IMG/VR virus record: IMGVR_UViG_3300045988_045464 | Coordinates: 1-64,000 of that record | Source of the DNA: a virus | Reading direction: 5' to 3' (one strand) | DNA: 64,000 bases | Part shown: piece after piece, positions 1-64,000 of the stretch | Layout of the letters: each line of letters starts with the position of its first letter | How positions within the stretch are numbered: position 1 is the first letter of the stretch | Position numbers and translations under genes: made by a program | The notes under the pieces: generated by a model | The model's input: the letters and a program-made list of their open reading frames with translations, nothing else | Told to the model about the DNA's origin: nothing | Database searches by the model: none

Positions 1-971
1 CCAGCCATTACCTTCTTGGCATCACGATTAGCAAATATAACATTGTTGACTGTTATATCCTCTAAGGCAGCATGTCTACGAGGTAGAGAATCCATAAGAC
101 CTAGTTCCTGCACTTTCTTCTGTGCTTCCTCAATCATTCTTTTAGTAACAATTGACTTAGGTCTTTGATAGTTCTCTGGAGCCATGATACGTTCGTATGC
201 AGTCACACAATCGTCCAATTCAAGTCCTGATGATATATTTACCAACAATGTACCAATTGCCGTATTACGAATGCGTGCACATCCTACACGATTGAAGTTT
301 GCCCAACACCAGTTGTCTTTCTCTTCATCAGGTAATGAATCATAGTGTCTTTTATGACCCAGGAATACACTTAAGTCATTTTTAAACTGTTCTCCTCTAT
401 ATAAAGCATTCTGACCTATTAAGTCCAGAACTGTTTCTATAGAATCGACAGTTAATTCCTCCAGTGCACGTTTGAACACTTCCTTAGTTGTGCGTAAAGT
501 TCCCATTACAGCAGATATGGATTCAGTTCCTGCATATACCAACTGACTTGGCATATGATAATAGAGATGATTCCAGGTAATTACTTTAGGACCTTGCAAA
601 CTGTCAATATAGGCATTGTTTCTATCAATTCCTAGTTCATAATCACGAGTGATAAAAACATCTACAACTGGTTTTGATTTCACTAATGCATCGAGATTTC
701 TAGCTACAGTAGCATAAGGTTCATCCAACTGTAGGTTCTCCCACATGGTTACTACTTTATTGTCTTTAATGGCGACAACTCTACCATAATGTCTGATATA
801 ATGTTTACAATTGTTGCAATTATGAGACTGTCTCTCTTCCTCCGGAAAGGAATTAAGATAACAATCCCATAATGCATCCTTGTCTACATTAGTCAGAAAG
901 AGCATGTCTGCACCAGCAGCTAGTCGATTAAACTGCGCATGGACTGCTCTTTTAAACTTGACAAATTCCAT
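1..971 (-). CDS. hypothetical protein (partial; start at 971, runs off the window edge)
   Basis: ATG at 971-969 (minus); the frame stays open to position 1; no motif recognised. Confidence 0.4.
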   Translation of the reverse strand, partial: MEFVKFKRAVHAQFNRLAAGADMLFLTNVDKDALWDCYLNSFPEEERQSHNCNNCKHYIRHYGRVVAIKDNKVVTMWENLQLDEPYATVARNLDALVKSKPVVDVFITRDYELGIDRNNAYIDSLQGPKVITWNHLYYHMPSQLVYAGTESISAVMGTLRTTKEVFKRALEELTVDSIETVLDLIGQNALYRGEQFKNDLSVFLGHKRHYDSLPDEEKDNWCWANFNRVGCARIRNTAIGTLLVNISSGLELDDCVTAYERIMAPENYQRPKSIVTKRMIEEAQKKVQELGLMDSLPRRHAALEDITVNNVIFANRDAKKVMA

Positions 972-975
972 AATC

Positions 976-1831
976 TTATAAAGGTTTAATATTGTCGAAT
1001 ATATTGTCTTCGGCTTCTACTCCCCATTTAGAGTGAATCATTACCCCTATTGGAGTTACTTGAAATACAAATGGGTCATTATTGATAGGAATAATCTTCC
1101 TTTCCGGAACTGTAAACCGCATCGTTTCATTCATTTCTTCAATAGGAGCGGCAATGAATAAGTCAGCACTGCTACATTCTTTTGAATCAGCAATGTTCAC
1201 ATCATGTGCCTTGGCTTTATTAAGGATATGAAAGAATGGATATGCATTCATTCTAGCCTTATTTCTACTCAAATACATAAGTCCAATATGGGAAGGTTCC
1301 TGCCTAATGAAGTACCTTCCAACCGGATAGGACATGCTATCAATAGGCATAGGGTGAGTAGCAACTTGCATACCGTAAAGGTGAACCGTTTCCGCTGTAG
1401 TTAACATACTCATTTGCCTCAAGTGCTTGAGCAGTAGCCATTACCTTGGAGATTTCATCAATGTTCTCATCAGGTACAGAACCTTTATAAGCTGATAGTC
1501 TTCCAACAACTAATCCATACTTAACATTCAGATTAATGAAATCCTCCTCCTTAAGTATCAATGAGCCAGGGAAATGTCTTTGCAAAAAGCTATAACATTT
1601 TAAGACTTTAAGGTCCTCTTCCGAAGTGATAGCATCACCTACTTCTTTAGAATTAGTAAATCCTAAAGCTTTCAGTTTGACAGCCTTATCAACTAGTTGA
1701 TGATTCGGATTCAGACCCTTAATAGTCTTCATGTACTCTACAGCCATTAGAGTATAAGCTAATTGCACTTCTTGGGCTGTGAATCTCTTTGTGCCTACAG
1801 ACGTATCTGTAGAAGGACTAAAATTGTTCAT
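976..1831 (-). pseudogene. frameshifted paralogue of the 283-aa protein at 6572..7423 (ORFs 1340..1831 and 976..1422 in different frames)
   Basis: The two ORFs align colinearly to the N- and C-halves of 6572..7423 (LILKEEDFINLNVKYGL~ALVVTYEDFFAILKKYNL; VFQVTPIGVMIHSKWGVEAEDNIFD~VFRATKVGIVIVSMWGEEASDSMFD). The frame switch lies near 1340-1440. Confidence 0.5.
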
Positions 1832-1951
1832 AATTACTTTTGTTTAACTGAACCTGGTCTGGTAGTAGCTCTCTTAAATGAATCAGATTGCTTATCCCAC
1901 CAAGCCTGTCGGTCTTTAAGACGTTGTACTTTCTTCTTGTATTTCATAGGT

Positions 1952-2425
1952 TTATCCTATTTCGTTACTAGCATTATAAGCAAGCTTGTCGGCTTCCTTA
2001 TTATGTTCATCACTTGCGTGACCTTTACACCACTCAACAGACACTACTTTATGCCTGTTCACAGCCTTATCAAGACGTTCCCACAAATCAGTATTGGCTT
2101 TCCTCTTCCACCCTTTAGTAAGAGTTCCTACAATATACATAGAATCTGTTACTATTGTAATTTCAGAAGGTTCCTTTATGGATTCCAGGGCAACTATGGC
2201 AGCCATTTGCTCCATTCGCTGATTGGTGCTGTTCTTATACATCTTACTGTATTGGAATATCTTCTTGTCATCCTCTAAAATGACAAAGCCTATTCCCCCT
2301 TGATTTCTCGCAGGAGAATAGGCACCATCACAGTATATTCTGTACTTATGCGTCGGCATTAGGATTCTCAACAAAATCCTCATCATCCTCATCTTCTTCG
2401 GTTTCGGATATGACATCTTCATCAA
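1952..2425 (-). CDS. rnhA: ribonuclease H (RNase HI family)
   Basis: Motifs IYCDGAYS...GGIGFV, MEQMAAIVALE, ITIVTDSMYIV, EWCKGHASDEHNKEADKLA match the RNase HI catalytic core (D-E-D-D). The true start is probably an internal Met (MRMMR/MPTHK). Confidence 0.75.
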   Translation of the reverse strand: MMKMSYPKPKKMRMMRILLRILMPTHKYRIYCDGAYSPARNQGGIGFVILEDDKKIFQYSKMYKNSTNQRMEQMAAIVALESIKEPSEITIVTDSMYIVGTLTKGWKRKANTDLWERLDKAVNRHKVVSVEWCKGHASDEHNKEADKLAYNASNEIG

Positions 2426-2876
2426 TAAGGTGCTTAACCCACATACCTAAGATAAAGATGACATAGAATTTGTCTTCCTCCTGTTTGTAGTTAACCTTGT
2501 CAGAGACTTCATTAACTACATCTAACATTGTGAACTCCTCTTTAGCCATAGCATCATCAGCTATAGCAGACATTTCTTCTACATAAGGTCTAGCCTTCTG
2601 CATTGCTTCGTCAAAACTCTTTACTAAGGCTATGCCTTCATCACCTCTAATTTGCATAGCAACAGATAGAGGTTGTTGCAATTCATTTCTAAAGAAGCCC
2701 AAATAGAAAGCCTTCTCTACATTTCCGTTCACGAAGTCATTGAAAGATTTAGCTTTCATTACTTCTTCTACTTTGAAATCAATTTCTGATACGTCTCTGA
2801 TTTTGTCCATAATGTTATGATAGCAACCCACCAATCTTCTCGGCCATGGCTGTTGCTTTGTTAGAAACTGCTTCAA
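2346..2876 (-). CDS. hypothetical protein with acidic C-terminus
   Basis: 176-aa ORF. The last ~26 codons overlap the rnhA start, so the start is likely internal. Confidence 0.45.
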   Translation of the reverse strand: MKQFLTKQQPWPRRLVGCYHNIMDKIRDVSEIDFKVEEVMKAKSFNDFVNGNVEKAFYLGFFRNELQQPLSVAMQIRGDEGIALVKSFDEAMQKARPYVEEMSAIADDAMAKEEFTMLDVVNEVSDKVNYKQEEDKFYVIFILGMWVKHLIDEDVISETEEDEDDEDFVENPNADA

Positions 2877-3099
2877 GGTTTGCAGCTTCAGTTTGTAATT
2901 CGATAATCTCTTGTTCTCTAACCTCTTTCTCTGCTTGAGCTTTAGATGCTACCTCTTTAAGATTGGTAACAGCTTTCTCAAAATACATCAATAATCTTAG
3001 CTGATTCCTCGGCTAGTGAGGTACTTGTTACTTTAGCCGGTTCGGCTGATTGTTTCTTTCCAAACATCTTATAGGATTAGAATTACAGGGTTCAGGGTG

Positions 3100-3182
3100 A
3101 GCGGCTGTCGGGAATCGAACCCAATCTATCACTTGTGCGCATACTAAAATTAGTGATGTGCCCTCCTTTACACTACAACCGC
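3100..3182 (-). tRNA. tRNA-like element with an atypical (expanded) anticodon arm
   Basis: Acceptor gcggttg/cagccgc pairs 7/7 and the T arm is ttggg-TTCGATT-cccga. The D arm is gtgt/gcac. The anticodon stem tcact/agtga encloses an 18-nt loop. Confidence 0.4.
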
Positions 3183-3449
3183 ATGGAGCAGTGGTTAGAA
3201 TACTAATAGTCAAGTACTAATAGTCATTCCTAAAGAGGTGTTCTGCAACCACCCCACAGTCAGCGCTAAACTGCACGTCTTATTACATACGCTCAACTCT
3301 GCTTTAGTTGTCATCGCTGGACTTTATTTAACCCAGATTCCAGCCTGGTCTATACTCGTTTCCTTTTAAGCTTACCACACTTGGAACATACTAGTAAGTA
3401 TCTGTTACAATCAGTATAGCTAGTTTTTGCTATTATAGTCCATTCATGC

Positions 3450-4643
3450 CTACATGCTAGTTTCTCTAGCCATTTCTTGAATAGTTCTTTCATAATCAAT
3501 TCGTTTTACTAATGGATATAATTGCCCATAGCCGTGATTAACTGTTATACACCTAGATGTTATAGACAGACGATAGTGAGCATTGTTAATTTCGTTAGTA
3601 AGATACTCCATAGTTACAGGAGTTACTCCGTCACTAAATGTAACAGTTATGCCCGCTTCTATATCTCCTACACTCTTAGTAAGAGCATCTAAGCTACTTT
3701 GAATTTCTGCATATCTAGGATTAGGAATCTGCTCCGTCTTTAAATGCATAAAATGCTTAGATGTTTCACCTATATAACCTCCTTTGCTACATGGAATCGG
3801 AAGATAAACCCAGTTGTTATCAAACTTAACAGCTTGTTCATAAGCATGAGTTCCAGGTCTAAAGAGTTGCTGGTACGTATCGACTTTAACTACTTCTCTA
3901 GTCCCAGGAAGTCTGCCTTGCTTGCCGTCTAACCACCACCTTATATAGTCACGAGCATCACGCACATGATATACTGGCAACTCAACTGGAGTACCATTAA
4001 CCATACACCAATAATGACCTAGCAACCTCGGTCTATAAAAGTCAGAGTCTGTTCCATTGGAGTCAGGATTAGAATTGGCAAATCCATAACAGTAATCATA
4101 ATAGTCTGCTGCTTTATGAGGTTTAGCAATCTTACCAAACTTGGGCAAAGCATGATTCCTGTTCTCCTTCCATTGCTTAGTACTAATGTTGTATCGACGA
4201 CCTCTAGGAGTCTGCTCAACAGATTGTACTAATCCATTATCATCAACTCTAAAGAACGCCTGTCTCCACCTATAATCAGTAAAGTAGTCGTCTAGGTATT
4301 CAGTTTTGTCAGTATTCTTAATTGGCTTAATCCACTCATTCCAGGCTTTGGCTAGCTCTTTATAAGGCTTACCTACATACTTGGCTATGAATTTCACAAT
4401 CCTAGATTCTTTAACGTATCCATAGCCGTGGTCCCAAGCTATATGACAACTTTTGTCTAATACCTTTCTACCATATCCTCTCTGCGCTGCCACTTCTTTA
4501 GATACTCTCAAATTGAAATCAGCATCAAAATCAGCTAGCGTCACTTTAGTAAGGTGTCTAGGATAGTAGCTTGGATTACGAGTATGCTTGCTTTTACGTT
4601 TATACTCTTTCCTATGACCAAGTTTAAGTCTTCGTTCACTCAT
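3450..4643 (-). CDS. hypothetical protein (397 aa)
   Basis: Long ORF with no recognisable motif. Confidence 0.55.
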   Translation of the reverse strand: MSERRLKLGHRKEYKRKSKHTRNPSYYPRHLTKVTLADFDADFNLRVSKEVAAQRGYGRKVLDKSCHIAWDHGYGYVKESRIVKFIAKYVGKPYKELAKAWNEWIKPIKNTDKTEYLDDYFTDYRWRQAFFRVDDNGLVQSVEQTPRGRRYNISTKQWKENRNHALPKFGKIAKPHKAADYYDYCYGFANSNPDSNGTDSDFYRPRLLGHYWCMVNGTPVELPVYHVRDARDYIRWWLDGKQGRLPGTREVVKVDTYQQLFRPGTHAYEQAVKFDNNWVYLPIPCSKGGYIGETSKHFMHLKTEQIPNPRYAEIQSSLDALTKSVGDIEAGITVTFSDGVTPVTMEYLTNEINNAHYRLSITSRCITVNHGYGQLYPLVKRIDYERTIQEMARETSM

Positions 4644-4644
4644 G

Positions 4645-4929
4645 TTATAGTATTTTAGTTACTTTACCAAATACGGATTTGGTCCACCCATTAATCTTAC
4701 CATGATTGTTGCCTATAAGAACTCCTCTGTCTCCCTTAGCTTTGACTAAGTGAGTATAGTATCTACCTTTAACTTTGCAGAATACTATATCACCTACCTC
4801 TACATCGCTAAGATTTATAGGACTCAAGACATGCTCTTGGCCAGATTTGATTAGAGGAGTCATAGAGTTTCCCTTCTCTGAGGTTCTGAAGGATTTTCCT
4901 TCGGTCAATAGTCTCTCCTTGTAATGCAT
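4645..4929 (-). CDS. S24 (LexA/UmuD-like) peptidase-domain protein
   Basis: GNSMTPLIKSGQ...VGDIVFCKV...LIGNNHG resembles the S24 peptidase fold (catalytic Ser in G-x-SM). Confidence 0.45.
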   Translation of the reverse strand: MHYKERLLTEGKSFRTSEKGNSMTPLIKSGQEHVLSPINLSDVEVGDIVFCKVKGRYYTHLVKAKGDRGVLIGNNHGKINGWTKSVFGKVTKIL

Positions 4930-5299
4930 CGGCTTTAGACATTAAATATACAAAGTTTAATCTCTCTTCCATGGTAGAACCATTACTTATTCTTTCAAAC
5001 AAGGTTAGTTCTTGCCCATTTTTGTAGTTATAGTAAGATATCAACTCATTATATCTGACAGTTTTACTATTCAACGAAGCTATAGTCATTGGATATCTTC
5101 TTAGCACTACTCCCCTATATAAATCAACAAGTTCACCCAATGAGTTGGCAATCTTTAATAACCTAACTACATTGGGTGAACCGTGTTTCTTGTACCTAAT
5201 AGCATAATTCTCCAGAGCAGCATCCCAATCATGGAATACATGTTGAGCTTGAGTTAAATCAATCTCAACTATTTTGCGCAGGAACTCTTCTATAGTCAT
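4808..5299 (-). CDS. hypothetical protein
   Basis: 163-aa ORF. Confidence 0.45.
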   Translation of the reverse strand: MTIEEFLRKIVEIDLTQAQHVFHDWDAALENYAIRYKKHGSPNVVRLLKIANSLGELVDLYRGVVLRRYPMTIASLNSKTVRYNELISYYNYKNGQELTLFERISNGSTMEERLNFVYLMSKADALQGETIDRRKILQNLREGKLYDSSNQIWPRACLESYKS

Positions 5300-5502
5300 A
5301 TTAATTAGATATTGTAGGTGATGTTAACTTGTCAATTAGATTCTTCATTGCTTCTTCACCAGCAGCAAAACCTTCAGAATACCCGATTTTATATGCCTTC
5401 TCTATAGATACAGCAACAGCTTCCATGACGCTATTGCCCTCATACTGTTTCTTTAATTCTTCTAATAGTTCTTTCATAAATCCTCCTTCCTTTAATTATT
5501 AG

Positions 5503-5588
5503 TAGCTTGAGTGGGATTCGAACCCACACGTCCATTTCTGGACACCAGAGCTTAAATCTGGGGCGTCTACCAATTTCGCCATCAAGCC
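5503..5588 (-). tRNA. tRNA-Leu (anticodon TAA)
   Basis: Acceptor ggcttga/tcaagct; anticodon stem ccaga/tctgg with loop tTTAAgc. The long variable arm tgtccagaaatggacg makes it type II. T arm gtggg-TTCGAAT-cccac. Confidence 0.8.
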
Positions 5589-5822
5589 ATACCCTTATAC
5601 TGACATCATGACCTTGATTGTAACTACAATTATCATTCCTATAGTACTTATAGCAGCTATACTTAAGAATATCTTAACCCATTTAAAGTCACAATCCCAT
5701 ATAGTTAGTAACATAGCTATTAATGCAGCCACAAATGCAATGACTACAGTAATCATTAATGCTGTTTCCATATCAATCTCTTACTAAGTCTATCCAATTA
5801 ATTAGGATATGATACAACCACC

Positions 5823-6218
5823 TCATAATACGTAATCACAATAAGTGTCAACAAAATCCTTAGCTTCTTTTAAACCACATTTAGCAGATTCTTTTACATG
5901 CTTAACTGCTTGCAGTTTGGAACCAGTCTGTACAAACTGTTTCATCTTAAAGAAGTCTTCACATGACAAATCAATTGTATTATTCCAACGCTTCCTGTAT
6001 GCAAGCATTGCACCACTATACTCTTGAGGATGTTCTGTCCAGGTAATTTGTTGGTCTAATATAACTGTACAAGTTCCATCAAGTATATCATATTCTCTAG
6101 ATTCTACGGTGAATTTACCAGCTTCTAACACTACTATATCAGTAGGAAATGGAATCATCTCTGATGAGATTGATACTTCCTCTATTGTCTTATCATCTTT
6201 TACAAATTTTACAAACAT
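5823..6218 (-). CDS. hypothetical protein
   Basis: 131-aa ORF. Confidence 0.5.
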   Translation of the reverse strand: MFVKFVKDDKTIEEVSISSEMIPFPTDIVVLEAGKFTVESREYDILDGTCTVILDQQITWTEHPQEYSGAMLAYRKRWNNTIDLSCEDFFKMKQFVQTGSKLQAVKHVKESAKCGLKEAKDFVDTYCDYVL

Positions 6219-6243
6219 AATCTTTAAGTATTAACTAATAATG

Positions 6244-6317
6244 TGGCGAGAAGGTGACTCGAACACCCAACCTTGCGATTATGAGTCGCACGCTCTAGCC
6301 AGTTGAGCTATCTCGCC
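6244..6317 (-). tRNA. tRNA-Met family (anticodon CAT; Met/fMet/Ile2 not distinguished)
   Basis: Acceptor ggcgaga/tctcgcc; D arm tagctcaactggctagagc; anticodon stem tgcga/tcgca with loop ctCATaa; T arm gggtg-TTCGAGT-cacc. Confidence 0.8.
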
Positions 6318-6571
6318 ATTAATAAGAACATAAAGCTCATCGTGTCTACATCGTTACCAATGCAACCTTAATACCTCCCGTTTGCTTCACTGCCGGCTAG
6401 TCTGGCTTTGTCTCCTTATGTTCTTATATATGAATAATCCGCCTGGCAGGGCTGCGAGCTGCCTTACCAATTATTGACGTCAGCTAATCTATGGAATAGC
6501 ACGTCTGCTAAACTGAAATAGCCCTATAGTCATTTCTACACCTGCTCACATTTAAGTGGTGGATTACATGT

Positions 6572-7423
6572 TTATCGGTATTTATCGAACATGCTGTCTG
6601 ATGCTTCTTCTCCCCACATAGACACGATAACAATACCTACTTTGGTAGCCCTAAATACTATTGGGTCTTCTAACCTTCTTTTACGGTCTTCTTCAGCTTT
6701 AGAGAAGATTTCTATGCGAATATTATTCTCCATAGTATCATAAGGCGCTGCAATTAGCCAAGTGTTATGGTCTAAATATGAGGTGCCAAGATGTAGGTAA
6801 TCTTCCTCCTTATAACTTCCACCTATAGACCTCATGTACTGATAACCACGGTCAATACCTTTGAATACAAATGGGAATCTAGAGAAATACTCAACAAGCC
6901 GTTTGGTCATGTCCTTAGACATTCTTGAATCTATTCTCGCAGCTTCAACCCAACTGACGTAGTTAAGATTTAAAGAGTTCAAAGCGTTAGAAGCCTTTGC
7001 TATTTGTGACACATTCTCACTTGGAATGAATCCGCTGAAGGTCGATATTGGACCACAATACAAATTGTACTTCTTCAGGATTGCAAAGAAATCCTCGTAA
7101 GTTACAACCAGTGCATCAGGATACGATTCTTTAATCCAGGATGTTATTTCGTTAACCTTCTTCAGGTCTAATTTCTCTGGACCTAAAGCTGACTTATACT
7201 TCTTAGACTCGAGAATAGTCCTAAGGGTATCTGCATTCTTAGTTCTACCTAAACCTGCTGCTTCCAACTTATCAAGCTCCTCTTTGATTTGCTCGGAATT
7301 GTCAAAGTCTTGATTGCCTTCTACGTACTTCTTATAGTACTCCATAGATGCTGTTACTAAGGCTAAACGTAACGCATCTGCACTCAATTTCTCCATACTA
7401 TGATAAATGTTCTTTAATATCAA
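6572..7423 (-). CDS. hypothetical protein (intact paralogue of 976..1831)
   Basis: 283-aa ORF that aligns colinearly with both frameshifted ORFs near the window start. Confidence 0.55.
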   Translation of the reverse strand: MILKNIYHSMEKLSADALRLALVTASMEYYKKYVEGNQDFDNSEQIKEELDKLEAAGLGRTKNADTLRTILESKKYKSALGPEKLDLKKVNEITSWIKESYPDALVVTYEDFFAILKKYNLYCGPISTFSGFIPSENVSQIAKASNALNSLNLNYVSWVEAARIDSRMSKDMTKRLVEYFSRFPFVFKGIDRGYQYMRSIGGSYKEEDYLHLGTSYLDHNTWLIAAPYDTMENNIRIEIFSKAEEDRKRRLEDPIVFRATKVGIVIVSMWGEEASDSMFDKYR

Positions 7424-7856
7424 TCATGTATTTTATACCTTCAATTATCACACATGCTAGCCCGCCAACGAGCATAATGAAGTATAATGCAACAATTAGT
7501 GGTTCCCAACCAGTCCCATAATCACTTCTATTAAGATTAAAGCTAAGCCTATTAGGCTTGTTATTAATAAAAGCTCTATCATAGGTTGGTTTGTCTACAC
7601 GTAGTTTAAACTGATTGTCTCTACCGTCAGCTATTAGTGTAAGCTTATATACAGTATGCGTCTGTTGATTAACTGTTTCGGTATAACAGTCCTTAGCAAC
7701 TACTGTAGTCCACACAGGTTTGTCAATACAGGTTTCTTTAACTAAGTTAGATTTACATCCTCCTAGTCCTACTAAGCACACCACCAGCCATATTACTATC
7801 AAAGTTGCATGTCTGAAAGTGTTAGCTGACGGTCTCATATCAACAATTGTTGGCAT
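7398..7856 (-). CDS. putative lipoprotein / membrane protein
   Basis: N-terminal hydrophobic segment with a lipobox-like LVGLGGC, and a C-terminal transmembrane helix. Confidence 0.5.
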   Translation of the reverse strand: MPTIVDMRPSANTFRHATLIVIWLVVCLVGLGGCKSNLVKETCIDKPVWTTVVAKDCYTETVNQQTHTVYKLTLIADGRDNQFKLRVDKPTYDRAFINNKPNRLSFNLNRSDYGTGWEPLIVALYFIMLVGGLACVIIEGIKYMIDIKEHLS

Positions 7857-8035
7857 CCTCTGTCAGTAATTTAGTTGCTTTATCCATTCCTAACTCGTAA
7901 GCTTCAGCAATTAATACTGCTGCGCTTGCTATTGAAAGCTTACCACCGTTGTCCTCTGCTACGTTAGCTGCATTTTCAAGCAGCTCACTTAAAGTTTCTA
8001 CCATAATTAAATACATTTAATAGTTAATAATCTAG

Positions 8036-8117
8036 TAGGGTAGGTGAGACTCGAACTCACACGCCCGAAGGCACTTGGGCCTAAACCAAGCCTGTCTGCC
8101 AATTCCAGCACTACCCC
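8036..8117 (-). tRNA. tRNA-Leu (anticodon TAG)
   Basis: Acceptor ggggtag/ctaccct; anticodon stem cttgg/ccaag with loop tTTAGgc; long variable arm tgccttcgggcgt; T arm gtgag-TTCGAGT-ctcac. Confidence 0.75.
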
Positions 8118-8121
8118 ATTG

Positions 8122-8340
8122 TTACTTCATCAAGTTGATAAATTCATCTTCATGTCCCTTATAGTATCGCTGAAGATATGCAATATACACAGCTTCGTCC
8201 TTAACTATTTGAGGGAATTTAGATTCAAATTGTTCTACTTTCTCTTCTCCTACTATACTTACATGAAAGTCTCTAGGTGTAGTATCCACCTTAGTTGCAG
8301 ACATTAATAAGACTAATAGGAATATCAATAAATGTCTCAT
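8122..8340 (-). CDS. small secreted protein (signal peptide)
   Basis: 72-aa ORF starting MRHLLIFLLVLLMSATKV. Confidence 0.4.
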   Translation of the reverse strand: MRHLLIFLLVLLMSATKVDTTPRDFHVSIVGEEKVEQFESKFPQIVKDEAVYIAYLQRYYKGHEDEFINLMK

Positions 8341-8387
8341 TTAGTTGTTAATAAAAGGAGAGCGAGATTGCTCTCGCCCTCCAAGGT

Positions 8388-9845
8388 TTATTTGTTGTCT
8401 TTCTTCTCCGTAGAATAGTCCTTACGGTCGAGTTCCCACTGATACTCACACATCTGAGTGATTGCTTCAAGCTTCTCTGTACCCAGAACGAGTTTGAGAG
8501 CATTTACCAATCTTTCAGCCGGAGTTTCCACAACAGCTTTCTTGGATGCAAGTCCAAGTTGACGTTGATAAGATTCAACGCTAGCTTTGATATGGAACGA
8601 TGTTACATGGGTTTCTTCTGTAAAGATAAGTTTGGATTTGGTTGATTCAACGATTTCAGCCATAAATGCCGGAGCAATTTCAGCTTCTTGAATGTAGTTA
8701 CATACTTCACTCAAATCATCGTCGATTGTATATCCTTCTTCAGCGGTGAAGGTAGAACGGATGAATTTCTCCGCAGTTTCAGCGTCCAGACAGTCCATGG
8801 TAATCACAGAACCAATTCTCTTACCTCTCAAGAAGGTAGGTTCAATCAATTCAATGTGATTAGTAGTGAACAAGGTGATTACGTTCATGTCTTTGGTATC
8901 ACCACCGTCCAGAGTATTCAGGATGTCTTGCATAGCAGCATCTCTGTTACCTCTAGTTACTTGGTCAATATCTTCAACAAATACGACAACACCATGGCCC
9001 GAACGGTCAACAACTTTACACATGCGCAGAGTTTCTGCAAGAAGAGAAGGATTCTTCAAATACACGAATGACCAGCCGTTTGTCACAGCATCTTTAGCCA
9101 GCTTAAATGCCAGCAAGGTCTTACCTGTACCATATTTACCTTCCAGCAAACAACCGTACTTCAATGGAATACCTTTAGCCAGACATTTCTCCGGATACAA
9201 GATTCTTGAACGTAGCGGTTGCAATTCAAATTCAGTCTTCTTAGAAAGAACCATGAATTGTTTCTCGATGCCGGCAAGTGTCATGATAGTAGGTTCAGAC
9301 AGATTGCTGATTTCCAGTGCTTGATTCTTGTAGATAGACTCCGATGCTAACAGTTCTTTAGTTCTGTCAACAATATCATCAATCAATGACTGGTATTTGA
9401 ACTGGCATTGTCCTTTAATAAGGAGCAAATGACGGTCATTGTCATAGTTGATGTTGATTTCAGAATCTTCTCCCAATTCTTCAAGGCTAATTTTACCAAA
9501 CGGAACTTTGGTACGAGAACCGTCTGCCAGAACAACGTCTACGGTATCAATGTTGCTGTTTCCAGAAGGACTGTTATCCTCCTTACTAACGGCAGAACCG
9601 AAGATTTCATTGATTGCTCTGTTCAACTGATATACACCGTCTGGTTTCCAACAAAGCAGCGAGTATTTGAAACTTGCCATTTTCTTGGACTGTTTGATTT
9701 CACCTTCGATGAATCCCAGAGCATCAGCATACTTCACGTTGCTTTGGAGCACTTCAATCATTCTCTGTTTCTGAGTTTCCTCGTACTTGTTAACTCTCTG
9801 CTTAATAGCAGCTGTAGTTCCTTGCGGAATAATGTTCTTTGCCAT
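8388..9845 (-). CDS. AAA-family ATPase
   Basis: Walker A GKYGTGKT and Walker B VVFVEDID. The second region of homology is NVITLFTTNHIELIEPTFLRGKRIGSVI, typical of classical AAA. Confidence 0.75.
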   Translation of the reverse strand: MAKNIIPQGTTAAIKQRVNKYEETQKQRMIEVLQSNVKYADALGFIEGEIKQSKKMASFKYSLLCWKPDGVYQLNRAINEIFGSAVSKEDNSPSGNSNIDTVDVVLADGSRTKVPFGKISLEELGEDSEININYDNDRHLLLIKGQCQFKYQSLIDDIVDRTKELLASESIYKNQALEISNLSEPTIMTLAGIEKQFMVLSKKTEFELQPLRSRILYPEKCLAKGIPLKYGCLLEGKYGTGKTLLAFKLAKDAVTNGWSFVYLKNPSLLAETLRMCKVVDRSGHGVVVFVEDIDQVTRGNRDAAMQDILNTLDGGDTKDMNVITLFTTNHIELIEPTFLRGKRIGSVITMDCLDAETAEKFIRSTFTAEEGYTIDDDLSEVCNYIQEAEIAPAFMAEIVESTKSKLIFTEETHVTSFHIKASVESYQRQLGLASKKAVVETPAERLVNALKLVLGTEKLEAITQMCEYQWELDRKDYSTEKKDNK

Positions 9846-9848
9846 TAC

Positions 9849-10121
9849 TTAATTAGGTTTATTAATCTTATTTACTTCTTTAATGATTGCTTCACAATTC
9901 TCTCTTGTTGTAGTTAAACAACCAAGTTGAATAATAGAACCGTCTTGAGTGATAGTCAGGTTCTTCTCTTCGATTGTTTCCCTACATAGACCTCCTCTGA
10001 TAATTCTTTTAATGAGTGGAAAGGGTAATATAGTATTCTTACAGAATATCATATTCTTGCCTTCCACATAAATGACATCGTAGCCGTCAATGCTACCTAC
10101 TACCTTACTCATTCGATTCAA
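9849..10121 (-). CDS. hypothetical protein
   Basis: 90-aa ORF immediately downstream of the ATPase. Confidence 0.45.
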   Translation of the reverse strand: MNRMSKVVGSIDGYDVIYVEGKNMIFCKNTILPFPLIKRIIRGGLCRETIEEKNLTITQDGSIIQLGCLTTTRENCEAIIKEVNKINKPN

Positions 10122-10133
10122 CTATTAACTGTG

Positions 10134-10207
10134 TGGGCCCGGCCGGACTTGAACCGACAACCTCCTGATTATGAGTCAGTTTCTCTAACCGATTGAGATA
10201 CGGGCCC
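10134..10207 (-). tRNA. tRNA-Met family (anticodon CAT), second copy
   Basis: Acceptor gggcccg/cgggccc; anticodon loop ctCATaa; T arm gtcgg-TTCAAGT-ccggc. Confidence 0.75.
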
Positions 10208-10303
10208 CGAACGCCCATGTTTACTCACAATTAACAGTTCTCAAAGAGTAGTGTTGTTAGTGACTTCATGATAAATTCTATTTTAAACTGAAATAATTAG
10301 TAG

Positions 10304-10375
10304 TTGGGCTACCAGGATTCGAACCTGGGCTACAAGAGCCAAAACCTTGTGTGACTACCACTACACCATAGCCCA
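10304..10375 (-). tRNA. tRNA-Gln (anticodon TTG)
   Basis: Acceptor begins with a U1:A72 pair (tgggcta/tagccca), as in bacterial tRNA-Gln. Anticodon stem caagg/tcttg with loop ttTTGgc. T arm ccagg-TTCGAAT-cctgg. Confidence 0.7.
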
Positions 10376-10396
10376 GTAAAAGGAGTCCGAAGACTC

Positions 10397-20314: not shown

Positions 20315-20573
20315 TCAGCCTCTTCTTGAGTTCCTTCTTAGCCTTTCTGGGCAACTTAGGATACTCTGCATATAAATCCTGTTCAGCGGCTCTGCTTGCT
20401 TCACTTAATTGCTCAAGTAAAGCATTAACATCTTCGTTAGTTTTGTAATCCTTAAGAAGGACTCTAACTAATGTGGGACGTTTCACCATTTCTCGCATTC
20501 CAGATTCGTACACTCTACAAATTTGGTTTCTACTTAACGTAGACACTCTCCTTAATTTCACTTTAAACTTCAT
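20250..20573 (-). CDS. hypothetical protein
   Basis: 107-aa ORF. Confidence 0.4.
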   Translation of the reverse strand: MKFKVKLRRVSTLSRNQICRVYESGMREMVKRPTLVRVLLKDYKTNEDVNALLEQLSEASRAAEQDLYAEYPKLPRKAKKELKKRLNAVNNAYCIGITLLLAESDGL

Positions 20574-20592
20574 AGTACATTCAAATTAGTTG

Positions 20593-20678
20593 AGGAAGCA
20601 GAGGGATTCGAACCCCCGGACCCCGAAGGGCCTCTGGTTTTCAAGACCAGTGCAATCGACCAACTCTGCCATACTTCC
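20593..20678 (-). tRNA. tRNA-Ser (anticodon TGA)
   Basis: Acceptor ggaagta/tgcttcc; anticodon stem ctggt/accag with loop ctTGAaa; long variable arm aggcccttcggggtcc; T arm ggggg-TTCGAAT-ccctc. Confidence 0.8.
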
Positions 20679-20690
20679 ATTAATAATAAG

Positions 20691-20765
20691 CACGCCCTGC
20701 ACGACTCGAACATGCAACACACCCAGTTTTGGAGACAGGGGCTCTACCGATTGAGCTAAGGACGC
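20691..20765 (-). tRNA. tRNA-Trp (anticodon CCA)
   Basis: Acceptor gcgtcct/agggcgt with two G·U pairs; anticodon stem cctgt/actgg with one U·U mismatch and loop ctCCAaa; T arm gcatg-TTCGAGT-cgtgc. Confidence 0.55.
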
Positions 20766-20879
20766 ATCAATTTTAGATTGTGGAATCTTTAAAGATGTAA
20801 TACAATACTACTAGCACTATAGCTCCCACAATGTAAGCACCAAAACTATGCATAATCTTATAATTTAATGTTAATAATG

Positions 20880-20951
20880 CGGCAAGTGCAGGACTCGAAC
20901 CTGCGACCAATTGGTTAACAGCCAACTGCTCTACCACTGAGCTAACTTGCC
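20880..20951 (-). tRNA. tRNA-Asn (anticodon GTT)
   Basis: Acceptor ggcaagt/acttgcc; anticodon stem gttgg/ccaat with loop ctGTTaa; T arm gcagg-TTCGAGT-cctgc. Confidence 0.8.
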
Positions 20952-21205
20952 ATAATGTTTAATTGACCTATCCCGATTGCATCGGAGTTAATCCCTATGG
21001 TAAGGAACTACTCCTGTTGGTGTCCAAGCATAGCTATTTGCAGCTATTCTAAAATACCAACGAACTGCTTTCTTAATTAACTTAAATAGTCTCATAATAC
21101 ATCAGTTTTAGTCAATAAATAAGTAATCTAAATAAACCACTCTATCTTCACAGACTGAGTGGTCAAACTCGTTCTTTGACATCATGTACAATCTTAGTAC
21201 ATATG

Positions 21206-21279
21206 TGACTCCGCTGCGATTCGAACGCAGGACCCCGATATTAAAAGTATCGTGCTCTAACCAGCTGAGCTACGGAATC
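21206..21279 (-). tRNA. tRNA-Lys (anticodon TTT)
   Basis: Acceptor gattccg/cggagtc; anticodon stem cgata/tatcg with loop ctTTTaa; T arm ctgcg-TTCGAAT-cgcag. Confidence 0.8.
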
Positions 21280-21362
21280 ATCCGCAGAAGGCGCGTTATC
21301 AAAAACATGTAAACTGTACAATGATTAGTGCTGTACGCCTTCTTATGTTTCACTAAATCGAG

Positions 21363-21434
21363 AGTGGGCTGACGGAATCGAACCGTCCTAACTGGTTTTG
21401 CGGACCAGCCCCTAAACCTCTCGGGCAAGCCCAC
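21363..21434 (-). tRNA. tRNA-Cys (anticodon GCA), tentative
   Basis: Acceptor gtgggct/agcccac; anticodon stem ctggt/accag with loop ccGCAaa (C33 is unusual); T arm gacgg-TTCGATT-ccgtc. Confidence 0.5.
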
Positions 21435-21659
21435 GTATCAATATGACTTATGGGCTTAACTATGAAACAGGTTAATCAAATCATAAATTAAAAGTTGTTG
21501 GGTTGATTGTTGAGTTGATTTGATGATTGTTTAGTGAAACTATATATTATTGTGTTAATTATGGTTCTTATTAAAACTACTCTATTCTCACGAACTGAGT
21601 AGTTGTCCATATTTATATTTATGGGATTATCAGCATCCTCTCTTGGATGCCACGGGGAG

Positions 21660-21734
21660 TCGAGATGGTGTGATTCGAACACACGAGTAATCCTGCTCCC
21701 AAAGCAGGCCGGGTGACCACTCCCGAACATCTCG
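21660..21734 (-). tRNA. tRNA-Pro (anticodon TGG)
   Basis: C1:G72 start (cgagatg/catctcg), as in bacterial tRNA-Pro; anticodon stem cctgc/gcagg with loop ttTGGga; T arm gtgtg-TTCGAAT-cacac. Confidence 0.7.
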
Positions 21735-21836
21735 AACTACAGAAGTCTCTTAGTTTAATTAAAATCATAAAATATGAAACACTTTCTTTCGTGCTGTAAG
21801 ACTTCTTATTCAAAGCTATTGAAAATTGTTGTATTG

Positions 21837-21910
21837 TGGGTATGCCTGGAATTGAACCAGGGACCTCATCCTTATCAGAGATGTGCTCTAACCAACTGAG
21901 CTACACACCC
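21837..21910 (-). tRNA. tRNA-Ile (anticodon GAT)
   Basis: Acceptor gggtgtg/cataccc; anticodon stem catct/ggatg with loop ctGATaa; T arm cctgg-TTCAATT-ccagg. Confidence 0.8.
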
Positions 21911-22011
21911 ATCATCAGAAGACAATAGATTCATTTACTTATGCCAACATACAGGAAATTGCTGTGTGTCTTCTTAACATTCTGAAAATGCAAATGTACA
22001 ATGATTGTAGT

Positions 22012-22088
22012 TGCGGAGATGGGAGTCGAACCCAATATAACTAGCTTATGAGACTAGTATGATTTATATATCCGTTTCATTCCTCCGC
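22012..22088 (-). tRNA. tRNA with CAT anticodon (third copy) and an unusually large AT-rich D loop
   Basis: Acceptor gcggagg/tctccgc; anticodon stem ctagt/gctag with loop ctCATaa; T arm ttggg-TTCGACT-cccat; 3-bp D stem with a 14-nt D loop. Confidence 0.5.
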
Positions 22089-22091
22089 AAG

Positions 22092-22163
22092 TGCCCCATG
22101 TTGGACTCGAACCAACGCCATACAAGTTTAGAATTTGCTCTTCTACCACTGAAGTAATGGGGC
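22092..22163 (-). tRNA. candidate suppressor tRNA (anticodon CTA, reads UAG), tentative
   Basis: Acceptor gccccat/atggggc pairs 7/7; D arm cttc-agtggta-gaag; anticodon stem gcaaa/cttgt (G·U plus a 31-39 A·C mismatch) with loop ttCTAaa; T arm gttgg-TTCGAGT-ccaac. Confidence 0.45.
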
Positions 22164-22200
22164 GACAGAGGGTTTTACGAGATTACCCACAACTCATCAA

Positions 22201-22518
22201 CTATTCGATAATTTGATTCCACTGTTCAAGTGTAAGTTCCTTGACTACTATGCCATTTAGTTCAAATGGAGTATATTGGTTTCCATTCTCTTCTACAAGG
22301 ATTAACCATTCGTAGCCACGTTGCTTGCTATGAGTTCTAATAATCTCCTTAATGGTTTCGATGCCAAAAGGAGTTAGAATCTTCTGCCCTTCTCTGTAAA
22401 GATACCTCTTGTTGAGGTCTTTTAAATCCTCTAATGTGGTTAAATGAGGATTAGGGTTCTTAGTGATAACTACATGGTCATCTCCTACACTAACATAATA
22501 ATCTCGATTGTATATCAT
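22201..22518 (-). CDS. hypothetical protein
   Basis: 105-aa ORF. Confidence 0.45.
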   Translation of the reverse strand: MIYNRDYYVSVGDDHVVITKNPNPHLTTLEDLKDLNKRYLYREGQKILTPFGIETIKEIIRTHSKQRGYEWLILVEENGNQYTPFELNGIVVKELTLEQWNQIIE

Positions 22519-22817
22519 TCTCTTACTAATTTAAGTTTCTTGAACATGCGACCGTCATCTTGTAATGCGATTGCTGTTAATTGATTGCCAAGGTCTGGTT
22601 CATAGAATGAAGAATAGTCCTTATTAACTAAGTCCAGTCTTACTTTCCATTTGTCCAAGTCAGCATATAAGTAGATTAAGTAGTTATTATTCCAATCCTG
22701 CTTAGGATGTTCTAATAACCACTGTGCTACTGCATGACCTCCTTGTACACAACCATAAACTGCATCAAGCTTCTGGTCTATCAGCACATACAATCTCTTC
22801 ATCAGAATATGTATCAA
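22515..22817 (-). CDS. putative PTH2-like peptidyl-tRNA hydrolase
   Basis: N-terminal KRLYVLIDQKLD...GCVQGGHAVAQW resembles the PTH2 signature (VVRTDL...GKIAAQCAHA). Confidence 0.4.
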   Translation of the reverse strand: MIHILMKRLYVLIDQKLDAVYGCVQGGHAVAQWLLEHPKQDWNNNYLIYLYADLDKWKVRLDLVNKDYSSFYEPDLGNQLTAIALQDDGRMFKKLKLVRE

Positions 22818-23103
22818 TCAGTGAATCAACTCTTTCTCGGAAATACTTCTCTCCACTATACATCTTAGAATAACCACACCAACCTTGAGTTTCAAGTGAT
22901 TTCCATTCTTTGATAACTTTAGCTAGATACTCATTCATAGCTTCTCCGATTAGTTTATGCTTTAATATGTAATAAGCTACATACATTGCATGTAATCTTC
23001 CTCTGTTGTAATAAACTGATGAGCAGTCATTAATATTCTTAGCTGCTTTCTGTGCTTTTACTAAATTCGCGATTTCTTGTTTAAATTGTTTAATTGTTGC
23101 CAT
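22765..23103 (-). CDS. hypothetical protein
   Basis: 112-aa ORF. Confidence 0.45.
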   Translation of the reverse strand: MATIKQFKQEIANLVKAQKAAKNINDCSSVYYNRGRLHAMYVAYYILKHKLIGEAMNEYLAKVIKEWKSLETQGWCGYSKMYSGEKYFRERVDSLIDTYSDEEIVCADRPEA

Positions 23104-23192
23104 GATAGTTAATTGTTAATAAGTTAATAAATAAATTGCCTTAATTAATAATCAACTATCTTATGGTGGCTTGTAAGTAATCTACCGCATAA

Positions 23193-23489
23193 TCATTTCC
23201 CTTTAATTTGTTTACACATGTTAATAAACTCATCATCCGATTCACATATAATCGGATTCGTTTCCTTGAGATACATCTCCAGATAGGCTTCTTTAGACAA
23301 ATCGTCCACGTCATCCGGATACACACCATGTACATCATATGACATATGAGAACCCCAGCAACTAAGCCAATCAGCATCCTCAAATGTAGTACATATACAC
23401 ACACTTAACCCAGCATCCTCTAGTTTCTTACGAAGTTCTGGAGTATTCTTCTTAATAAGACAGTGTTCACTCATGGATTTAATACACAT
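23193..23489 (-). CDS. hypothetical protein
   Basis: 98-aa ORF. Confidence 0.4.
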   Translation of the reverse strand: MCIKSMSEHCLIKKNTPELRKKLEDAGLSVCICTTFEDADWLSCWGSHMSYDVHGVYPDDVDDLSKEAYLEMYLKETNPIICESDDEFINMCKQIKGK

Positions 23490-23809
23490 AAACCACCTTT
23501 TTCGGAATCTCTAAGCACATACTTAATACCTGGAATACCAGGACCTGATACCTTATAAATGGTTAGTTCGTTAATAAATTCATACTGCACTCTGTTGATT
23601 TTATAATCTCCATTAGTAGCAGCAGACTCATTAATTGATGCTTTACTTGTGGTTGCAAATAATGCCAAGAAGGTAAATACTCCACATAATCCACCAATAA
23701 CACCTGCCTTAAATGATGTCTCTTTCATAATCTCATCTATTATTAATAATGAGCGGGATAACAGAATTGAACTGTCATCTTCAGCTTGGAAGGCTGTTAT
23801 AATAACCAT
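23471..23809 (-). CDS. hypothetical membrane protein
   Basis: 112-aa ORF with a central transmembrane helix (GVIGGLCGVFTFLALFA). Confidence 0.4.
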   Translation of the reverse strand: MVIITAFQAEDDSSILLSRSLLIIDEIMKETSFKAGVIGGLCGVFTFLALFATTSKASINESAATNGDYKINRVQYEFINELTIYKVSGPGIPGIKYVLRDSEKGGLCVLNP

Positions 23810-23910
23810 TATACGAATCCCGCAGTTTACTTCTACTATTCTCTCGAACCATAGAAGGGTTTGTCGAGTTTGACCTCAACAGATATTGTATTTAATTATC
23901 GCAGTGTGAG

Positions 23911-23994
23911 TGGGCGCGGGAAGACTCGAACTTCCAGAGTCGTTAGACACGAAATTTACAGTTTCGCCCGCTACCAATTACGGTTTACGCACCC
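23911..23994 (-). tRNA. tRNA-Tyr (anticodon GTA)
   Basis: Acceptor gggtgcg/cgcgccc; anticodon stem cgaaa/tttcg with loop ctGTAaa; long variable arm; T arm ggaag-TTCGAGT-cttcc. Confidence 0.8.
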
Positions 23995-23998
23995 GTTG

Positions 23999-24400
23999 TC
24001 AATGCAATGTTACACGATAAGGTAGATACCTCTCTCCGAGAGCTACAGAACTTACAGCACTAATCTCTGACTTTGGAATTGAATAACAATCCCCACTATC
24101 AGTTAAAGCAAACAGTAAATCTGACGAGTTCTCACTAAAGTCCTTACATTTCCCAGTACCACTACGATTACCGCCTATGGTTCTAAGGCTAACTATGTAG
24201 TTACCACTGGGTGAAATGGACTTAGTAGTTTTAACTTGTACCTTAAACAATCTAGTTCCGTTATCAACTACTAGGTCGTAGTCTTGAGAATCTGTGACAG
24301 GGACTGAAACTGTCCATCCCAGTTTAGCATAGTACGCCATTGCGTAGCACATGCCAATGTCACCTTGCTTCTTGGAATTAATTGCGTTATCAAATAGCAT
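23999..24400 (-). CDS. small PD-(D/E)XK-type nuclease-like protein
   Basis: D...DYDLVVDNG...KVQVKT fits the PD-(D/E)XK catalytic arrangement. It lies 4 nt from tRNA-Tyr. Confidence 0.45.
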   Translation of the reverse strand: MLFDNAINSKKQGDIGMCYAMAYYAKLGWTVSVPVTDSQDYDLVVDNGTRLFKVQVKTTKSISPSGNYIVSLRTIGGNRSGTGKCKDFSENSSDLLFALTDSGDCYSIPKSEISAVSSVALGERYLPYRVTLH

Positions 24401-24659
24401 AAAACATTGTCCTCACACAATCCATATTAACTGTGAATTGTGAGTGCAAAGGTAATGAATCTTTCCCACATATAAAAGTTAATATGTATTAAATACGATA
24501 GAAGTTTGCTCGGTATTAAACTAAGCTCACATATTCTCTCGAACCGATGAGCTTAGTAGTTATTCAACAATTGCAGATACTTTAACTCGTAATAATGACT
24601 ATGAGTCGAGATAGAAATGACACTGCATATGTTGAAAGAATCATATTAATAAAATGGTG

Positions 24660-24733
24660 TAGAGATAACCAGATTCGAACTGATGTTCTTCTAAAGATTG
24701 ACTTTAGCTGTTCTACCACTGAACTATATCTCT
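24660..24733 (-). tRNA. tRNA of undetermined identity (unusual anticodon loop gtCAAtc)
   Basis: Acceptor agagata/tatctct; canonical D arm gttc-agtggta-gaac; T arm atcag-TTCGAAT-ctggt. The anticodon arm is ctaaa/tttag with a non-canonical loop (G32, U37). Confidence 0.5.
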
Positions 24734-24896
24734 ATCCAGTCCCTATGGAATCATCCAATAAATTCCCACCTAGTATCACTAGATATGCACAAAGATTACT
24801 ATACCAAATATGCGCTCTTCTCCATGCATAATGAAATCTATCTTCTATCCAATCAGAACATTAATTCAACTATTAAATAAACGGTGCGCGAAATAC

Positions 24897-26591
24897 TTAG
24901 GCCTTCACAGGCTTCTTCTGCACGCTTGCATTCTTCTTGACAACATCCTTCTCTAGAATCATCATATTAAGCAACTCTTGATTCATAGCATGCTTAAAAA
25001 TGTCTCTGGTGGTTTTAGGCACCTGGAACCTCTTCTCTCCAGTAATAAATGAGGATGTTGAATTATTAAGTCCATTTACTAAGAAGCAATTTGACACTCC
25101 TGGAACCAAAGCTACATTAGGTCTTCCTTTATATGCTAAAGGAACTCTCCAAATAATAACTTTGAACGCCCTTACAAATTCCTTACTGAAATTTGCTTTA
25201 AGCAATCTCTGTTTAAATTCCACGAATGCTTGGTTGTTCAACTTGGTAAAATATGTATGGTTAGTAATTACCACACAACCTCTAGGGAACTCTCCTTCAT
25301 CTACACCATAATCTTCTTTCATTTTACACAGCATTTCTGCTATATTAATAATAGAAGGATTCTGGCATAATGCTTCTTCTTTGTCAGATTTCCATTTCTC
25401 AATGACATTCTGACCTTTGAACTTACGTAGAACCATGTTATCTTCTAACACGGCATAGGAGTTTTTGAATATTGTAGGAAGTAGTTCAGAGTGATATAAA
25501 GCATATACTTTACCCAAACTGTAAGCAGATGTTTCGCTATTCTCTATCTCACCATTAGCAGAATGGCTTATATCTCTTACTACCAACAACGGAGCTACTC
25601 TATTGCGTTTAGCATTATCAACGAATACGTTGAAACTTGCATTAATAGAAGTTTCCATAAATTCTGGAATCTCTTCGGCAATTTTATCCAATCCATATGG
25701 TTTGAATAGAGTATGTAGAAATCCGCTATTAGAGGGCTTCTTACGGTTCTTCAACCAGTTCTGATACTTCTCTTTAAGACCTTGATGTTTGAGGAATTTA
25801 GAGCCTACTAGCTGTGCCAGCGCCTTTCCAGTAACAGTGTCAAAATCAATTTCCAAGAATTTCTTTTGACTGATTAACTGTTGCCATTGGGCTGCTTTCC
25901 CGCTATTCTTTATCTTCCTATATTTACGATAGGTTGAATAGTCTCCTTCATCCTTAGGTTTACCATAAAGGCCTTCCGCCAAGAATTTGGCTACTGTGTT
26001 ACGTGCTTTTGCCTCATCTGTCTTACATGCAACACTGGAACGAACACGGGGAAGATACTTCTTTACTAAATCACATGTCTGACCGTTGGCAAGACCTGCG
26101 AATATGACTTTCTTGAAGAAGTCCCAATCCAATCTGTGCTTAAAGCCATGGAGTTGAACATCTAAAGCCATCATAGTAATGAAATCTTTCCAGCATCCAG
26201 CTGCTGCAAAATAAGCAATGTTGGCATGGAATGTGGGTTTGTGATAGATTGCCAACCACAACATTCTCATTATACCTTCATTCTTCAAACCTTCTCCTTG
26301 CTGTGTATCAAGTTGTATAACTCCTTCCGGGGTAGTTATTCTACATTTACGAGTTATCATTCTCGTATATGCAGTAAACTTAGTACATAGTAATGGATTA
26401 GCTTTCCATAAAGGATACATATCTTTAGCCACTTGCACGTAGGTACGTGGCTGAAGACATTTCTTAAGATTAACAAACTGGTCTATGAATAACTGATTAT
26501 TATCCACAAACTTAGGTTTATTCTCATCCCGCCTTTGACGTGCGGCATTAGGGTAAGGCCTCCTTGGCCTTTGTGCTCCTTTCATTTCCAT
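24897..26591 (-). CDS. large hypothetical protein (564 aa)
   Basis: Long ORF with a basic N-terminus; no confident motif. Confidence 0.6.
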   Translation of the reverse strand: MEMKGAQRPRRPYPNAARQRRDENKPKFVDNNQLFIDQFVNLKKCLQPRTYVQVAKDMYPLWKANPLLCTKFTAYTRMITRKCRITTPEGVIQLDTQQGEGLKNEGIMRMLWLAIYHKPTFHANIAYFAAAGCWKDFITMMALDVQLHGFKHRLDWDFFKKVIFAGLANGQTCDLVKKYLPRVRSSVACKTDEAKARNTVAKFLAEGLYGKPKDEGDYSTYRKYRKIKNSGKAAQWQQLISQKKFLEIDFDTVTGKALAQLVGSKFLKHQGLKEKYQNWLKNRKKPSNSGFLHTLFKPYGLDKIAEEIPEFMETSINASFNVFVDNAKRNRVAPLLVVRDISHSANGEIENSETSAYSLGKVYALYHSELLPTIFKNSYAVLEDNMVLRKFKGQNVIEKWKSDKEEALCQNPSIINIAEMLCKMKEDYGVDEGEFPRGCVVITNHTYFTKLNNQAFVEFKQRLLKANFSKEFVRAFKVIIWRVPLAYKGRPNVALVPGVSNCFLVNGLNNSTSSFITGEKRFQVPKTTRDIFKHAMNQELLNMMILEKDVVKKNASVQKKPVKA

Positions 26592-26971
26592 CTCTTTGTT
26601 TAAATTTATTGTTATGAGAGTCTTTCTTTATTCTAAACAATAAACAAGCGGCATTACGGCAATCGGACATGCGTTAATCCGCTCGCCACTTACAGACCGT
26701 AATGCACACTTGACCAGGCAGGAAAGAGGTTTGCTTGGTGACCTATCTGCATGCTGATTATATAATGCAGACCGTGTAGATTCTCTCTTACACAATATCT
26801 ATAGTAGATTTGCACTACTGTTTTCTGATGCTTAATCAGGCGAACTCCTACTGTTCGAATAGATACAGGTTTCAACTCTTTGATATAGCCTTTAAGTCAT
26901 AGACACACTCCGGAGTATGTCTACTGGTTCTTCAGACCAAGTTTTGCTACCACCATTCGTCAATAGTGGAT

Positions 26972-27667
26972 TTACGGTATCAGATAGTCCACACGAAGGT
27001 CTACCGTCTCTTCGTTTGCTTCTAACACCACAGTCGTCGAAAGAATGTCAGGATTGTCAGCCGTAGTTATCATACTCACAATATCATGTGGGGATTCCAA
27101 GTATAAATAACCTCTACCGTCCCAAGCTGGAACATATCCGCCTCGTAGAATGTTTCGAGACGGAATAGACTTATAATAATAGTGTGCTGGCCGGTAGTGA
27201 GCGAATGATACATTAATAGCTGATTGGTGTGTGCCTATGGTAAAACCACCTAAGACTGTTGCCAGTCTCATCACCTTACTAACATATTTTGAATCGCCTA
27301 CTACATCTAGTCTTATGTTCAAGCCTGGATAGTAGAATTTAGCAACTCTCCTGCTTATATCCTTCAACGTTTGAAGAGATTGAAATTCAGCAACATCAAC
27401 ATAGTCTTTCTCCGATTCAGAACTACCGAAGATACAATTAATTGGTATTGGCTGATTGGCTTCAATACATTCTTCCAAAATAGTGATTGCTTCGGACGGA
27501 ATAGCTTCATTACCAAGTCTGATTCTCTTAGTCCCATATAAGATATGAGCTATAATCTGACTAAGTGGCAATGATAATTTCTCCTTAGCAAAGTTGCTTT
27601 CCAAATCATATAGATATTGGCAAATATGTGCACTGAATGGCGTGTTCCCTTGTACTGTAAACTTCAT
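26972..27667 (-). CDS. hypothetical protein
   Basis: 231-aa ORF. Confidence 0.5.
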   Translation of the reverse strand: MKFTVQGNTPFSAHICQYLYDLESNFAKEKLSLPLSQIIAHILYGTKRIRLGNEAIPSEAITILEECIEANQPIPINCIFGSSESEKDYVDVAEFQSLQTLKDISRRVAKFYYPGLNIRLDVVGDSKYVSKVMRLATVLGGFTIGTHQSAINVSFAHYRPAHYYYKSIPSRNILRGGYVPAWDGRGYLYLESPHDIVSMITTADNPDILSTTVVLEANEETVDLRVDYLIP

Positions 27668-28161
27668 ACTATCTGTTCAACTGTTATTAATTTAGTGATT
27701 CTGTAACCTCTTGATTTCAGGAATCTGATTGCTTCCATTTCAGCTTGTGTAATAGGAATCAGATGTTTGTCTTCTTCCGCTTCTGTAACAGCTTCCATTT
27801 CAGCTTGTGGCTTAGGTTTGGGAGGTGCTACATAAGTGCCAGCTTTAATAGCCATTCTCTTAGCATATGCATCTCTCTGTATCTTAGCCATTTCTTTCCT
27901 ACTGATAGTTATCAATTCAATGACTCTAGTCTTATACAAAGGGCCATGTTCTTTCCACATAAATCCTTTAGTATAGATAGCACCGTCAGGTTCAATCACT
28001 CCCTGCTTACGCAAAACAGCCATGAAGTTCTCTGGCCTTGGGAAGCCATTCTTCTTCAAATCCTTGACTACATCTGTAATCTTAAAAGGCCCAGGATTCA
28101 TTGCCTTTACCGTGTTAAAAATCCGAACGATGTCATCGTCGGATATTGACCTCTTTCCCAT
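27664..28161 (-). CDS. hypothetical protein with internal PxQAEMEA(V/I) repeat
   Basis: 165-aa ORF; stop and start overlap with the downstream gene (operon-like). Confidence 0.5.
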   Translation of the reverse strand: MGKRSISDDDIVRIFNTVKAMNPGPFKITDVVKDLKKNGFPRPENFMAVLRKQGVIEPDGAIYTKGFMWKEHGPLYKTRVIELITISRKEMAKIQRDAYAKRMAIKAGTYVAPPKPKPQAEMEAVTEAEEDKHLIPITQAEMEAIRFLKSRGYRITKLITVEQIV

Positions 28162-28187
28162 AATTTCAATAACTTTTAGTGAAACAA

Positions 28188-28469
28188 TTACTCTTTATAT
28201 ATTCTAATTCGAGATTTACGTAGATGTACACGCATTCGTTTAACCTCGGACAGAATCCAATTACGTCTGCATTGATGTAACCATGCAATTACATCTTCGT
28301 CAAATAATAATTCTTGACCACAGTAGTATGTGCCACTGTAGTAAGTATCAAGCTTTGGTCTTAATATGTCATGAGGACTATCAGTAACTATGTATTGATA
28401 ATCCTCACCTCTTATTAATTTCAGCTTCTTTGACTCCTTGCGAAGTTTCTTTAATAACCTTGCTTTCAT
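28188..28469 (-). CDS. hypothetical basic protein
   Basis: 93-aa ORF. Confidence 0.4.
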   Translation of the reverse strand: MKARLLKKLRKESKKLKLIRGEDYQYIVTDSPHDILRPKLDTYYSGTYYCGQELLFDEDVIAWLHQCRRNWILSEVKRMRVHLRKSRIRIYKE

Positions 28470-28819
28470 TTTAATAGTTCCAATTTAGCTACGTCCTTAT
28501 CATGCCATATCCCAATCCAGAAGTTGTCTACAAAGTTCCTATGATTCATGATGGTATAATTAAGCCTTAAGATATCACTAGATATAAGATAGTAATTCTT
28601 CCTATCAGTAGCCTCCAATGTTTCTTTGAGCACTGCGTGCTTGCCAATAATTTGAATATTCCTTGTAATAGCGAATGGTAATGAAATCGCTGCCCCAACT
28701 GTTGCTATTGAGAATACAACCTCAACTGCCACTGCAACTCCTCTTAGGTCTTCAGACCCTACTCGCGAAAGACATACACAAATAAGTAAAACAATCACTG
28801 CAATAATAAATAATCCCAT
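28466..28819 (-). CDS. hypothetical membrane protein
   Basis: 117-aa ORF with two transmembrane helices. Confidence 0.4.
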   Translation of the reverse strand: MGLFIIAVIVLLICVCLSRVGSEDLRGVAVAVEVVFSIATVGAAISLPFAITRNIQIIGKHAVLKETLEATDRKNYYLISSDILRLNYTIMNHRNFVDNFWIGIWHDKDVAKLELLK

Positions 28820-28847
28820 AAAATTGATATTTAAACGTTAATAATAG

Positions 28848-28905
28848 TGGACCATCGCGGACTCGAACCGCGGTCTTCACAACTCTAAATAATAAGATTA
28901 CGTGT
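28848..28905 (-). other. orphan tRNA 3' half (T arm plus acceptor 3' strand) with no adjacent 5' half
   Basis: cgcgg-TTCGAGT-ccgcg followed by atggtcc and a discriminator. No complementary 5' acceptor strand lies within 100 nt. Confidence 0.4.
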
Positions 28906-29501
28906 GTCTCTATTTTATTACATCAGCTGTTGAGTTCAGCATGTAGGTAGTTTTACTAAGAAGCCGAGTGTTAATTCACCAATTACGTCTCCCTCGTAGG
29001 GCTACGACTTAGTTGTTCACAAACTACCAAACTGGGCTTGACCGAACGGTCGCTCCACCACTCCATTTACGTTGGAGAACGTTTCTATTTGTAACCCATA
29101 GATAGGTAGTGGAGATTTCAGCTTTACTAACCTTTGGCTTTCAAGTTAAGTGGGCTGCCCTATATGCTTCTTCCCACACCTCTTCTGTTTCTAGGTCTCT
29201 CCAATTAACCCGACTTAATCAATGACGTCCACTAATTAAGCCAGCAGCTTAGGCTGCCATTCTGTAAGTAGTGTTTCCACTTAAATTGCCGTATCATTAT
29301 TAAAGAGTTGGTACGAACTCTACACGTCTTACTACCCAGTCATCATGAATCAATTCCATGTATGGCCCATAAGTGGCATGATTATACTCTCATGCCAGGA
29401 GTCTCATTTAAAATAATGAATATAGCAGCCAGTATCCTCCTGTGCCACATTAAGTGGCGTACCCATTATGGACTTGGCAGCTTACGAGTTATTTGTTCCA
29501 T

Positions 29502-29855
29502 TTAAAATGGTAAGTTTCCTTCATGTTTCATCCAACTATAAACTACAATTTCATAATCTGGGAAATCGTTGGCAAGTTTAATACAACTGTCAAACGATAA
29601 CTCTGTTATGCATATAAGAGGGTAATCATTGTCAAGCCATTCTCTAATTACATCCTTATCAGGAATATGCTCATCCAATGACCATTTAAGCTCACGTTCA
29701 AGTCTTTCACGTATCGTATTTAATTTAATATGGTCATGTGTTCCATATATAACATTTAATATGTAATACAATAAATGGCTATTGAACTTATCAACATCGC
29801 TAATAAGAATATGCCTCTTGGCATTCCTTAAAGAATTAACTGCATTCTGATTCAT
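29502..29855 (-). CDS. hypothetical protein
   Basis: 117-aa ORF. Confidence 0.45.
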   Translation of the reverse strand: MNQNAVNSLRNAKRHILISDVDKFNSHLLYYILNVIYGTHDHIKLNTIRERLERELKWSLDEHIPDKDVIREWLDNDYPLICITELSFDSCIKLANDFPDYEIVVYSWMKHEGNLPF

Positions 29856-29938
29856 ACACTTATTAATTAAAAGCCCAAGTGTGTTTCACAACATGGCTGG
29901 GCAAACTCAAAATACAAAACAAAACTTTAAAATGATTG

Positions 29939-30008
29939 GAGAGGATGGGAGATTCGAACTCCCTCCGCCAGTTCGCAACTAACCTTCTACCATTAAACTA
30001 ATCCTCTC
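29939..30008 (-). tRNA. tRNA-like, possibly tRNA-Arg (anticodon GCG) with a degenerate D arm
   Basis: Acceptor agaggat/atcctct; T arm gggag-TTCGAAT-ctccc; anticodon stem gttag/ctggc (two G·U pairs) with loop ttGCGaa; the D arm is poorly paired. Confidence 0.4.
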
Positions 30009-30017
30009 TTGGCATTA

Positions 30018-30641
30018 TTAACGCTTCACAGCTTCTTCAAAGTTCTTTACAATCTTCTCTGCCTTCTCACGGGAACAGTCAAGCATGTGCATAGTAAGAT
30101 GAATGTGTTGTTCACGCATCAAATCTTCTATGGCTCCTTCATTGCCTTCTTCTCTAGCCTTGAGAGCTTTTAATAGCTCTTCTGGCGTTTCAACACCTTC
30201 AACATCAGCACCGATAGCTTTGGATACGTCCTTCAGAAACTCAAACAAAGCTTTCTTGCCTTCTTCAACTTTAAATGTAGAGCCTTGTCTCTGGTCTCTC
30301 ATTTTCATAAGAATGTCAAAGATTTCACGGGCAGAAGCTTCATCATCCTCATTCAGAGTGACAGCATGACGTTCATGAGGTTGGACACGAATAGATTCGT
30401 CCTTAACTTCCATAACGAGTAAGTCTTCACCGTCGCCACGAACAATGATGATTTCACGGTCTTTCCTTTCATCATAACCACCACCAACAGTGAAATTCTT
30501 GTAAGGAACTTCTTTGCCTTCAGCGGCATCGAGCACATGCCCAAGAATAGTTTCAGCTTCTTCTACGATAGAATCATAGCATGGGTCTTTCTTTGGATTG
30601 AAATCAATACCAGCTTTCAGGCGTTCTTGTAATTTCTTCAT
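30018..30641 (-). CDS. hypothetical protein
   Basis: 207-aa ORF. Confidence 0.5.
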   Translation of the reverse strand: MKKLQERLKAGIDFNPKKDPCYDSIVEEAETILGHVLDAAEGKEVPYKNFTVGGGYDERKDREIIIVRGDGEDLLVMEVKDESIRVQPHERHAVTLNEDDEASAREIFDILMKMRDQRQGSTFKVEEGKKALFEFLKDVSKAIGADVEGVETPEELLKALKAREEGNEGAIEDLMREQHIHLTMHMLDCSREKAEKIVKNFEEAVKR

Positions 30642-30953
30642 TTCCTTCTAAATTTAAAGAGTTTGATTTATTAATTATTTGATTAGTCTGGTAAGAACCA
30701 GACTCCTATGGCCGCAACAATACCTATAGCTCCGGCTACATATGTAAAATCGCCAGCTGTAGGCAACATGATATTAATAATTACTAATGCTCCAATAGCA
30801 GAACTAATTATTATATTGTCTTTCTTATTCTTAGTGAGTTTCATAATTACTAATATTGGTTAAGAGTGACTCCACCGTGACGTGCCAAATCATAGTGAAG
30901 TTTCGTCGTAATTTTCAACGACTCATCAGACTCTCTTTTAGACGGAAAGGAGA

Positions 30954-31196
30954 TTATGACATATAATTATCAATAGAATCTCCAGTTGCTGCCCTAATCT
31001 GTTCCCATGGAATGTTCTCTTCTTCGCAAAGCTGTTTGGAGGACTGTATCCACTCCTTGGCGAAGTCTATAAAATCACCGCATTCTCTCTTAGCCATTAC
31101 CATAGCTTCTTTGCAGCTGTAAGCGATGATTCCGGGAAGAAGAGATTTGTCATTGTTAATTGCATGTTTAACTATAGGGCTGTTCTTTATATCCAT
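30954..31196 (-). CDS. hypothetical protein
   Basis: 80-aa ORF. Confidence 0.4.
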   Translation of the reverse strand: MDIKNSPIVKHAINNDKSLLPGIIAYSCKEAMVMAKRECGDFIDFAKEWIQSSKQLCEEENIPWEQIRAATGDSIDNYMS

Positions 31197-31206
31197 TGTT
31201 TAAAGG

Positions 31207-31440
31207 TTAGATTGTTGTTACACTGCTGATAATAGAATAATCAATAATGATTGAAAGCATGCCATTTAAATCAGATGTCTCATAAGGAACTTGATATTTG
31301 GCAATTTGTCTTTCGGCTTGTTGCATCATGGGCTGGTTAGTTCCAAACCCAAGAAGCAACTTACCTTCACGAGAAGTAATAGATTGATGATTGAGAGTAC
31401 ATGGTATTCTCTGTTTCCTAAATTGTATCTGCGATAACAT
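31207..31440 (-). CDS. hypothetical protein
   Basis: 77-aa ORF. Confidence 0.35.
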   Translation of the reverse strand: MLSQIQFRKQRIPCTLNHQSITSREGKLLLGFGTNQPMMQQAERQIAKYQVPYETSDLNGMLSIIIDYSIISSVTTI

Positions 31441-31442
31441 TG

Positions 31443-31787
31443 TTACTTAGTTAATAAGTTAGCAAATCCTTTCCAGAAGTAGCGAGGGAAGTGTCCAGTC
31501 AGTTGTACATAATTAACTCCTGCTGACACCTTATGTCTAGCTGTAACCTTATGTCCGTCAATGGACATCGTGATTAAGCTGCCAGAAACTGTCACATCAC
31601 TATCTGACATATCATACAAATCTCCTAAGTCCTTAATAGGAATCCACTTAGATGTAGTTTCATCTTTGTAGCTATTAAGACGAGATTGTAGTTTGGCATC
31701 AGAAGGCTGGCCAGTTCTCATATCAATAACCTCACCCTCACAATCTGCAAGGATGAAGTTCTGTGTATAGTTAAAGTATAGTTTCAT
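31443..31787 (-). CDS. hypothetical protein
   Basis: 114-aa ORF; stop/start overlap with neighbouring genes. Confidence 0.45.
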   Translation of the reverse strand: MKLYFNYTQNFILADCEGEVIDMRTGQPSDAKLQSRLNSYKDETTSKWIPIKDLGDLYDMSDSDVTVSGSLITMSIDGHKVTARHKVSAGVNYVQLTGHFPRYFWKGFANLLTK

Positions 31788-32323
31788 GTGTACTGAACTT
31801 TATATCTTTTAGTTCTTCTAGTTTGTAGATTAATAACATCTACCGAATCAGTACCTGCCTTTACGTAAACCTTACCAGATATCTCTTTGATAAAGTCATT
31901 CTCTGATTTACCTTCAAAAGTTCCGATAAGGCATAGTGTTACTCCATTGACAAGTACTTTGGTAAATTTATCAACCTGTATAGGAGCCAAAGGTATTCCT
32001 TCTTCTCTTACATGGTTAAATGCCTTAGTGTAGGCTCTATACCTCGCAAGACGATGTTCATAATTAGCACCTTTAGAGGGATAGCTAGCAAGTACTGAAG
32101 TATCCTTAATTACCACATACTCTTTACCAGGCAATCCACCTTCATACCATGATTTAGATATTACTTTGATACCGGATTTTACTAATAACCATTTGTCTAC
32201 AGCATCACATAAACGCTCTTTACCACATGTCTGTAACAATATGGGTATTAAGTTACGTTTAAGCTCTCTGTATTCCTCTGCTAATTTATTAGTCATAGAT
32301 AAGTTGGCAGTTAACCTACTCAC
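31784..32323 (-). CDS. hypothetical protein
   Basis: 179-aa ORF. Confidence 0.5.
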   Translation of the reverse strand: MSRLTANLSMTNKLAEEYRELKRNLIPILLQTCGKERLCDAVDKWLLVKSGIKVISKSWYEGGLPGKEYVVIKDTSVLASYPSKGANYEHRLARYRAYTKAFNHVREEGIPLAPIQVDKFTKVLVNGVTLCLIGTFEGKSENDFIKEISGKVYVKAGTDSVDVINLQTRRTKRYKVQYT

Positions 32324-32362
32324 TGCCAGGTTTTAAAATATGGAAATCTCACACTCCTTTGG

Positions 32363-33169
32363 TTACTTAAAGATTATTGCAGACGTGATATTAACGCGGA
32401 TGTTCTCTTTAGAAGAGATATATTTATTCCACAGGTCAGTCACAACCTTTTGTTTGTCCTGACCACGCACAGACAGCAAACGATTACGACCACTCGTATA
32501 CAACGGAAGTGTGCTTGTAGATACTTTGTTCCAGAAGTCGTCAAGAGTATCTAATTTATGCTTCTTATCAAGAACAAGATAAGCTGTTACACCACCAATC
32601 ATAGATGCATGGAGTAATCCTTTAGTGTACTTCTTGTACTTGAGTGCAAGTCCTGTAACCTCATCAAAGGTAGTTTCATACTTTCTGTACATGTTCAACA
32701 AATCTTGACGAGTCAGACCAGTCCCTCTAAGTCTGTGAAGAGCGCCAGCATCAGCCAAACCTTTCAAGCCCTTGGTCAAAGCGTAATATTTAGCCACAAT
32801 GGAAGCTTTCTGGGTAGGATTAGTAATGCCCATGATTCCAAACACATCACCTGCACTTCTTGTTTTACCAGTATCTATGGTAGTCCAAGTTTCGTGTTTA
32901 ACACCTTCTATGAGCACAGTTTGAAATGGAACACCTGCCTGTATGCACGCTGCTAGACGATGATAGCCGTTATCAGTAAGACCTTTATCATTTATAATGA
33001 TTGCCTCACCGTTCAAATGCCATTTACCTTCAGACATTTGAATAGCATACTTGTTGATATTGTCTCTAGAAATAGGCCGATTGTGCAAATACTTTGACAA
33101 TAGTACTTCTGCATCTTTCGGTGTGATTTCTACTACACTGAACTTGAGAGATGATTTTAATGTCTTCAT
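32363..33169 (-). CDS. ParB-like nuclease (sulfiredoxin-fold) domain protein
   Basis: N-terminal ...NRPISRDNINKYAIQMSEGKW...IIINDKGLTDNGYHRLAACIQAG matches the ParB N-terminal domain pattern (DG-HR). Confidence 0.5.
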   Translation of the reverse strand: MKTLKSSLKFSVVEITPKDAEVLLSKYLHNRPISRDNINKYAIQMSEGKWHLNGEAIIINDKGLTDNGYHRLAACIQAGVPFQTVLIEGVKHETWTTIDTGKTRSAGDVFGIMGITNPTQKASIVAKYYALTKGLKGLADAGALHRLRGTGLTRQDLLNMYRKYETTFDEVTGLALKYKKYTKGLLHASMIGGVTAYLVLDKKHKLDTLDDFWNKVSTSTLPLYTSGRNRLLSVRGQDKQKVVTDLWNKYISSKENIRVNITSAIIFK

Positions 33170-33508
33170 AATTAATCTAATGAGTTACCTATACACTCAC
33201 GAGGTTTTAGTGAAACGTTAATAAAGAACTAATTAGTTTCAGTCTATTGACTTACTTATAGCATCGCCACGTAAAGGCTTAGTCATGATGCCACTCCCGT
33301 CACGGGAGGATATGCTGTAATAAAACGAACAAAAATATTATTACAAGTAAAGGAATCCACCTTCCTGTGCCACACTCCTTTGCCTTATCTCACGATAAGA
33401 CATCTCTCCAGTATTAAAGGAAGATACTGTTTGGTATAAGAGATGCTCTGCATTAGTCTCCGGGCGTACCCATTATGGTGGTAGATTATATTATTCCTAC
33501 GAAAGTAA

Positions 33509-33808
33509 TCACGCAATAGTTTTACATTTACTCACCTTTAAGATGAGTTCTTGGTCTTCAGGGTCTTTCTCTAACTGACGTTCTAATCCTTTCATGTAAT
33601 TGGAACGTTCGTAGCCAGTAAGACTGAATCCTTGCCAGTTCTCCAGACACCATGCTACATAGAATGGATTGAAGTAACAGACATCTTTCACTTTCTGATT
33701 CTTATATTTGCCAATATTAAAGAATCTCCACGAGCTCATTCCTATAGCTGTGGTATATCTATTGTCAACTCTATGACAATCATCGTATTTACTCATAACT
33801 ATGTACAC
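33509..33808 (-). CDS. hypothetical protein
   Basis: 99-aa ORF. Confidence 0.4.
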   Translation of the reverse strand: MYIVMSKYDDCHRVDNRYTTAIGMSSWRFFNIGKYKNQKVKDVCYFNPFYVAWCLENWQGFSLTGYERSNYMKGLERQLEKDPEDQELILKVSKCKTIA

Positions 33809-34110
33809 TTTACCTATTCAGTGTGAGGTTTTAGTGATTGATACCTGAAACTTACGTACAGTCGGTTTCTCATGCCGAATGCTTCTCTCTTTAATCAACA
33901 GCTTGCTAACTCTGCGCACAGTGTTAGTAACCTATCTAACATACTTCTATACGTAAGAAACAGGTGTCTAAAATTATGAAATATGTAGACTCCTGCTTTA
34001 ACGCGTGAAACAGGAACGTCTTAATTTGGGCAATACATGCATTATGTCCATTTTGCACGTAAAGGATTCCAAGCATTTGCAACTACTTAGAAGAGCTAAA
34101 CCCTGTGATG

Positions 34111-34398
34111 TTATCGGTGTGAGGAATAGATGTCTATAATCTCTTTGTAAAAGTCTCTACGACCTACGAGATAGTCATCTCCCCAATACTCTACTACCTT
34201 CTTAAGACCTTCAATCACTTGATACATAGTAGCACCATTACTGAAGTATGTTAACAGCTCTAAATGTCCATGTATGTCCTCTTTACACAAATGCATCCAC
34301 TCATTGCCGATTGGATTGTAAATGCATAATATGCTGTTAGTCAAAGGTCTAGCCGGACGTAGTTTAATTCCGCTTGGATGAATGTATTCGAATACCAT
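34111..34398 (-). CDS. hypothetical protein
   Basis: 95-aa ORF. Confidence 0.4.
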   Translation of the reverse strand: MVFEYIHPSGIKLRPARPLTNSILCIYNPIGNEWMHLCKEDIHGHLELLTYFSNGATMYQVIEGLKKVVEYWGDDYLVGRRDFYKEIIDIYSSHR

Positions 34399-34437
34399 AA
34401 GTACGTATGTTTTGATGATTAGACTTTGTGCCAGTCT

Positions 34438-34725
34438 TTACAGCGCTGGCTTTCTGTTTATTTCTTTATACTTTATAGCTAATTTTTTATTCTCTTCTGA
34501 AGATAAAGATTTAATGCTATAAGTACTAGTGGCTCTACCTAAGAAATAATTATACTCTTCAATACGAATAGTAAATTCTGTTTCTGTGCAGGTCATATCT
34601 ATGAGCTTCCCATCCAAATGAGTCTTGGAATGCTCAACAACTTGATGTAAGTATGCAAGAGCTTCTTCAGAAGTGTGGAACTGCTTACCATTGTCAGTTC
34701 CACTTGAAACGAATGTGTATATCAT
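34438..34725 (-). CDS. hypothetical protein
   Basis: 95-aa ORF. Confidence 0.4.
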   Translation of the reverse strand: MIYTFVSSGTDNGKQFHTSEEALAYLHQVVEHSKTHLDGKLIDMTCTETEFTIRIEEYNYFLGRATSTYSIKSLSSEENKKLAIKYKEINRKPAL

Positions 34726-34749
34726 AATGTAAATGATTTTAATTGTTAT

Positions 34750-35004
34750 TTACTTCCAGATAAGTTTAGAGCCTTTGGAATATGCTGCATAAGATTCATC
34801 ATTAAGTACTACATATAATGAATCAAAGTCGTCTTTGCTTTCATTAAATGCATCCTCAATGTCCTTCTTATTGTCAGCTTCCTTGACTATTGTCTCTTCG
34901 TCTGGGTCAAAGTTCTCTCCTATTAAAGTGTACCAAGTACTTGGTAATTTCCCACAAATTGCATCAATTAGAGCATCTGTGAAATCGTCTTCGATGTAGT
35001 CCAT
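34750..35004 (-). CDS. hypothetical acidic protein
   Basis: 84-aa ORF. Confidence 0.4.
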   Translation of the reverse strand: MDYIEDDFTDALIDAICGKLPSTWYTLIGENFDPDEETIVKEADNKKDIEDAFNESKDDFDSLYVVLNDESYAAYSKGSKLIWK

Positions 35005-35096
35005 AAATATATATTATTATTGTCAACTCGAATAAAAGGTGAGTATGTATATCTATCACAGACCTACATACTCTTAATAATATTCATTTTACACAT

Positions 35097-35294
35097 TCAA
35101 ACGGTCTGAACTACGTACTTTAGTACTTTATATCTAGTCCCACTCCAAGTGGAGATTTGTTCAAGCAAATAATAGCCTACTGCTTCCTCAAACAGGGGAT
35201 TTGTCAGTTTATATCTTATACCATTATTTGCATGAATTGCATCGTTCCGATTACGTCCAAATACAGTTCTTAGTTTTGATTTCTTCGCTTTCAT
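35097..35294 (-). CDS. hypothetical protein
   Basis: 65-aa ORF. Confidence 0.35.
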   Translation of the reverse strand: MKAKKSKLRTVFGRNRNDAIHANNGIRYKLTNPLFEEAVGYYLLEQISTWSGTRYKVLKYVVQTV

Positions 35295-35401
35295 TTCACT
35301 ATTCGGCTAACTACATACTAACAAATATATCTGAATAAGCATGATAAAAAGAAAGACACAAATAGACTTTCTAAATGTGCCTTTCAATAAGAAGTACTTT
35401 G

Positions 35402-35884
35402 TTATTCCTTGCAATATGCAATAACATTGACGTTCATTTGCGAGCCGTCCCTTGCGACGCTTTCAAACGTTTCTATCGCCTTTGCGGTTACCTCTGTGCC
35501 CTGTAAATCTGCAAGACATTCGGCAATAGTTTTACTTTCAAACATATTGAAAATACATTTGTCTTTGTCCGCCTCTGGAAGAATGTCAACCGGTGTAATA
35601 CGTTTGCCGTTCTCCCTGTCATTGAAAGACCGGAACAAAGAGTTTATAGATACGTTTCTTGCCACTCCATTGACCTCAACGGCAACTTGAAAGAATGTAT
35701 TACCGTTTACAACTCCCTTTGTGATTGTTCCGTTAAATTCGTTAATTTCAGCGGGAAACTTCAATTTGTCGCCTACCTTGATAGAATCAGGATTCACACC
35801 TAAACGGTTTAAAGCCGCTGCAATTTCGTTCTTGCTTGCTTTCGGTAACTTCTTGTTAACTTCTTGTAATTCTGCTAAATTCAT
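35402..35884 (-). CDS. hypothetical protein (first gene of the leftward transcription unit)
   Basis: 160-aa ORF immediately left of the divergent control region. Confidence 0.5.
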   Translation of the reverse strand: MNLAELQEVNKKLPKASKNEIAAALNRLGVNPDSIKVGDKLKFPAEINEFNGTITKGVVNGNTFFQVAVEVNGVARNVSINSLFRSFNDRENGKRITPVDILPEADKDKCIFNMFESKTIAECLADLQGTEVTAKAIETFESVARDGSQMNVNVIAYCKE

Positions 35885-36195
35885 AGTTTAATAATTTATT
35901 AGTGAAACAATATAGAACGGGCTTATTTGCCCGTTCTGATTAGCTTTTAAATTAGATTTGCTTTAATTTCTTCACATTCTTCACGTGTGATTATACAACT
36001 CGTAGCATTAACTAAAACATAACCGTTTGAAAGATAAGTAAACATAACTCTAATAATTTTAAAATGAATATTATAAAGCAAAACCAAATGATATAAATTT
36101 TTTGATTTTCTCCAAACATGGGTGAGGGGTGTGAAGGGTAACACGACTGTCGTATCCGCAATATACACAAATCTTGCAATATTCACCTAGCATCC

Positions 36196-36409
36196 GAGTT
36201 GGCAATATATAATATGACAACCCACCCCGGGAGTGGGAGGGGTGTGATTTTGAGCACCCGTACTTGTGAGTTGGCAATATATATTAATTTCTATTCATCT
36301 TACTAATTGCAAGCAAGCCCCGCAGGGGCGCAGATTGCCACAGCGCGTCATGAAGTTCCGAGTTGGCAATATACTTAATATTAACTGTGAATTTGAGTTG
36401 GCAATATAT
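36196..36409. promoter_or_regulatory. four direct copies of GAGTTGGCAATATA (at 36196, 36268, 36360, 36395) in the divergent intergenic region
   Basis: Exact 14-15-nt motif repeated four times on the + strand, interspersed with short GC-rich islands in otherwise >75% AT DNA. It sits between leftward and rightward gene blocks. Confidence 0.55.
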
Positions 36410-36540
36410 AATATATATTAATAATTATATTACCATTTGGTAATATTGAAATATATAACTAATTTTGTATTGTCAAATTAAATAGTAATATATTTGCGAA
36501 CTTAAATCGCAGAATTTAATAACAATTAAAATTTATAACA

Positions 36541-36795
36541 ATGGCCAAAGAAGTTAAAGACTTAACAAGTAAAAAAGTAGATGAAGTAAAAATATTAAAG
36601 ACTAGTTTGTCAGAATGTCCAGTAAATACTGATTTAGGATGTAATGAATCAAAGGCAACTAACTGGGTGAAGTTAGACAATAAAACAACAGATGTAAAAT
36701 TAGAATTATTAAATAAATTGCAAGACGGACTAGCTAATGGAGCTGGTATTGAATATTTAATGCAACTATCTTGCATTTATAATAACATTCGCTAA
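36541..36795 (+). CDS. hypothetical protein (first rightward gene)
   Basis: 84-aa ORF. Confidence 0.5.
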   Translation: MAKEVKDLTSKKVDEVKILKTSLSECPVNTDLGCNESKATNWVKLDNKTTDVKLELLNKLQDGLANGAGIEYLMQLSCIYNNIR

Positions 36796-36797
36796 TA

Positions 36798-37172
36798 ATG
36801 AGACATATTGATAGAATTAATAAGCAGTATGAAGAGAAGGAAGTTAAATTGCTATACGATAAAGCTGTAGCATTAATGAATCTTCTTAGTGATGAGGAAT
36901 ATGAACAAGTAATTACAGACAATGCAGATATATTTAAATTAGCATCTCATCCCGAGAAGGGTGAGTTCTATTTGCAAGATAAGCACAACTTAGTCCAGAT
37001 TGTAGATATATTTAGTAAATTTATCAAAACTAAAGGTCTATCTAAGGACGAATTTAAAATAATGACTCTAGATGAAGTTAAAGAGTATATGGTTGATGTT
37101 ATTAATGATATCACATCATTCGAACCAGATGAGCTATTCACGATAGTAAAGAACTTAGAGAAACTTCAATGA
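36798..37172 (+). CDS. hypothetical protein
   Basis: 124-aa ORF, tightly packed. Confidence 0.5.
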   Translation: MRHIDRINKQYEEKEVKLLYDKAVALMNLLSDEEYEQVITDNADIFKLASHPEKGEFYLQDKHNLVQIVDIFSKFIKTKGLSKDEFKIMTLDEVKEYMVDVINDITSFEPDELFTIVKNLEKLQ

Positions 37173-37480
37173 AACTAGAACAGATACCAGGTGATTATGA
37201 TAATGTAGACCAGAGAGCTCTAGAATTATTAGAGACTAATGACTATGAATTAGCAGAGTATATGAGGGATTATATAAAGGAATTATATGCTAACATACAT
37301 ATGAGAGACTTCTATATTAGAAACCTTAAGGATGAAATACTTCATACACTCAAACATAGAGACTCTATAAGTGGTGAGGAGCTATTACAAATACTAAATA
37401 AGGTAGCTCCATGGGATATGGAATATGATGGCAGATGGCAAACTAGAGACTATTTAGCAAGAGCAAAGGCTAATCAATGA
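37169..37480 (+). CDS. hypothetical protein
   Basis: 103-aa ORF with start/stop overlap. Confidence 0.5.
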   Translation: MKLEQIPGDYDNVDQRALELLETNDYELAEYMRDYIKELYANIHMRDFYIRNLKDEILHTLKHRDSISGEELLQILNKVAPWDMEYDGRWQTRDYLARAKANQ

Positions 37481-37583
37481 TAACACAAGAAGTAGAATTA
37501 ATAGAGGAAGCATTATATAGGAATGCATACATATATCCAGGCTGGAAGTATTACCTACCTGGATTACTAAAGACAATATATTT

Positions 37584-37820
37584 ATGAGAGGTAAAGACAT
37601 AATAGTAACATTCAATGAGCCTTGGTATAATGACTATAACAAACGATTATACACTCAATTATCCGAACAAATGATTAGAGAAGAGATTGAGAGAGTGCAT
37701 AAAGAACCAATCATTACTAATACTGCATTTGATATGGCAGTAGACAAGGCTTTCTTAGAGTTACTGCATGACAACAAGGATTTAATTAATATTACAGAAC
37801 GATACAAGAACCATGAGTAA
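37584..37820 (+). CDS. hypothetical protein
   Basis: 78-aa ORF. Confidence 0.45.
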   Translation: MRGKDIIVTFNEPWYNDYNKRLYTQLSEQMIREEIERVHKEPIITNTAFDMAVDKAFLELLHDNKDLINITERYKNHE

Positions 37821-38460
37821 AATAGCAACAGAATTAGAAGCTAGGACTATAGGGGGGGGGACTCTCTCGGTAATTGATAACAAGTGCTGTACTAAAGCCA
37901 GGGCACTTGAATTAGGATGTCAGATTAAAAGTGGATTTAGTTATACCGATAATCAGTTAGTGGAGTTAGAAGGTATAAAGGCAGCTATAACTGCTCCAAA
38001 TGTAATCCTTCATTATGGTTGGGAGGATATGCCAATTAATAATATACAGCAATTTAGAGTACGTTTCTCATTTGTTAATCAGAGTTCAGTAGATGGAGAA
38101 CCATTTAAGTATTCTGATAATACTACTTACTTTACAATTACTCCAAGATTAGAGCAAGGAGAACAAACGTACACTAAGACTTTAGCAAACCCTCTTAAAT
38201 ATTACTTAGAGAAACTAGCACTTCCTAACCAAGACCCATATAATACACCTGTTTGGATACGTTTTGAGGGATACATGATGCTTAGGCAAGTGTCTAAAAT
38301 TACATTAGCAGTAGATTCTCAATCTGAGAATTGGGCAGAAGGAGTAACATTCCCTTCATCTGGAAGGTGGGTCAAAATGAATAATTCTGGTAGAGTATTT
38401 AGATTTACTGGTGGGGAAATAGACCTAAACATAGAACTGTATACAGCGTCAGCGCAATGA
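37813..38460 (+). CDS. hypothetical protein of the MSKI(A/V)TE...GGG paralogue family, with an in-frame G9 tract
   Basis: Starts MSKIATELEARTIGGGT; the codons for GGG are a 9-G homopolymer at 37852..37860. Confidence 0.55.
   Translation: MSKIATELEARTIGGGTLSVIDNKCCTKARALELGCQIKSGFSYTDNQLVELEGIKAAITAPNVILHYGWEDMPINNIQQFRVRFSFVNQSSVDGEPFKYSDNTTYFTITPRLEQGEQTYTKTLANPLKYYLEKLALPNQDPYNTPVWIRFEGYMMLRQVSKITLAVDSQSENWAEGVTFPSSGRWVKMNNSGRVFRFTGGEIDLNIELYTASAQ
37852..37860 (+). repeat. homopolymeric G9 tract (coding GGG, in frame)
   Basis: Nine consecutive G in >65% AT sequence. Confidence 0.9.
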
Positions 38461-38654
38461 TTAAAGTAACTGATAATAAAGAAATAAAAGAGACAGTCTT
38501 AGCAGGACTTAAAAGGAATAAAGAGAAATATGGTAAGAAGTACTGCCCATGTTCCTTAGTAAGAGATGAAGATACAGTATGTATGTGTAAAGAGTTTAGG
38601 GAAATGGAAGAAGGAACTTGCCATTGCCAACTTTATGTTAAAACTAAAGACTAA
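38457..38654 (+). CDS. Cys-rich small protein (CPCS...CMC...CHC)
   Basis: 65-aa ORF, likely zinc-binding. Confidence 0.45.
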   Translation: MIKVTDNKEIKETVLAGLKRNKEKYGKKYCPCSLVRDEDTVCMCKEFREMEEGTCHCQLYVKTKD

Positions 38655-38820
38655 TAATTATGGATGAATTAAAGAACCAATTAGCACAGTATTTATGTAG
38701 CCAAATTCATAATGGCACTAAGGATTTGATTGAATTAATTGAATCAGAAGACCTTATTAATGAACAGTGGTATAAGAACTGGAAGGAAGAGATGAGAATC
38801 TTACTACAGGAGAAGTAATT

Positions 38821-39060
38821 ATGATAATACTTAGTGGGAACTGTCCTAGGCATCATAATGCCATTATGTTGGAACTTACAGACTTTGATGATAGTAAAAT
38901 TTCCTATCTAGCTAGAATATCTAGAGGACATCATGTTGATACTCTGTTAGTTCCTAGGGAATATAAAGATACATTTGAATCTACAGAACTATATAAAGTA
39001 TTACTGCCTAATATTAGTATAGGCGGTGTGCAATTTGCTAAAATATACTATTATGATTGA
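38821..39060 (+). CDS. hypothetical protein
   Basis: 79-aa ORF. Confidence 0.4.
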   Translation: MIILSGNCPRHHNAIMLELTDFDDSKISYLARISRGHHVDTLLVPREYKDTFESTELYKVLLPNISIGGVQFAKIYYYD

Positions 39061-39283
39061 TGTTAGAAGGACATTAGAGAATTTACATCAGATACTTCCA
39101 AACTTATCAATAGAGGACTTATTTAGAGTTCTTGATAACATAGTAGAGATTCCACAATTTAACGTAGGACAGACAACTACTATACGTAGAGATGATAGTG
39201 GCTGGAGACCATATGACACAGGTACATTTATATCTTATGCTAGTAATGGAATAACACTTAGTGATGAAGGAACTTGTAAATAA
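39026..39283 (+). CDS. hypothetical protein
   Basis: 85-aa ORF. Confidence 0.4.
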   Translation: MCNLLKYTIMIDVRRTLENLHQILPNLSIEDLFRVLDNIVEIPQFNVGQTTTIRRDDSGWRPYDTGTFISYASNGITLSDEGTCK

Positions 39284-39470
39284 TTGGAATGAGAAGCATC
39301 CCGAATACGTATTGGTACACGGGATGTATTCTTATGTAGACAACGGTCAGTCTAAGGATATGCACATGCTTACTATCTTTAATAAGGATAATGAATGTAT
39401 ATGTGAATATAAAGGAGAAGATTTTATTAAGTTGTATAATACATTAGAAGAAGAATGGGAAGATGCTTAA
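39261..39470 (+). CDS. hypothetical protein
   Basis: 69-aa ORF. Confidence 0.4.
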   Translation: MMKELVNNWNEKHPEYVLVHGMYSYVDNGQSKDMHMLTIFNKDNECICEYKGEDFIKLYNTLEEEWEDA

Positions 39471-39494
39471 TGTTAATATAATAGTAAGTGAATT

Positions 39495-39776
39495 ATGGAG
39501 AATAAATTAAACGTACCAAAGCTGGAATATAAAACAGGAGAGCCTATGTGGGTTCATTGGGATAATAGATACGTATTGCGTGGAGGACATATACTAGGAA
39601 AATGCCCAGATGAGAATTTGATAACCACAGTGGGCTACTTGGCATATATGGACGACAAATCAATAATATTGGGAAGAGGTATTGAGAATCATTGTGATGA
39701 GGACGGTACTCGCAGAGTAAAAGATACAATACACATACCAATGAGCTTAGTAGCTAGTTTTGGAAGTTTTGATTGA
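39495..39776 (+). CDS. hypothetical protein
   Basis: 93-aa ORF. Confidence 0.45.
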   Translation: MENKLNVPKLEYKTGEPMWVHWDNRYVLRGGHILGKCPDENLITTVGYLAYMDDKSIILGRGIENHCDEDGTRRVKDTIHIPMSLVASFGSFD

Positions 39777-39782
39777 TGAACT

Positions 39783-40637
39783 ATGATAAATGAGGAGTAT
39801 AATAAATGGCTAATCCTTTACTTTGATATGCAATCTATAAATTTACAGTTCAATTGTAATGATATAGCATCATCACTAAAGGCACAAAGAGATAAGATAA
39901 AACAATTCTGTATTGACTGTCTAACAGGGGTAAAACATCAGGCTGACAGCTTTCTATTTGACACTAATGCTCATATATTCTCTACTCCTAAAACTAGAGG
40001 ACTGTTGTTCTCATATGAAGAATATCCCATTCTTGATACTGATACTACTAAAGTAGTTGACGGAAAGTATCCCTTAGACTATGCTACTGAAATAATAGAA
40101 TCTAATTTGGATGATATCATTGACTATATAGTACAATCGGGAACAGAAACATACAATGATAGAACCAGTAGAGGATTTGGGAATAGGTGGAGTCCTTATA
40201 ATGAGGAGGAACGTAAACAAGTAATTAAACTGTTTAACTCTGGAACTTGGTATGATACACTTGGGTCCTTAAAGCATTTATATTATGAAAGAACCCCCAA
40301 AGGCTTAAGAATGTGTAACCTGACTGGCGAACCCTTACAAGCCAATGTTCTAGAACATATAGAAGATATTATTTTGAACATAAAAGACCATTATGAAACA
40401 TTTGCCGTTGTTCCTAGAGGTAAATCTAAATTACAAGTTTATATGACAATTAGCAATGGAACAAATGGAGCTGAAGGATGTATCATTAATCCCATGGAAG
40501 ATGTGCTGAATGTACTTAAGGACTTACGGAAATACAAAGGAGTAACTTGGTCACAGCTACTGGAAGTTGGGATAGATAATGCAGATGATTTATATTGGTG
40601 GTACGTGACATTCTCTATAGACACTACAGCTATATAA
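39783..40637 (+). CDS. hypothetical protein (284 aa)
   Basis: Long ORF at the end of the rightward block. Confidence 0.55.
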   Translation: MINEEYNKWLILYFDMQSINLQFNCNDIASSLKAQRDKIKQFCIDCLTGVKHQADSFLFDTNAHIFSTPKTRGLLFSYEEYPILDTDTTKVVDGKYPLDYATEIIESNLDDIIDYIVQSGTETYNDRTSRGFGNRWSPYNEEERKQVIKLFNSGTWYDTLGSLKHLYYERTPKGLRMCNLTGEPLQANVLEHIEDIILNIKDHYETFAVVPRGKSKLQVYMTISNGTNGAEGCIINPMEDVLNVLKDLRKYKGVTWSQLLEVGIDNADDLYWWYVTFSIDTTAI

Positions 40638-40819
40638 TAAATTGATACCAGCCAGTAGATGCTAGGCACAAAGCCTAAGATAGTTTTTACATCTTCGTCT
40701 TGGTGGTCTACGCCAGTGCGCTCTGACGTATTCTCACTTACCGAGACGGAATCTTATTATAAACAACAAAGCCCGAACTTAGTTTAATTACTAGGCTCGG
40801 GCTTTATTATATCAACCTG

Positions 40820-41907
40820 TTATGTATTAATTTTAATTACTTGTCTAGAATAGTCAGGCAAGTCAAGTATTTTATTACTTTGGTCAAATGTAGAAGCTGT
40901 ATTCTGCAATAGGAGTCTTTTAGTTCCATTCGAACCAATTGCATACCAATTTGAATCTACATATATTAAATCAGTAAGAGTATATTCACCTAGTGTAGAT
41001 GTAGTCCAATTATTACCCCTATCTGTAGACACACTCTTCATATTATTTCCTATAAGCATAAATGTATTAGTCCCAGCTTCATTTGCATACAAACCTTTAG
41101 TCAAAGCAGTTAGTTGTGGTCTAGTGGTTGCAGCAGTCCATTGAGTTCCAGTTGGGTTAGTACTAACGTATGTATAATTACTTGTAGTGCTATATACTAC
41201 ACTTCTTGGCGAAGAATGAAACCCTTGTATTACTGCACTTGGTGTAAACATTCCTGGAGTATAATAAGTAAGAGAATCCGGTAAAGATGTAGCTATGAAG
41301 GTATATATTCTAGCTCCTCCCTGATACGATGCCCCAACACAGCAGTAATCATAAGGCCCAGTTGATATGCTACGGACTGGACCTACAACACTACGCTCCT
41401 TTACTGTACCGTCATCATACACTATAATAACATAGTTCTTACCGTCTCCTCCTGCTCCTTTATAAAATACCCAGCCAGTAGAGAATCTAGCCAAGTGAGC
41501 ATAACCATAAGCTTTTACAGTATCTTTGTATTTTAATTCCCACTGTTTGGTAGACTGATTAACTACATACAATCCTCCAAGCATAGACAATGCTCCAATT
41601 GCTTCACCTCCTCCAGCTATGTATATAAAATCCTCATGGCCGTCTATAGCTGGAATTTGAGCATAGGTACCACCGCCAGCAAAGTATAAACTACCTGTCT
41701 CCGCATTAATAAGGAATAAGTCTTTATTTACAACTATATCTTCTTCTTTAACTAACTGGTTAGACCTATAATTATTAGGTTGTTTAACTACCTGTCCCCA
41801 TAAGGACAATAGTAAGTCATAATAGGGACAATACCCCCCCCCTTCCCATAATCTATTGACATTCCAGTCAATTCATTCAATTTGTCTTCTGTTACTATTT
41901 TACTCAT
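40820..41907 (-). CDS. tail-fibre-like protein (Thr/Ser/Gly/Tyr-rich); N-terminal leader out of frame at a G9 tract
   Basis: The 329-aa ORF (40820..41809) has no ATG. An ATG at 41907 encodes MSKIVTEDKLNELTGMSIDYGKGGG and then meets the 9-G tract (+ strand 41834..41842). Ten G would fuse it in frame to the 329-aa ORF. The NQLVKEEDI motif is shared with 46933..47400. Confidence 0.5.
41834..41842 (-). repeat. homopolymeric G9 tract on the coding strand (out of frame; +1 G restores the full-length fibre)
   Basis: Nine C on the + strand, 22 codons after the ATG at 41907. Confidence 0.85.
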
Positions 41908-42033
41908 TATTATATTTAGATTTGATGTTAATCATACAAGACTAATACATCATGTTAAGATTAATTATCTACTTGCTATATTAATAATAATCTGTATATT
42001 TGTGATATGTTTAACCATTAAATTTATAAGATT

Positions 42034-42375
42034 ATGCCATTAGTAACAATTCCACTCCGATTATTTGGTAAATCACTTAAAGAGTATAATTTCTCTGTAT
42101 TTACATTACCTGCTACTTTTAAACCGGTAGAGGAGTTTGGTATGCTTTATGTTTACTTCTATAAGGATGAAACTACTACTAGATTAATTTATTGTGGTAA
42201 AGATACCAATATTCCTCAAAGGCTAGAAGACCACGAACGTGATGACAGAGATATTATAGAAGCATCAAATTACATAGGCGTTATATACTATGCTGATTAT
42301 GAGCAACTCAAAGCTGATGAAGTTGATATATTAGAAGGCAACAACTTCGAGAAGAACATTCAGCATAATTGTTGA
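42034..42375 (+). CDS. small GIY-YIG-like protein, tentative
   Basis: LYVYFYKDETTTRLIYCGKDTN...RLEDHER resembles the GIY...YIG...R...H core. It sits antisense within the structural module. Confidence 0.35.
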   Translation: MPLVTIPLRLFGKSLKEYNFSVFTLPATFKPVEEFGMLYVYFYKDETTTRLIYCGKDTNIPQRLEDHERDDRDIIEASNYIGVIYYADYEQLKADEVDILEGNNFEKNIQHNC

Positions 42376-42584
42376 ATTATTTCCATTGGGACAGAATGGA
42401 TAGGATGCCAGTTCATCCCTCCTTCTGTTCTCATAAAGACATAATTATCTTCTTTATTGTACACCATTATAGTACTGTTGTTACTTTTAAATAGTGCTGT
42501 AACTTTTACTTGCCCGTCTTCTTTAGTCATTACTCCACATTCTAAAACGGGATGTTCCTGCACTTTAGTCCATTTATTATCCAT
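42360..42584 (-). CDS. hypothetical protein
   Basis: 74-aa ORF. Confidence 0.35.
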   Translation of the reverse strand: MDNKWTKVQEHPVLECGVMTKEDGQVKVTALFKSNNSTIMVYNKEDNYVFMRTEGGMNWHPIHSVPMEIIQQLC

Positions 42585-42665
42585 ATTAATTCATTTAATT
42601 ATTATCAGTTGTATATCTATATGTAAAGTTATTGATTATTAGCCAATTAAACTAATGCAAGAATG

Positions 42666-42854
42666 TTAAGTATTGTTACTTGGTGGTATATAATCATCTG
42701 GTACATCATGCGGTTCACGTGGGTCTTCAAACCAAACTCTATCTACTTTGTCCAGTTCTGCACATACTTCCTCTGCTGTCATTTCTCCTGCATTGAATTT
42801 GGCAAATAAGTCTCTGGTAAATTCACTGTACTCTCTATTACTCATTTCTATCAT
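42666..42854 (-). CDS. hypothetical protein
   Basis: 62-aa ORF overlapping the stop of the large tail gene. Confidence 0.35.
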   Translation of the reverse strand: MIEMSNREYSEFTRDLFAKFNAGEMTAEEVCAELDKVDRVWFEDPREPHDVPDDYIPPSNNT

Positions 42855-45800
42855 AATTCATTCCTCCTATTAATGCTGTACCTACTGCTGTAGGATATAT
42901 AAAATATCTACCTGTCAATGCATTCCATACTCTCTTAGGATGTTTCATATTTAAGTACTTAGTTATAAATGCATGTTCATTACCAGATTCAGAGAACTCC
43001 TTAAGCATCTGCTCTAAAGCTTGTCTGCCTGGATATTCTTGTCCTGGTTGTAATCCTAACCTCTTACCTAGTTCCATTGTATTAGCGGCTGCTTCTCCTC
43101 CCTCAAACAAGTATTTATAAGTTTCTAAGTCCGGAGCTTCATTCTCTGGAATTAATAACTTCCTAGTTTTAAAGTCGTAAAAATCAGTAGTATTAGCCTT
43201 ACGTTTAACATGTTCAAACAAATTACCTCTTATTGGCATCCTGTCCTTATCAGCCATTCCATAATATCCTCTATGCAAGGTTTCATGGTATGCAGTTGGA
43301 TGTAAGTTATAATGCTTATTATATTGTAACATGTCATTTGAAGGATTAGGGTCTAAATACACTCTACCAGCAAACTCCCCATTAGGATAAGTAATCGTTT
43401 CATAATCTGGCGTTACTTTAACTCTAGCCCTCTCTGCGCCATTTGGGTATGGTGTAAAATGTTCATATCCTAATCTCTGCGCTAGTCTCTTATTATACAA
43501 ATCAGTCTCCTTCTTAACATCCGATTCCAAGAAATCTATAGCTTCCTTAGTTCCCTTATCTACATCACTATATATCTTATCCATATTCCAACTTCTATCT
43601 GGATTAAGATTAACCTCTAAATTCTTAGCGGGATATTTATTAGAGGCTAGCGTATTAGCTCCTTTCTTAGACACTCTACCATTCTTCAAGTCATCTCTAA
43701 GACTAAAGATTACTTGATTATTAGAATATCCATTATCATATACATTATTAAAGACTACTCCATCTGCATTCATCTTATCTGCTGCCCGCTCTAATGCTGC
43801 TCTGTTAGGTACATCACCTACAGTAACTATTGGCCTCTCCAACTCTAAGTCTCCTTCTACTCTGTAAGGTCTCTTGGCAAATCTCTCTCTAGCCGCAGCT
43901 GCCTTCTCTGCCTTACCTGGTATAGAGTGATTAGCTGCTGTTCTAGGATTGCCTAACTTACCTTGATACCATATACCAGCTTCAGGAGCACCTTCATGAA
44001 TAGCATCCCACCTTTCTGGGCTGTATAATGTTAACTTAGTAGGAGCATCAGTATCGTGTACTACATGTATGGATTGCCTAGGTCCCCAACCTACGTTGTT
44101 AGGTAGCATATTATTAGGAGTAGCTAAATGCTTAGATTGCCTTTTAAACTCCTTACCAACTGCACGTTTAGCCATTTGCTTACCTGCATATCTACCTGCC
44201 ATAGATGCACCTTTACTAAGTAAACTACCTAATCCTGTTGCTAGTGTAGCATAGTCTGTAAAGGTAAGGATTCCATTTAAATTATGCAAACCTTCTTCAT
44301 ACTTCTTTGCTTGCATATAATCATCATATCCTTTACTAGCTGCTTCATGTGCTTGTTGATGCTGCCAAGGACTTTTAGCATCAGAGGTTACTGTAGGCTG
44401 TTCGGATTGCCCATATATGTTTATCATGGACTGAATATGTTCAGCTGGAGTAGCCTTTCTAATTCTATTCGGAATATTAGGTCTGTAGTCTCTAATTGCA
44501 TCTCTTCTAGCTATACCATGTGGTGGATTTTGATATTTAATAATCATACCATTCTCACCTTTAGGAATACCATTATATACTCCAGTAAGTACTTTAGCAT
44601 AATTAGTAGCTTCTGCATATCTTCTCTTACCTTTATTAGAACCAGTAAGCTTAGCTACAAACTTATTAATATCATCATTCTCATCAAAGTCATATAGTCT
44701 CTTTAAGAATTGTACCTTATCTGCTGCATACTCATCCATAGAATTATAAGACCTAAACTTCTGCTTAATAGCTTCACCTTTAGCATTCTTATCATTACCA
44801 GTTACATAATCACCTTTCCATGAACTACCAGTAGTTAAATTGCCAAAGTTGTACTTACCTTGTGCAGACTTACCCCAACTAGATTCTAATGCGTCTTGTG
44901 CTAATAGCATTCTAATTGCATTATCATTAGTAATACCTGCCTTCTTATAGGCATTAATAAGTTCTGTAGACCATTGCTTTCTGTTAGTGTATGGACTCTT
45001 CCAAGTTGAGTTGGCAGTAACAGGTTTATTGGTAACAGGTTTACTAGCTACTGGCTTATTAATTACTGGCTCTACTGTAGGATTATTAGCTACTACATCA
45101 GTTTCATTAGCATCTCTTACTGGAACTACTAATGCTTCTGGTTTATCGTAAGTTGTGTTGTAATTATACTCACTAAATGGATTAATAGGATTAGTAATAT
45201 CAGTGTAATCTATTGTAGGATTACTTACTGGATTATAACTAACAAATCTCATTCCTTGTTGAGCTTTCTTGATTCGCTTCTTATAGGTTGGGCGACTTGA
45301 TTTGATGAACTTCTTACGCATGTCCCTTTTACCGTTAATCTCTTCTTGTTTCTTTAACAGAGGGGACTTCTTAAAATCAAATCTTCCACCATGTGCCATA
45401 GTTACTAATTCTGGATTTCTAACAGACTTACCTTCAATCCATATAGGATTAGATTGCTGTAGTATAAACGGACGACCTACTTTATCCATTAATGCAGCTT
45501 GTTTAGTAAGCCTAACTTGGTTAGCAGTATTAGGAGAATCATTCCACCTCTTAGCATAGTCAGCAGGATTAAATTTCCACATATCTTGAGAAGTCTGTCT
45601 TAATTTACCTTTGCTCATTTGAAACTTAACCAAGTGTCCAGCGACATCATCAATAGGACCTATATAATCAGTTCCTGGCTTCCTAAAGGTCATGAACTCT
45701 TTATCTCCCATACGCATTACTGGTTGGCTAATAGGTTTGATATTACTAGTAGCTTTATTAAAGAACATTCTTTTAACTACTGGATTCTCATCAAATATAT

Positions 45801-45942
45801 ATTTAGCTAATAGATTCCTACCTTCTAAATTTCCTCCACCTAGTATTGAAGAACCTGTGTAGTCGGCTGGCATTGTTTTTATATCTTGCAAACTTACTGA
45901 TGCATTACCGTTAGTTCTCTTGGCAGCTTTATAAGCAGCCAC
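42838..45942 (-). CDS. large tail-associated protein with a peptidoglycan hydrolase (glucosaminidase-like) domain and a C-terminal HExxH motif
   Basis: MLLAQDALESSWGKSAQGKYNFGNL...FRSYNSMDEYAADKVQFL matches the FlgJ-type glucosaminidase signature. A PVxNKPV linker repeat follows, then YHETLHRGYY (HExxH). Confidence 0.65.
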   Translation of the reverse strand: MAAYKAAKRTNGNASVSLQDIKTMPADYTGSSILGGGNLEGRNLLAKYIFDENPVVKRMFFNKATSNIKPISQPVMRMGDKEFMTFRKPGTDYIGPIDDVAGHLVKFQMSKGKLRQTSQDMWKFNPADYAKRWNDSPNTANQVRLTKQAALMDKVGRPFILQQSNPIWIEGKSVRNPELVTMAHGGRFDFKKSPLLKKQEEINGKRDMRKKFIKSSRPTYKKRIKKAQQGMRFVSYNPVSNPTIDYTDITNPINPFSEYNYNTTYDKPEALVVPVRDANETDVVANNPTVEPVINKPVASKPVTNKPVTANSTWKSPYTNRKQWSTELINAYKKAGITNDNAIRMLLAQDALESSWGKSAQGKYNFGNLTTGSSWKGDYVTGNDKNAKGEAIKQKFRSYNSMDEYAADKVQFLKRLYDFDENDDINKFVAKLTGSNKGKRRYAEATNYAKVLTGVYNGIPKGENGMIIKYQNPPHGIARRDAIRDYRPNIPNRIRKATPAEHIQSMINIYGQSEQPTVTSDAKSPWQHQQAHEAASKGYDDYMQAKKYEEGLHNLNGILTFTDYATLATGLGSLLSKGASMAGRYAGKQMAKRAVGKEFKRQSKHLATPNNMLPNNVGWGPRQSIHVVHDTDAPTKLTLYSPERWDAIHEGAPEAGIWYQGKLGNPRTAANHSIPGKAEKAAAARERFAKRPYRVEGDLELERPIVTVGDVPNRAALERAADKMNADGVVFNNVYDNGYSNNQVIFSLRDDLKNGRVSKKGANTLASNKYPAKNLEVNLNPDRSWNMDKIYSDVDKGTKEAIDFLESDVKKETDLYNKRLAQRLGYEHFTPYPNGAERARVKVTPDYETITYPNGEFAGRVYLDPNPSNDMLQYNKHYNLHPTAYHETLHRGYYGMADKDRMPIRGNLFEHVKRKANTTDFYDFKTRKLLIPENEAPDLETYKYLFEGGEAAANTMELGKRLGLQPGQEYPGRQALEQMLKEFSESGNEHAFITKYLNMKHPKRVWNALTGRYFIYPTAVGTALIGGMNYDRNE

Positions 45943-45945
45943 TTT

Positions 45946-46617
45946 TTATGGTAATTTCTCTACCTTAGATAGAAATGGAGTAATTCTGTTAGCTGTTGCC
46001 ATTGCTATATTAGAAGGAGTCCTTGCTTCCTTATTAAATATCCAATGATTCTTGTTAATAGGATTCCAAGCTAAGTCAGCGTCACCTTTAATTGATTTAG
46101 TTATTAACTTGTCCTTTCCAATCTTATATCCTTTAGCACCACCATACCAAGCTCCTGGATTAGTATAAACTCCAATTTCGGACGGAATGCCAGTTTTATC
46201 TTCCAACCAGTTACCCCAGCCCCCGGTAAGCTTATCCACAGTCATATTACCTAAAGCTCCTACTACAACAGCGGCTGGAGTTGTTACTAATGCAGCACCA
46301 GCTGCTGAAGGAAGTATAGTTCTTTCTATTCCAGCACCAGCTGCTGAAGGAAGTATAGTTCTTTCTATTCCAACTAAAGGATTAGTCTCATTGGACATAG
46401 AAGCCCTGAATCTGGCTTTAGCTCCTTTAATAGGATGCCAATAGTCTCTATTTCTTTCAGCAGCTGACCTGGTATCATTAGAAGGTTCTCCACCTAAATC
46501 TACAATGGAATACTGTCTAGGTTTAGCTTTAATAGGTTCATGAATTTCTGGCCTAACTACTTTAGTATTATCGGACTCTATGGTGTTTCCTTGTTGTAGT
46601 TTAGGTATTACTTTCAT
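45946..46617 (-). CDS. hypothetical structural protein containing a 13-aa duplication
   Basis: 223-aa ORF; GIERTILPSAAGA is encoded twice by a perfect 39-bp tandem repeat. Confidence 0.5.
   Translation of the reverse strand: MKVIPKLQQGNTIESDNTKVVRPEIHEPIKAKPRQYSIVDLGGEPSNDTRSAAERNRDYWHPIKGAKARFRASMSNETNPLVGIERTILPSAAGAGIERTILPSAAGAALVTTPAAVVVGALGNMTVDKLTGGWGNWLEDKTGIPSEIGVYTNPGAWYGGAKGYKIGKDKLITKSIKGDADLAWNPINKNHWIFNKEARTPSNIAMATANRITPFLSKVEKLP
46293..46370. repeat. perfect 2 x 39-bp tandem duplication inside the CDS
   Basis: cagcaccagctgctgaaggaagtatagttctttctattc occurs twice back-to-back. Confidence 0.9.
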
Positions 46618-46859
46618 TATTTATTCGATTTATCGTTATTGGTGAATCTCTTCCATATTCCTGTTACTGAATCTATGCCAAGCAATCCCATACAACACAA
46701 CAGGACTGTGTCTATCATTAATGGGGCTTGAATTACGTTTATTGCACAGTATATTAACACTCCCAAGCAGACAAACCACCCTACTACTCCGCAGAGTCTC
46801 TTAGATGATATGCCAGAGTGGGATGTGAATACTTGCTTTAAGAATGTTACAAACTTCAT
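46617..46859 (-). CDS. small two-transmembrane protein (holin-like topology)
   Basis: 80-aa ORF with two hydrophobic helices and a charged C-terminus. Confidence 0.4.
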   Translation of the reverse strand: MKFVTFLKQVFTSHSGISSKRLCGVVGWFVCLGVLIYCAINVIQAPLMIDTVLLCCMGLLGIDSVTGIWKRFTNNDKSNK

Positions 46860-46932
46860 TATATAATTACATTTATAGAAATATTAGCTGTGTCACCTCC
46901 TATATATGCCTGATTTATTGGTATTTCAGTAG

Positions 46933-47400
46933 TTACCCAGATTGGCATACTGCGTTATTTGTTACACTATCTGCATCTACAGTCACCCTGTATGTACTGA
47001 AATATCCAGTGAACAATAATTTAGAGACATTAGTTAAATCAGTTGGTAAATTAAAGTGGAAGTTTCTGTCAAAGAAAGTTGCCCCTTGATAGTCTAGAGT
47101 TCCAGACCTAGGAATTGTTATAAACCCATCTGGAACTCCATCTATGTAAACATCTGCTACAAAGTCATAGGATTTAGACGTAAGCCCAGAGTTAGTTATT
47201 GAAACATGTATATTGAAGTCATACTGGAATGTTGACAACTGTATATCCTCTTCCTTAACTAACTGATTATTAGCGTAATTATCGTTAGTTTCAAGTCCGA
47301 AGAACTCTACTCTATCTCTAGTGGCACACTTGGTTGGAGTATTTGTACCTCCACCAGCTAAATTAATTAAATATTGTTCTGTTGCAATTTTATTTGTCAT
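46933..47400 (-). CDS. fibre/receptor-binding-like protein, paralogous N-terminus
   Basis: MTNKIATEQYLINLAGGGTNTPTKCATRDR parallels the 37813 N-terminus. NNQLVKEEDI is shared with the 40820 fibre. Confidence 0.5.
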   Translation of the reverse strand: MTNKIATEQYLINLAGGGTNTPTKCATRDRVEFFGLETNDNYANNQLVKEEDIQLSTFQYDFNIHVSITNSGLTSKSYDFVADVYIDGVPDGFITIPRSGTLDYQGATFFDRNFHFNLPTDLTNVSKLLFTGYFSTYRVTVDADSVTNNAVCQSG

Positions 47401-47412
47401 TTTAAATACTTG

Positions 47413-47907
47413 CTATGTATTGTTTATACACATAACGGCAAGTAGACCCTGTACTGGCATATTCTGATTAGTTCCTATAACAAGTCTATCTGTTTCATAA
47501 TTAGAATAGCAATTCATATTCTTTACATTATTTAATAGGAATGCTACGTAAGTATTACTTCCAATCACACTATTGCCAAACAAAGCTACATTTCTTATAA
47601 CACCTGCTATAGGGTATACCACCATGGATGAAGCAGGAATATCTGGTGTAGCCGATGTGCTTTGACCATACATACTTGTGATTGATATACCCATTGTAGT
47701 GTCTGTAGTAGTGTTATTAAAGAATATTAGGGTGCTGCCGCTTAGTGAACCGTTTAATAAATCTATAGCGTCAGCAATACCCCCCCCCGACGGTAGGTTA
47801 TCATTGAACTGTTGCTTAGTAATGCATCTATTGTTCGCAACTCCGTCTAAGCTCAAGCCTTCTGCTCTGGCTTCAGCTGCTGTTACTAATTCATTAGTGC
47901 TTTCCAT
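47413..47907 (-). CDS. structural protein of the same paralogue family, with an in-frame G9 tract
   Basis: ...NNRCITKQQFNDNLPSGGGIADA; the GGG is encoded by nine G (+ strand C-run 47780..47788). Confidence 0.5.
   Translation of the reverse strand: MESTNELVTAAEARAEGLSLDGVANNRCITKQQFNDNLPSGGGIADAIDLLNGSLSGSTLIFFNNTTTDTTMGISITSMYGQSTSATPDIPASSMVVYPIAGVIRNVALFGNSVIGSNTYVAFLLNNVKNMNCYSNYETDRLVIGTNQNMPVQGLLAVMCINNT
47780..47788 (-). repeat. homopolymeric G9 tract on the coding strand (in frame)
   Basis: Nine C on the + strand inside 47413..47907. Confidence 0.9.
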
Positions 47908-48110
47908 TATTCTTGATATTCTCTTAAATTACCAATTGTTACTTCAAATTCATCTGATTTCATGTAGGGTGATACATCTGCATCTTTAGCAGCTTCGTTC
48001 AAACAGAACATGTCTGAAGGAAACGATAGTGCCTTTACCCTTATTTGCTTAAGTAGTCTGGAGTGTTTGGCTTTAGACCAAACCCAGACGTCAAATATAA
48101 AATTTCTCAT
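47907..48110 (-). CDS. hypothetical protein
   Basis: 67-aa ORF. Confidence 0.35.
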   Translation of the reverse strand: MRNFIFDVWVWSKAKHSRLLKQIRVKALSFPSDMFCLNEAAKDADVSPYMKSDEFEVTIGNLREYQE

Positions 48111-48141
48111 ACTGCGATTAATGTACTTTAATTCTTAAATG

Positions 48142-48531
48142 TTAAGAATTACTAAGTGTAGAAGCAATCCACTTTTGATTGGAGCCTTTGTTAAGGCTAA
48201 AGTGCTGTAAACCACCTTGACTTACATTTACGTATAATGTGAACAAATTAGCTAGTGGAATTCCGACTATTGTCACACTAATACATGTTGGCGTACCATT
48301 AGATACTCCATAATACAGTAACTGAAATGGGACCATGTCTGTCATATTAGACTTCACAATCTCCATTACAGCACTATCAGCACTGTTAACCTCTATATTA
48401 CTACTTCTACCTGGATAAATCAAATCTTGTGTTGTTAAAACTAGGGTCTGAACCCCCCCATAGACTTGAGTGCATCATTCACTTGTTTAGTGGTAGGGCA
48501 TTTGTTGTCTTCATTTTGAATTAAAGCCATG
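48142..48531 (-). CDS. structural paralogue split by a G7 tract (ATG at 48531; 93-aa body 48142..48423 without ATG)
   Basis: MALIQNEDNKCPTTKQVNDALKSMGG then the 7-G tract, then a TAG in the current frame. Eight G would give an in-frame fusion to the 93-aa ORF (…VQTLVLTTQDLIYPGRSS…). Confidence 0.45.
48453..48459 (-). repeat. homopolymeric G7 tract on the coding strand (out of frame)
   Basis: Seven C on the + strand between the leader ATG and the 93-aa ORF. Confidence 0.85.
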
Positions 48532-48538
48532 ATTGTTA

Positions 48539-49378
48539 TTATTTAATAATTCTACGTTTAATTTGCACACCTCTCTTAGCTATTAGCATAGTATTACTTC
48601 TTTTGTTGTTAGCATTACTAGCGAAGGTATTATGCAGTTTAGCTATCTCGTCATCACTAAGGGTATTAAACCCTGAAGGTATTTTAGCTCCCTTAGTTCT
48701 CATCTCCTGAATATCTGTACCTTTTAATTGCCTATTAGGGTCAATATAATAATTACCATTCGCATCTTTCATATTTACATTGGCTCCTCTAAATCCCCAC
48801 GTGTCCGCATGTCTTTCATTAGGTTGGGAGCTGTACACTTGAGACTCTAATGGTGTAGAGGATTCATAATCCACTCTGTTATTAATACCAGGATTGGCCT
48901 TTAATATCTGCGGATTATTATCTCCAACCATGTGTCCAATACCTTCATGCCAAGACACATCGCTAAATCTTCCAGAGAATGGGAATGAAGGAGCATTGTA
49001 TGTGTATTGCAATCCTGCTGGATATGCTGCTCCCTTATTTTGTCTCATAGCTACTTGGGCAGCTTGAGTCACATTACCAACCTTCCCTTTATATACATTT
49101 GGATTAGAATAGAACTTAGAAGGTTCTACATATTCTGCCCTGTTAATTTGGTCAGTAATGTTAGCAAGGTTAGATTCATTAACTTGAGATTGATACTTAG
49201 GCTGTTTAGCACGTTCTTTATACCATTCTATAGCAAAGTCTTTCATCCCTCTAGTTTGGGCTTGATATCTCTGGTCCTCTGGCAATTTATAATTCTCTTT
49301 AGGATTAGGTCTTGCTACAGCTCCCTGTTGTGCCCTAATAATCCCTCTTCCTTTAGTTGAGATTCTCATAATATCCAT
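48539..49378 (-). CDS. hypothetical structural protein (279 aa)
   Basis: Long ORF with no recognisable motif. Confidence 0.5.
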   Translation of the reverse strand: MDIMRISTKGRGIIRAQQGAVARPNPKENYKLPEDQRYQAQTRGMKDFAIEWYKERAKQPKYQSQVNESNLANITDQINRAEYVEPSKFYSNPNVYKGKVGNVTQAAQVAMRQNKGAAYPAGLQYTYNAPSFPFSGRFSDVSWHEGIGHMVGDNNPQILKANPGINNRVDYESSTPLESQVYSSQPNERHADTWGFRGANVNMKDANGNYYIDPNRQLKGTDIQEMRTKGAKIPSGFNTLSDDEIAKLHNTFASNANNKRSNTMLIAKRGVQIKRRIIK

Positions 49379-49746
49379 TTAAGCCAACCGTAGCTGAAAG
49401 TCTTCCTCTTATATTCTGGATGTTCAGCCGCGTATCTAGCTTCTCTTTCAAATGATATGTTTCTATAGGCAGTGTGAGCATTGCCACTAGCTAGTAATTT
49501 AATAAACCACTCTATTACATACCATAAATAGAAGAATACTATTCCCATTTCTAATATCTGTTTCGTGTGAGTCTTCTCATGTGTAACTGTAGCTTGACTC
49601 ATTCTCTTTATATAATCCTCACTTCTAGTAAACATAATAGCACAAATATTCATAAATGAATATCCTTTTACCGGAAGTAACGGATTGATAAAGAATAGCA
49701 ATCCTTTAGATTTGTCGTACTTAAATTTCATAGTTAATGCTTCCAT
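49366..49746 (-). CDS. small putative zinc metallopeptidase (HExxH)
   Basis: VTHEKTHTKQ contains an HExxH motif, followed by EMG/FEREA; 126 aa. Confidence 0.4.
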   Translation of the reverse strand: MEALTMKFKYDKSKGLLFFINPLLPVKGYSFMNICAIMFTRSEDYIKRMSQATVTHEKTHTKQILEMGIVFFYLWYVIEWFIKLLASGNAHTAYRNISFEREARYAAEHPEYKRKTFSYGWLKWIL

Positions 49747-50033
49747 TTAGCGGCATTTCTAGCGAAATTAGCTCTCTTCTTCTGTAACGGAGTCGCATTA
49801 GGATTGTTAAGTACAGACCTAGCATGTTCTTGAACACTCTGTCCAGCTTTCTTAGCTGATGCCGTAAATTTGCCGCGATTCTTCTTCTTAATATGAATCT
49901 TGCTTCCATTTTTATCTTTCCTTACTAACTTACTACCACATCTAAACATGGGAACCTCTTCTAGGTCCGCATCATCGAGTAACTCTTTCAGAGCCTCATT
50001 AATTCTTGATAATTCCTCTGCGTTAAATTCCAT
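49734..50033 (-). CDS. basic hypothetical protein
   Basis: 99-aa ORF with a Lys/Arg-rich C-terminus. Confidence 0.4.
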   Translation of the reverse strand: MEFNAEELSRINEALKELLDDADLEEVPMFRCGSKLVRKDKNGSKIHIKKKNRGKFTASAKKAGQSVQEHARSVLNNPNATPLQKKRANFARNAAKWKH

Positions 50034-50194
50034 AATTAAATTACATGTTAAATCACTTTTTTATTCACAAAGGTATTGCTAAATTTGCACATTATCAAAC
50101 AAATCAGATGAATTAATGATTTAAGGTGTCAATGTAAATAAGTAATAAAGAAACTAAACTATTATTAATCTCTAACCTTTAAATCAGTAGATTA

Positions 50195-50953
50195 ATGTTA
50201 TTGGGCAAACTAAAAGAGGTGTACAGGTGGATTGACAGTTGGAGTTCTGGTGTTAAGACGATAGTCATTATAATGCTTGCATTCTTGATGGTAGAGCTTC
50301 ATTTCTCTTCACACACTAAAGCTATTTTAGAAGATTATAGACAGGCAGCTGTTACGGAGAAGGTATTAGCTGAGAAATATACAGAGATGATTACTCCACA
50401 AGTTAACGGGCACATAGAGCATATTCTTATGGAAGATAAGGATGCGTCGAATGTCTTGTTATTGAATTACCATAATACCTTACAAAGTACACATGGTTTA
50501 TCATATCGCTATTTAACAGCTCTTACAGAGAAGAGAAGAGGGTATGAAACTAAGGCAACTATTAAGATATGGAAAGAGTTGGAGTATATTAACTACAGTG
50601 ATGAGCTTGAAAGGATTAATGACAATCAATTCATCAGAATGGATACTATTGAGAACTATCGTAGAACGTTCCCTAATTTAGTAGCTTTATTAGAGGACTC
50701 TGGGGCAAAATCTGCTGCGATGTACCCGATAGTAGGTATTGATGGACCAATAGGGTTAGTAGTAATTATCTATCCTAACGACAAGGAATACTATTTAGGA
50801 TACTACAATTCTGTTATTGCCCCATGCATTCAGCCTTTATCTACATTACTAGATTATAACTCAATTAGGAAGAAATTTAAAATGGATTATGAAAGTAGAC
50901 AAGAGGAACAAGGAAATATGTTACAACGATTCTTCCCATATGTATTGGAGTGA
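50195..50953 (+). CDS. hypothetical protein with N-terminal transmembrane helix
   Basis: 252-aa ORF. Confidence 0.5.
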   Translation: MLLGKLKEVYRWIDSWSSGVKTIVIIMLAFLMVELHFSSHTKAILEDYRQAAVTEKVLAEKYTEMITPQVNGHIEHILMEDKDASNVLLLNYHNTLQSTHGLSYRYLTALTEKRRGYETKATIKIWKELEYINYSDELERINDNQFIRMDTIENYRRTFPNLVALLEDSGAKSAAMYPIVGIDGPIGLVVIIYPNDKEYYLGYYNSVIAPCIQPLSTLLDYNSIRKKFKMDYESRQEEQGNMLQRFFPYVLE

Positions 50954-51812
50954 AATCGACAATACTATATACACTTCAGTAACAACAATGATACATGAGT
51001 TCTGTCAAAAGTTCGACAGTGATTTCTGGTCGCAGTACAAAGCATTACAGAAGCTATTAAGTGCTGAACAGTTTGCCATGGAGAAGAAGAGACTATTAGA
51101 AACTAAACGTTTTGATAAGAAGTACTTCTTAGACATGTACGATTTAAATGAGACGGAGTTTAATTCTGCACAACAGGATATACTGGATGAGTGGTCTAAA
51201 ACTAATGCCGATTCCAAGGAAAGAGGTACAAAGATTCATAGTGATTTGGAGCATCAATACTTAGGTAAGAGTTCATGCCAAATGAGAAGTTACGGTTTAG
51301 GCGGAACTTTTGAAGTTAATACTAATGAATCTTTAGAGAAGAATAACTTAGACCTACTAAGCATAGAAAGAGGAGTCTTCCCTGAATATATGATATACAG
51401 AAGGTCGGACGACAATAAGTTTAGGTTGGCAGGTCAAATTGACTTACTTATTAAGGACGGAAATGACATTTACATTGTTGACTACAAGACTAATAAAAGT
51501 ATTGACGAGAAATCTTACTTTGATACCAGGACTAAGAAGAGTCAAATGATGAAGTATCCTATGAATAATTTAATGGACTGTAATAAAGTACATTATACTT
51601 TACAACTATCTACCTATGCATGGATGCTTCAGAAATTAAATCCTGATTTTGTTATTAAGAAGTTATTGCTTATACATTATGACCATAATGGTAACGTTAC
51701 AGAACATGAGTTAGATTATCTTAAAGATGATGTGGAACGTATGTGTAAGCATTGGAAAAAACAGTGTATACTTGAGGAAATCAAGGAGAAGAGAAAGCCT
51801 ATAGAGTTCTAA
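50889..51812 (+). CDS. PD-(D/E)XK nuclease of the RecB/Cas4-like family
   Basis: GQIDLLIKDGNDIYIVDYKTNK (D...D/E-x-K) plus QLSTYAWM (the QxxxY motif of RecB-family nucleases). Confidence 0.6.
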   Translation: MKVDKRNKEICYNDSSHMYWSEIDNTIYTSVTTMIHEFCQKFDSDFWSQYKALQKLLSAEQFAMEKKRLLETKRFDKKYFLDMYDLNETEFNSAQQDILDEWSKTNADSKERGTKIHSDLEHQYLGKSSCQMRSYGLGGTFEVNTNESLEKNNLDLLSIERGVFPEYMIYRRSDDNKFRLAGQIDLLIKDGNDIYIVDYKTNKSIDEKSYFDTRTKKSQMMKYPMNNLMDCNKVHYTLQLSTYAWMLQKLNPDFVIKKLLLIHYDHNGNVTEHELDYLKDDVERMCKHWKKQCILEEIKEKRKPIEF

Positions 51813-51898
51813 TGAGCTAGTTCATAATCATAGAGTATCTTTCAAACTGGGATTTGAGATATTAAAAGTAAAGTATAATTAAAGCTCATTAGAAATCT

Positions 51899-52168
51899 AT
51901 GGGAATTACTAATATTGTAAATGGGCACTTGAACGAGTTACTGGGTAATAACGAAGAAATAGCTAGGGCTCGTATTAGAATATGTAAGAAGTGTCCTATT
52001 ATGAAGGATTCATTTATAGGGTATGTATGCAGTAGTAAACTGTGGCTGAACCCTAAAACAGGAGATATATCAACAGAACGTAAAGATGGTTATAAACGTG
52101 GATGCGGGTGTAGACTTAATGCTAAAGTTAGAGATATTAAGTCTTCATGTCCAGCATGTAAATGGTAA
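51899..52168 (+). CDS. zinc-ribbon small protein
   Basis: CKKCP...CSSK...CGC...CPAC. Confidence 0.45.
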   Translation: MGITNIVNGHLNELLGNNEEIARARIRICKKCPIMKDSFIGYVCSSKLWLNPKTGDISTERKDGYKRGCGCRLNAKVRDIKSSCPACKW

Positions 52169-52180
52169 ATGATTTAAATT

Positions 52181-52732
52181 ATGAGTAATAACGGAACAAT
52201 GGATGTAATGTTTGGGGGTAAAGGATTAAGCTTTGCCGGTGCAGATGGATTTAAAGATTTAAAGAAAGAAGCTGCTGTGGAAGCACATAATAAAGCAGTA
52301 GATACTTACACTAAAGCACTTAATAAGAACATTAAAGATGAATTGGAGAAAGCGGAGGAAGTAACAGAGAAGATGAATAGTATGGAAATTATGCCTATTA
52401 ATTCATACGTATTGGTTAGACCTTATGCTAAGAATCCGTATCAAAAGATAGAAGTGACTAAAGGCGGACTTATTATACCAGAATATGACGGAGCATTTAA
52501 GAATCCAGACACCGGAGAGAAAGATACAGAGTATCAACTTTCAGTTGTAGCTAATGTTATAGAAGTAAGTCCTTTGTGTAAGTTTATTAAACCGGGAGAC
52601 GATATATATTATAGGCGTTCTTCTGGAGTACCTGTTCCGTTCTTCAGACAAGGATTTGAAGTTGTAGCTGAACAGCAAGTGCAGGTGGTTATTAATGAAG
52701 GTTTAAAAGAACGATTTAAAAGTATAGAATAA
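52181..52732 (+). CDS. hypothetical protein
   Basis: 183-aa ORF. Confidence 0.5.
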   Translation: MSNNGTMDVMFGGKGLSFAGADGFKDLKKEAAVEAHNKAVDTYTKALNKNIKDELEKAEEVTEKMNSMEIMPINSYVLVRPYAKNPYQKIEVTKGGLIIPEYDGAFKNPDTGEKDTEYQLSVVANVIEVSPLCKFIKPGDDIYYRRSSGVPVPFFRQGFEVVAEQQVQVVINEGLKERFKSIE

Positions 52733-52956
52733 TGGAAGAGAAAGTGTTTTATCAACCAGGAGATGTAGTAACATTAAGACAAGACATCCCATATAAACCT
52801 CAGATGATTGTAGTTAAGAAAGAGACGATGACGTTTAGACCATCTAAGGATGAGAAGAAAGATGAATATTTCAAGGGTATTAGATGTAGATGGTTCTCTA
52901 CAAGAGGAGAGCTACAAGAAGCTATCTTTAATACTAAAGACTTAATTAAACTATAA
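52732..52956 (+). CDS. hypothetical protein
   Basis: 74-aa ORF with overlapping start/stop. Confidence 0.4.
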   Translation: MEEKVFYQPGDVVTLRQDIPYKPQMIVVKKETMTFRPSKDEKKDEYFKGIRCRWFSTRGELQEAIFNTKDLIKL

Positions 52957-53783
52957 TGGCAACTAAGTTTCAACAAGGTGGGCAGGACGACCAAGAGTTG
53001 TTCTCTGCCTACCTTATTAAGTTATTTAAGCCTAAGTCTCAGCAGGAGTTTGAGGATACTATATCCAAACTCTCAGAGAGGGAAATTAATGAAATCTATA
53101 AACAATACAAGAGTATGGAGAATAATCAAACTATCATGGCTAAGATGGGAGCCAAAATTAACTACATTAGCAGATTGCAAGGTAAGTGTCCAGAAGGTTA
53201 TGAGGTAGAGAGATTCATGGCTGGAGGATGTGTTAAATGTAGAAGGAAAGCAATGGCTGAAGGCAGTAAAGCTATGGACGTATTCAAAGATAAATGTGGA
53301 GGTAAAGCCAAGAGACGCATTAAGAAGAGCGAGAATGGTGATAAAATAGCAGTTAATAAGACTGATACTGTACACACCAGTAAGGGAATATATAATGTTA
53401 GTAATAAGAAGCTCCCTTATAAGAAGATGTCCAAAGCAGATTACAAAGGACTACCTTTAAAAGACAAAATGAAAGTTGATATGAAAGACCAGGCTAACGG
53501 CAGAGGTGCTAGCGGAGCAGGTGCAACTAGAGGTAGTAATATAGGTAAAAAGTTAAGCGGTGGCACTATTACTTCGTTCAAGTGCGGAGGAATGGCTAAG
53601 AAGAGAATTAAGAAGAATATGGGCGGAACTGTTAGCAATAAATGGAGTATTCCTAGTAAAGCTAGCGGTGATGCTATTAAACACATTAAAGGTGGACCAG
53701 GCTCAGCAGATAGCACTAGAGAAATGAAATTTAATGGGTTTCAGAGGAAAGCACTAGCTGGTAAGCCTTATAAAAACAAATAA
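52956..53783 (+). CDS. Lys-rich basic protein with an internal duplicated KCGGxAK+RIKK motif
   Basis: DKCGGKAKRRIKKSENG and FKCGGMAKKRIKKNMGG are repeated. Confidence 0.5.
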   Translation: MATKFQQGGQDDQELFSAYLIKLFKPKSQQEFEDTISKLSEREINEIYKQYKSMENNQTIMAKMGAKINYISRLQGKCPEGYEVERFMAGGCVKCRRKAMAEGSKAMDVFKDKCGGKAKRRIKKSENGDKIAVNKTDTVHTSKGIYNVSNKKLPYKKMSKADYKGLPLKDKMKVDMKDQANGRGASGAGATRGSNIGKKLSGGTITSFKCGGMAKKRIKKNMGGTVSNKWSIPSKASGDAIKHIKGGPGSADSTREMKFNGFQRKALAGKPYKNK

Positions 53784-53785
53784 AT

Positions 53786-54364
53786 ATGAAAGTATTCCTA
53801 TTTGATAATGGTACTAATTCGGTGATTGTGAATGAGCCAGAGGTTCTTCTTATTAAGGAGTTCGCAGCTCTATGGACTAATGAAAGGAATAAGACCAAAG
53901 AAGACCCTACGGGAGTTTGCAAATCAAGAGCTTATAGAGAGCTTGTTTACATATGGCTAATGTTAGATTGGGCATCTCCATACTCTGATTATACAGAACA
54001 GGAAAGGCATCAAGCATGTCTTCAGGATGCTAATTTAAGTGAAGAGGAATGGGCAGACCCAATCTTCAGAGCCGCATGTAGGAAGTACAGAGATATTCAA
54101 AACGAATCTAGAGCACTTAAACTCATTAAGTCTGCTCAAAGTGTAGTTGATAGAATTACTGATTACTTTGACACCATAGATTTATCTGAAAGAGACCCAG
54201 TTAATAATAAACCTGTTTGGAAAGTGGCTGATGTAATGAAAGAAATGCAGTCAGTTTCTAAGGTTATAGAAGAACTTAAAACTCTTGAGTATATGTACAA
54301 GAAAGAGCAAGAGGAAGAGACTGGAGTTAGAGGTGAAAGTGAAATAGGTTTTAACGACAGATAA
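53786..54364 (+). CDS. hypothetical protein
   Basis: 192-aa ORF. Confidence 0.5.
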   Translation: MKVFLFDNGTNSVIVNEPEVLLIKEFAALWTNERNKTKEDPTGVCKSRAYRELVYIWLMLDWASPYSDYTEQERHQACLQDANLSEEEWADPIFRAACRKYRDIQNESRALKLIKSAQSVVDRITDYFDTIDLSERDPVNNKPVWKVADVMKEMQSVSKVIEELKTLEYMYKKEQEEETGVRGESEIGFNDR

Positions 54365-54366
54365 TT

Positions 54367-54957
54367 ATGGCTGGACGTGGTAGACCTAAGAAGAAAGTCG
54401 AAGTTCCAGAAACAGTTCAAGAGTTAATACAAAGAGTAGAACCAGAATTGATAGAGGCTATTCCATACGTAGACCCTATTATAGAAGATAAATCAGTTAG
54501 TACGTCTAACATTGTATGGGATGTAACATTAGATACTGAGATTAAGCATTTCGACCCTACTCTATCTTATGAGCTGACTGGATATCGACCAGTGGATGAA
54601 GAAAGAGGATTAGATTTTAATCCAGAGTGGTTCACTGAAGCTAGACAGATTAAATTAAGAGACGGTAAATACTGTGCCTATCCTAAAGGAACTAAGAAGT
54701 ATAATGACTTCTGGACTGAAGAACATAGAAGATGTAATCAAGGATATGAATCACATGGGTATAGAATCACAGGTGATAATTACTTCTTCCTTAATTATTA
54801 TAGACTAAAGAACACCGATGTGTCTCAAGCTGGTACCGGTCGTGAAACTACATTCCCTTCATTCTTTAGTAAGCAGTATGAGTACTTCCATTACATAGAA
54901 ATGTGTGAGAAGTTGAAGAAGGATGTGTGCGCCCTTAAAGCTCGTGGAGTCGGTTGA
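54367..54957 (+). CDS. terminase large subunit, exon 1 (N-terminal part up to the first half of the Walker A)
   Basis: Ends ...ALKARGVG* (compare T4 gp17 SRQLGKT). The downstream ORF supplies KS..., restoring A-R-G-V-G-K-S. Confidence 0.6.
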   Translation: MAGRGRPKKKVEVPETVQELIQRVEPELIEAIPYVDPIIEDKSVSTSNIVWDVTLDTEIKHFDPTLSYELTGYRPVDEERGLDFNPEWFTEARQIKLRDGKYCAYPKGTKKYNDFWTEEHRRCNQGYESHGYRITGDNYFFLNYYRLKNTDVSQAGTGRETTFPSFFSKQYEYFHYIEMCEKLKKDVCALKARGVG

Positions 54958-55927
54958 CACAATAAACTAAAGCCGACTATAAATTCCGCAAAATCGGTGA
55001 AGACTAACGTGATTAATCACTTATTAAATTTAATATTATGACTAAGAAGGAACAATTAAAATTTATTGAGGATAACTATCCCTTATACAACAATCATATA
55101 TCTAACAGAAGAATAAGACATACATTCTTCGATACAATCGAAACTGAACTACAAGCTTATCTGCTTGGATTTTATGCCGCTGATGGCAGTATTGATGAGA
55201 AACGCAAAACCTTAAGAGTTCATTTGCAGTCTGGAGATTCTGAAATAGTGTACTTATTTAAAGATAGTATAAGTCCAGACGCTAGAACGTTTACCGTAGC
55301 ACCACATATTGTAACTGGAAGAAACGGTATGAAAGTAAATGCCCATGCATCATTTGGAGTTGACATTACTAGTTCCAAATTATGTAATGCCTTAGTAGAC
55401 TTAGGGATAGGATATAATAAAAGCGTAGCAGAACTCAAAATTCCAAGCATTCCTGAGGACCTTGTGAAACATTTCATCAGAGGTTATTTTGATGGAGATG
55501 GGTGTATTACTGGATGGTTAGCTACAGAGAAGGGTAAAGCTGACAGAGTTAGATATAAGTTTGATATATGTAGTAAAACAATTACTATGTTGTCTGATAT
55601 ACAGAAGGTTCTTTCTAAGAATGATATTAATGTAAATATTAATTATCTTAAACGTGATGATATGTATAGGATATCTACTTCATCTAAAAGCGAAGTGAGT
55701 AAACTATATCATTATCTATATGATGATGCTAATTTCTATTTATCAAGAAAGTTTAATAAGTTTAGTTACTATGTTAATACCGAGGTAAGTCAGCTCATCG
55801 CTGACCACCGTAACGCGCAGGAGGTGAACGTTAATGAGAGTAATAATCCTCCCACGAGTGCGGAACATTCTGTAAAAGAATGAATATGTGCGCTGACCTT
55901 ATAGGAAACTATAAGAAGTATAGGATA
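54958..55927 (+). other. candidate group I intron (~970 nt) interrupting the terminase gene and carrying a homing endonuclease ORF
   Basis: Exon 1 ends with an in-frame stop right after ARGVG. A free-standing LAGLIDADG ORF fills the gap. The exon-2 reading frame opens at 55847. Splice boundaries are approximate. Confidence 0.5.
55038..55883 (+). CDS. LAGLIDADG homing endonuclease (double-motif)
   Basis: Two LAGLIDADG motifs: LLGFYAADGSI and IRGYFDGDGCI. Confidence 0.8.
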   Translation: MTKKEQLKFIEDNYPLYNNHISNRRIRHTFFDTIETELQAYLLGFYAADGSIDEKRKTLRVHLQSGDSEIVYLFKDSISPDARTFTVAPHIVTGRNGMKVNAHASFGVDITSSKLCNALVDLGIGYNKSVAELKIPSIPEDLVKHFIRGYFDGDGCITGWLATEKGKADRVRYKFDICSKTITMLSDIQKVLSKNDINVNINYLKRDDMYRISTSSKSEVSKLYHYLYDDANFYLSRKFNKFSYYVNTEVSQLIADHRNAQEVNVNESNNPPTSAEHSVKE

Positions 55928-57640
55928 AAAAGCCTATACGGTAACAAAGTGTTTAGTGAAATTGCAGCATCTTTAGGAGTTAGGTTATATACAACTGTTA
56001 GAGGTTCACATACAGTATATGTAGCATTTACCGAGAAATTCGTTAGTGACGTACTTCGTAAATGCTGGGAGCAACTTGAGTATTTAAATGCTGATACAGA
56101 AGGCGGCATGAGACACCTAAGACAGAAATATAATTCTGATATGCATAAGAGAGCTTCTCTTCTTACTAAAGACAGAGAAGAATTTGGATTCATGTCAGAC
56201 ATTATTGGCTTCGTAGTAGATGTTCCTCGTAAACTCCGTGGAGACCGTGTGGATAGATTGTTCTTTGAAGAATCTGGTTCTAACCCAATCCTAGTAAAGA
56301 CTTACTTACAGAGTACAGCTCTTGTAGAAATTCTAGGTAATAAGTTTGGAACTAGATTTGTGTGGGGAACAGGTGGAGACCAGGGACCTGCACTTGACGG
56401 ACTTAGTAAGATGTTTTATAATCCAGCTGGATATAATTTCTTACCTTATAAACATAACCATACTAAAGACGGGTCTTATGCTTTTACCTCATTCTTCATA
56501 CCTGCCTATACATTCGTAGCAGCAAATGGATATGTAGACGATAGAGGAGTTACTAATACTGCGAAGGCTAAGAAGTTCTATTTAGACCAAAGAGAAGCTC
56601 TACTAGCTAACCCGAAGGAGCATTTAATTGCATGTGCAGAGTTCTGTTTTACTCCTGATGATGCTTTGGCTCTAGAAGGAGATAACCAGTTTAATACTGT
56701 ATTGTTAAGTGAGCAACTTGCTAATATTAAATTACATAAACTGGGACCACATATTGATGTAGGCCAGTTAGAGTATAATTTTACTAACAACCAGCACACA
56801 GAGGAAGCAATTGATAGTGTAAGATTTGTTAGTAATCCTAAAGGTAAGGTTAAGATACTTGAACATCCGATTAGAGGAGAACATGGAGCTGTACCTAGAA
56901 ATTTATATGTTGCTGGTATTGACGGTATTGATATGGGTGGTGAAGACACTTCTGATAAGACTCAAGACCCTTCTGATTTCTGTGTAGTAGTTAAAAAGAG
57001 AGCTTATGGGTTAGATGAACCTAAAATAGTGTGCTATTATAGGGACAGACCTAAGACTTTACGTGAAGCACATATGACATGTCTTAAGATATTGCAGTAT
57101 TACGATTGTCAGGCTGTTCTTGAATCTACTAGAATGTCTACTCTGCAATTCTTTAGAGAGAAACATAAAGAGAATAGACATTTGATGAGAAGACCTAGAG
57201 CTACTCAATCTGACATACAAGGAGGTCGTAGTAAACAATTCGGAGCTCCTGCTACTGAAGTAGTAATTAGGCATCAATTAGATTTAATAGCTCAACATAT
57301 AGAAGATTATTGTCATAATATATGGTTTGAAGAAATTCTAGAAGAAGCAATTAAATACAGTTATGAGAATAAACGTAAGTTTGATATTATAGCTGCATGG
57401 GGTATGTGCGAACTAGGAGACGAGGAATTAATGGGAGTAGTTCCTAAAGAAATGGACAGTCCTAATAACAAACTAAGACCTTTCGGTTATTGGGTTGACG
57501 AAAGAGGAATTAGACATAAAGGAGTTATTCCAGAGAAGCAACAGATAGTACCTAAGTTTAATTTATGGCCTACACAATACGATGACCCTACAAGAATTAG
57601 AAGTAGCAATCAGAGATTTATTCAAACAGATTTATCATAA
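55880..57640 (+). CDS. terminase large subunit, exon 2 (remainder of the ATPase plus the nuclease domain); the true exon start is probably near 55928
   Basis: ...YRIKSLYGNKVF supplies the K-S of the Walker A. A Walker B-like VDRLFFEESGS is present, and the C-terminal region has acidic RNase H-like nuclease motifs (VAGIDGIDMGG, CVVVK). Confidence 0.65.
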   Translation: MNMCADLIGNYKKYRIKSLYGNKVFSEIAASLGVRLYTTVRGSHTVYVAFTEKFVSDVLRKCWEQLEYLNADTEGGMRHLRQKYNSDMHKRASLLTKDREEFGFMSDIIGFVVDVPRKLRGDRVDRLFFEESGSNPILVKTYLQSTALVEILGNKFGTRFVWGTGGDQGPALDGLSKMFYNPAGYNFLPYKHNHTKDGSYAFTSFFIPAYTFVAANGYVDDRGVTNTAKAKKFYLDQREALLANPKEHLIACAEFCFTPDDALALEGDNQFNTVLLSEQLANIKLHKLGPHIDVGQLEYNFTNNQHTEEAIDSVRFVSNPKGKVKILEHPIRGEHGAVPRNLYVAGIDGIDMGGEDTSDKTQDPSDFCVVVKKRAYGLDEPKIVCYYRDRPKTLREAHMTCLKILQYYDCQAVLESTRMSTLQFFREKHKENRHLMRRPRATQSDIQGGRSKQFGAPATEVVIRHQLDLIAQHIEDYCHNIWFEEILEEAIKYSYENKRKFDIIAAWGMCELGDEELMGVVPKEMDSPNNKLRPFGYWVDERGIRHKGVIPEKQQIVPKFNLWPTQYDDPTRIRSSNQRFIQTDLS

Positions 57641-57893
57641 AGAATATGTGGCTAAATTAAAGCTAGAAGAGCTACAAACTGCCGAGGGGACACATAGGGG
57701 TTATAAGTTAACACTTGGCATGAATAATATAGACAAGCCACTTATTATATCGTTTGAGGGTGGTGAAGTAGCGTATCTTAAATTTCTTAGACAGGAATTA
57801 AGAGATAGAAGATTAGGCGACACACATTATTTCCTAGGATATAAACAATATAACGGATTAGAGAGTTGTAATGAGTGCACAGAACAGGAGTGA
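57582..57893 (+). CDS. hypothetical protein (overlaps the terminase 3' end; start uncertain)
   Basis: 103-aa ORF. Confidence 0.3.
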   Translation: MTLQELEVAIRDLFKQIYHKEYVAKLKLEELQTAEGTHRGYKLTLGMNNIDKPLIISFEGGEVAYLKFLRQELRDRRLGDTHYFLGYKQYNGLESCNECTEQE

Positions 57894-60072
57894 TGAGTAC
57901 TTAATGGAGCATATTGATAAGGCAGTGTCAGAATTAGTATTTCCTAAGTACAAATTACAGAAAGCATATAATTATTATAATGGATATAGAGATGCCGAAC
58001 AATATAGGTATCTAGAAGAGAATTTTGGAATAGGTAATCCTACTTCTATAGAATTTACTCCTCTTATCAGGAAGCATGTTGATGCTTTACTTGGAGAATA
58101 CCTAGGTACTCCATTACTGCCTAAAGTGTCATGCAAGGATAAAGAAACTATATCTAAGATATCTAGAGATAAGGAATTACAAATTAATAAAGAAGTATAT
58201 CAATACTTACAACAACATCTTAACAATCAGATACTAGCGTTCTTAGGAGGACAAGAAGTAACTGATAAGGCTGTAGAGGCTCAACTTAATAAGTTAGTAG
58301 AAGATATTAATAATAGCTTTGTTAGCGAGTATGAAATAGCTGCACAGAATGTTGTTGAGTATATAATCCAATCTAGAGATATTAACTTACTTACTAAGTT
58401 AAAGAACCTGTTACTTGACTTACTAGTAACTGGCATGAGCTTTTACCAGGTTCATCCTAGTAGGAAGAGAACTAATATAGAAATAGAGGTATTAGACCCA
58501 CGTAATGTATTCGTTGATAGAAATCCAGAATCTGTATATGTTAGAGATAGCTACAGAGTAGTTATTAGACGTTGGTTAACTAAGCAACAAATACTTAATA
58601 AATATGGTCCTCAACTAGATACAAGTAGTATCAATGAATTAGAGGAGATGTTTGAGGGATATTACGATAGTAGTTATATATATGTACGCGCTATGAGCAA
58701 TCAAGCTACTGGAGCTCCTATTACAGACGGACTCGAGGCGGGTAAAGAAGTAATACCTGGATTCCCTACCGACTACTATGAGACTTACAATTATAAGTTA
58801 ATACCTGTGTTTGAAGTTGAGTGGATTGATGTTGATAAAGAAGGAGAAGATTATGTAGAGAATAGATATGAAGGAGTTAAAATCGGAGAATCTATTTACA
58901 TTCTTACTGGTAAGTCTCCTGATGTAGTTAGAACTAAAGATAATCCTACACACTGTGGATTGTCAGTTAATGGTTTGTTCTTTGTAAACAGAAGTAACGA
59001 ACCATATTCACTTGTGCTTGCATGTTCACATCTTCAAGACAAGTATGATTTGATTACTTTCTTTAGGGACAATGTAATTGCTAATAGTGGTACTAGTGGA
59101 GACTGGATTGACTTTAGTATGCTACCTATGGCTCTTGGTGATGATTTGACTGAAAGATTGCAGAAATTCATTGCCTATAAGAAGACTGGTGTGGCTCCTA
59201 TTGATACTTCACAAGAAGGTAGGGCATTTAACAACAATACTTCTTTTGCTGGATTCGATGACTTATTAAAAGCTGATACTATTCAGGCATTTAATATGGC
59301 GTTGCAGATGTTAGAAGAGCAGACATCATCTATTACTGGAGTGTTTAGAGAGAGATTAAATGGAATAGAAACCAGGGATGCTGTTAGTAATGTTAAGGCA
59401 GGTATGAGAAACTCTTATATCATTACTAAATCTTACTATCAACAAATGGATACTTTGGCAGAGGATATTCTGATTGATTCTCTTAATTGTGCTAAGAAGG
59501 TATGGAAACATAAACCACTTACTGGAACTTTAGTGCTAGGTGACAAACTACAGAAAGTATTTACTGCTCTCCCTGAACATTTTACTTTTACTGACTATGA
59601 TATTCATGTAATAGCTAGTAGTAGAATTATGGAGGAAATGCAGAACATGCAACAGTTAATGATTGAGTTCATTAAGAGTGGTCAATTAGACCCAGACATA
59701 GCTATGGAGTGTATGACTGCCAGAAGTATGACTGAACTTAAGTCTAAATTGTCTAAGGCATTTCAAAAGAGAAGAGAAGAAACTCAGAACACTGCACAGA
59801 TGCAACAACAGAACGAAGAGCTACAGAAGCAACTTCAAAAGGCGGAACAAGAGAAAGAGCAGCTTAATAATAAGATTGCATCTCTTAATGAAGCTAAGAT
59901 TGCTATTGATAGGCAGAAGGTTGAATATGACTATGAGATTGGCCTTATTAAGGCTAACGCTGATAGAGATTATAAGCAGAGTACTTCTGACAATGACACC
60001 AAAAGAACAGATATTGAGATAGCCCAATTGTACGATGGGAATCAGCAGAATAACGAAGTGAAGAACGTATAA
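57871..60072 (+). CDS. putative portal protein
   Basis: 733-aa ORF immediately downstream of the terminase, with a C-terminal coiled coil (QQQNEELQKQLQKAEQEKEQL). The call rests on position and size. Confidence 0.5.
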   Translation: MSAQNRSDEYLMEHIDKAVSELVFPKYKLQKAYNYYNGYRDAEQYRYLEENFGIGNPTSIEFTPLIRKHVDALLGEYLGTPLLPKVSCKDKETISKISRDKELQINKEVYQYLQQHLNNQILAFLGGQEVTDKAVEAQLNKLVEDINNSFVSEYEIAAQNVVEYIIQSRDINLLTKLKNLLLDLLVTGMSFYQVHPSRKRTNIEIEVLDPRNVFVDRNPESVYVRDSYRVVIRRWLTKQQILNKYGPQLDTSSINELEEMFEGYYDSSYIYVRAMSNQATGAPITDGLEAGKEVIPGFPTDYYETYNYKLIPVFEVEWIDVDKEGEDYVENRYEGVKIGESIYILTGKSPDVVRTKDNPTHCGLSVNGLFFVNRSNEPYSLVLACSHLQDKYDLITFFRDNVIANSGTSGDWIDFSMLPMALGDDLTERLQKFIAYKKTGVAPIDTSQEGRAFNNNTSFAGFDDLLKADTIQAFNMALQMLEEQTSSITGVFRERLNGIETRDAVSNVKAGMRNSYIITKSYYQQMDTLAEDILIDSLNCAKKVWKHKPLTGTLVLGDKLQKVFTALPEHFTFTDYDIHVIASSRIMEEMQNMQQLMIEFIKSGQLDPDIAMECMTARSMTELKSKLSKAFQKRREETQNTAQMQQQNEELQKQLQKAEQEKEQLNNKIASLNEAKIAIDRQKVEYDYEIGLIKANADRDYKQSTSDNDTKRTDIEIAQLYDGNQQNNEVKNV

Positions 60073-60830
60073 TGGAATTAAAAATTAAAGTTTGCACTAA
60101 CGATAGCTGTAAGGTAATCATACTTGACGATACTGGTACAGGAGAGAATGGCTATTTGCCTGAATCTTCTTCAGTCATCGTCAAGAACAGATTCAAGTAC
60201 TCTGACACTGTATCTATTGATGTCTTACAACATAATAAGGCAGATGGGCCTGAAATACAACTTCCTGTTTACACTTTACATGATGACGGTAATAAGTCAG
60301 TAACTATGCCAGTAGGGTTTGATGGGTGGTTTAATGTATATCATATAGTTCTGCCGACTAAAGATTGGTTTGATAGAGAGATGGGTAAAACGGCTGGTTC
60401 AGCTGTAACTATGTATGCCACTGTGTACTATTCGGACGGCATCTACATCTATAAGTATTTTAATGGCACATCTACGACCGTAACTGTAGATGAGATAGTA
60501 GAGAGGAACGTAGAAGATACTACAATTTCTAGGACATATAATAATTACGTGTCTATTTGTTTTCTTAAGAAATGTTATATATCTTTGTGCCAGCAAATAT
60601 TTAATAGCAGAGGTTTCAGTAAATGTTGGAGTAAGAATGCTGTAGCGGCCGAATTATCCTACAAGAGAGATTTAGTCTGGATGGCTATTAATGTAATCAA
60701 ATATATGGTTCAATCTAATCAGTTAGCTGAAGCTGAACGAATCATAGAACAAATAGGAGGTTGTAATGGCTTGTGTAAATCAGAATACAGCAAATGGCCA
60801 GAGCAAGGCTGTGGATGCTCTCAAAGATAA
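60072..60830 (+). CDS. hypothetical structural protein
   Basis: 252-aa ORF with a Cys-rich C-terminus. Confidence 0.5.
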   Translation: MELKIKVCTNDSCKVIILDDTGTGENGYLPESSSVIVKNRFKYSDTVSIDVLQHNKADGPEIQLPVYTLHDDGNKSVTMPVGFDGWFNVYHIVLPTKDWFDREMGKTAGSAVTMYATVYYSDGIYIYKYFNGTSTTVTVDEIVERNVEDTTISRTYNNYVSICFLKKCYISLCQQIFNSRGFSKCWSKNAVAAELSYKRDLVWMAINVIKYMVQSNQLAEAERIIEQIGGCNGLCKSEYSKWPEQGCGCSQR

Positions 60831-61008
60831 GGTGATTTGTGAATACAAAGAACTGCTTAAGTATTTAGAACGGGGGCATAGATATGACTACCAACTAATT
60901 CTCGAAGAGATAAGTCTCATCGAATTGCTAGAAGAGAATGAAGTTAATAGGTCTGAATTTGTAGAACAATTTTATCTTAATAATAAATGGCAGATAACTC
61001 TATTTTAA
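60766..61008 (+). CDS. hypothetical protein (overlaps upstream gene)
   Basis: 80-aa ORF. Confidence 0.3.
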   Translation: MACVNQNTANGQSKAVDALKDKVICEYKELLKYLERGHRYDYQLILEEISLIELLEENEVNRSEFVEQFYLNNKWQITLF

Positions 61009-62585
61009 CACCAGGTGGTTCTGGAAATGAATGTATCAATCCTGTTAACGAACAAATTGATACTTCACAATTTCTGAAAGTAGATTACCGCTTAGGGGAG
61101 TTTGAGAGTGAGTCAGATAAACAAATTGCTAGAATTAATCTTGGAGCTGCTGGCATTAATGATGTCTATGATAAGACTTCAGCAGATTTAAAGACATTAG
61201 AGGCAGTTAAGACCTCAATGGATACTCACCTAGCTACTGAAGACCCACATAATATAATTCCTCTTGTAGAGGAAATACTTAAAGTATATGTAACTACTGA
61301 CCAGATTTATAGGAAAGTAGAGCTATATACTAGAGAACAAGTTGATGACTTAATCAAGAATTTCGTTAGACGTGACGGAACTACTGCATTTTTAAAACCA
61401 CAGTTAGGAGTTACTCCAGTAGCTGATGGGCATCTATCTACTAAGAAATATGTAGATGATGTAATGTTTAAACATTTAGTTGATGCAGACCCTCACGGAT
61501 TTGTAACGTTACTTAATCAGAGACTAAACAACTATTTCAGGAAGACTGAAACTTACTCTAGAGCAGAGACTTATTCAAGAGCTCAAATTGATGCCATTAT
61601 TAATCAATTGGTAATTGATGCGGCTAGAGGGGCTATTGAGGAACATATCAATCAATATGACCCTCATGGAACTCTTAAAGAAATCTATAGTAAGCATTAT
61701 GTACCTCGTGATGGTTCAGTTCCATTTACTGCCCCACAGAAGGGAGTAGATGCTGTAGAAGATGACGAATTAATAACTAAAAGACAACTGGATGCTTCTA
61801 TTGTAGAAGAGCCTGTTTGGATTACTAGTGGACCAGTTCAAACTACAGTAGGCTTCGTTGAAGATGAAACTGACCCAGGAGAGAAATTGAATCTTCAAGA
61901 GGTTATGGATGCAATCTTCTACGGTAAATCTGTAGATGTTAAAGCTCCTGCGTATGCTTTACTAGGTTCTATAGTAGACGTTGAACTATTCGTTAGAGGT
62001 TCTACTGGAGTGATATCTTATGCTGAATTATGGCAGAACGATGAGCTTATTGGAACATATACTAAAGATGATTTCGAATTAGGACAGTTGACTGTAAAGA
62101 GTTTACCTATTAACGAAGAAACTACTTTTACGTTTAAAGTATTCTATCCTAATGGTACGTATCTGGAAGCTAGTTGTACTACTAAAGTAGCATATGATAT
62201 ATTTGTAGGAATCTTACCTAAATGGTATGCAGCCTCTAATGTTAATTATGATTACTTACTTCAGCTAGTTCAATCAGACTCAGAGAACAATAGCATTGAC
62301 AGTTCTGGTGACTTAGTATCAGAAATCAAACACAAATATAATTTCTCAAGTCCTAAAGAGCTTAAGCAAATATTTGTAGCAATGCCTAAGGAATATCCAG
62401 ACTTAGTTCAAATGACAACGCCTTCTCAACAGTTTGGTCTTGAATCGTTTGACATTATTAGCGATATCCCATTTGAAATTCCTGGATTGTCAAATAGTAA
62501 AATATATAAGATATATGTGTTCAAGGAGTCTCTAGTAACTCTCAACTTGGAGGTAACATTTAAGTTTGACCCAGCTAACATTTAA
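60987..62585 (+). CDS. fibre/decoration-like structural protein with repeated DPH(G/N) motifs
   Basis: EDPHNI, ADPHGF and YDPHGT are spaced ~60 aa apart, together with a duplicated ETYSRAETYSRAQ. Confidence 0.5.
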   Translation: MADNSILTPGGSGNECINPVNEQIDTSQFLKVDYRLGEFESESDKQIARINLGAAGINDVYDKTSADLKTLEAVKTSMDTHLATEDPHNIIPLVEEILKVYVTTDQIYRKVELYTREQVDDLIKNFVRRDGTTAFLKPQLGVTPVADGHLSTKKYVDDVMFKHLVDADPHGFVTLLNQRLNNYFRKTETYSRAETYSRAQIDAIINQLVIDAARGAIEEHINQYDPHGTLKEIYSKHYVPRDGSVPFTAPQKGVDAVEDDELITKRQLDASIVEEPVWITSGPVQTTVGFVEDETDPGEKLNLQEVMDAIFYGKSVDVKAPAYALLGSIVDVELFVRGSTGVISYAELWQNDELIGTYTKDDFELGQLTVKSLPINEETTFTFKVFYPNGTYLEASCTTKVAYDIFVGILPKWYAASNVNYDYLLQLVQSDSENNSIDSSGDLVSEIKHKYNFSSPKELKQIFVAMPKEYPDLVQMTTPSQQFGLESFDIISDIPFEIPGLSNSKIYKIYVFKESLVTLNLEVTFKFDPANI

Positions 62586-62590
62586 TAAGT

Positions 62591-63982
62591 ATGAGAGCAT
62601 ATAGTGAAATTATAGCAAGTTTTAGAAGAGGTGGTCCATTCCCTATAGAAGCTGACTATATCTTCGAAACTGAAGCGAAACTGAAAGAATTTTATTCATC
62701 TCCTGAAGAGAATGCTATTTTACACAAGGGATTGTTAAAGGTAGTTGAAAATGATGGAGATGGTAATCAAGCACTATATTGGGTCACTAGAAAGGAGACT
62801 AACGATGAGTTAGAGTTTACTAAACTTATTACTTCTAAGAGTGATGAAACTATAGCTGACTTGATAACTAGATTAGAGCAGGAAATTAAAGATAGAAAGA
62901 CAGCAGACGATGCTATCTGGGGAAGTGTTGACCATACTAGTGTACCAGAGGACTTAAACAGTCTGAAGGACATTGCAGAGGAAATTACTAAAATTAGAGA
63001 GCATCTAGGTAATCTAGACAGCACTGATGAGGAATTACAGAGTAATATTGATAAGGTACAAGCCGAACTCGATAAGACACAAGAAGGAGTAGGTTTGGGA
63101 GAAGACGGAGCTTATGTTCCTGATACTGAAACTACTTACCTTAAAGACTCTACATCTGTAATGGATTCTCTGCGCAAGCTAGACGAATTAGTGAATCATG
63201 CTATTCACTTTAACTGGGTTACACTAGAAGATACTCCAAGCATTGAATTAGATATTGATAGACAGATTACTGGAACTACAATATCTGGTAATGTTAAGGT
63301 ATCTACTGATAGTGGTAACGGAATTACCATAAAGAATGACGGTCTATTCTATAAACTAACTACTGAATATTTAGACGGACTCTTAACTATTAAGGTTAAC
63401 GATAATGTTATAGGACAACATCAAATTGGTTTGTCAGCTATCGTAGAGGACGCTAAGTATGACCCAGATACGGAAGAGCTAGTTATAGTATTTAAACTTC
63501 TAACTGGTGATAAGCAAGTAGTTAGGATTCCAGTTGGAACTCTTATTAGAGAATGGGAAGTTGATAACTCTATTCCTGATAAGGTAGTAGAATTGGAGAA
63601 AGTGTTATCATTAGGAACTGGCGCTGATAAGCTTTCTGCTGACGTTAGGTTGCATATAGCTAAAGATAACATCTTAGTAAAGGAAGGAAATGCTCTGTAT
63701 GTTAAAGGTACTTCCGATAACATCACACATGATTCTAAAGCCTTAGATGTTGTTATTAGTGAATTACAAAGTGATATTGATAGCCACCTTAAAGATTTCA
63801 ACAATCCACATAGAGTCACTCCAGCACAGATTGGAGCCATTTCTTTGCCCGAAGTTGAAATTCTACTAAAGTCTAAAGCAGATTTAGTAAGTGGAAAGGT
63901 TCCTAAAGAACAACTTCCAGATGATATAGGTGGTGAAGTAACTTGGATTGACGTAGAAGGTGATGAAGAAACAGTATCCTAA
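62591..63982 (+). CDS. fibre-like structural protein
   Basis: 463-aa ORF with a coiled-coil region; the NNPHRVTPAQIGA motif is related to the upstream protein. Confidence 0.5.
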   Translation: MRAYSEIIASFRRGGPFPIEADYIFETEAKLKEFYSSPEENAILHKGLLKVVENDGDGNQALYWVTRKETNDELEFTKLITSKSDETIADLITRLEQEIKDRKTADDAIWGSVDHTSVPEDLNSLKDIAEEITKIREHLGNLDSTDEELQSNIDKVQAELDKTQEGVGLGEDGAYVPDTETTYLKDSTSVMDSLRKLDELVNHAIHFNWVTLEDTPSIELDIDRQITGTTISGNVKVSTDSGNGITIKNDGLFYKLTTEYLDGLLTIKVNDNVIGQHQIGLSAIVEDAKYDPDTEELVIVFKLLTGDKQVVRIPVGTLIREWEVDNSIPDKVVELEKVLSLGTGADKLSADVRLHIAKDNILVKEGNALYVKGTSDNITHDSKALDVVISELQSDIDSHLKDFNNPHRVTPAQIGAISLPEVEILLKSKADLVSGKVPKEQLPDDIGGEVTWIDVEGDEETVS

Positions 63983-64000
63983 TAGACCCGCCAATATGAG

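What the first reader, a model, noticed from the sequence alone, without database searches (positions are those of the whole stretch)
22092..22163. Candidate amber-suppressor tRNA (anticodon CUA)
A well-formed tRNA (perfect 7-bp acceptor, canonical D and T arms) whose best anticodon-arm fold presents CTA at positions 34-36. The cost is one G·U and one A·C pair in the stem. A UAG-reading tRNA would imply either late-stage stop-codon recoding (TAG reassignment is known in some gut phages) or readthrough control. TAG is used as a stop in this window (for example at the PurA-like gene), so suppression would matter. The alternative is that the arm folds differently and the anticodon is something else.
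Basis: inference. Interest (0 to 1): 0.6.

Follow-up and report, generated by a model that had tools for sequence, protein, structure and literature searches.

The report
Amber-suppressor tRNA in a standard-code crAss-like phage
The window carries a genuine, evolutionarily conserved tRNA that should read the UAG stop codon, but the gut phage that owns it does not use UAG as a sense codon anywhere we could see; this situation has already been published for this phage lineage and its purpose is still unknown.

Summary
Window 22092-22163 (minus strand) is a well-formed tRNA with anticodon CUA, called by both ARAGORN and Rfam (62.7 bits). Orthologues in three more distant relatives keep the loop UUCUAAA unchanged. 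Nine of 22 pairs change on both sides, so the gene is under selection.

The implied recoding is not there. The window belongs to a roughly 184.5-kb Zeta crAss-like gut phage (family A polymerase, GC 36.75%, 28-29 tRNAs). About 180 kb were surveyed. Standard-code ORFs tile the genome and run up to 2967 aa. TerL and portal have no in-frame TAG, and 18 of about 194 called genes end in TAG.

A related fragment, MT835539.1, served as positive control and is plainly TAG-recoded: 46 TAGs in its portal ORF, aligning mostly with Gln. No release factor or aaRS was found. The one in-frame TAG junction is not conserved.

A 2025 paper reports that this type of lineage carries tRNA-Sup-CTA without suppression, so the finding is already known. 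The role is inferred only: most likely UAG readthrough on host and early-phage messages, or a retained remnant or pre-adaptation.

By-product: the A31·C39 "defect" is conserved in the orthologues and recurs in about 42% of sampled phage CUA tRNAs, against 4% of sense tRNAs.

The parts
22092..22163 (-). tRNA gene with anticodon CUA (amber-suppressor type). Class I, 5-nt variable loop, discriminator A73, no encoded CCA.
   Evidence: ARAGORN; Rfam RF00005 62.7 bits; covariation in orthologues
22129..22131 (-). Anticodon C34 U35 A36 (TAG on the plus strand), inside the loop UUCUAAA. The loop is identical in all four orthologues.
   Evidence: Sequence; alignment A1
22122..22138 (-). Anticodon arm. 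G27·U43 (22138/22122) is invariant. A31·C39 (22134/22126) is never a standard pair in any orthologue (A·C or C·C). Pairs 28-42 and 30-40 covary.
   Evidence: recurrence of the unpaired 31·39 in other phage CUA tRNAs
5502..30007 (-). tRNA array that holds the suppressor. It has 25 other minus-strand tRNAs, interspersed with small early or middle genes. Every amino acid except Val is represented. Local order is Tyr-Gly-Sup-(CAU-like)-Ile-Pro-Cys-Lys.
   Evidence: synteny with L044, L045 and L046
54367..57640 (+). Large terminase, in two pieces around a LAGLIDADG insertion. It has no in-frame TAG, which is evidence against recoding of late genes.
   Evidence: PHROG 6681; uninterrupted 758-aa form in L001; the recoded relative has 13 TAGs in the two TerL-matching ORFs
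57871..60072 (+). Portal protein, 733 aa, with no in-frame TAG. The recoded relative MT835539.1 has 46 TAG codons in its portal ORF.
10397..11464 (-). PurA-like gene ending in TAG. It is one of 8 TAG-terminated genes of at least 60 aa in the window. The others are 3450-4643, 4808-5299, 7398-7856, 13739-14632, 19106-19408, 22201-22518 and 47413-47907. These are the phage messages a working suppressor would extend, by 1-37 codons (159 for 47413-47907).

Best explanation
Shown:
- 22092-22163 (-) is a functional-looking, selectively maintained tRNA gene with anticodon CUA.
- It sits in the early/middle tRNA array of a roughly 184.5-kb Zeta crAss-like Bacteroides-type gut phage that is written entirely in the standard code.

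Inferred mechanism:
- The tRNA is transcribed with the array and its ends are trimmed.
- CCA is added, because none is encoded. The phage carries a CCA-adding-enzyme-like gene.
- A host synthetase that reads U35 charges it, with glutamine by phage precedent or lysine by E. coli identity rules.
- It then competes with release factor 1 at UAG.

The phage has no in-frame UAG, and none of the 47 called genes in its late block ends in UAG. Any readthrough therefore falls on UAG-terminated host messages and on the roughly 18 early or middle phage genes that end in TAG, which would gain short tails. The benefit would be host takeover or interference with defence or with competing phages. It is not decoding of the phage's own genes.
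For: Gene and selection:
- The tRNA is called by two methods.
- Orthologues found by synteny in relatives whose neighbouring 564-aa protein is 83%, 67% and 44% identical keep UUCUAAA+C39 unchanged.
- 9 of 22 pairs, including the tertiary G19-C56, change on both sides and none changes on one side only. 95.5% of cells are paired against 30-51% when the partner is slid.
- All 18 IMG/VR contigs matched by a pattern fixed to the window tRNA sequence with the anticodon left free carry CTA.

No recoding:
- Standard-code ORFs of at least 100 codons cover 94% of MT835470, with ORFs up to 2971 codons.
- TAG-split frames number 11, fewer than the TGA control at 26.
- Only two gaps of 200 nt or more occur in the late block.
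- The 18.7 kb to the left of the window is also standard code.
- Positive control: MT835539.1 goes from 35% to 82% ORF cover when TAG is read as sense, and its TAGs align mostly with Gln.

Other support:
- The late plus-strand block has 0 of 47 TAG stops, against 14 of 116 elsewhere.
- A CCA-adding-enzyme-like gene, PNKP, a ligase and a HAD_SAK_2+YqeY protein are present.
- The genome fits the published 'clade 8' description: CTA suppressor, no suppression, polA, GC 36.7-36.9%, 28-29 tRNAs, 178-184 kb.
Against: - Nothing here shows expression, charging or decoding.
- The lack of TAG stops in late genes is not significant once their strong TAA preference is allowed for (TAG versus TGA, p=0.16-0.32).
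- TAG stops come and go between relatives in early genes, and extension lengths are not conserved. This argues that suppression is weak, late or harmless.
- TAG genes are not backed up by a nearer second stop than control genes (median 15.5 codons against 7 and 11.5).
- The amino acid is unknown. Similarity to sense tRNAs is uninformative, at most about 0.74.
- The host-directed role is borrowed from a published hypothesis, not from data.
- About 4.7 kb of the genome was not seen.
Confidence: 0.5

Rival explanations
1. Late-stage TAG-to-glutamine recoding. The phage would write late genes with in-frame TAG and use this tRNA to read them.
For: Relatives in the same group do this. MT835539.1 (portal 49% identical) is heavily TAG-recoded. 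The literature reports it for many crAss-like phages.
Against: About 180 of roughly 184.5 kb is densely coding in the standard code. TerL, portal and all giant late ORFs are intact. TAG ends 18 of about 194 called genes.
Confidence: 0.03
2. Programmed readthrough of particular phage genes. Partial suppression of a TAG stop would make a C-terminally extended or fused isoform, for example 47413-47907 read into 46933-47400.
For: The two ORFs are in frame across TAG plus 12 nt. One relative (L049) has CAG at that codon and ACG in place of the downstream ATG, so there the junction is translated. L051 and MT835470 keep TAG in frame.
Against: L050 has TAA and a different frame at the same junction. 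Most homologues of the downstream ORF start at their own ATG. One in-frame case among the TAG-terminated genes checked is within chance. Extensions of other TAG genes vary in length and one runs into a tRNA gene.
Confidence: 0.07
3. Remnant or pre-adaptation. The suppressor is left over from, or a first step towards, a code change in a group that switches codes often, and has little present effect.
For: Zeta phages switch between TAG, TGA and the standard code over short distances, and suppressors without recoding have been read as incipient code change. TAG is the rarest stop here at 9%. Early-gene TAG stops are tolerated. The tRNA is absent in L047, L067 and L068.
Against: An unused gene should drift. 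Instead the loop is invariant while the stems change only by compensated pairs, across relatives as far apart as 44% protein identity. The 2025 paper makes the same argument from diverged genomes.
Confidence: 0.2
4. A role other than decoding. Examples are a decoy or substrate for a host tRNA-targeting defence nuclease, or a partner of the phage's own RNA-repair enzymes.
For: The phage invests in tRNA repair and maturation: PNKP, a ligase, HAD_SAK_2+YqeY and a CCA-adding-enzyme-like protein. It also carries two odd tRNA-like genes.
Against: All features needed for ribosomal decoding are kept, including U33, A37, the T-loop and the G19-C56 tertiary pair. No nuclease is known to target CUA loops. 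This is pure inference.
Confidence: 0.08
5. It is not a UAG reader in vivo. A modification of C34, such as lysidine, or the effectively 9-nt loop would change what it decodes.
For: 31·39 is never paired, so the loop is effectively 9 nt. C4-G69 and C5-G68 resemble TilS determinants of E. coli tRNA-Ile2; this point rests on my own knowledge.
Against: L046 has U4-A69. In recoded phages CUA tRNAs go together with TAG codons.
Confidence: 0.03

Closest known systems
[quoted passage not shown]
   Same: Genomes of 178-184 kb, GC 36.7-36.9%, polA, 28-29 tRNAs, a Bacteroides host prediction, a CTA suppressor tRNA and no suppression. Here the figures are a 184,530-bp contig, GC 36.75%, polA, 28-29 tRNAs, a CTA tRNA and no in-frame TAG.
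   Different: No difference was found. Sequence identity to the named genomes could not be tested because they are not in the searchable collections. In this genome TAG stops are not followed 'shortly' by another stop more often than other stops are.
Suppressor tRNAs of TAG-to-Gln recoded phages (crAss-like, Lak and others; Yutin 2021 PMC7886860; Borges 2021 bioRxiv 10.1101/2021.08.26.457843; Peters 2022 PMC9523058)
   Same: A phage-encoded CUA tRNA in a tRNA block, in a phage of a standard-code host, from the same phage group. The relative MT835539.1 is recoded, with TAG aligning mostly with Gln.
   Different: Here there are no in-frame TAG codons, and TAG still terminates 18 of about 194 called genes.
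Classical amber suppressors made by one anticodon change in a sense tRNA (E. coli supE and supF; crAss alpha-group Gln-to-Sup example in Yutin 2021)
   Same: Anticodon CUA in an otherwise normal elongator tRNA.
   Different: No sense tRNA in this phage or its relatives is more than about 0.74 identical. The gene is old and conserved, not a recent point mutant.
tRNA-Pyl (ARAGORN's label)
   Same: Anticodon CUA only.
   Different: This tRNA has normal G18G19, a 5-nt variable loop, two bases between the acceptor and D stems, and a 5-position anticodon stem. tRNA-Pyl has a 6-bp anticodon stem, a 3-nt variable loop and a small D-loop.

Membership tests
Elongator tRNA (Rfam RF00005) | Cloverleaf that scores above the curated threshold | tested here: met
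   62.7 bits against a gathering score of 29, over the full model 1-71; ARAGORN call
Elongator tRNA (Rfam RF00005) | Stems and tertiary pairs maintained by compensatory change in relatives | tested here: met
   9 of 22 pairs change on both sides and 0 on one side only. G19-C56 becomes A19-U56 in L045.
Amber suppressor tRNA | Anticodon CUA at positions 34-36, flanked by U33 and a purine at 37, and kept in orthologues | tested here: met
   The loop UUCUAAA is identical in the window, L044, L045 and L046. All 18 pattern-matched, near-identical tRNA copies carry CTA.
Amber suppressor tRNA | Aminoacylated and able to insert an amino acid at UAG | not testable with these tools
   Needs a reporter assay, tRNA sequencing or proteomics
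TAG-recoded (code 15) phage | Low coding density in the standard code that is rescued by reading TAG as sense | tested here: not met
   MT835470 gives 93.8% against 94.9%. The positive control MT835539.1 gives 35% against 82%.
TAG-recoded (code 15) phage | In-frame TAG in conserved late genes such as TerL and portal | tested here: not met
   None in this phage. The relative has 46 in its portal ORF and 13 in the two TerL-matching ORFs.
TAG-recoded (code 15) phage | Accessory release factor or aaRS (present in some members only) | tested here: not met
   No GGQ motif in 161 kb. Pfam scans of the early-region ORFs tested found none. Not every ORF was scanned.
Zeta crAss-like phages, standard-code clade with Sup-CTA | crAss-like portal and TerL, genome of 145-192 kb, introns or homing endonucleases, a tRNA block | tested here: met
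   Portal hits crAss-like portals. PHROG assigns TerL and portal. The contig is 184,530 bp. A LAGLIDADG gene splits TerL. The window has about 26 tRNAs.
Zeta crAss-like phages, standard-code clade with Sup-CTA | polA, GC about 36.8%, 28-29 tRNAs, CTA suppressor, no suppression | tested here: met
   against Table 1 and the text of PMC12386605
Zeta crAss-like phages, standard-code clade with Sup-CTA | Placement in the TerL or proteome tree next to the named genomes | not tested
   The named genomes are not in the collections available here
tRNA-Pyl | 6-bp anticodon stem, 3-nt variable loop, small D-loop without G18G19, one base between the acceptor and D stems | tested here: not met
   Sequence: 5-nt variable loop, AGUGGUA D-loop, and U8 A9 between the stems
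GlnRS substrate (E. coli identity set as listed in PMC1483225) | U1-A72, G2-C71, G3-C70, G10, pyrimidine 34, U35, G36, A37, U38, G73 | tested here: not met
   Only C34, U35 and A37 are present. The tRNA has G1-C72, C2-G71, C3-G70, C10, A36, A38 and A73. The phage's own tRNA-Gln does have U1-A72, G2, G3 and G10. The rules come from E. coli, not Bacteroides.
LysRS substrate (E. coli identity set as listed in PMC1483225) | U34 (modified), U35, U36, A73; a flexible 31-39 pair is favoured | tested here: inconclusive
   U35 and A73 are present and 31·39 is unpaired, but positions 34 and 36 are C and A

The most novel reading that the evidence does not exclude
Standard-code Zeta crAss-like phages may keep the amber suppressor as a weapon aimed at the host. 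It would force readthrough of host UAG stops, while the phage's own late genes carry no UAG. The conserved unpaired 31·39 position could be a tuning device for such suppressors, affecting which synthetase charges them (Lys against Gln) or how well they compete with release factor 1. That position is unpaired in 42% of sampled phage CUA tRNAs against 4% of sense tRNAs.
Probability: 0.2. Interest if true: 0.65.

Novelty: already known. Interest (0 to 1): 0.3.

Why it matters
The gene shows that a phage-encoded amber suppressor does not by itself mean an altered genetic code. Annotation pipelines that switch to code 15 on seeing such a tRNA would mis-translate this abundant gut phage.

The open question is why diverged standard-code phages conserve a UAG-reading tRNA. 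This phage is common enough to look for UAG-spanning peptides in existing faecal metaproteomes: one of its proteins is indexed in 3527 blocks of the assembly collection.

The enrichment of an unpaired 31·39 position among phage CUA tRNAs, if it holds in an unbiased census, would be a new structural clue to how natural suppressors are built.

Tried and rejected
- **Nearest sense tRNA.** I compared the suppressor with the 25 other tRNAs of the window and with 203 unique tRNAs from related loci, masking the anticodon. The best identity was 0.68-0.74, to Val, Thr, Arg, Tyr or Ile with no consistency, so there is no isotype call.
- **BLAST against annotated phages.** Only two weak tRNA-Lys hits in Streptomyces phages.
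- **Looking for sense-anticodon relatives.** Degenerate tRNA patterns with a free anticodon, run on IMG/VR, returned only the CTA forms of this lineage.
- **The in-frame TAG junction at 47413/47400.** I followed it with a homologue search and three contig look-ups and rejected it as a conserved readthrough site.
- **TAG-stop depletion in late genes as evidence of self-protection.** Rejected as a stand-alone argument because of the TAA bias.
- **'TAG followed closely by a second stop'.** Not supported in this genome.
- **Motif and Pfam search for a release factor or aaRS.** Nothing found.
- **PDB sequence search with the neighbouring DUF7788 protein.** Nothing found.
- **'tRNA-Stop(tta)' in MT835539.1.** This ARAGORN call is a poor structure and was not used.
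- **Identity clustering.** It was replaced by acceptor-stem families.

Full report
**1. The observation**

ARAGORN reports 27 tRNA genes in the window. One lies at 22091-22163 on the minus strand with anticodon CTA. Rfam's tRNA model matches 22092-22163 (-) over its whole length at 62.7 bits, more than twice the gathering score. The RNA has a perfect 7-bp acceptor stem, standard D and T arms, the loop U32-U33-C34-U35-A36-A37-A38, a 5-nt variable loop and discriminator A73. It has no encoded CCA.

A thermodynamic fold of the single sequence recovers only the acceptor and T arms. The cloverleaf therefore rests on the covariance model and on comparative data. ARAGORN's 'Pyl' label is only its name for CUA. 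The tRNA has none of the structural peculiarities of tRNA-Pyl.

**2. What genome this is**

- The window has 37.1% GC. It holds an early/middle minus-strand region full of tRNAs, and from about 50 kb a plus-strand block with the large terminase and portal.
- The portal is distantly related to crAss-like portals. It is 100% identical to one in GenBank MT835470.1, an unannotated 117-kb contig from human faeces.
- That record overlaps window 44.6-64 kb and continues 97 kb beyond the right end.
- A 184,530-bp ENA contig is 99.99% identical to window 1-11,831 and extends to the left. An IMG/VR contig extends 10 kb further.
- Together about 180 of roughly 184.5 kb could be read.
- The genome has a family A DNA polymerase and an anaerobic ribonucleotide reductase. 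GC is 36.75%. There are 28-29 tRNAs, and a LAGLIDADG gene splits the terminase.

This matches the published description of one lineage of Zeta crAss-like phages (178-184 kb, polA, GC 36.7-36.9%, 28-29 tRNAs, Bacteroides). For that lineage the authors state that all members but one carry a CTA suppressor tRNA and that 'there is no suppression' (PMC12386605). Yutin et al. had already noted that suppressor tRNAs and recoding do not coincide perfectly in the Zeta group (PMC7886860).

**3. Is TAG recoded here? No.**

- In MT835470, stop-free frames of at least 100 codons in the standard code cover 93.8% of the sequence and reach 2971 codons. Reading TAG as sense adds 1% and lengthens none of the long ORFs.
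- In the 161-kb composite, frames split by TAG into two parts of at least 50 codons number 11. Nearly all are on the non-coding strand. The TGA control gives 26.
- Only 12 gaps of 200 nt or more lack a standard ORF or tRNA, and only two of them are in the late block.
- The extra 18.7 kb on the left behaves the same way.
- As a positive control I ran the same script on MT835539.1, a 55-kb fragment whose portal is 49% identical. ORF cover rises from 35% to 82% when TAG is read as sense. Its portal ORF has 46 TAG codons. Of the 96 aligned TAG positions in conserved late genes, 25 face Gln in our phage, then Glu 16 and Lys 10.

The method therefore sees recoding where it exists, and close kin of this phage do use TAG for Gln. 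This phage does not.

**4. TAG as a stop, and readthrough**

- Among 163 called genes of the composite, 109 end in TAA, 40 in TGA and 14 in TAG. The left extension adds 17, 10 and 4.
- All TAG-terminated genes are on the early/middle strand. The late plus-strand block has 0 of 47 (Fisher p about 0.01). Late genes use TAA for 41 of 47, and against TGA the deficit is not significant (p=0.16-0.32).
- The distance from a TAG stop to the next in-frame TAA or TGA has a median of 15.5 codons. That is no shorter than after TAA (7) or TGA (11.5).
- Between relatives, early-gene stops flip between TAG and TAA in both directions, and extension lengths are not kept.
- One gene pair, 47413-47907 and 46933-47400, is in frame across TAG plus 12 nt. 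One relative has CAG there and has lost the downstream ATG. Another has TAA and a shifted frame. Most homologues of the downstream gene start at their own ATG. I treat this junction as chance.
- No GGQ release-factor motif occurs in the 161-kb composite.
- Pfam scans of early-region proteins found RNase H, AAA ATPases, an SPFH protein, PurA-like, NAD-salvage enzymes, PNKP, a ligase, a CCA-adding-enzyme-like protein and a HAD_SAK_2+YqeY protein. They found no aaRS or release factor.

**5. Is the tRNA under selection? Yes.**

I used the neighbouring 564-aa protein as an anchor and fetched relatives at 83%, 67%, 44%, 44%, 45% and 40% identity.

- The first three (L044, L045, L046) have a CTA tRNA in the same place, after Tyr and Gly. 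The other three lack it in the region fetched.
- Across the four orthologues the seven loop bases and C39 never change.
- 9 of 22 pairs change on both sides and none changes on one side only. The tertiary G19-C56 pair becomes A19-U56.
- 95.5% of cells are paired, against 30-51% when partners are slid.
- G27·U43 is invariant, and 31·39 is unpaired in all four (A·C or C·C).

A gene without function would not show this pattern.

**6. Which amino acid?**

- No sense tRNA in the phage or its relatives is close enough to name an ancestor.
- Against the E. coli GlnRS identity set as listed by Fukunaga et al. (PMC1483225), the tRNA lacks U1-A72, G2-C71, G3-C70, G10, G36, U38 and G73. The phage's own tRNA-Gln has U1-A72, G2-C71, G3-C70 and G10.
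- It has the U35 and A73 that LysRS uses. That paper shows that, for CUA tRNAs, a weaker 31-39 pair shifts charging from Gln towards Lys.
- By precedent, every documented phage TAG reassignment is to Gln.

The identity is therefore open: Gln by analogy, Lys by E. coli rules.

**7. A by-product**

I collected phage CUA tRNAs from IMG/VR with a pattern that does not constrain the anticodon stem.

- 38 of 91 unique sequences (42%) have no standard 31-39 pair. Across all 103 CUA tRNAs the unpaired combinations are mostly C·A, A·C or C·C.
- Among sense tRNAs from the same loci the figure is 25 of 622 (4%).
- The three inner pairs are about 99% paired in both sets.
- Grouped by acceptor stem the figures are 36% against 3%.

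The sample is capped, requires A37-A38 and a 5-nt variable loop, and is not phylogenetically corrected.

**8. Reading**

Shown:
- a real, conserved CUA tRNA;
- a standard-code genome;
- recoded relatives.

Inferred:
- the tRNA is matured, with CCA added by the phage or host enzyme;
- it is charged by a host synthetase through U35 and competes with RF1;
- with no in-frame UAG in the phage, its substrates can only be UAG stops of host messages and of about 18 early phage genes.

The published suggestion that such suppressors disturb host or defence proteins is the most economical role. A retained remnant or pre-adaptation in a group that changes code often is the main rival. The case is already described in the literature, so novelty is low. 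The biological purpose remains an open question.

Noticed in passing
window 22017-22084 (-): Directly downstream of the suppressor, with a 7-nt spacer, lies a tRNA-like gene that ARAGORN misses. It has a good acceptor stem (GCGGAGG/UCUCCGC), a T arm and the anticodon loop CUCAUAA (CAU, so Met or Ile2 type). Its D arm is a 3-bp stem with a loop of about 14 nt. Rfam tRNA score is 20.8 bits, below threshold. The fold z-score is -2.5.
   Followed up: partly
window 24659-24733 (-), 24897-26591 (-), 26862-26969 (-): A RAGATH-34 RNA (119.8 bits) is followed by a 564-aa DUF7788/DUF2828 protein and then an odd 75-nt tRNA-like gene. ARAGORN calls it Leu-CAA, but it has no long variable arm, G32 and a pyrimidine at 37. 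The 'anticodon' at the same syntenic spot differs in every relative: CAA, UGA, or 2- or 4-base calls. This could be an RNA-protein module rather than a decoding tRNA. The protein has no PDB sequence relative.
   Followed up: partly
IMG/VR loci L052-L182, compared with window 22122-22138: Phage tRNAs with anticodon CUA often lack a standard 31-39 pair: 38 of 91 unique sequences, against 25 of 622 sense tRNAs from the same loci. The inner stem pairs are intact in both sets. G27·U43 or a 27·43 mismatch is also common in the CUA set.
   Followed up: partly
window 54367-57640 (+): The large terminase is split into a 196-aa and a 586-aa ORF by an insertion carrying a 281-aa LAGLIDADG gene (55038-55883). 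Near-identical genomes (L001, L003, L005, MT835470) have an uninterrupted 758-aa gene. It is probably a mobile intron.
   Followed up: partly
L183+L184 (GenBank MT835539.1): This 55-kb relative has 29% GC and a portal 49% identical to the window's. It is heavily TAG-recoded: 35% ORF cover in the standard code, 82% with TAG as sense, 46 TAGs in the portal ORF, and TAG aligning mostly with Gln. The record is unannotated.
   Followed up: yes
window 10397-11464 (-): An adenylosuccinate-synthetase-family gene (Pfam E=8.5e-35). The best PHROG is annotated as a PurZ-type enzyme of 2-aminoadenine genomes. Whether it is PurA or PurZ, and whether partner genes exist, was not tested.
   Followed up: no
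window 5823-6218 (-): A 131-aa protein with a weak match to the C-terminal domain of ribosomal protein L7/L12 (25.1 bits against a cut-off of 25.9). It sits in the tRNA region.
   Followed up: no
window 46933-46960 (-): The 155-aa ORF 46933-47400 stops about 25 codons earlier than its 180-aa homologues, a cluster of 4523 sequences. The missing tail VTTEIPINQAY...NVII is encoded in another frame just downstream. This is a frameshift in this copy or a sequencing error. The region is highly mosaic between relatives.
   Followed up: partly
composite of window + MT835470, about 130.3-150.1 kb (outside the window): A set of RNA repair and maturation genes: HAD_SAK_2 fused to a YqeY (GatB-like tRNA-binding) domain, PNKP, an ATP-dependent ligase and a CCA-adding-enzyme-like protein. 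NAD synthase and NAPRTase are also present.
   Followed up: no
window 15067-15143 (+): ARAGORN's plus-strand 'tRNA-Arg(tcg)' overlaps the minus-strand tRNA-Ser(gct) at 15082-15170. It has no Rfam match on that strand. It is probably an antisense artefact.
   Followed up: no

What the first reader, a model, noticed from the sequence alone, without database searches (positions are those of the whole stretch)
35885..36540. Divergent control region with four GAGTTGGCAATATA repeats and GC-rich islands
The 650-bp gap between the leftward and rightward gene blocks carries four exact copies of a 14-nt motif (spacings 72, 92 and 35 bp). All are on the + strand upstream of the rightward genes. Between them lie short GC-rich palindromic patches (for example cccaccccgggagtggg and ccccgcaggggcgc). 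This looks like a set of phage-specific promoters or iterons of a replication origin rather than sigma-70 elements.
Basis: seen in the sequence. Interest (0 to 1): 0.6.

Follow-up and report, generated by a model that had tools for sequence, protein, structure and literature searches.

The report
Repeat-and-hairpin control region of a crAss-like phage
Four exact 14-base repeats and several conserved GC-rich hairpins sit between two diverging gene blocks of a large gut crAss-like phage; the region is better conserved than its neighbouring genes, so it is functional, but sequence alone cannot say whether it is a set of phage-specific promoters, a replication origin or operator sites.

Summary
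GAGTTGGCAATATA occurs exactly four times (36196, 36268, 36360, 36395, all on the + strand) and nowhere else in the window. None of 100 shuffles reached the observed count.

The window is a roughly 180-kb Zeta-type crAss-like phage from the human gut. Relatives down to about 60% protein identity keep the region. Its conserved blocks are 80-100% identical in DNA, against 60-75% for the flanking genes.

The GC-rich patches are real hairpins. The 36309-36338 stem-loop pairs in 77 of 77 cells, with two independent compensatory changes.

The repeats are not host-type promoters. A canonical Bacteroidetes promoter (TTTG..TAnnTTTG) lies downstream at 36436-36496. The repeats are also not a genome-wide promoter class, because they are confined to this one locus.

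They sit immediately left of the most A+T-rich, least stable 100 bp of the window. One lineage has inverted the early gene block and lost copies 3 and 4 and one hairpin.

Best reading (about 0.35): tandem phage-specific rightward promoters that launch hairpin-bearing transcripts. Rivals are origin iterons with an unwinding element (0.25), operators (0.2), and an RNA-level motif (0.1).

It is a new member of a known kind and of moderate interest.

The parts
36196..36209 (+). Repeat copy 1, GAGTTGGCAATATA. It is followed by TAATATGAYAA and then hairpin A.
   Evidence: It is kept in the window-like, L147 and L165 lineages. In L263, L047 and L113 it is degenerate (GTTTGGAATATATAAT, GTTTGCAATATATAAT, GTTAGCAATATATAAT).
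36268..36281 (+). Repeat copy 2.
   Evidence: The first base is G or A in some strains, and L148 and L156 read GAGTCGGCAAT. In L155 it is degenerate (GAATTGGTAATATA) and in L263 it is GAGTGCGACATATA.
36360..36373 (+). Repeat copy 3. This is the best-conserved copy; the core GAGTTGGCAAT is present in every lineage that keeps the divergent gene layout.
   Evidence: It always lies 23 nt after the ATTGCCA of hairpin E3.
36395..36408 (+). Repeat copy 4. The 35-bp spacing from copy 3 is kept in the window, L147 and L155 lineages.
   Evidence: It is absent in L263.
36076..36145 (.). Block E1: AAGCAAAAC..TTGATTTTCTCCAAAC..GGTGAGGGGTGTGAAGGGTAACAC. This G-rich block is conserved in all lineages and probably carries or flanks the leftward promoter.
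   Evidence: It is 82-90% identical to L147, L155 and L263, against 60-67% for the adjacent 160-aa gene.
36147..36195 (.). Hypervariable short-repeat segment. It includes two degenerate GCAATAT[AT]CAC copies at 36158 and 36176. The copy number of an 18-nt unit varies, and some strains carry alternative cassettes.
   Evidence: In 42 close haplotypes 65% of its positions segregate.
36221..36259 (+). Block E2, with alternative GC-rich stems: A is CCCAC/GTGGG (36221-36237); B is CACCCC/GGGGTG (36223-36244), followed by TGATTTT; C is GGGTG/CACCC (36240-36259).
   Evidence: In stem A the loop varies, and in L155 an A:T pair becomes C:G. Several C-to-T changes give U:G pairs on the + strand.
36309..36338 (+). 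Hairpin E3: GCAA-GC-aa-GCCCC-gca-GGGGC-GC-aga-TTGC, inside an invariant block at 36298-36343.
   Evidence: All 77 of 77 cells pair, two pairs show compensatory changes (A:U to G:C; C:G to U:A in two backgrounds) and one is a U:G wobble. The other variable columns are unpaired.
36396..36503 (.). The most A+T-rich, least stable DNA of the window. It contains the palindrome ATATTACCA-tt-TGGTAATAT (36427-36446), whose arms resemble the repeat core.
   Evidence: stability -99 kcal/mol against a mean of -125 and sd of 6.2 for 100-bp windows. for the palindrome.
36436..36496 (+). Two overlapping host-type Bacteroidetes promoter matches: TTTG 36436-36439 with TAATTTTG 36460-36467, and TTTG 36464-36467 with TATATTTG 36489-36496. 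They lie just upstream of the first rightward gene (36541).
   Evidence: phi14:2 middle promoters have the same architecture. This element stays with the early genes in the inverted L260 and L261 lineage.
35913..35938 (.). Bidirectional terminator-like hairpin between the 32-codon ORF and the 160-aa gene.
35947..36045 (-). 32-codon ORF with several very different alleles. It is absent in L155 and L263.
   Evidence: In close haplotypes 77% of its positions segregate.

Best explanation
The four GAGTTGGCAATATA copies are recognition sites for a lineage-specific factor, not the host sigma-A. They lie in the roughly 500-bp control region between the leftward block (small genes plus the tRNA array) and the rightward block of small early-looking genes of a Zeta-type crAss-like phage. 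I commit to this reading: they are tandem, rightward, phage-specific promoters. Each copy ends in a -10-like TATAAT, TATATT or TATACT and is followed by 12 or more A+T-rich bases that melt easily. Transcripts from copies 1 and 2 would begin with the conserved GC-rich hairpins E2 and E3, which could serve as a stabilising or regulatory 5' structure or as a short ncRNA. Copies 3 and 4 would fire into the least stable DNA of the window and on into the early genes, which also have an ordinary host-type promoter.

Shown: the repeats, their conservation and fixed orientation, the hairpins with compensatory changes, the host-type promoter downstream, and confinement of the motif to this locus.

Inferred: that transcription starts at the repeats; which polymerase reads them (virion RNA polymerase, or host polymerase with a phage factor); and that the hairpins act as RNA.
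For: The repeats are exact and non-random, share one orientation, and are kept in relatives down to about 60% protein identity.

In 42 close haplotypes only 3 of the 56 repeat positions vary.

The non-coding blocks are more conserved than the flanking genes: 80-100% against 60-75% nt identity.

The repeats do not fit the host promoter pattern, which sits separately downstream. Something other than plain host sigma-A must therefore read them.

Hairpins E3, A and X keep their pairing through compensatory changes. Uncompensated stem changes are mostly C-to-T, giving U:G on the + strand: about 7 events, against about 2 that fit only the - strand. This suggests rightward transcripts. No host-type promoter lies upstream of those hairpins, but a repeat copy does.

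In L260 and L261 the retained unit (copy 1', E2, copy 2', X) ends at a strong terminator in that same orientation.

Against: The motif occurs nowhere else in the window or in related contigs of 79-147 kb. It would therefore be a promoter class used at a single locus.

Copies 1 and 2 degenerate in distant lineages while the hairpins downstream of them stay conserved.

The L260 and L261 lineage has lost copies 3 and 4 and hairpin E3 from in front of the early genes, at least within the 8 kb seen. They are therefore dispensable for early gene expression there.

Motif-like half-sites also occur inverted: ATTGCCA in E3, the 36427-36446 palindrome, and ATTGCCAAATTTCAAGTTGGAAT in L263. This is more typical of operators.

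The strand inference rests on few events. For phi14:2, no common motif was found upstream of early transcripts. No transcription data exist for this phage.
Confidence: 0.35

Rival explanations
1. Replication origin. The repeats are iterons bound by a phage initiator. The adjacent 100-bp A+T tract is the DNA-unwinding element. The GC-rich hairpins are strand-specific priming or loading signals.
Against: The spacing is irregular and not helically phased: 72, 92 and 35 bp, or 6.9, 8.8 and 3.3 turns, and 108, 124 and 35 bp in L147. There is no DnaA box with 1 mismatch or fewer. No initiator gene was recognised nearby. The GC skew follows gene orientation everywhere, so it adds nothing. The L260 and L261 inversion separates the A+T tract from the remaining repeats and hairpins and removes copies 3 and 4. 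The fold matches are below any safe threshold.
Confidence: 0.25
2. Operator array. A phage regulator binds TGG(C/T)AATAT sites, both the four direct copies and the palindrome that overlaps the -33 element of the host-type promoter. It thereby times or balances leftward against rightward transcription.
For: All six TGG[CT]AATAT sites of the window lie at 36200-36446. The palindrome ATATTACCAttTGGTAATAT overlaps the TTTG -33 element at 36436-36439 of a good host-type promoter. Inverted motif copies exist in several lineages. The location between divergent promoters is the classical position for operators.
Against: The palindrome is not conserved in L147, L155 or L263. The four copies are identical, whereas graded operators usually differ from one another. 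No helix-turn-helix or other DNA-binding protein was detected among the neighbouring genes. The apparent helix-turn-helix in the 160-aa protein is LysM-like at best.
Confidence: 0.2
3. RNA-level motif. The whole region is one long structured rightward leader or ncRNA. GAGUUGGCAAU is a single-stranded motif between hairpins, bound by an RNA-binding protein or nuclease.
For: Hairpins with compensatory changes alternate with the repeats. Wobble pairs favour the + strand. Abundant early intergenic RNAs are known in phi14:2.
Against: No promoter was recognised upstream of block E1 on the + strand. The 321-nt region does not fold better than shuffles on either strand (z of 0.23 and 0.06). No Rfam family matches it.
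Confidence: 0.1
4. Chance, or a recent local duplication without function.
For: Unequal crossing-over does occur here: L230 carries a duplication and L233 and L194 differ in 18-nt unit copy number.
Against: None of 100 shuffles reached the observed count. The repeats are conserved across lineages whose flanking genes are only 60-75% identical. The sequences between the copies are unrelated to one another, so the copies are not products of a tandem duplication.
Confidence: 0.02

Closest known systems
Tandem early promoters of lytic phages (for example T7 A1/A2/A3; the N4 virion-RNA-polymerase promoters P1-P3)
   Same: Several same-orientation recognition sequences are clustered upstream of a block of small early genes. 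As in N4, they are confined to one end of the early region and sit near short GC-rich hairpins. E3 has a 5-bp stem and a 3-nt loop.
   Different: No transcription start has been mapped. The polymerase is unknown; crAss-like virion RNA polymerase is a two-barrel enzyme unrelated to the N4 and T7 enzymes. The hairpins are not at a fixed distance from the repeats and differ in loop size. The comparison with T7 and N4 rests on my own knowledge.
Iteron-type origins (lambda ori, plasmid oriV such as RSF1010 or RK2) and promoter-primed origins (T7 phi1.1A/B plus an A+T-rich tract; T4 ori(uvsY) and ori(34))
   Same: Direct repeats lie next to a very A+T-rich, easily melted tract, with GC-rich palindromes nearby. 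Two closely spaced copies (35 bp) lie directly before the A+T tract.
   Different: The spacing is irregular. No initiator gene or DnaA box was found. One lineage separates the repeats from the A+T tract. The comparison rests on my own knowledge of those origins.
Bacteroidetes sigma-A promoters (-33 TTTG, -7 TAnnTTTG), as used by crAss-like middle and late genes
   Same: One such promoter pair lies in the same intergenic region (36436-36496).
   Different: The repeats themselves do not match this pattern on either strand. The reverse complement TATATTGC lacks the TTTG.
Lambda nut boxB and HK022 put RNA elements
   Same: Short conserved GC-rich stem-loops lie between an early promoter region and long operons. 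The E3 core resembles boxB (a 5-bp GC stem).
   Different: E3 has a 3-nt loop rather than a GNRA-like pentaloop. There is no boxA. No N-like protein is known here, and the transcribed strand is unproven.
The long early intergenic ncRNAs of crAss-like phage phi14:2
   Same: A long non-coding region lies next to early genes of a crAss-like phage.
   Different: There is no sequence or repeat similarity. The phi14:2 region is 1.7 kb and has no comparable repeats.

Membership tests
Sigma-70-type promoter | TTGACA-like and TATAAT-like hexamers 16-18 bp apart | tested here: not met
   Only copy 4 gives a 10-of-12 match. The region holds 6 such sites against 7.6 +/- 2.7 in shuffles. The TTGGCA of copies 1-3 has no -10 at the right distance.
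Bacteroidetes sigma-A promoter | TTTG at -33 and TAnnTTTG at -7, about 19-21 bp apart | tested here: not met
   No copy contains or is followed by TAnnTTTG at that spacing. The pattern is instead found at 36436-36467 and 36464-36496 and in phi14:2 middle promoters.
Phage-specific promoter class (T7-like logic) | The same conserved sequence upstream of many transcription units across the genome | tested here: not met
   The motif is confined to one locus in the 64-kb window and in related contigs of 79-147 kb. No k-mer is shared with other intergenic regions. About 115 kb of the genome outside the window was covered only by the exact-match scan.
Phage-specific promoter class (T7-like logic) | A transcription start at a fixed distance from the motif | not testable with these tools
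   No transcript data are available.
Iteron origin | Three or more direct repeats in one orientation | tested here: met
   There are four exact copies, and 3-5 in relatives.
Iteron origin | Regular, helically phased spacing | tested here: not met
   The spacings are 72, 92 and 35 bp, equal to 6.9, 8.8 and 3.3 turns. They are 108, 124 and 35 bp in L147.
Iteron origin | An adjacent A+T-rich unwinding element | tested here: met
   36396-36503 is the least stable 100 bp of the window.
Iteron origin | An initiator gene next to the repeats, or DnaA boxes | tested here: not met
   Pfam, PHROG and PDB searches gave no hit for the neighbouring proteins. There is no DnaA box with 1 mismatch or fewer. 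A divergent initiator cannot be excluded.
Structured RNA (any Rfam family) | A match to a curated covariance model | tested here: not met
   No credible match in 35000-37500 at an E-value up to 10. Nothing in the region at the gathering threshold.
Conserved hairpin (RNA or single-stranded DNA) | Pairing kept through compensatory substitutions | tested here: met
   In E3, 77 of 77 cells pair and two pairs carry changes on both sides; 2 of 500 shuffles reach the observed score. Stem A shows A:T to C:G in L155. The stem of the GC-rich island X differs between L155 and L263 but still pairs. The sample is small, at 7 distinct sequences.
Lambda-type nut site | A boxA sequence plus a boxB hairpin with a GNRA-like pentaloop | tested here: not met
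   There is no boxA-like sequence. The E3 loop is 3 nt.

The most novel reading that the evidence does not exclude
The repeats are the first sequence-defined promoters of a crAss-like virion RNA polymerase, for which no promoter motif is known. Alternatively, in a T7- or T4-like arrangement, they are promoters whose transcripts prime replication in the adjacent unwinding element. The conserved GC-rich hairpins would then be part of the recognition or priming signal.
Probability: 0.15. Interest if true: 0.75.

Novelty: new member of a known kind. Interest (0 to 1): 0.42.

Why it matters
[quoted passage not shown] How their early transcription and replication start is largely unknown. In the one studied model, phi14:2, no promoter motif was found for the virion RNA polymerase, and no origin has been mapped.

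This region gives a compact, conserved and testable set of candidate elements for the large Zeta-type lineage: an 11-14-nt recognition sequence, three hairpins with compensatory changes, and an unwinding tract. Natural variants already exist that separate these parts, namely the inversion in L260 and L261 and the 3-5-copy variants.

If the region turns out to be an ordinary operator or iteron array, it is still useful as an annotation anchor for these genomes.

Tried and rejected
Host-type promoter reading of the repeats, on both strands. Rejected.

Sigma-54 reading (TGGCA..TTGC). Rejected by eye, because there is no GC at the -12 position.

Genome-wide promoter class. Rejected.

One large structured RNA. 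Neither strand of 36100-36420 folds better than shuffles.

Known RNA family. None found.

Coding explanation. The ORFs overlapping the region (51, 68 and 79 codons) are broken by indels of 32-36 nt and by whole cassettes in relatives.

Pairing of ATTGCCA (in E3) with the TGGCAAT of copy 3. The 23-nt spacing is constant. However, the T-to-C change in L263 that restores the E3 outer stem breaks this pairing, so I do not count it as a helix.

Physical genome end or pac site. Many assembled contigs end inside the region, but at scattered positions: 36047-36195 on one side and 36368-36489 on the other. One of them ends in a sequencing adapter. I read this as assembly breakage at a variable, A+T-rich locus.

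ParB/parS-like partition site. The 268-aa protein 3 kb away is named 'ParB-like nuclease' by one source, but it has no Pfam hit here, no ParA partner was seen, and its relatives are spread over unrelated phages.

Similarity to the phi14:2 early non-coding region. None.

Helix-turn-helix in the 160-aa protein. Not supported. There is a weak LysM-like match, and fold matches to single-stranded-DNA-binding proteins are weak.

Genome-contig scan with a degenerate E3 pattern.

Literature. Five searches and several papers on Zeta and Epsilon crAss-like phages mention nothing about this region.

Full report
**What the window is.** The 64-kb window belongs to a large phage.
- It carries 27 tRNA calls on the - strand between 5.5 and 30 kb, including a CTA suppressor.
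- It encodes a large terminase (55880-57640) and a portal protein (57871-60072), both with PHROG matches.
- The terminase is 28-30% identical to those of human-gut crAss-like phages. It is 100% identical to the unannotated record MT835470.1 from human faeces, but that record stops short of the region studied here.
- Related contigs are 172-186 kb long.
- Genes run leftward from 1 to 35884, rightward from 36541 to 40637, leftward again to about 49.4 kb, and then rightward. GC skew follows this pattern exactly.

**The observation.** GAGTTGGCAATATA occurs four times exactly, at 36196, 36268, 36360 and 36395, all on the + strand.
- With up to 2 mismatches there are 7 matches against 0.76 expected, and no shuffle reaches 7.
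- The shared sequence extends to 17 nt.
- After each copy comes TATAAT, TATATT or TATACT, read in register with the last bases of the motif, and then an A+T-rich stretch.
- The looser TGG[CT]AATAT occurs six times in the window, all between 36200 and 36446. Two of these form the palindrome ATATTACCA-tt-TGGTAATAT at 36427-36446.
- GCAATAT[AT] occurs 8 times, 6 of them in this region.
- The 'gap' also holds a bidirectional terminator-like hairpin (35913-35938) and a 32-codon ORF on the - strand (35947-36045).

**Relatives.**
- Sixteen IMG/VR contigs carry near-identical copies of the region with 3-4 exact repeats; single-base changes account for the 'missing' ones.
- More distant relatives were reached through three neighbouring proteins:
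  - L151-L154 (88%), L155 (65%) and L147-L150 (60% identity) of the 268-aa protein.
  - L165 (86% identity) of the 160-aa protein.
  - L263 (60%) and L260/L261 (62%) of the 124-aa early protein.
- A metagenome scan with a hairpin pattern added 41 more copies.
- In all, there are 46 distinct full-length versions of the region.

**Conservation.** Against L147, L155 and L263, nucleotide identity is as follows.

| Segment | Identity |
|---|---|
| Flanking genes | 60-75% |
| E1 (36070-36146) | 82-90% |
| Copy 1 + E2 + copy 2 | 80-88% |
| E3 (36298-36343) | 91-100% |

Among 42 close haplotypes the fraction of segregating positions differs sharply by segment.

| Segment | Segregating positions |
|---|---|
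| The four 14-mers | 5% |
| Tract 36374-36459 | 2-5% |
| E1, E2, E3 | 15-28% |
| 36147-36195 | 65% |
| 32-codon ORF | 77% |

The region is therefore a mosaic of strongly constrained elements and hypervariable segments. The latter include copy-number changes of an 18-nt unit and whole alternative cassettes.

**The repeats across lineages.**
- L147 keeps four copies, with spacings of 108, 124 and 35 bp.
- L155 keeps copies 3 and 4, 35 bp apart, plus a degenerate copy 2.
- L263 keeps one canonical copy (copy 3), three TTGGAATAT variants and one inverted TTGGCAAT.
- L230 has five copies, produced by unequal crossing-over between the two GAGGGGTGTGA sequences.
- The invariant core is GAGTTGGCAAT.

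**The hairpins.**
- E3 (36309-36338) is an extended stem-loop. In seven distinct versions all 77 pair cells are standard pairs. Two pairs changed on both sides: A:U to G:C in the L263 type, and C:G to U:A in L165 and L171. One pair is a U:G wobble. The remaining variable columns are unpaired. Sliding the partners drops pairing to 34-47%.
- Stem A of E2 (CCCAC/GTGGG) keeps its stem while the loop changes, and in L155 it has C:G where the others have A:T.
- RNAalifold prefers the overlapping stem CACCCC/GGGGTG, with little covariation. The fold of E2 is therefore unresolved.
- The more distant lineages carry a further GC-rich island, here called X, whose stem differs in sequence between L155 and L263 but still pairs.
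- Uncompensated stem changes are mostly C-to-T on the + strand. They give U:G on the + strand and A.C on the - strand. There are about seven such events, against about two of the opposite kind. This leans towards + strand hairpins, in RNA or in single-stranded DNA, but it is not decisive.

**What the repeats are not.**
- They are not sigma-70-type promoters.
- They are not Bacteroidetes sigma-A promoters. Good matches to TTTG-N20/21-TAnnTTTG lie at 36436-36467 and 36464-36496, directly before the first rightward gene.
- I extracted the regions upstream of the phi14:2 middle genes named in the preprint 10.1101/2020.03.07.982082. They have this same host-type architecture.
- The repeats are not a genome-wide class. 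Nothing similar occurs elsewhere in the window. In related contigs of 79-147 kb that the exact scan reached, the 14-mer occurs only in this cluster.
- No Rfam family matches, and the region as a whole does not fold better than shuffles.

**Context that bears on mechanism.**
- The 100 bp right of copy 4 (36396-36503) is the most A+T-rich and least stable stretch of the whole window.
- There is no DnaA box and no boxA, and the repeats are not helically phased.
- None of the neighbouring proteins has a recognisable DNA-binding or initiator domain.
- Intergenic regions of the leftward tRNA block show few host-type promoters. Much of that 35-kb block may therefore be driven from this region.

**A natural experiment.** In L260 and L261 the early gene block is inverted.
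- The early genes keep only the A+T tract and the host-type promoter.
- The side of the 163-aa gene keeps E1, a copy-1-like GCAATATATA, E2, a degenerate copy 2, X and one TTGGAATAT.
- E3 and copies 3 and 4 are absent from the 6-8 kb available.
- Three conclusions follow. Copies 3 and 4 and E3 are not indispensable for early gene expression. The A+T tract can be separated from the remaining repeats. The retained unit ends at a strong terminator when read in the window's + orientation.

**Weighing.** Four observations point to sites read by a phage-specific protein:
- the four copies are identical within a genome;
- repeat variants change together within a lineage;
- the orientation is fixed;
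- each copy has an A+T-rich 3' flank.

On that basis I weigh the readings as follows.
- **Promoters, 0.35.** This is the reading I favour. The hairpins appear to be read on the + strand, they have a repeat copy but no host-type promoter upstream, and irregular spacing is normal for tandem promoters.
- **Iterons plus unwinding element, 0.25.** This is supported by the extreme A+T tract and the copy-number changes. It is weakened by the spacing, the lack of an initiator and the inversion.
- **Operators, 0.2.** This is supported by the inverted copies and by the palindrome over the -33 element. It is weakened by the palindrome's lack of conservation.
- **RNA-level motif, 0.1.** This remains possible.

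No literature on this region was found.

Noticed in passing
window 26862-26969 (-), next to 24897-26591 (-): There is a strong match to the Rfam family RAGATH-34 (119.8 bits, gathering score 60.7). It lies directly upstream of a 564-aa gene that hits PHROG 850 ('RNA-binding protein') and, weakly, DUF2828. This may be an RNA and RNA-binding-protein pair inside the tRNA block.
   Followed up: partly
window 10397-11464 (-): This gene matches the adenylosuccinate synthetase family (Pfam PF00709, E-value 8.5e-35). It could be a PurZ-like enzyme for 2-aminoadenine DNA, or an ordinary purine-metabolism gene.
   Followed up: no
window 5502-30007 (-); 22091-22163: There are 27 tRNA calls, nearly a full set. 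One has a CTA anticodon (an amber suppressor, labelled 'Pyl' by ARAGORN). Two of the calls overlap on opposite strands at 15067-15170.
   Followed up: no
window 28820-29501: This 682-nt stretch has no called gene. It holds a tRNA T-arm-like hairpin (CGCGGACTCGAACCGCG, 28856-28872) and two more GC-rich hairpins. It may be a missed or decayed tRNA, or another RNA.
   Followed up: no
window 55038-55883 (+): A LAGLIDADG homing-endonuclease gene sits immediately upstream of the large terminase gene and overlaps it. The terminase match in a relative (MT835539.1) is split into 3 pieces, which hints at introns or inteins.
   Followed up: no
L260 3580-6070 and L261 1490-3982, compared with window 36400-40820: In one lineage the whole early gene block, together with its terminator, is inverted relative to its flanks. 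One breakpoint lies in the A+T tract right of the last repeat.
   Followed up: partly
window 36147-36195 and the same place in L194, L223, L233, L151, L254: This is a hypervariable segment. The 18-nt unit AAATCTTGCAATATTCAC is present 1, 2 or at least 3 times. Other strains carry unrelated cassettes, for example repeated GTGGGAGTGTTACAGAA.
   Followed up: partly
window 40638-40819: This non-coding stretch between convergent genes is richer in GC than its surroundings. It ends in a strong bidirectional terminator (AAAGCCCGA...TCGGGCTTT) and may hold another small RNA.
   Followed up: no
L205 (human-gut contig OZIA01001488.1), last 45 nt: The contig runs from GAGTTGGCAATATATAATAT straight into a Nextera adapter (CTGTCTCTTATACACATCT...). 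This is an assembly artefact in a public record.
   Followed up: no
window 35947-36045 (-): A 32-codon ORF lies between the control region and the 160-aa gene. Close relatives carry several very different alleles, and it is missing altogether in L155 and L263.
   Followed up: partly

What the first reader, a model, noticed from the sequence alone, without database searches (positions are those of the whole stretch)
37813..48531. Homopolymeric G9/G7 tracts at the Gly-Gly-Gly position of four paralogous structural genes: two in frame, two out of frame
In a genome that is mostly >65% AT there are four long G runs on the coding strand, each 14-41 codons after the start of a gene whose N-terminus belongs to one family (MSKIATELEARTIGGGT; MSKIVTEDKLNELTGMSIDYGKGGG; ...NNRCITKQQFNDNLPSGGGIADA; MALIQ...KSMGG). 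The tracts at 37852-37860 and 47780-47788 keep the frame. The tract at 41834-41842 (nine G) leaves the 329-aa tail-fibre body (which has no ATG) one base out of phase with its ATG leader, and ten G would fuse them. The tract at 48453-48459 (seven G) does the same for the 93-aa ORF, and eight G would fuse it. This is the pattern expected of slipped-strand phase variation switching fibre/receptor-binding variants on and off. I am not aware of it being described for a phage of this type. It could also reflect homopolymer sequencing error.
Basis: seen in the sequence. Interest (0 to 1): 0.85.

Follow-up and report, generated by a model that had tools for sequence, protein, structure and literature searches.

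The report
Poly-G on/off switches in gut phage
A large crAss-related phage of the human gut carries four runs of 7-9 G near the starts of related genes, and their length differs between otherwise identical genomes, switching each gene in or out of frame; this kind of switch was known in phages mainly from Campylobacter phages.

Summary
The window holds four G/C runs of 7 or more bases (G9, G9, G9, G7). Each lies 13-40 codons into one of four genes that share an N-terminal module. Two genes are in frame. The other two are restored by adding one G. The rest of the 64 kb has no homopolymer longer than 6.

Comparison with 67 related contigs from gut metagenomes argues against an assembly slip in this window. 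The same four sites carry G6-G11, with 60 instances in frame and 98 out of frame. Lengths differ even between genomes whose flanks are identical for 300 nt on each side, whereas 5-6-nt control runs almost never vary. The downstream reading frames stay intact and are under purifying selection in three of the four genes. A fifth paralog encodes the same Gly-Gly-Gly as GGT-GGA-GGT.

The best explanation is slipped-strand contingency loci that give combinatorial ON/OFF expression of modular proteins. These proteins are probably on the virion surface or bind receptors. That role is inferred from a beta-propeller and a beta-sandwich body behind a conserved N-terminal module, and it is not proven. 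The mechanism matches Fletchervirus (Campylobacter phage) poly-G tracts. The lineage (distant crAss-like, Bacteroides-linked) and the proteins are unrelated to them. I class it as a new member of a known kind. Read-level heterogeneity remains untested.

The parts
37813..38460 (+). Gene A, 215 aa, in frame (ON) in this window. It has an N-terminal module (about residues 1-58) followed by a beta-sandwich body.
   Evidence: ORF and translation. Model: pLDDT 80 overall and about 93 for residues 61-215, with no significant PDB fold match. Orthologs: 13 ON and 22 OFF. dN/dS 0.28.
37852..37860 (+). Poly-G tract 1 (G9), codons 14-16 of gene A.
   Evidence: Orthologous site has G6-G10.
40820..41907 (-). 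Gene B, OFF in this window. The 39-codon leader (41907-41788) is out of phase with the 337-codon body (41833-40820). G10 or G7 gives 362 or 361 aa. The body is a beta-propeller.
   Evidence: The ON ortholog P0002 modelled with pLDDT 72, and generic beta-propeller matches have E about 1e-7. Orthologs: 8 ON and 21 OFF. dN/dS 0.36.
41834..41842 (-). Poly-G tract 2 (G9 on the coding strand), codons 23-25 of gene B.
   Evidence: Orthologous site has G6-G10 with occasional interruptions.
46933..47400 (-). Paralog C, 155 aa. It has the same N-terminal module and Gly-Gly-Gly motif, but the motif is encoded GGT GGA GGT (47347-47355), so there is no slippery tract. It is presumably expressed constitutively.
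   Evidence: 50 of 61 orthologs keep GCTGGTGGAGGTACA and none has a homopolymer.
47413..47907 (-). Gene D, 164 aa, in frame (ON) in this window.
   Evidence: Orthologs: 25 ON and 25 OFF. dN/dS is about 1.1 at low dS.
47780..47788 (-). Poly-G tract 3 (G9), codons 40-42 of gene D.
   Evidence: Orthologous site has G6-G11.
48142..48530 (-). Gene E, OFF in this window. The 29-codon leader (48530-48441) is out of phase with the body (48452-48142). G8 or G11 gives 129 or 130 aa.
   Evidence: The 97.6%-identical record MT835470 has G9 here. Orthologs: 14 ON and 30 OFF. dN/dS 0.46.
48453..48459 (-). Poly-G tract 4 (G7), codons 24-26 of gene E.
   Evidence: Orthologous site has G6-G11.
37813..37833 (+). 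Left arm of a 21-nt inverted repeat (ATGAGTAAAATAGCAACAGAA), made of the first 7 codons of gene A.
   Evidence: It coincides with the inversion breakpoint seen among relatives.
41887..41907 (-). Right arm of the inverted repeat (ATGAGTAAAATAGTAACAGAA), made of the first 7 codons of gene B. The 4.1-kb A-to-B segment between the arms occurs in both orientations among related genomes.

Best explanation
The four poly-G runs are hypermutable contingency loci. During replication of the phage DNA the G run (modal length G9) gains or loses a base by slipped-strand mispairing. Each tract sits 13-40 codons into its gene, so each length change moves the long C-terminal body in or out of frame with the ATG-bearing leader. 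This gives heritable and reversible ON/OFF expression.

The four switched genes (A, B, D, E) and one unswitched paralog (C) share a conserved N-terminal module of about 55 residues. Their C-terminal bodies are unrelated (a beta-propeller in B, a beta-sandwich in A). This is the architecture expected of interchangeable virion-surface or receptor-binding proteins that dock by a common N-terminus. Four independent switches allow up to 16 progeny types in one burst, which is a bet-hedging device against a host with a variable surface. The host is probably a Bacteroides or a related Bacteroidota.

Shown here:
- the tracts and their frames;
- the length polymorphism at orthologous sites;
- the intact and constrained bodies;
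- the non-slippery coding of the same motif in paralog C.

Inferred, not shown:
- slippage as the mutational mechanism;
- switching within a single population;
- a virion or receptor-binding role;
- the identity of the host.
For: Statistics:
- Only four G/C runs of 7 or more exist in 64 kb, against 1.16 matches expected.
- The genome is otherwise purged of homopolymers. A/T runs of 7 or more number 0 against 28.7 expected. Length-5 runs number 25 against 157, and length-6 runs 5 against 47.
- GGG makes up only 8% of Gly codons.

Comparative evidence:
- MT835470 is 97.6% identical and has G9 where the window has G7.
- In 160 related loci from IMG/VR and metagenomes the four orthologous sites carry G6-G11: 9, 14, 38, 68, 27 and 2 instances respectively. 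60 are ON and 98 OFF.
- 16 genomes that carry all four sites show 8 different ON/OFF combinations.
- Tract length varies among genomes with identical 60-nt flanks. It also varies in 7 of 14 groups with identical 300-nt flanks.
- Only 3 of 379 orthologous 5-6-nt control runs differ in length.
- Three contigs end exactly at a tract.

Evidence that the genes are maintained:
- Bodies remain open in nearly all of the OFF alleles. dN/dS is 0.28 (A), 0.36 (B) and 0.46 (E), and pairs of OFF alleles give the same values.
- Paralog C keeps GGT-GGA-GGT in 50 of 61 orthologs.
- Protein clusters of full-length A (1636 and 1150 members) and of N-terminally truncated gene calls (1253, 1337 and 526 members) are both large.

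Modularity:
- The N-terminal module is nearly invariant while bodies drop to 38-48% identity.
- Natural chimeras exist: A leader with B body, and B leader with A body.

Precedent:
- Fletchervirus G7-G11 tracts in receptor-binding proteins, as summarised in 10.1101/2025.10.21.683753 and PMC11959909.
Against: - No reads were available, so mixed tract lengths within one population and the switching rate are not shown.
- The in-frame fraction (38%) does not differ from the 1/3 expected if tract length were random with respect to frame (p = 0.24). Consensus states therefore give no sign of selection for ON, except in gene D (50%, p = 0.016).
- Gene D has dN/dS of about 1.1.
- No sequence or fold evidence ties any of the five proteins to a known tail fibre or receptor-binding protein.
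- Gene A sits among small plus-strand ORFs, not in the recognisable head/packaging module at 55.9-64 kb.
- The tracts are the only long homopolymers in the genome, so a platform-specific G-run error would show up only here.
Confidence: 0.75

Rival explanations
1. The tract lengths are sequencing or assembly artefacts. The true genomes all carry in-frame tracts, and Illumina or assembler errors at G9-G10 runs create apparent frameshifts.
For: The tracts are the only homopolymers longer than 6 in the genome, so homopolymer-dependent error would be confined to them. Many contigs have low coverage (names). Three contigs break at tracts, which could reflect poor read quality there.
Against: 62% of 158 consensus calls from independent assemblies are out of frame, and lengths span 6 to 11. 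Consensus error at a 9-mer is not expected to reach that level (general knowledge of Illumina consensus accuracy, not tested here). Control runs of 5-6 nt vary in 3 of 379 cases. Full-length and truncated gene calls each represent thousands of member sequences. An always-in-frame gene has no need for the rarest Gly codon three times in a row at four sites, while paralog C avoids it.
Confidence: 0.07
2. The out-of-frame genes are decaying pseudogenes. These are dispensable accessory genes that are being lost, and the G runs are simply mutational hotspots with no switching function.
For: Three of 16 genomes have all four genes OFF. B is deleted in seven relatives, leaving an 8-codon stub. D has dN/dS of about 1.1. 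The in-frame fraction is close to 1/3.
Against: Bodies of OFF alleles are intact with dN/dS of 0.24-0.46 in OFF-OFF comparisons. Nearly all OFF alleles are one or two bases away from ON. The tract itself is conserved at four sites across the clade, with only occasional interruptions. This is so in a genome that eliminates every other homopolymer. Genomes with identical flanks show both ON and OFF lengths, which indicates back-and-forth change.
Confidence: 0.06
3. The tract is mainly a recoding site. RNA-polymerase slippage or ribosomal frameshifting on the G run yields both short and full-length products from any genotype, so DNA length matters little.
For: Long homopolymers are known sites of transcriptional slippage (general knowledge). 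Near-random frame states would be tolerable if every genotype gave some full-length product. In D and E a second-frame ATG just upstream of the tract gives a near-full-length ORF in a second length class.
Against: The frame shift needed differs in sign and size between genomes (fix values of +1 or +2). No single programmed shift fits them all. No stimulatory structure was sought or seen. Slippage during transcription would add to a DNA-level switch and would not replace it. This could not be tested here.
Confidence: 0.07
4. The switches are real, but the proteins are not receptor-binding or virion proteins. They could be phase-variable anti-defence, superinfection-exclusion or host-manipulation factors.
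For: There is no homology to any structural protein. Gene A lies among small early-like ORFs and its start overlaps the stop of the upstream ORF. [quoted passage not shown]
Against: The conserved N-terminal module with swappable, fast-diverging C-terminal bodies is typical of fibre or receptor-binding proteins. Beta-propeller domains are also found among phage structural proteins. Genes B-E are clustered with a 1034-aa protein carrying a cell-wall glucosaminidase domain.
Confidence: 0.3

Closest known systems
Hypermutable poly-G tracts in receptor-binding protein genes of Campylobacter Fletchervirus phages (Sorensen et al. 2021, Cell Rep 35:109214; known here through citing papers)
   Same: Both have G7-G11 runs inside phage genes. 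Several tracts occur per genome, and length changes give ON/OFF frames and phenotypically mixed progeny. The tract length range here (G6-G11, mode G9) is essentially the same.
   Different: The phage lineage is unrelated (TerL is 28-30% identical to crAss-like phages, and GC is about 37%). The host is probably Bacteroidota, which is known for invertible-promoter phase variation, not poly-G (general knowledge). The proteins have no detectable homologs in deposited phage genomes. Here the switched genes form one paralogous family with a shared N-terminal module plus an unswitched paralog. Function and switching have not been shown experimentally.
Bacterial simple-sequence contingency loci (Campylobacter, Haemophilus, Neisseria poly-G/poly-C tracts)
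   Same: A homopolymer lies in the 5' part of an ORF. Slipped-strand indels cause frameshift ON/OFF. Several independent loci give combinatorial variation. Tracts occasionally carry stabilising interruptions.
   Different: These loci are in a virus genome and are presumably replicated by phage-directed machinery. The rest of the genome is strongly purged of homopolymers.
Contingency loci of coliphages T2/T4 (Gomez, Barrick & Waters 2025, bioRxiv 10.1101/2025.10.21.683753)
   Same: Polymerase slippage at short repeats in phage genes creates reversible frameshift variants in progeny, which the authors interpret as bet-hedging.
   Different: The repeats surveyed there are short (6 bp or longer) and are scattered over all gene classes. 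[quoted passage not shown] Here four long G runs are concentrated in one gene family and everything else is depleted.
Invertible tail-fibre segments of phages Mu (G segment) and P1 (C segment)
   Same: They are an alternative way for a phage to alternate between host-range proteins. The A-to-B segment here is flanked by a 21-nt inverted repeat and is found in both orientations among relatives.
   Different: In Mu and P1 a dedicated invertase swaps C-terminal fibre parts behind a constant N-terminus. Here whole genes with their own leaders change place, and no recombinase gene was identified. Inversion within a population is not shown.
Diversity-generating retroelements targeting tail-fibre genes in crAss-like (Zeta, Epsilon) phages and Bordetella phage BPP-1
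   Same: Both are targeted diversification of presumed receptor-binding proteins in gut Bacteroidota phages (PMC12386605 and PMC11054128).
   Different: DGRs rewrite codons in a C-type lectin fold through a reverse transcriptase. The system here only toggles expression and needs no dedicated enzyme.

Membership tests
Simple-sequence-repeat contingency locus (slipped-strand phase variation) | A mononucleotide tract of about 7 or more bases inside the 5' part of an ORF, or in its promoter | tested here: met
   G9, G9, G9 and G7 lie at codons 14, 23, 40 and 24 of genes A, B, D and E.
Simple-sequence-repeat contingency locus (slipped-strand phase variation) | Tract length is polymorphic among closely related genomes, and the changes shift the reading frame | tested here: met
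   G6-G11 in 158 instances, 60 ON and 98 OFF. Length varies between genomes with identical 60-300-nt flanks. Control runs are stable, with 3 of 379 varying.
Simple-sequence-repeat contingency locus (slipped-strand phase variation) | The switched ORF is kept functional (intact and under purifying selection) despite frequent OFF states | tested here: met
   dN/dS is 0.28 (A), 0.36 (B) and 0.46 (E), also in OFF-OFF pairs. D is inconclusive (about 1.1 at dS 0.04).
Simple-sequence-repeat contingency locus (slipped-strand phase variation) | High-frequency, reversible switching within a clonal population | not testable with these tools
   No reads or cultures were available. The only indirect signs are contigs ending at tracts and identical-flank polymorphism.
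Simple-sequence-repeat contingency locus (slipped-strand phase variation) | The ON/OFF state changes a phenotype | not testable with these tools
   This needs an isolate, locked mutants, and adsorption or host-range assays.
Fletchervirus-type poly-G receptor-binding proteins | The tract-bearing genes encode receptor-binding or tail-fibre proteins | tested here: inconclusive
   No Pfam, PHROG or PDB sequence match. B is a generic beta-propeller. A is a beta-sandwich with no significant match. The modular N-terminal and C-terminal architecture and the chimeras are suggestive only.
Fletchervirus-type poly-G receptor-binding proteins | Sequence homology to the Campylobacter phage proteins or lineage | tested here: not met
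   tblastn of B against 50,697 phage records gave no match. The only DNA match of the region is the uncultured gut record MT835470. TerL relatives are crAss-like and Flavobacterium phages. The resemblance is an analogy and does not indicate common descent.
Crassvirales / crAss-like phages (possibly the Zeta group) | Terminase and portal related to crAss-like phages; genome of about 155-190 kb; Bacteroidota host | tested here: inconclusive
   TerL is 28-30% identical to many crAss-like genomes, with E about 1e-38. Related contigs cluster at 175-186 kb, within the range tabulated for Zeta phages. There is no Shine-Dalgarno sequence upstream of the genes. A Bacteroides sp. f07 chromosome carries a 97.6%-identical fragment. 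Hallmarks such as the virion RNA polymerase and the capsid protein were not examined.
Programmed DNA inversion switch (Mu G / P1 C type) | Inverted repeats flank the segment and both orientations are observed | tested here: met
   The 21-nt inverted repeat lies at 37813-37833 and 41887-41907. 10 relatives have the window's orientation and 5 have the inverted one, with breakpoints at the ATGs.
Programmed DNA inversion switch (Mu G / P1 C type) | A site-specific recombinase is associated, and both orientations occur within one population | tested here: inconclusive
   No recombinase domain was found in the 284-aa ORF inside the segment, and the small ORFs were not searched. Population data are unavailable. 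Ordinary recombination between the repeats over evolutionary time is an equally good explanation.

The most novel reading that the evidence does not exclude
A widespread clade of large crAss-related Bacteroides phages runs a layered, enzyme-free system of host-range variation.
- Four independent poly-G switches act on a family of interchangeable virion-surface proteins that dock through one N-terminal module.
- A constitutive paralog serves as the default.
- Recombination or inversion between the paralogs' identical first seven codons reshuffles genes and modules.
- The whole genome has been purged of every other homopolymer. This implies a slippage-prone replication system that the phage exploits at exactly four places.

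If so, this would be the phage-side counterpart of capsule phase variation in Bacteroides. It could help explain the stable long-term coexistence of crAss-like phages with their hosts.
Probability: 0.3. Interest if true: 0.8.

Novelty: new member of a known kind. Interest (0 to 1): 0.62.

Why it matters
Phase variation by hypermutable repeats is a classic bacterial strategy. In phages it has one well-studied example, Fletchervirus, which a 2025 review still calls 'an exceptional case', plus a recent report for T2/T4.

This case would extend it to a common, uncultured lineage of human-gut phages related to crAssphage. Their hosts are known for phase-variable surfaces (general knowledge). That would make a concrete hypothesis testable: gut phages hedge their bets on receptor usage, and this contributes to long-term phage-host coexistence.

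There are practical consequences as well. Automated annotation will call these genes truncated or frameshifted, so tract length should be treated as a variable state in virome analyses. Phage isolates used as therapy or as markers would be phenotypically mixed.

Tried and rejected
Searches that returned nothing useful:
- Pfam and PHROG scans of A-E and their neighbours gave nothing for the five family members.
- PDB sequence searches of A and C gave only chance-level hits.
- tblastn of B against deposited phages gave no match.
- The fold search of A against the PDB found nothing significant.
- Fold searches of B returned only generic beta-propellers. The fold supports a ligand-binding domain and nothing more specific.
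- An exhaustive profile search found only 46 representative relatives of B in 1.84 billion proteins, mostly fragments. The family is clade-restricted.
- tblastn of A-E against 58 more distant relatives' syntenic regions found no homologs.

Ideas considered and set aside:
- A three-state switch through second-frame ATGs just upstream of the tracts. The ATG is conserved in D and E. In B it is only sporadic: just 4 of 29 B orthologs are in the alternative-start state, and TAT/TAC varies at that codon. The product would also lack the conserved N-terminal module, so I do not rely on this idea.
- TAG/TGA recoding, as in some crAss-like phages. The window's long ORFs read well in the standard code. 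In B the out-of-frame leader meets a TAA about 60 nt after its TAG stop, so TAG recoding would not restore that gene (read from the sequence). E was not checked.

Literature:
- Searches for poly-G or homopolymer variation in crAss-like or Bacteroides phages found nothing relevant.
- One search was wasted because 'crass' matched Neurospora crassa and similar names.
- The Sorensen 2021 paper itself is not held, so its content is cited through other papers.

Full report
**Observation**

The window contains four G/C homopolymers of 7 or more bases: 37852-37860 (G9, + strand), 41834-41842 (G9, - strand), 47780-47788 (G9, - strand) and 48453-48459 (G7, - strand). A 7-G pattern matches 10 times against 1.16 expected from dinucleotide-preserving shuffles. 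G/C runs of 9 or more number 3 against 0.06 expected under a first-order Markov model. The rest of the 64 kb has no homopolymer longer than 6. AAAAAAA/TTTTTTT occurs 0 times against 28.7 ± 6.7 expected.

Translation confirms the frames.
- Gene A (37813-38460, +, 215 aa) and gene D (47413-47907, -, 164 aa) read through their tracts.
- In gene B the leader starts at 41907 and stops after 39 codons (TAG at 41790-41788). With G10 it fuses to the body, giving 362 aa ending at 40820.
- In gene E the leader starts at 48530 and stops after 29 codons (TAG at 48443-48441). With G8 it gives 129 aa.

First, the tract does not sit at one homologous position. In A and B it precedes an N-K-C-x-T-K motif, and in D and E it follows that motif by about 13 residues. 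Second, there is a fifth paralog, C (46933-47400, -). It has the same N-terminal module and a Gly-Gly-Gly at the position seen in A, but it is encoded GGT-GGA-GGT.

**What the element belongs to**

The region has one close public relative, the unannotated human-gut record MT835470 (97.6% identity, with a TerL that is 100% identical). The terminase is 28-30% identical to many crAss-like phages and more distantly related to Flavobacterium phages. Terminase and portal match PHROG head/packaging families. Related contigs cluster at about 175-186 kb, the size range tabulated for 'Zeta' crAss-like phages (PMC12386605). I did not test membership of that group.

None of the five genes has a Shine-Dalgarno sequence upstream, as is usual for Bacteroidota (general knowledge). 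A chromosome contig of Bacteroides sp. f07 carries an 842-bp piece of the neighbouring 1034-aa gene at 97.6% identity. It also carries the B leader with a G7 tract, embedded among ordinary Bacteroides genes such as SusC-like and sigma/anti-sigma genes. The host is therefore probably Bacteroides or a close relative. This is an inference.

**Is the length variation real?**

I anchored on the 1034-aa neighbour F (42838-45942, -; glucosaminidase domain). This retrieved 80 loci from IMG/VR, 80 from metagenomes and 5 from GTDB genomes.

- In the close clade the four orthologous sites all carry poly-G. After removing identical copies there are 158 instances in 67 contigs. Lengths are G6 (9), G7 (14), G8 (38), G9 (68), G10 (27) and G11 (2).
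- 60 instances are in frame and 98 out of frame. By gene the ON/total counts are A 13/35, B 8/29, D 25/50 and E 14/44.
- Sixteen genomes with all four sites show 8 different ON/OFF combinations, and three of them are all-OFF.
- Genomes with identical 60-nt flanks on both sides carry up to five different lengths. With identical 300-nt flanks, 7 of 14 groups still differ.
- As a control, 379 orthologous instances of 5-6-nt homopolymers with identical 20-nt flanks showed only 3 length differences, all at one intergenic T5.
- Three contigs terminate exactly at a tract. This is expected if assembly graphs branch there.
- Occasional interrupted tracts such as GGGAGGGGGG occur.
- In the protein database, full-length A clusters (1636 and 1150 members) and clusters of N-terminally truncated gene calls (1253, 1337 and 526 members) are of similar size.

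A single assembly slip, or a low rate of homopolymer error on an always-in-frame gene, cannot produce this pattern. A G-run-specific technical artefact cannot be formally excluded without reads.

**Are the genes alive?**

In nearly all OFF alleles the long body frame is intact, and one or two bases would restore it. Pairwise dN/dS of the bodies is 0.28 (A), 0.36 (B) and 0.46 (E), with the same values for OFF-OFF pairs. D gives about 1.1 at very low divergence and is inconclusive.

The tract itself appears to be maintained. GGG is the rarest glycine codon (8%). Paralog C keeps GGT-GGA-GGT in 50 of 61 orthologs, and none of the 61 has a homopolymer. The clade is depleted about six-fold in 5-nt A/T runs and about ten-fold in 6-nt A/T runs, and it has none of 7 or more. 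The more distant relatives are not depleted: they have 2.1 A/T runs of 7 or more per 10 kb. A genome that removes homopolymers everywhere yet conserves four G9 runs at fixed sites is hard to explain except by selection for the runs.

The in-frame fraction (38%) does not differ from 1/3 (p = 0.24), except in D (50%, p = 0.016). G9 is the modal length at all four sites whatever frame it gives. Mutational dynamics therefore dominate the consensus state. At the modal length D is ON and B and E are OFF.

**What the proteins are**

No Pfam, PHROG or PDB-sequence match exists for A-E. B has no tblastn match in 50,697 phage records, and only 46 representatives in 1.84 billion proteins resemble it.

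An AlphaFold model of an ON ortholog of B (pLDDT 72) is a beta-propeller. Foldseek matches are generic: PorZ, Ycf48, fishelectin and kelch in the PDB, and BNR/kelch-like and some structural phage proteins in BFVD. Its sequence also has one Asp-box-like motif, S-T-D-R-G-N-N-W (read from the sequence). A has a confident beta-sandwich body (pLDDT about 93) without a significant structural match, and a low-confidence N-terminus.

Across homologs of A the first 55 or so residues are nearly invariant, while the body falls to 38-48% identity. Natural chimeras join the A leader to the B body and the B leader to the A body at the N-Q-L-V-(K/E)-E junction. A conserved N-terminal docking module with exchangeable, fast-evolving distal domains is the standard design of phage fibres and receptor-binding proteins (general knowledge). 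On that basis I consider a virion-surface or receptor-binding role the most likely one, at roughly even odds. It has not been demonstrated. Gene A lies among small early-like ORFs, not in an obvious structural module.

**Mechanism**

The best-supported model is slipped-strand mispairing at the G runs during phage DNA replication. Each tract lies 13-40 codons into its gene, so a change of one base toggles translation of the whole body. The four loci switch independently, so one burst can contain many expression types, with paralog C as a constant member. This matches bacterial contingency loci. It also matches the poly-G tracts (G7-G11) in receptor-binding proteins of Campylobacter Fletchervirus phages, which let a sub-population infect cells whose phase-variable receptor is off (Sorensen et al. 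2021, as summarised in 10.1101/2025.10.21.683753 and PMC11959909).

Transcriptional or ribosomal slippage on the run may add leaky expression. It cannot be the main point, because the shift needed differs between genomes.

**Comparison and novelty**

In mechanism this is the same kind of system as the Fletchervirus tracts. The lineage, the probable host phylum and the proteins are unrelated, so it is an analog and not a homolog.

Full-text searches found no report of poly-G or homopolymer phase variation in crAss-like or Bacteroides phages. Recent analyses of Epsilon and Zeta crAss-like phages discuss DGRs, recoding and polymerase switching, and text searches of the two papers for 'poly', 'homopolymer' and 'frameshift' found no mention of this. 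A 2025 review still calls Fletchervirus 'an exceptional case'. [quoted passage not shown] I therefore class the finding as a new member of a known kind. It is of good but not exceptional interest, mainly because the clade is common in human-gut data and makes phage-side bet-hedging against Bacteroides testable.

**Other observations**

The segment between the start codons of A and B is bounded by a 21-nt inverted repeat made of their first seven codons. Among relatives it occurs in both orientations, 10 against 5, with breakpoints at the ATGs. In three genomes B alone is inverted, and in seven it is deleted to an 8-codon stub. This may be ordinary recombination between paralogs or a second, inversion-based layer of variation. 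No recombinase was identified.

The window also encodes a short adenylosuccinate-synthetase-family protein that matches the PHROG family of PurZ-type enzymes.

Noticed in passing
whole window (1-64000); also L001-L031 against L032-L081: All homopolymers are strongly depleted genome-wide. A/T runs of length 5 number 25 against 157 expected, length 6 number 5 against 47, and length 7 or more number 0 against about 20-29. G/C runs of 5-6 are depleted too. The close clade shares this (0 A/T runs of 7 or more in 535 kb). More distant relatives do not (2.1 per 10 kb). The cause is unknown. It may reflect selection against slippage by a slippage-prone replication system.
   Followed up: partly
window 37813-41907 (inverted-repeat arms 37813-37833 and 41887-41907); L002 13590-18322 against L005: The 4.1-kb segment from the ATG of gene A to the ATG of gene B is flanked by a 21-nt inverted repeat made of their first seven codons. 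It is found in both orientations among related genomes (10 as in the window, 5 inverted). In L007, L027 and L082 only B is inverted. In seven loci B is deleted, leaving the stub MSKIVTQE. This is either recombination between paralogs or a programmed inversion. No recombinase was found.
   Followed up: partly
proteins P0067 and P0207 (homologs of window genes A and B): Natural reciprocal chimeras exist: the A N-terminal module fused to the B beta-propeller body, and the B leader fused to the A body. Both are joined at the conserved N-Q-L-V-(K/E)-E motif. This shows that the N-terminal module and the bodies are exchangeable units.
   Followed up: partly
window 10397-11464 (-): A short (355 aa) adenylosuccinate-synthetase-family ORF matches PHROG 1211, the PurZ-type enzyme family of phages that replace adenine by 2-aminoadenine (E = 1.6e-46). 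It also matches Pfam PF00709. This could mean a modified (Z-base) genome. Companion genes were not examined.
   Followed up: no
L162 10001-13760 (Bacteroides sp. f07, NZ_BAABXI010000002.1 about 826-830 kb): A Bacteroides chromosome carries a fragment of about 4 kb related to this phage. It holds 842 bp of the 1034-aa gene at 97.6% identity, inside a 660-aa ORF with a different C-terminus. It also holds the gene-B upstream region and leader with a G7 tract followed by unrelated sequence. The fragment is flanked by PBP-like, sigma/anti-sigma and SusC-like genes. This is a host link and possibly a remnant of past integration or gene transfer.
   Followed up: partly
L034, L036, L038, L041, L042, L043 at about 16-18 kb (- strand): A more distant clade has no A-E homologs in the regions fetched. 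It carries one G9-G12 run in an apparently non-coding stretch (…TTTTCACAGAA-Gn-ATTATATTTAAGTACC…), and its length varies between genomes. This may be a promoter or 5'-UTR tract.
   Followed up: no
window 48473-48478 (gene E) and about 47801-47806 (gene D), - strand: In D and E the conserved Asn-Asp codons (AATGAT) create an ATG in a second frame 15-18 nt upstream of the tract. As a result a second tract-length class (G9 for E; G7 or G10 for D) opens a near-full-length ORF of 112 or 129-130 aa that lacks the N-terminal module. This may be coincidental. The corresponding ATG in B is not conserved.
   Followed up: partly
L125 start, L127 start, L136 start: Three metagenome contigs begin exactly at the D or E poly-G tract. 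This is consistent with assembly-graph breaks caused by mixed tract lengths, or with poor reads at G runs.
   Followed up: partly
window 47413-47779 (gene D body): Unlike A, B and E, the body of D shows dN/dS of about 1.1 among orthologs, at low divergence (dS about 0.04). This could be relaxed or diversifying selection, or noise. D is also the gene most often in frame.
   Followed up: no
window 42838-45942 (-) and 49366-49746 (-): The 1034-aa protein next to the switched genes has a glucosaminidase (cell-wall hydrolase) domain at residues 332-457 and an H-E-x-x-H motif near its C-terminus (YHETLH). A nearby 126-aa ORF also has H-E-x-x-H (THEKTH). They look like virion-associated or injected lytic/protease proteins. 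The motifs were read by eye only.
   Followed up: no
window 37813-37820: The start codon of gene A overlaps the stop codon of the upstream 78-aa ORF (ATGAGTAA). This suggests translational coupling of A to a run of small plus-strand ORFs. Gene B, by contrast, has its own intergenic region of about 125 nt upstream.
   Followed up: no
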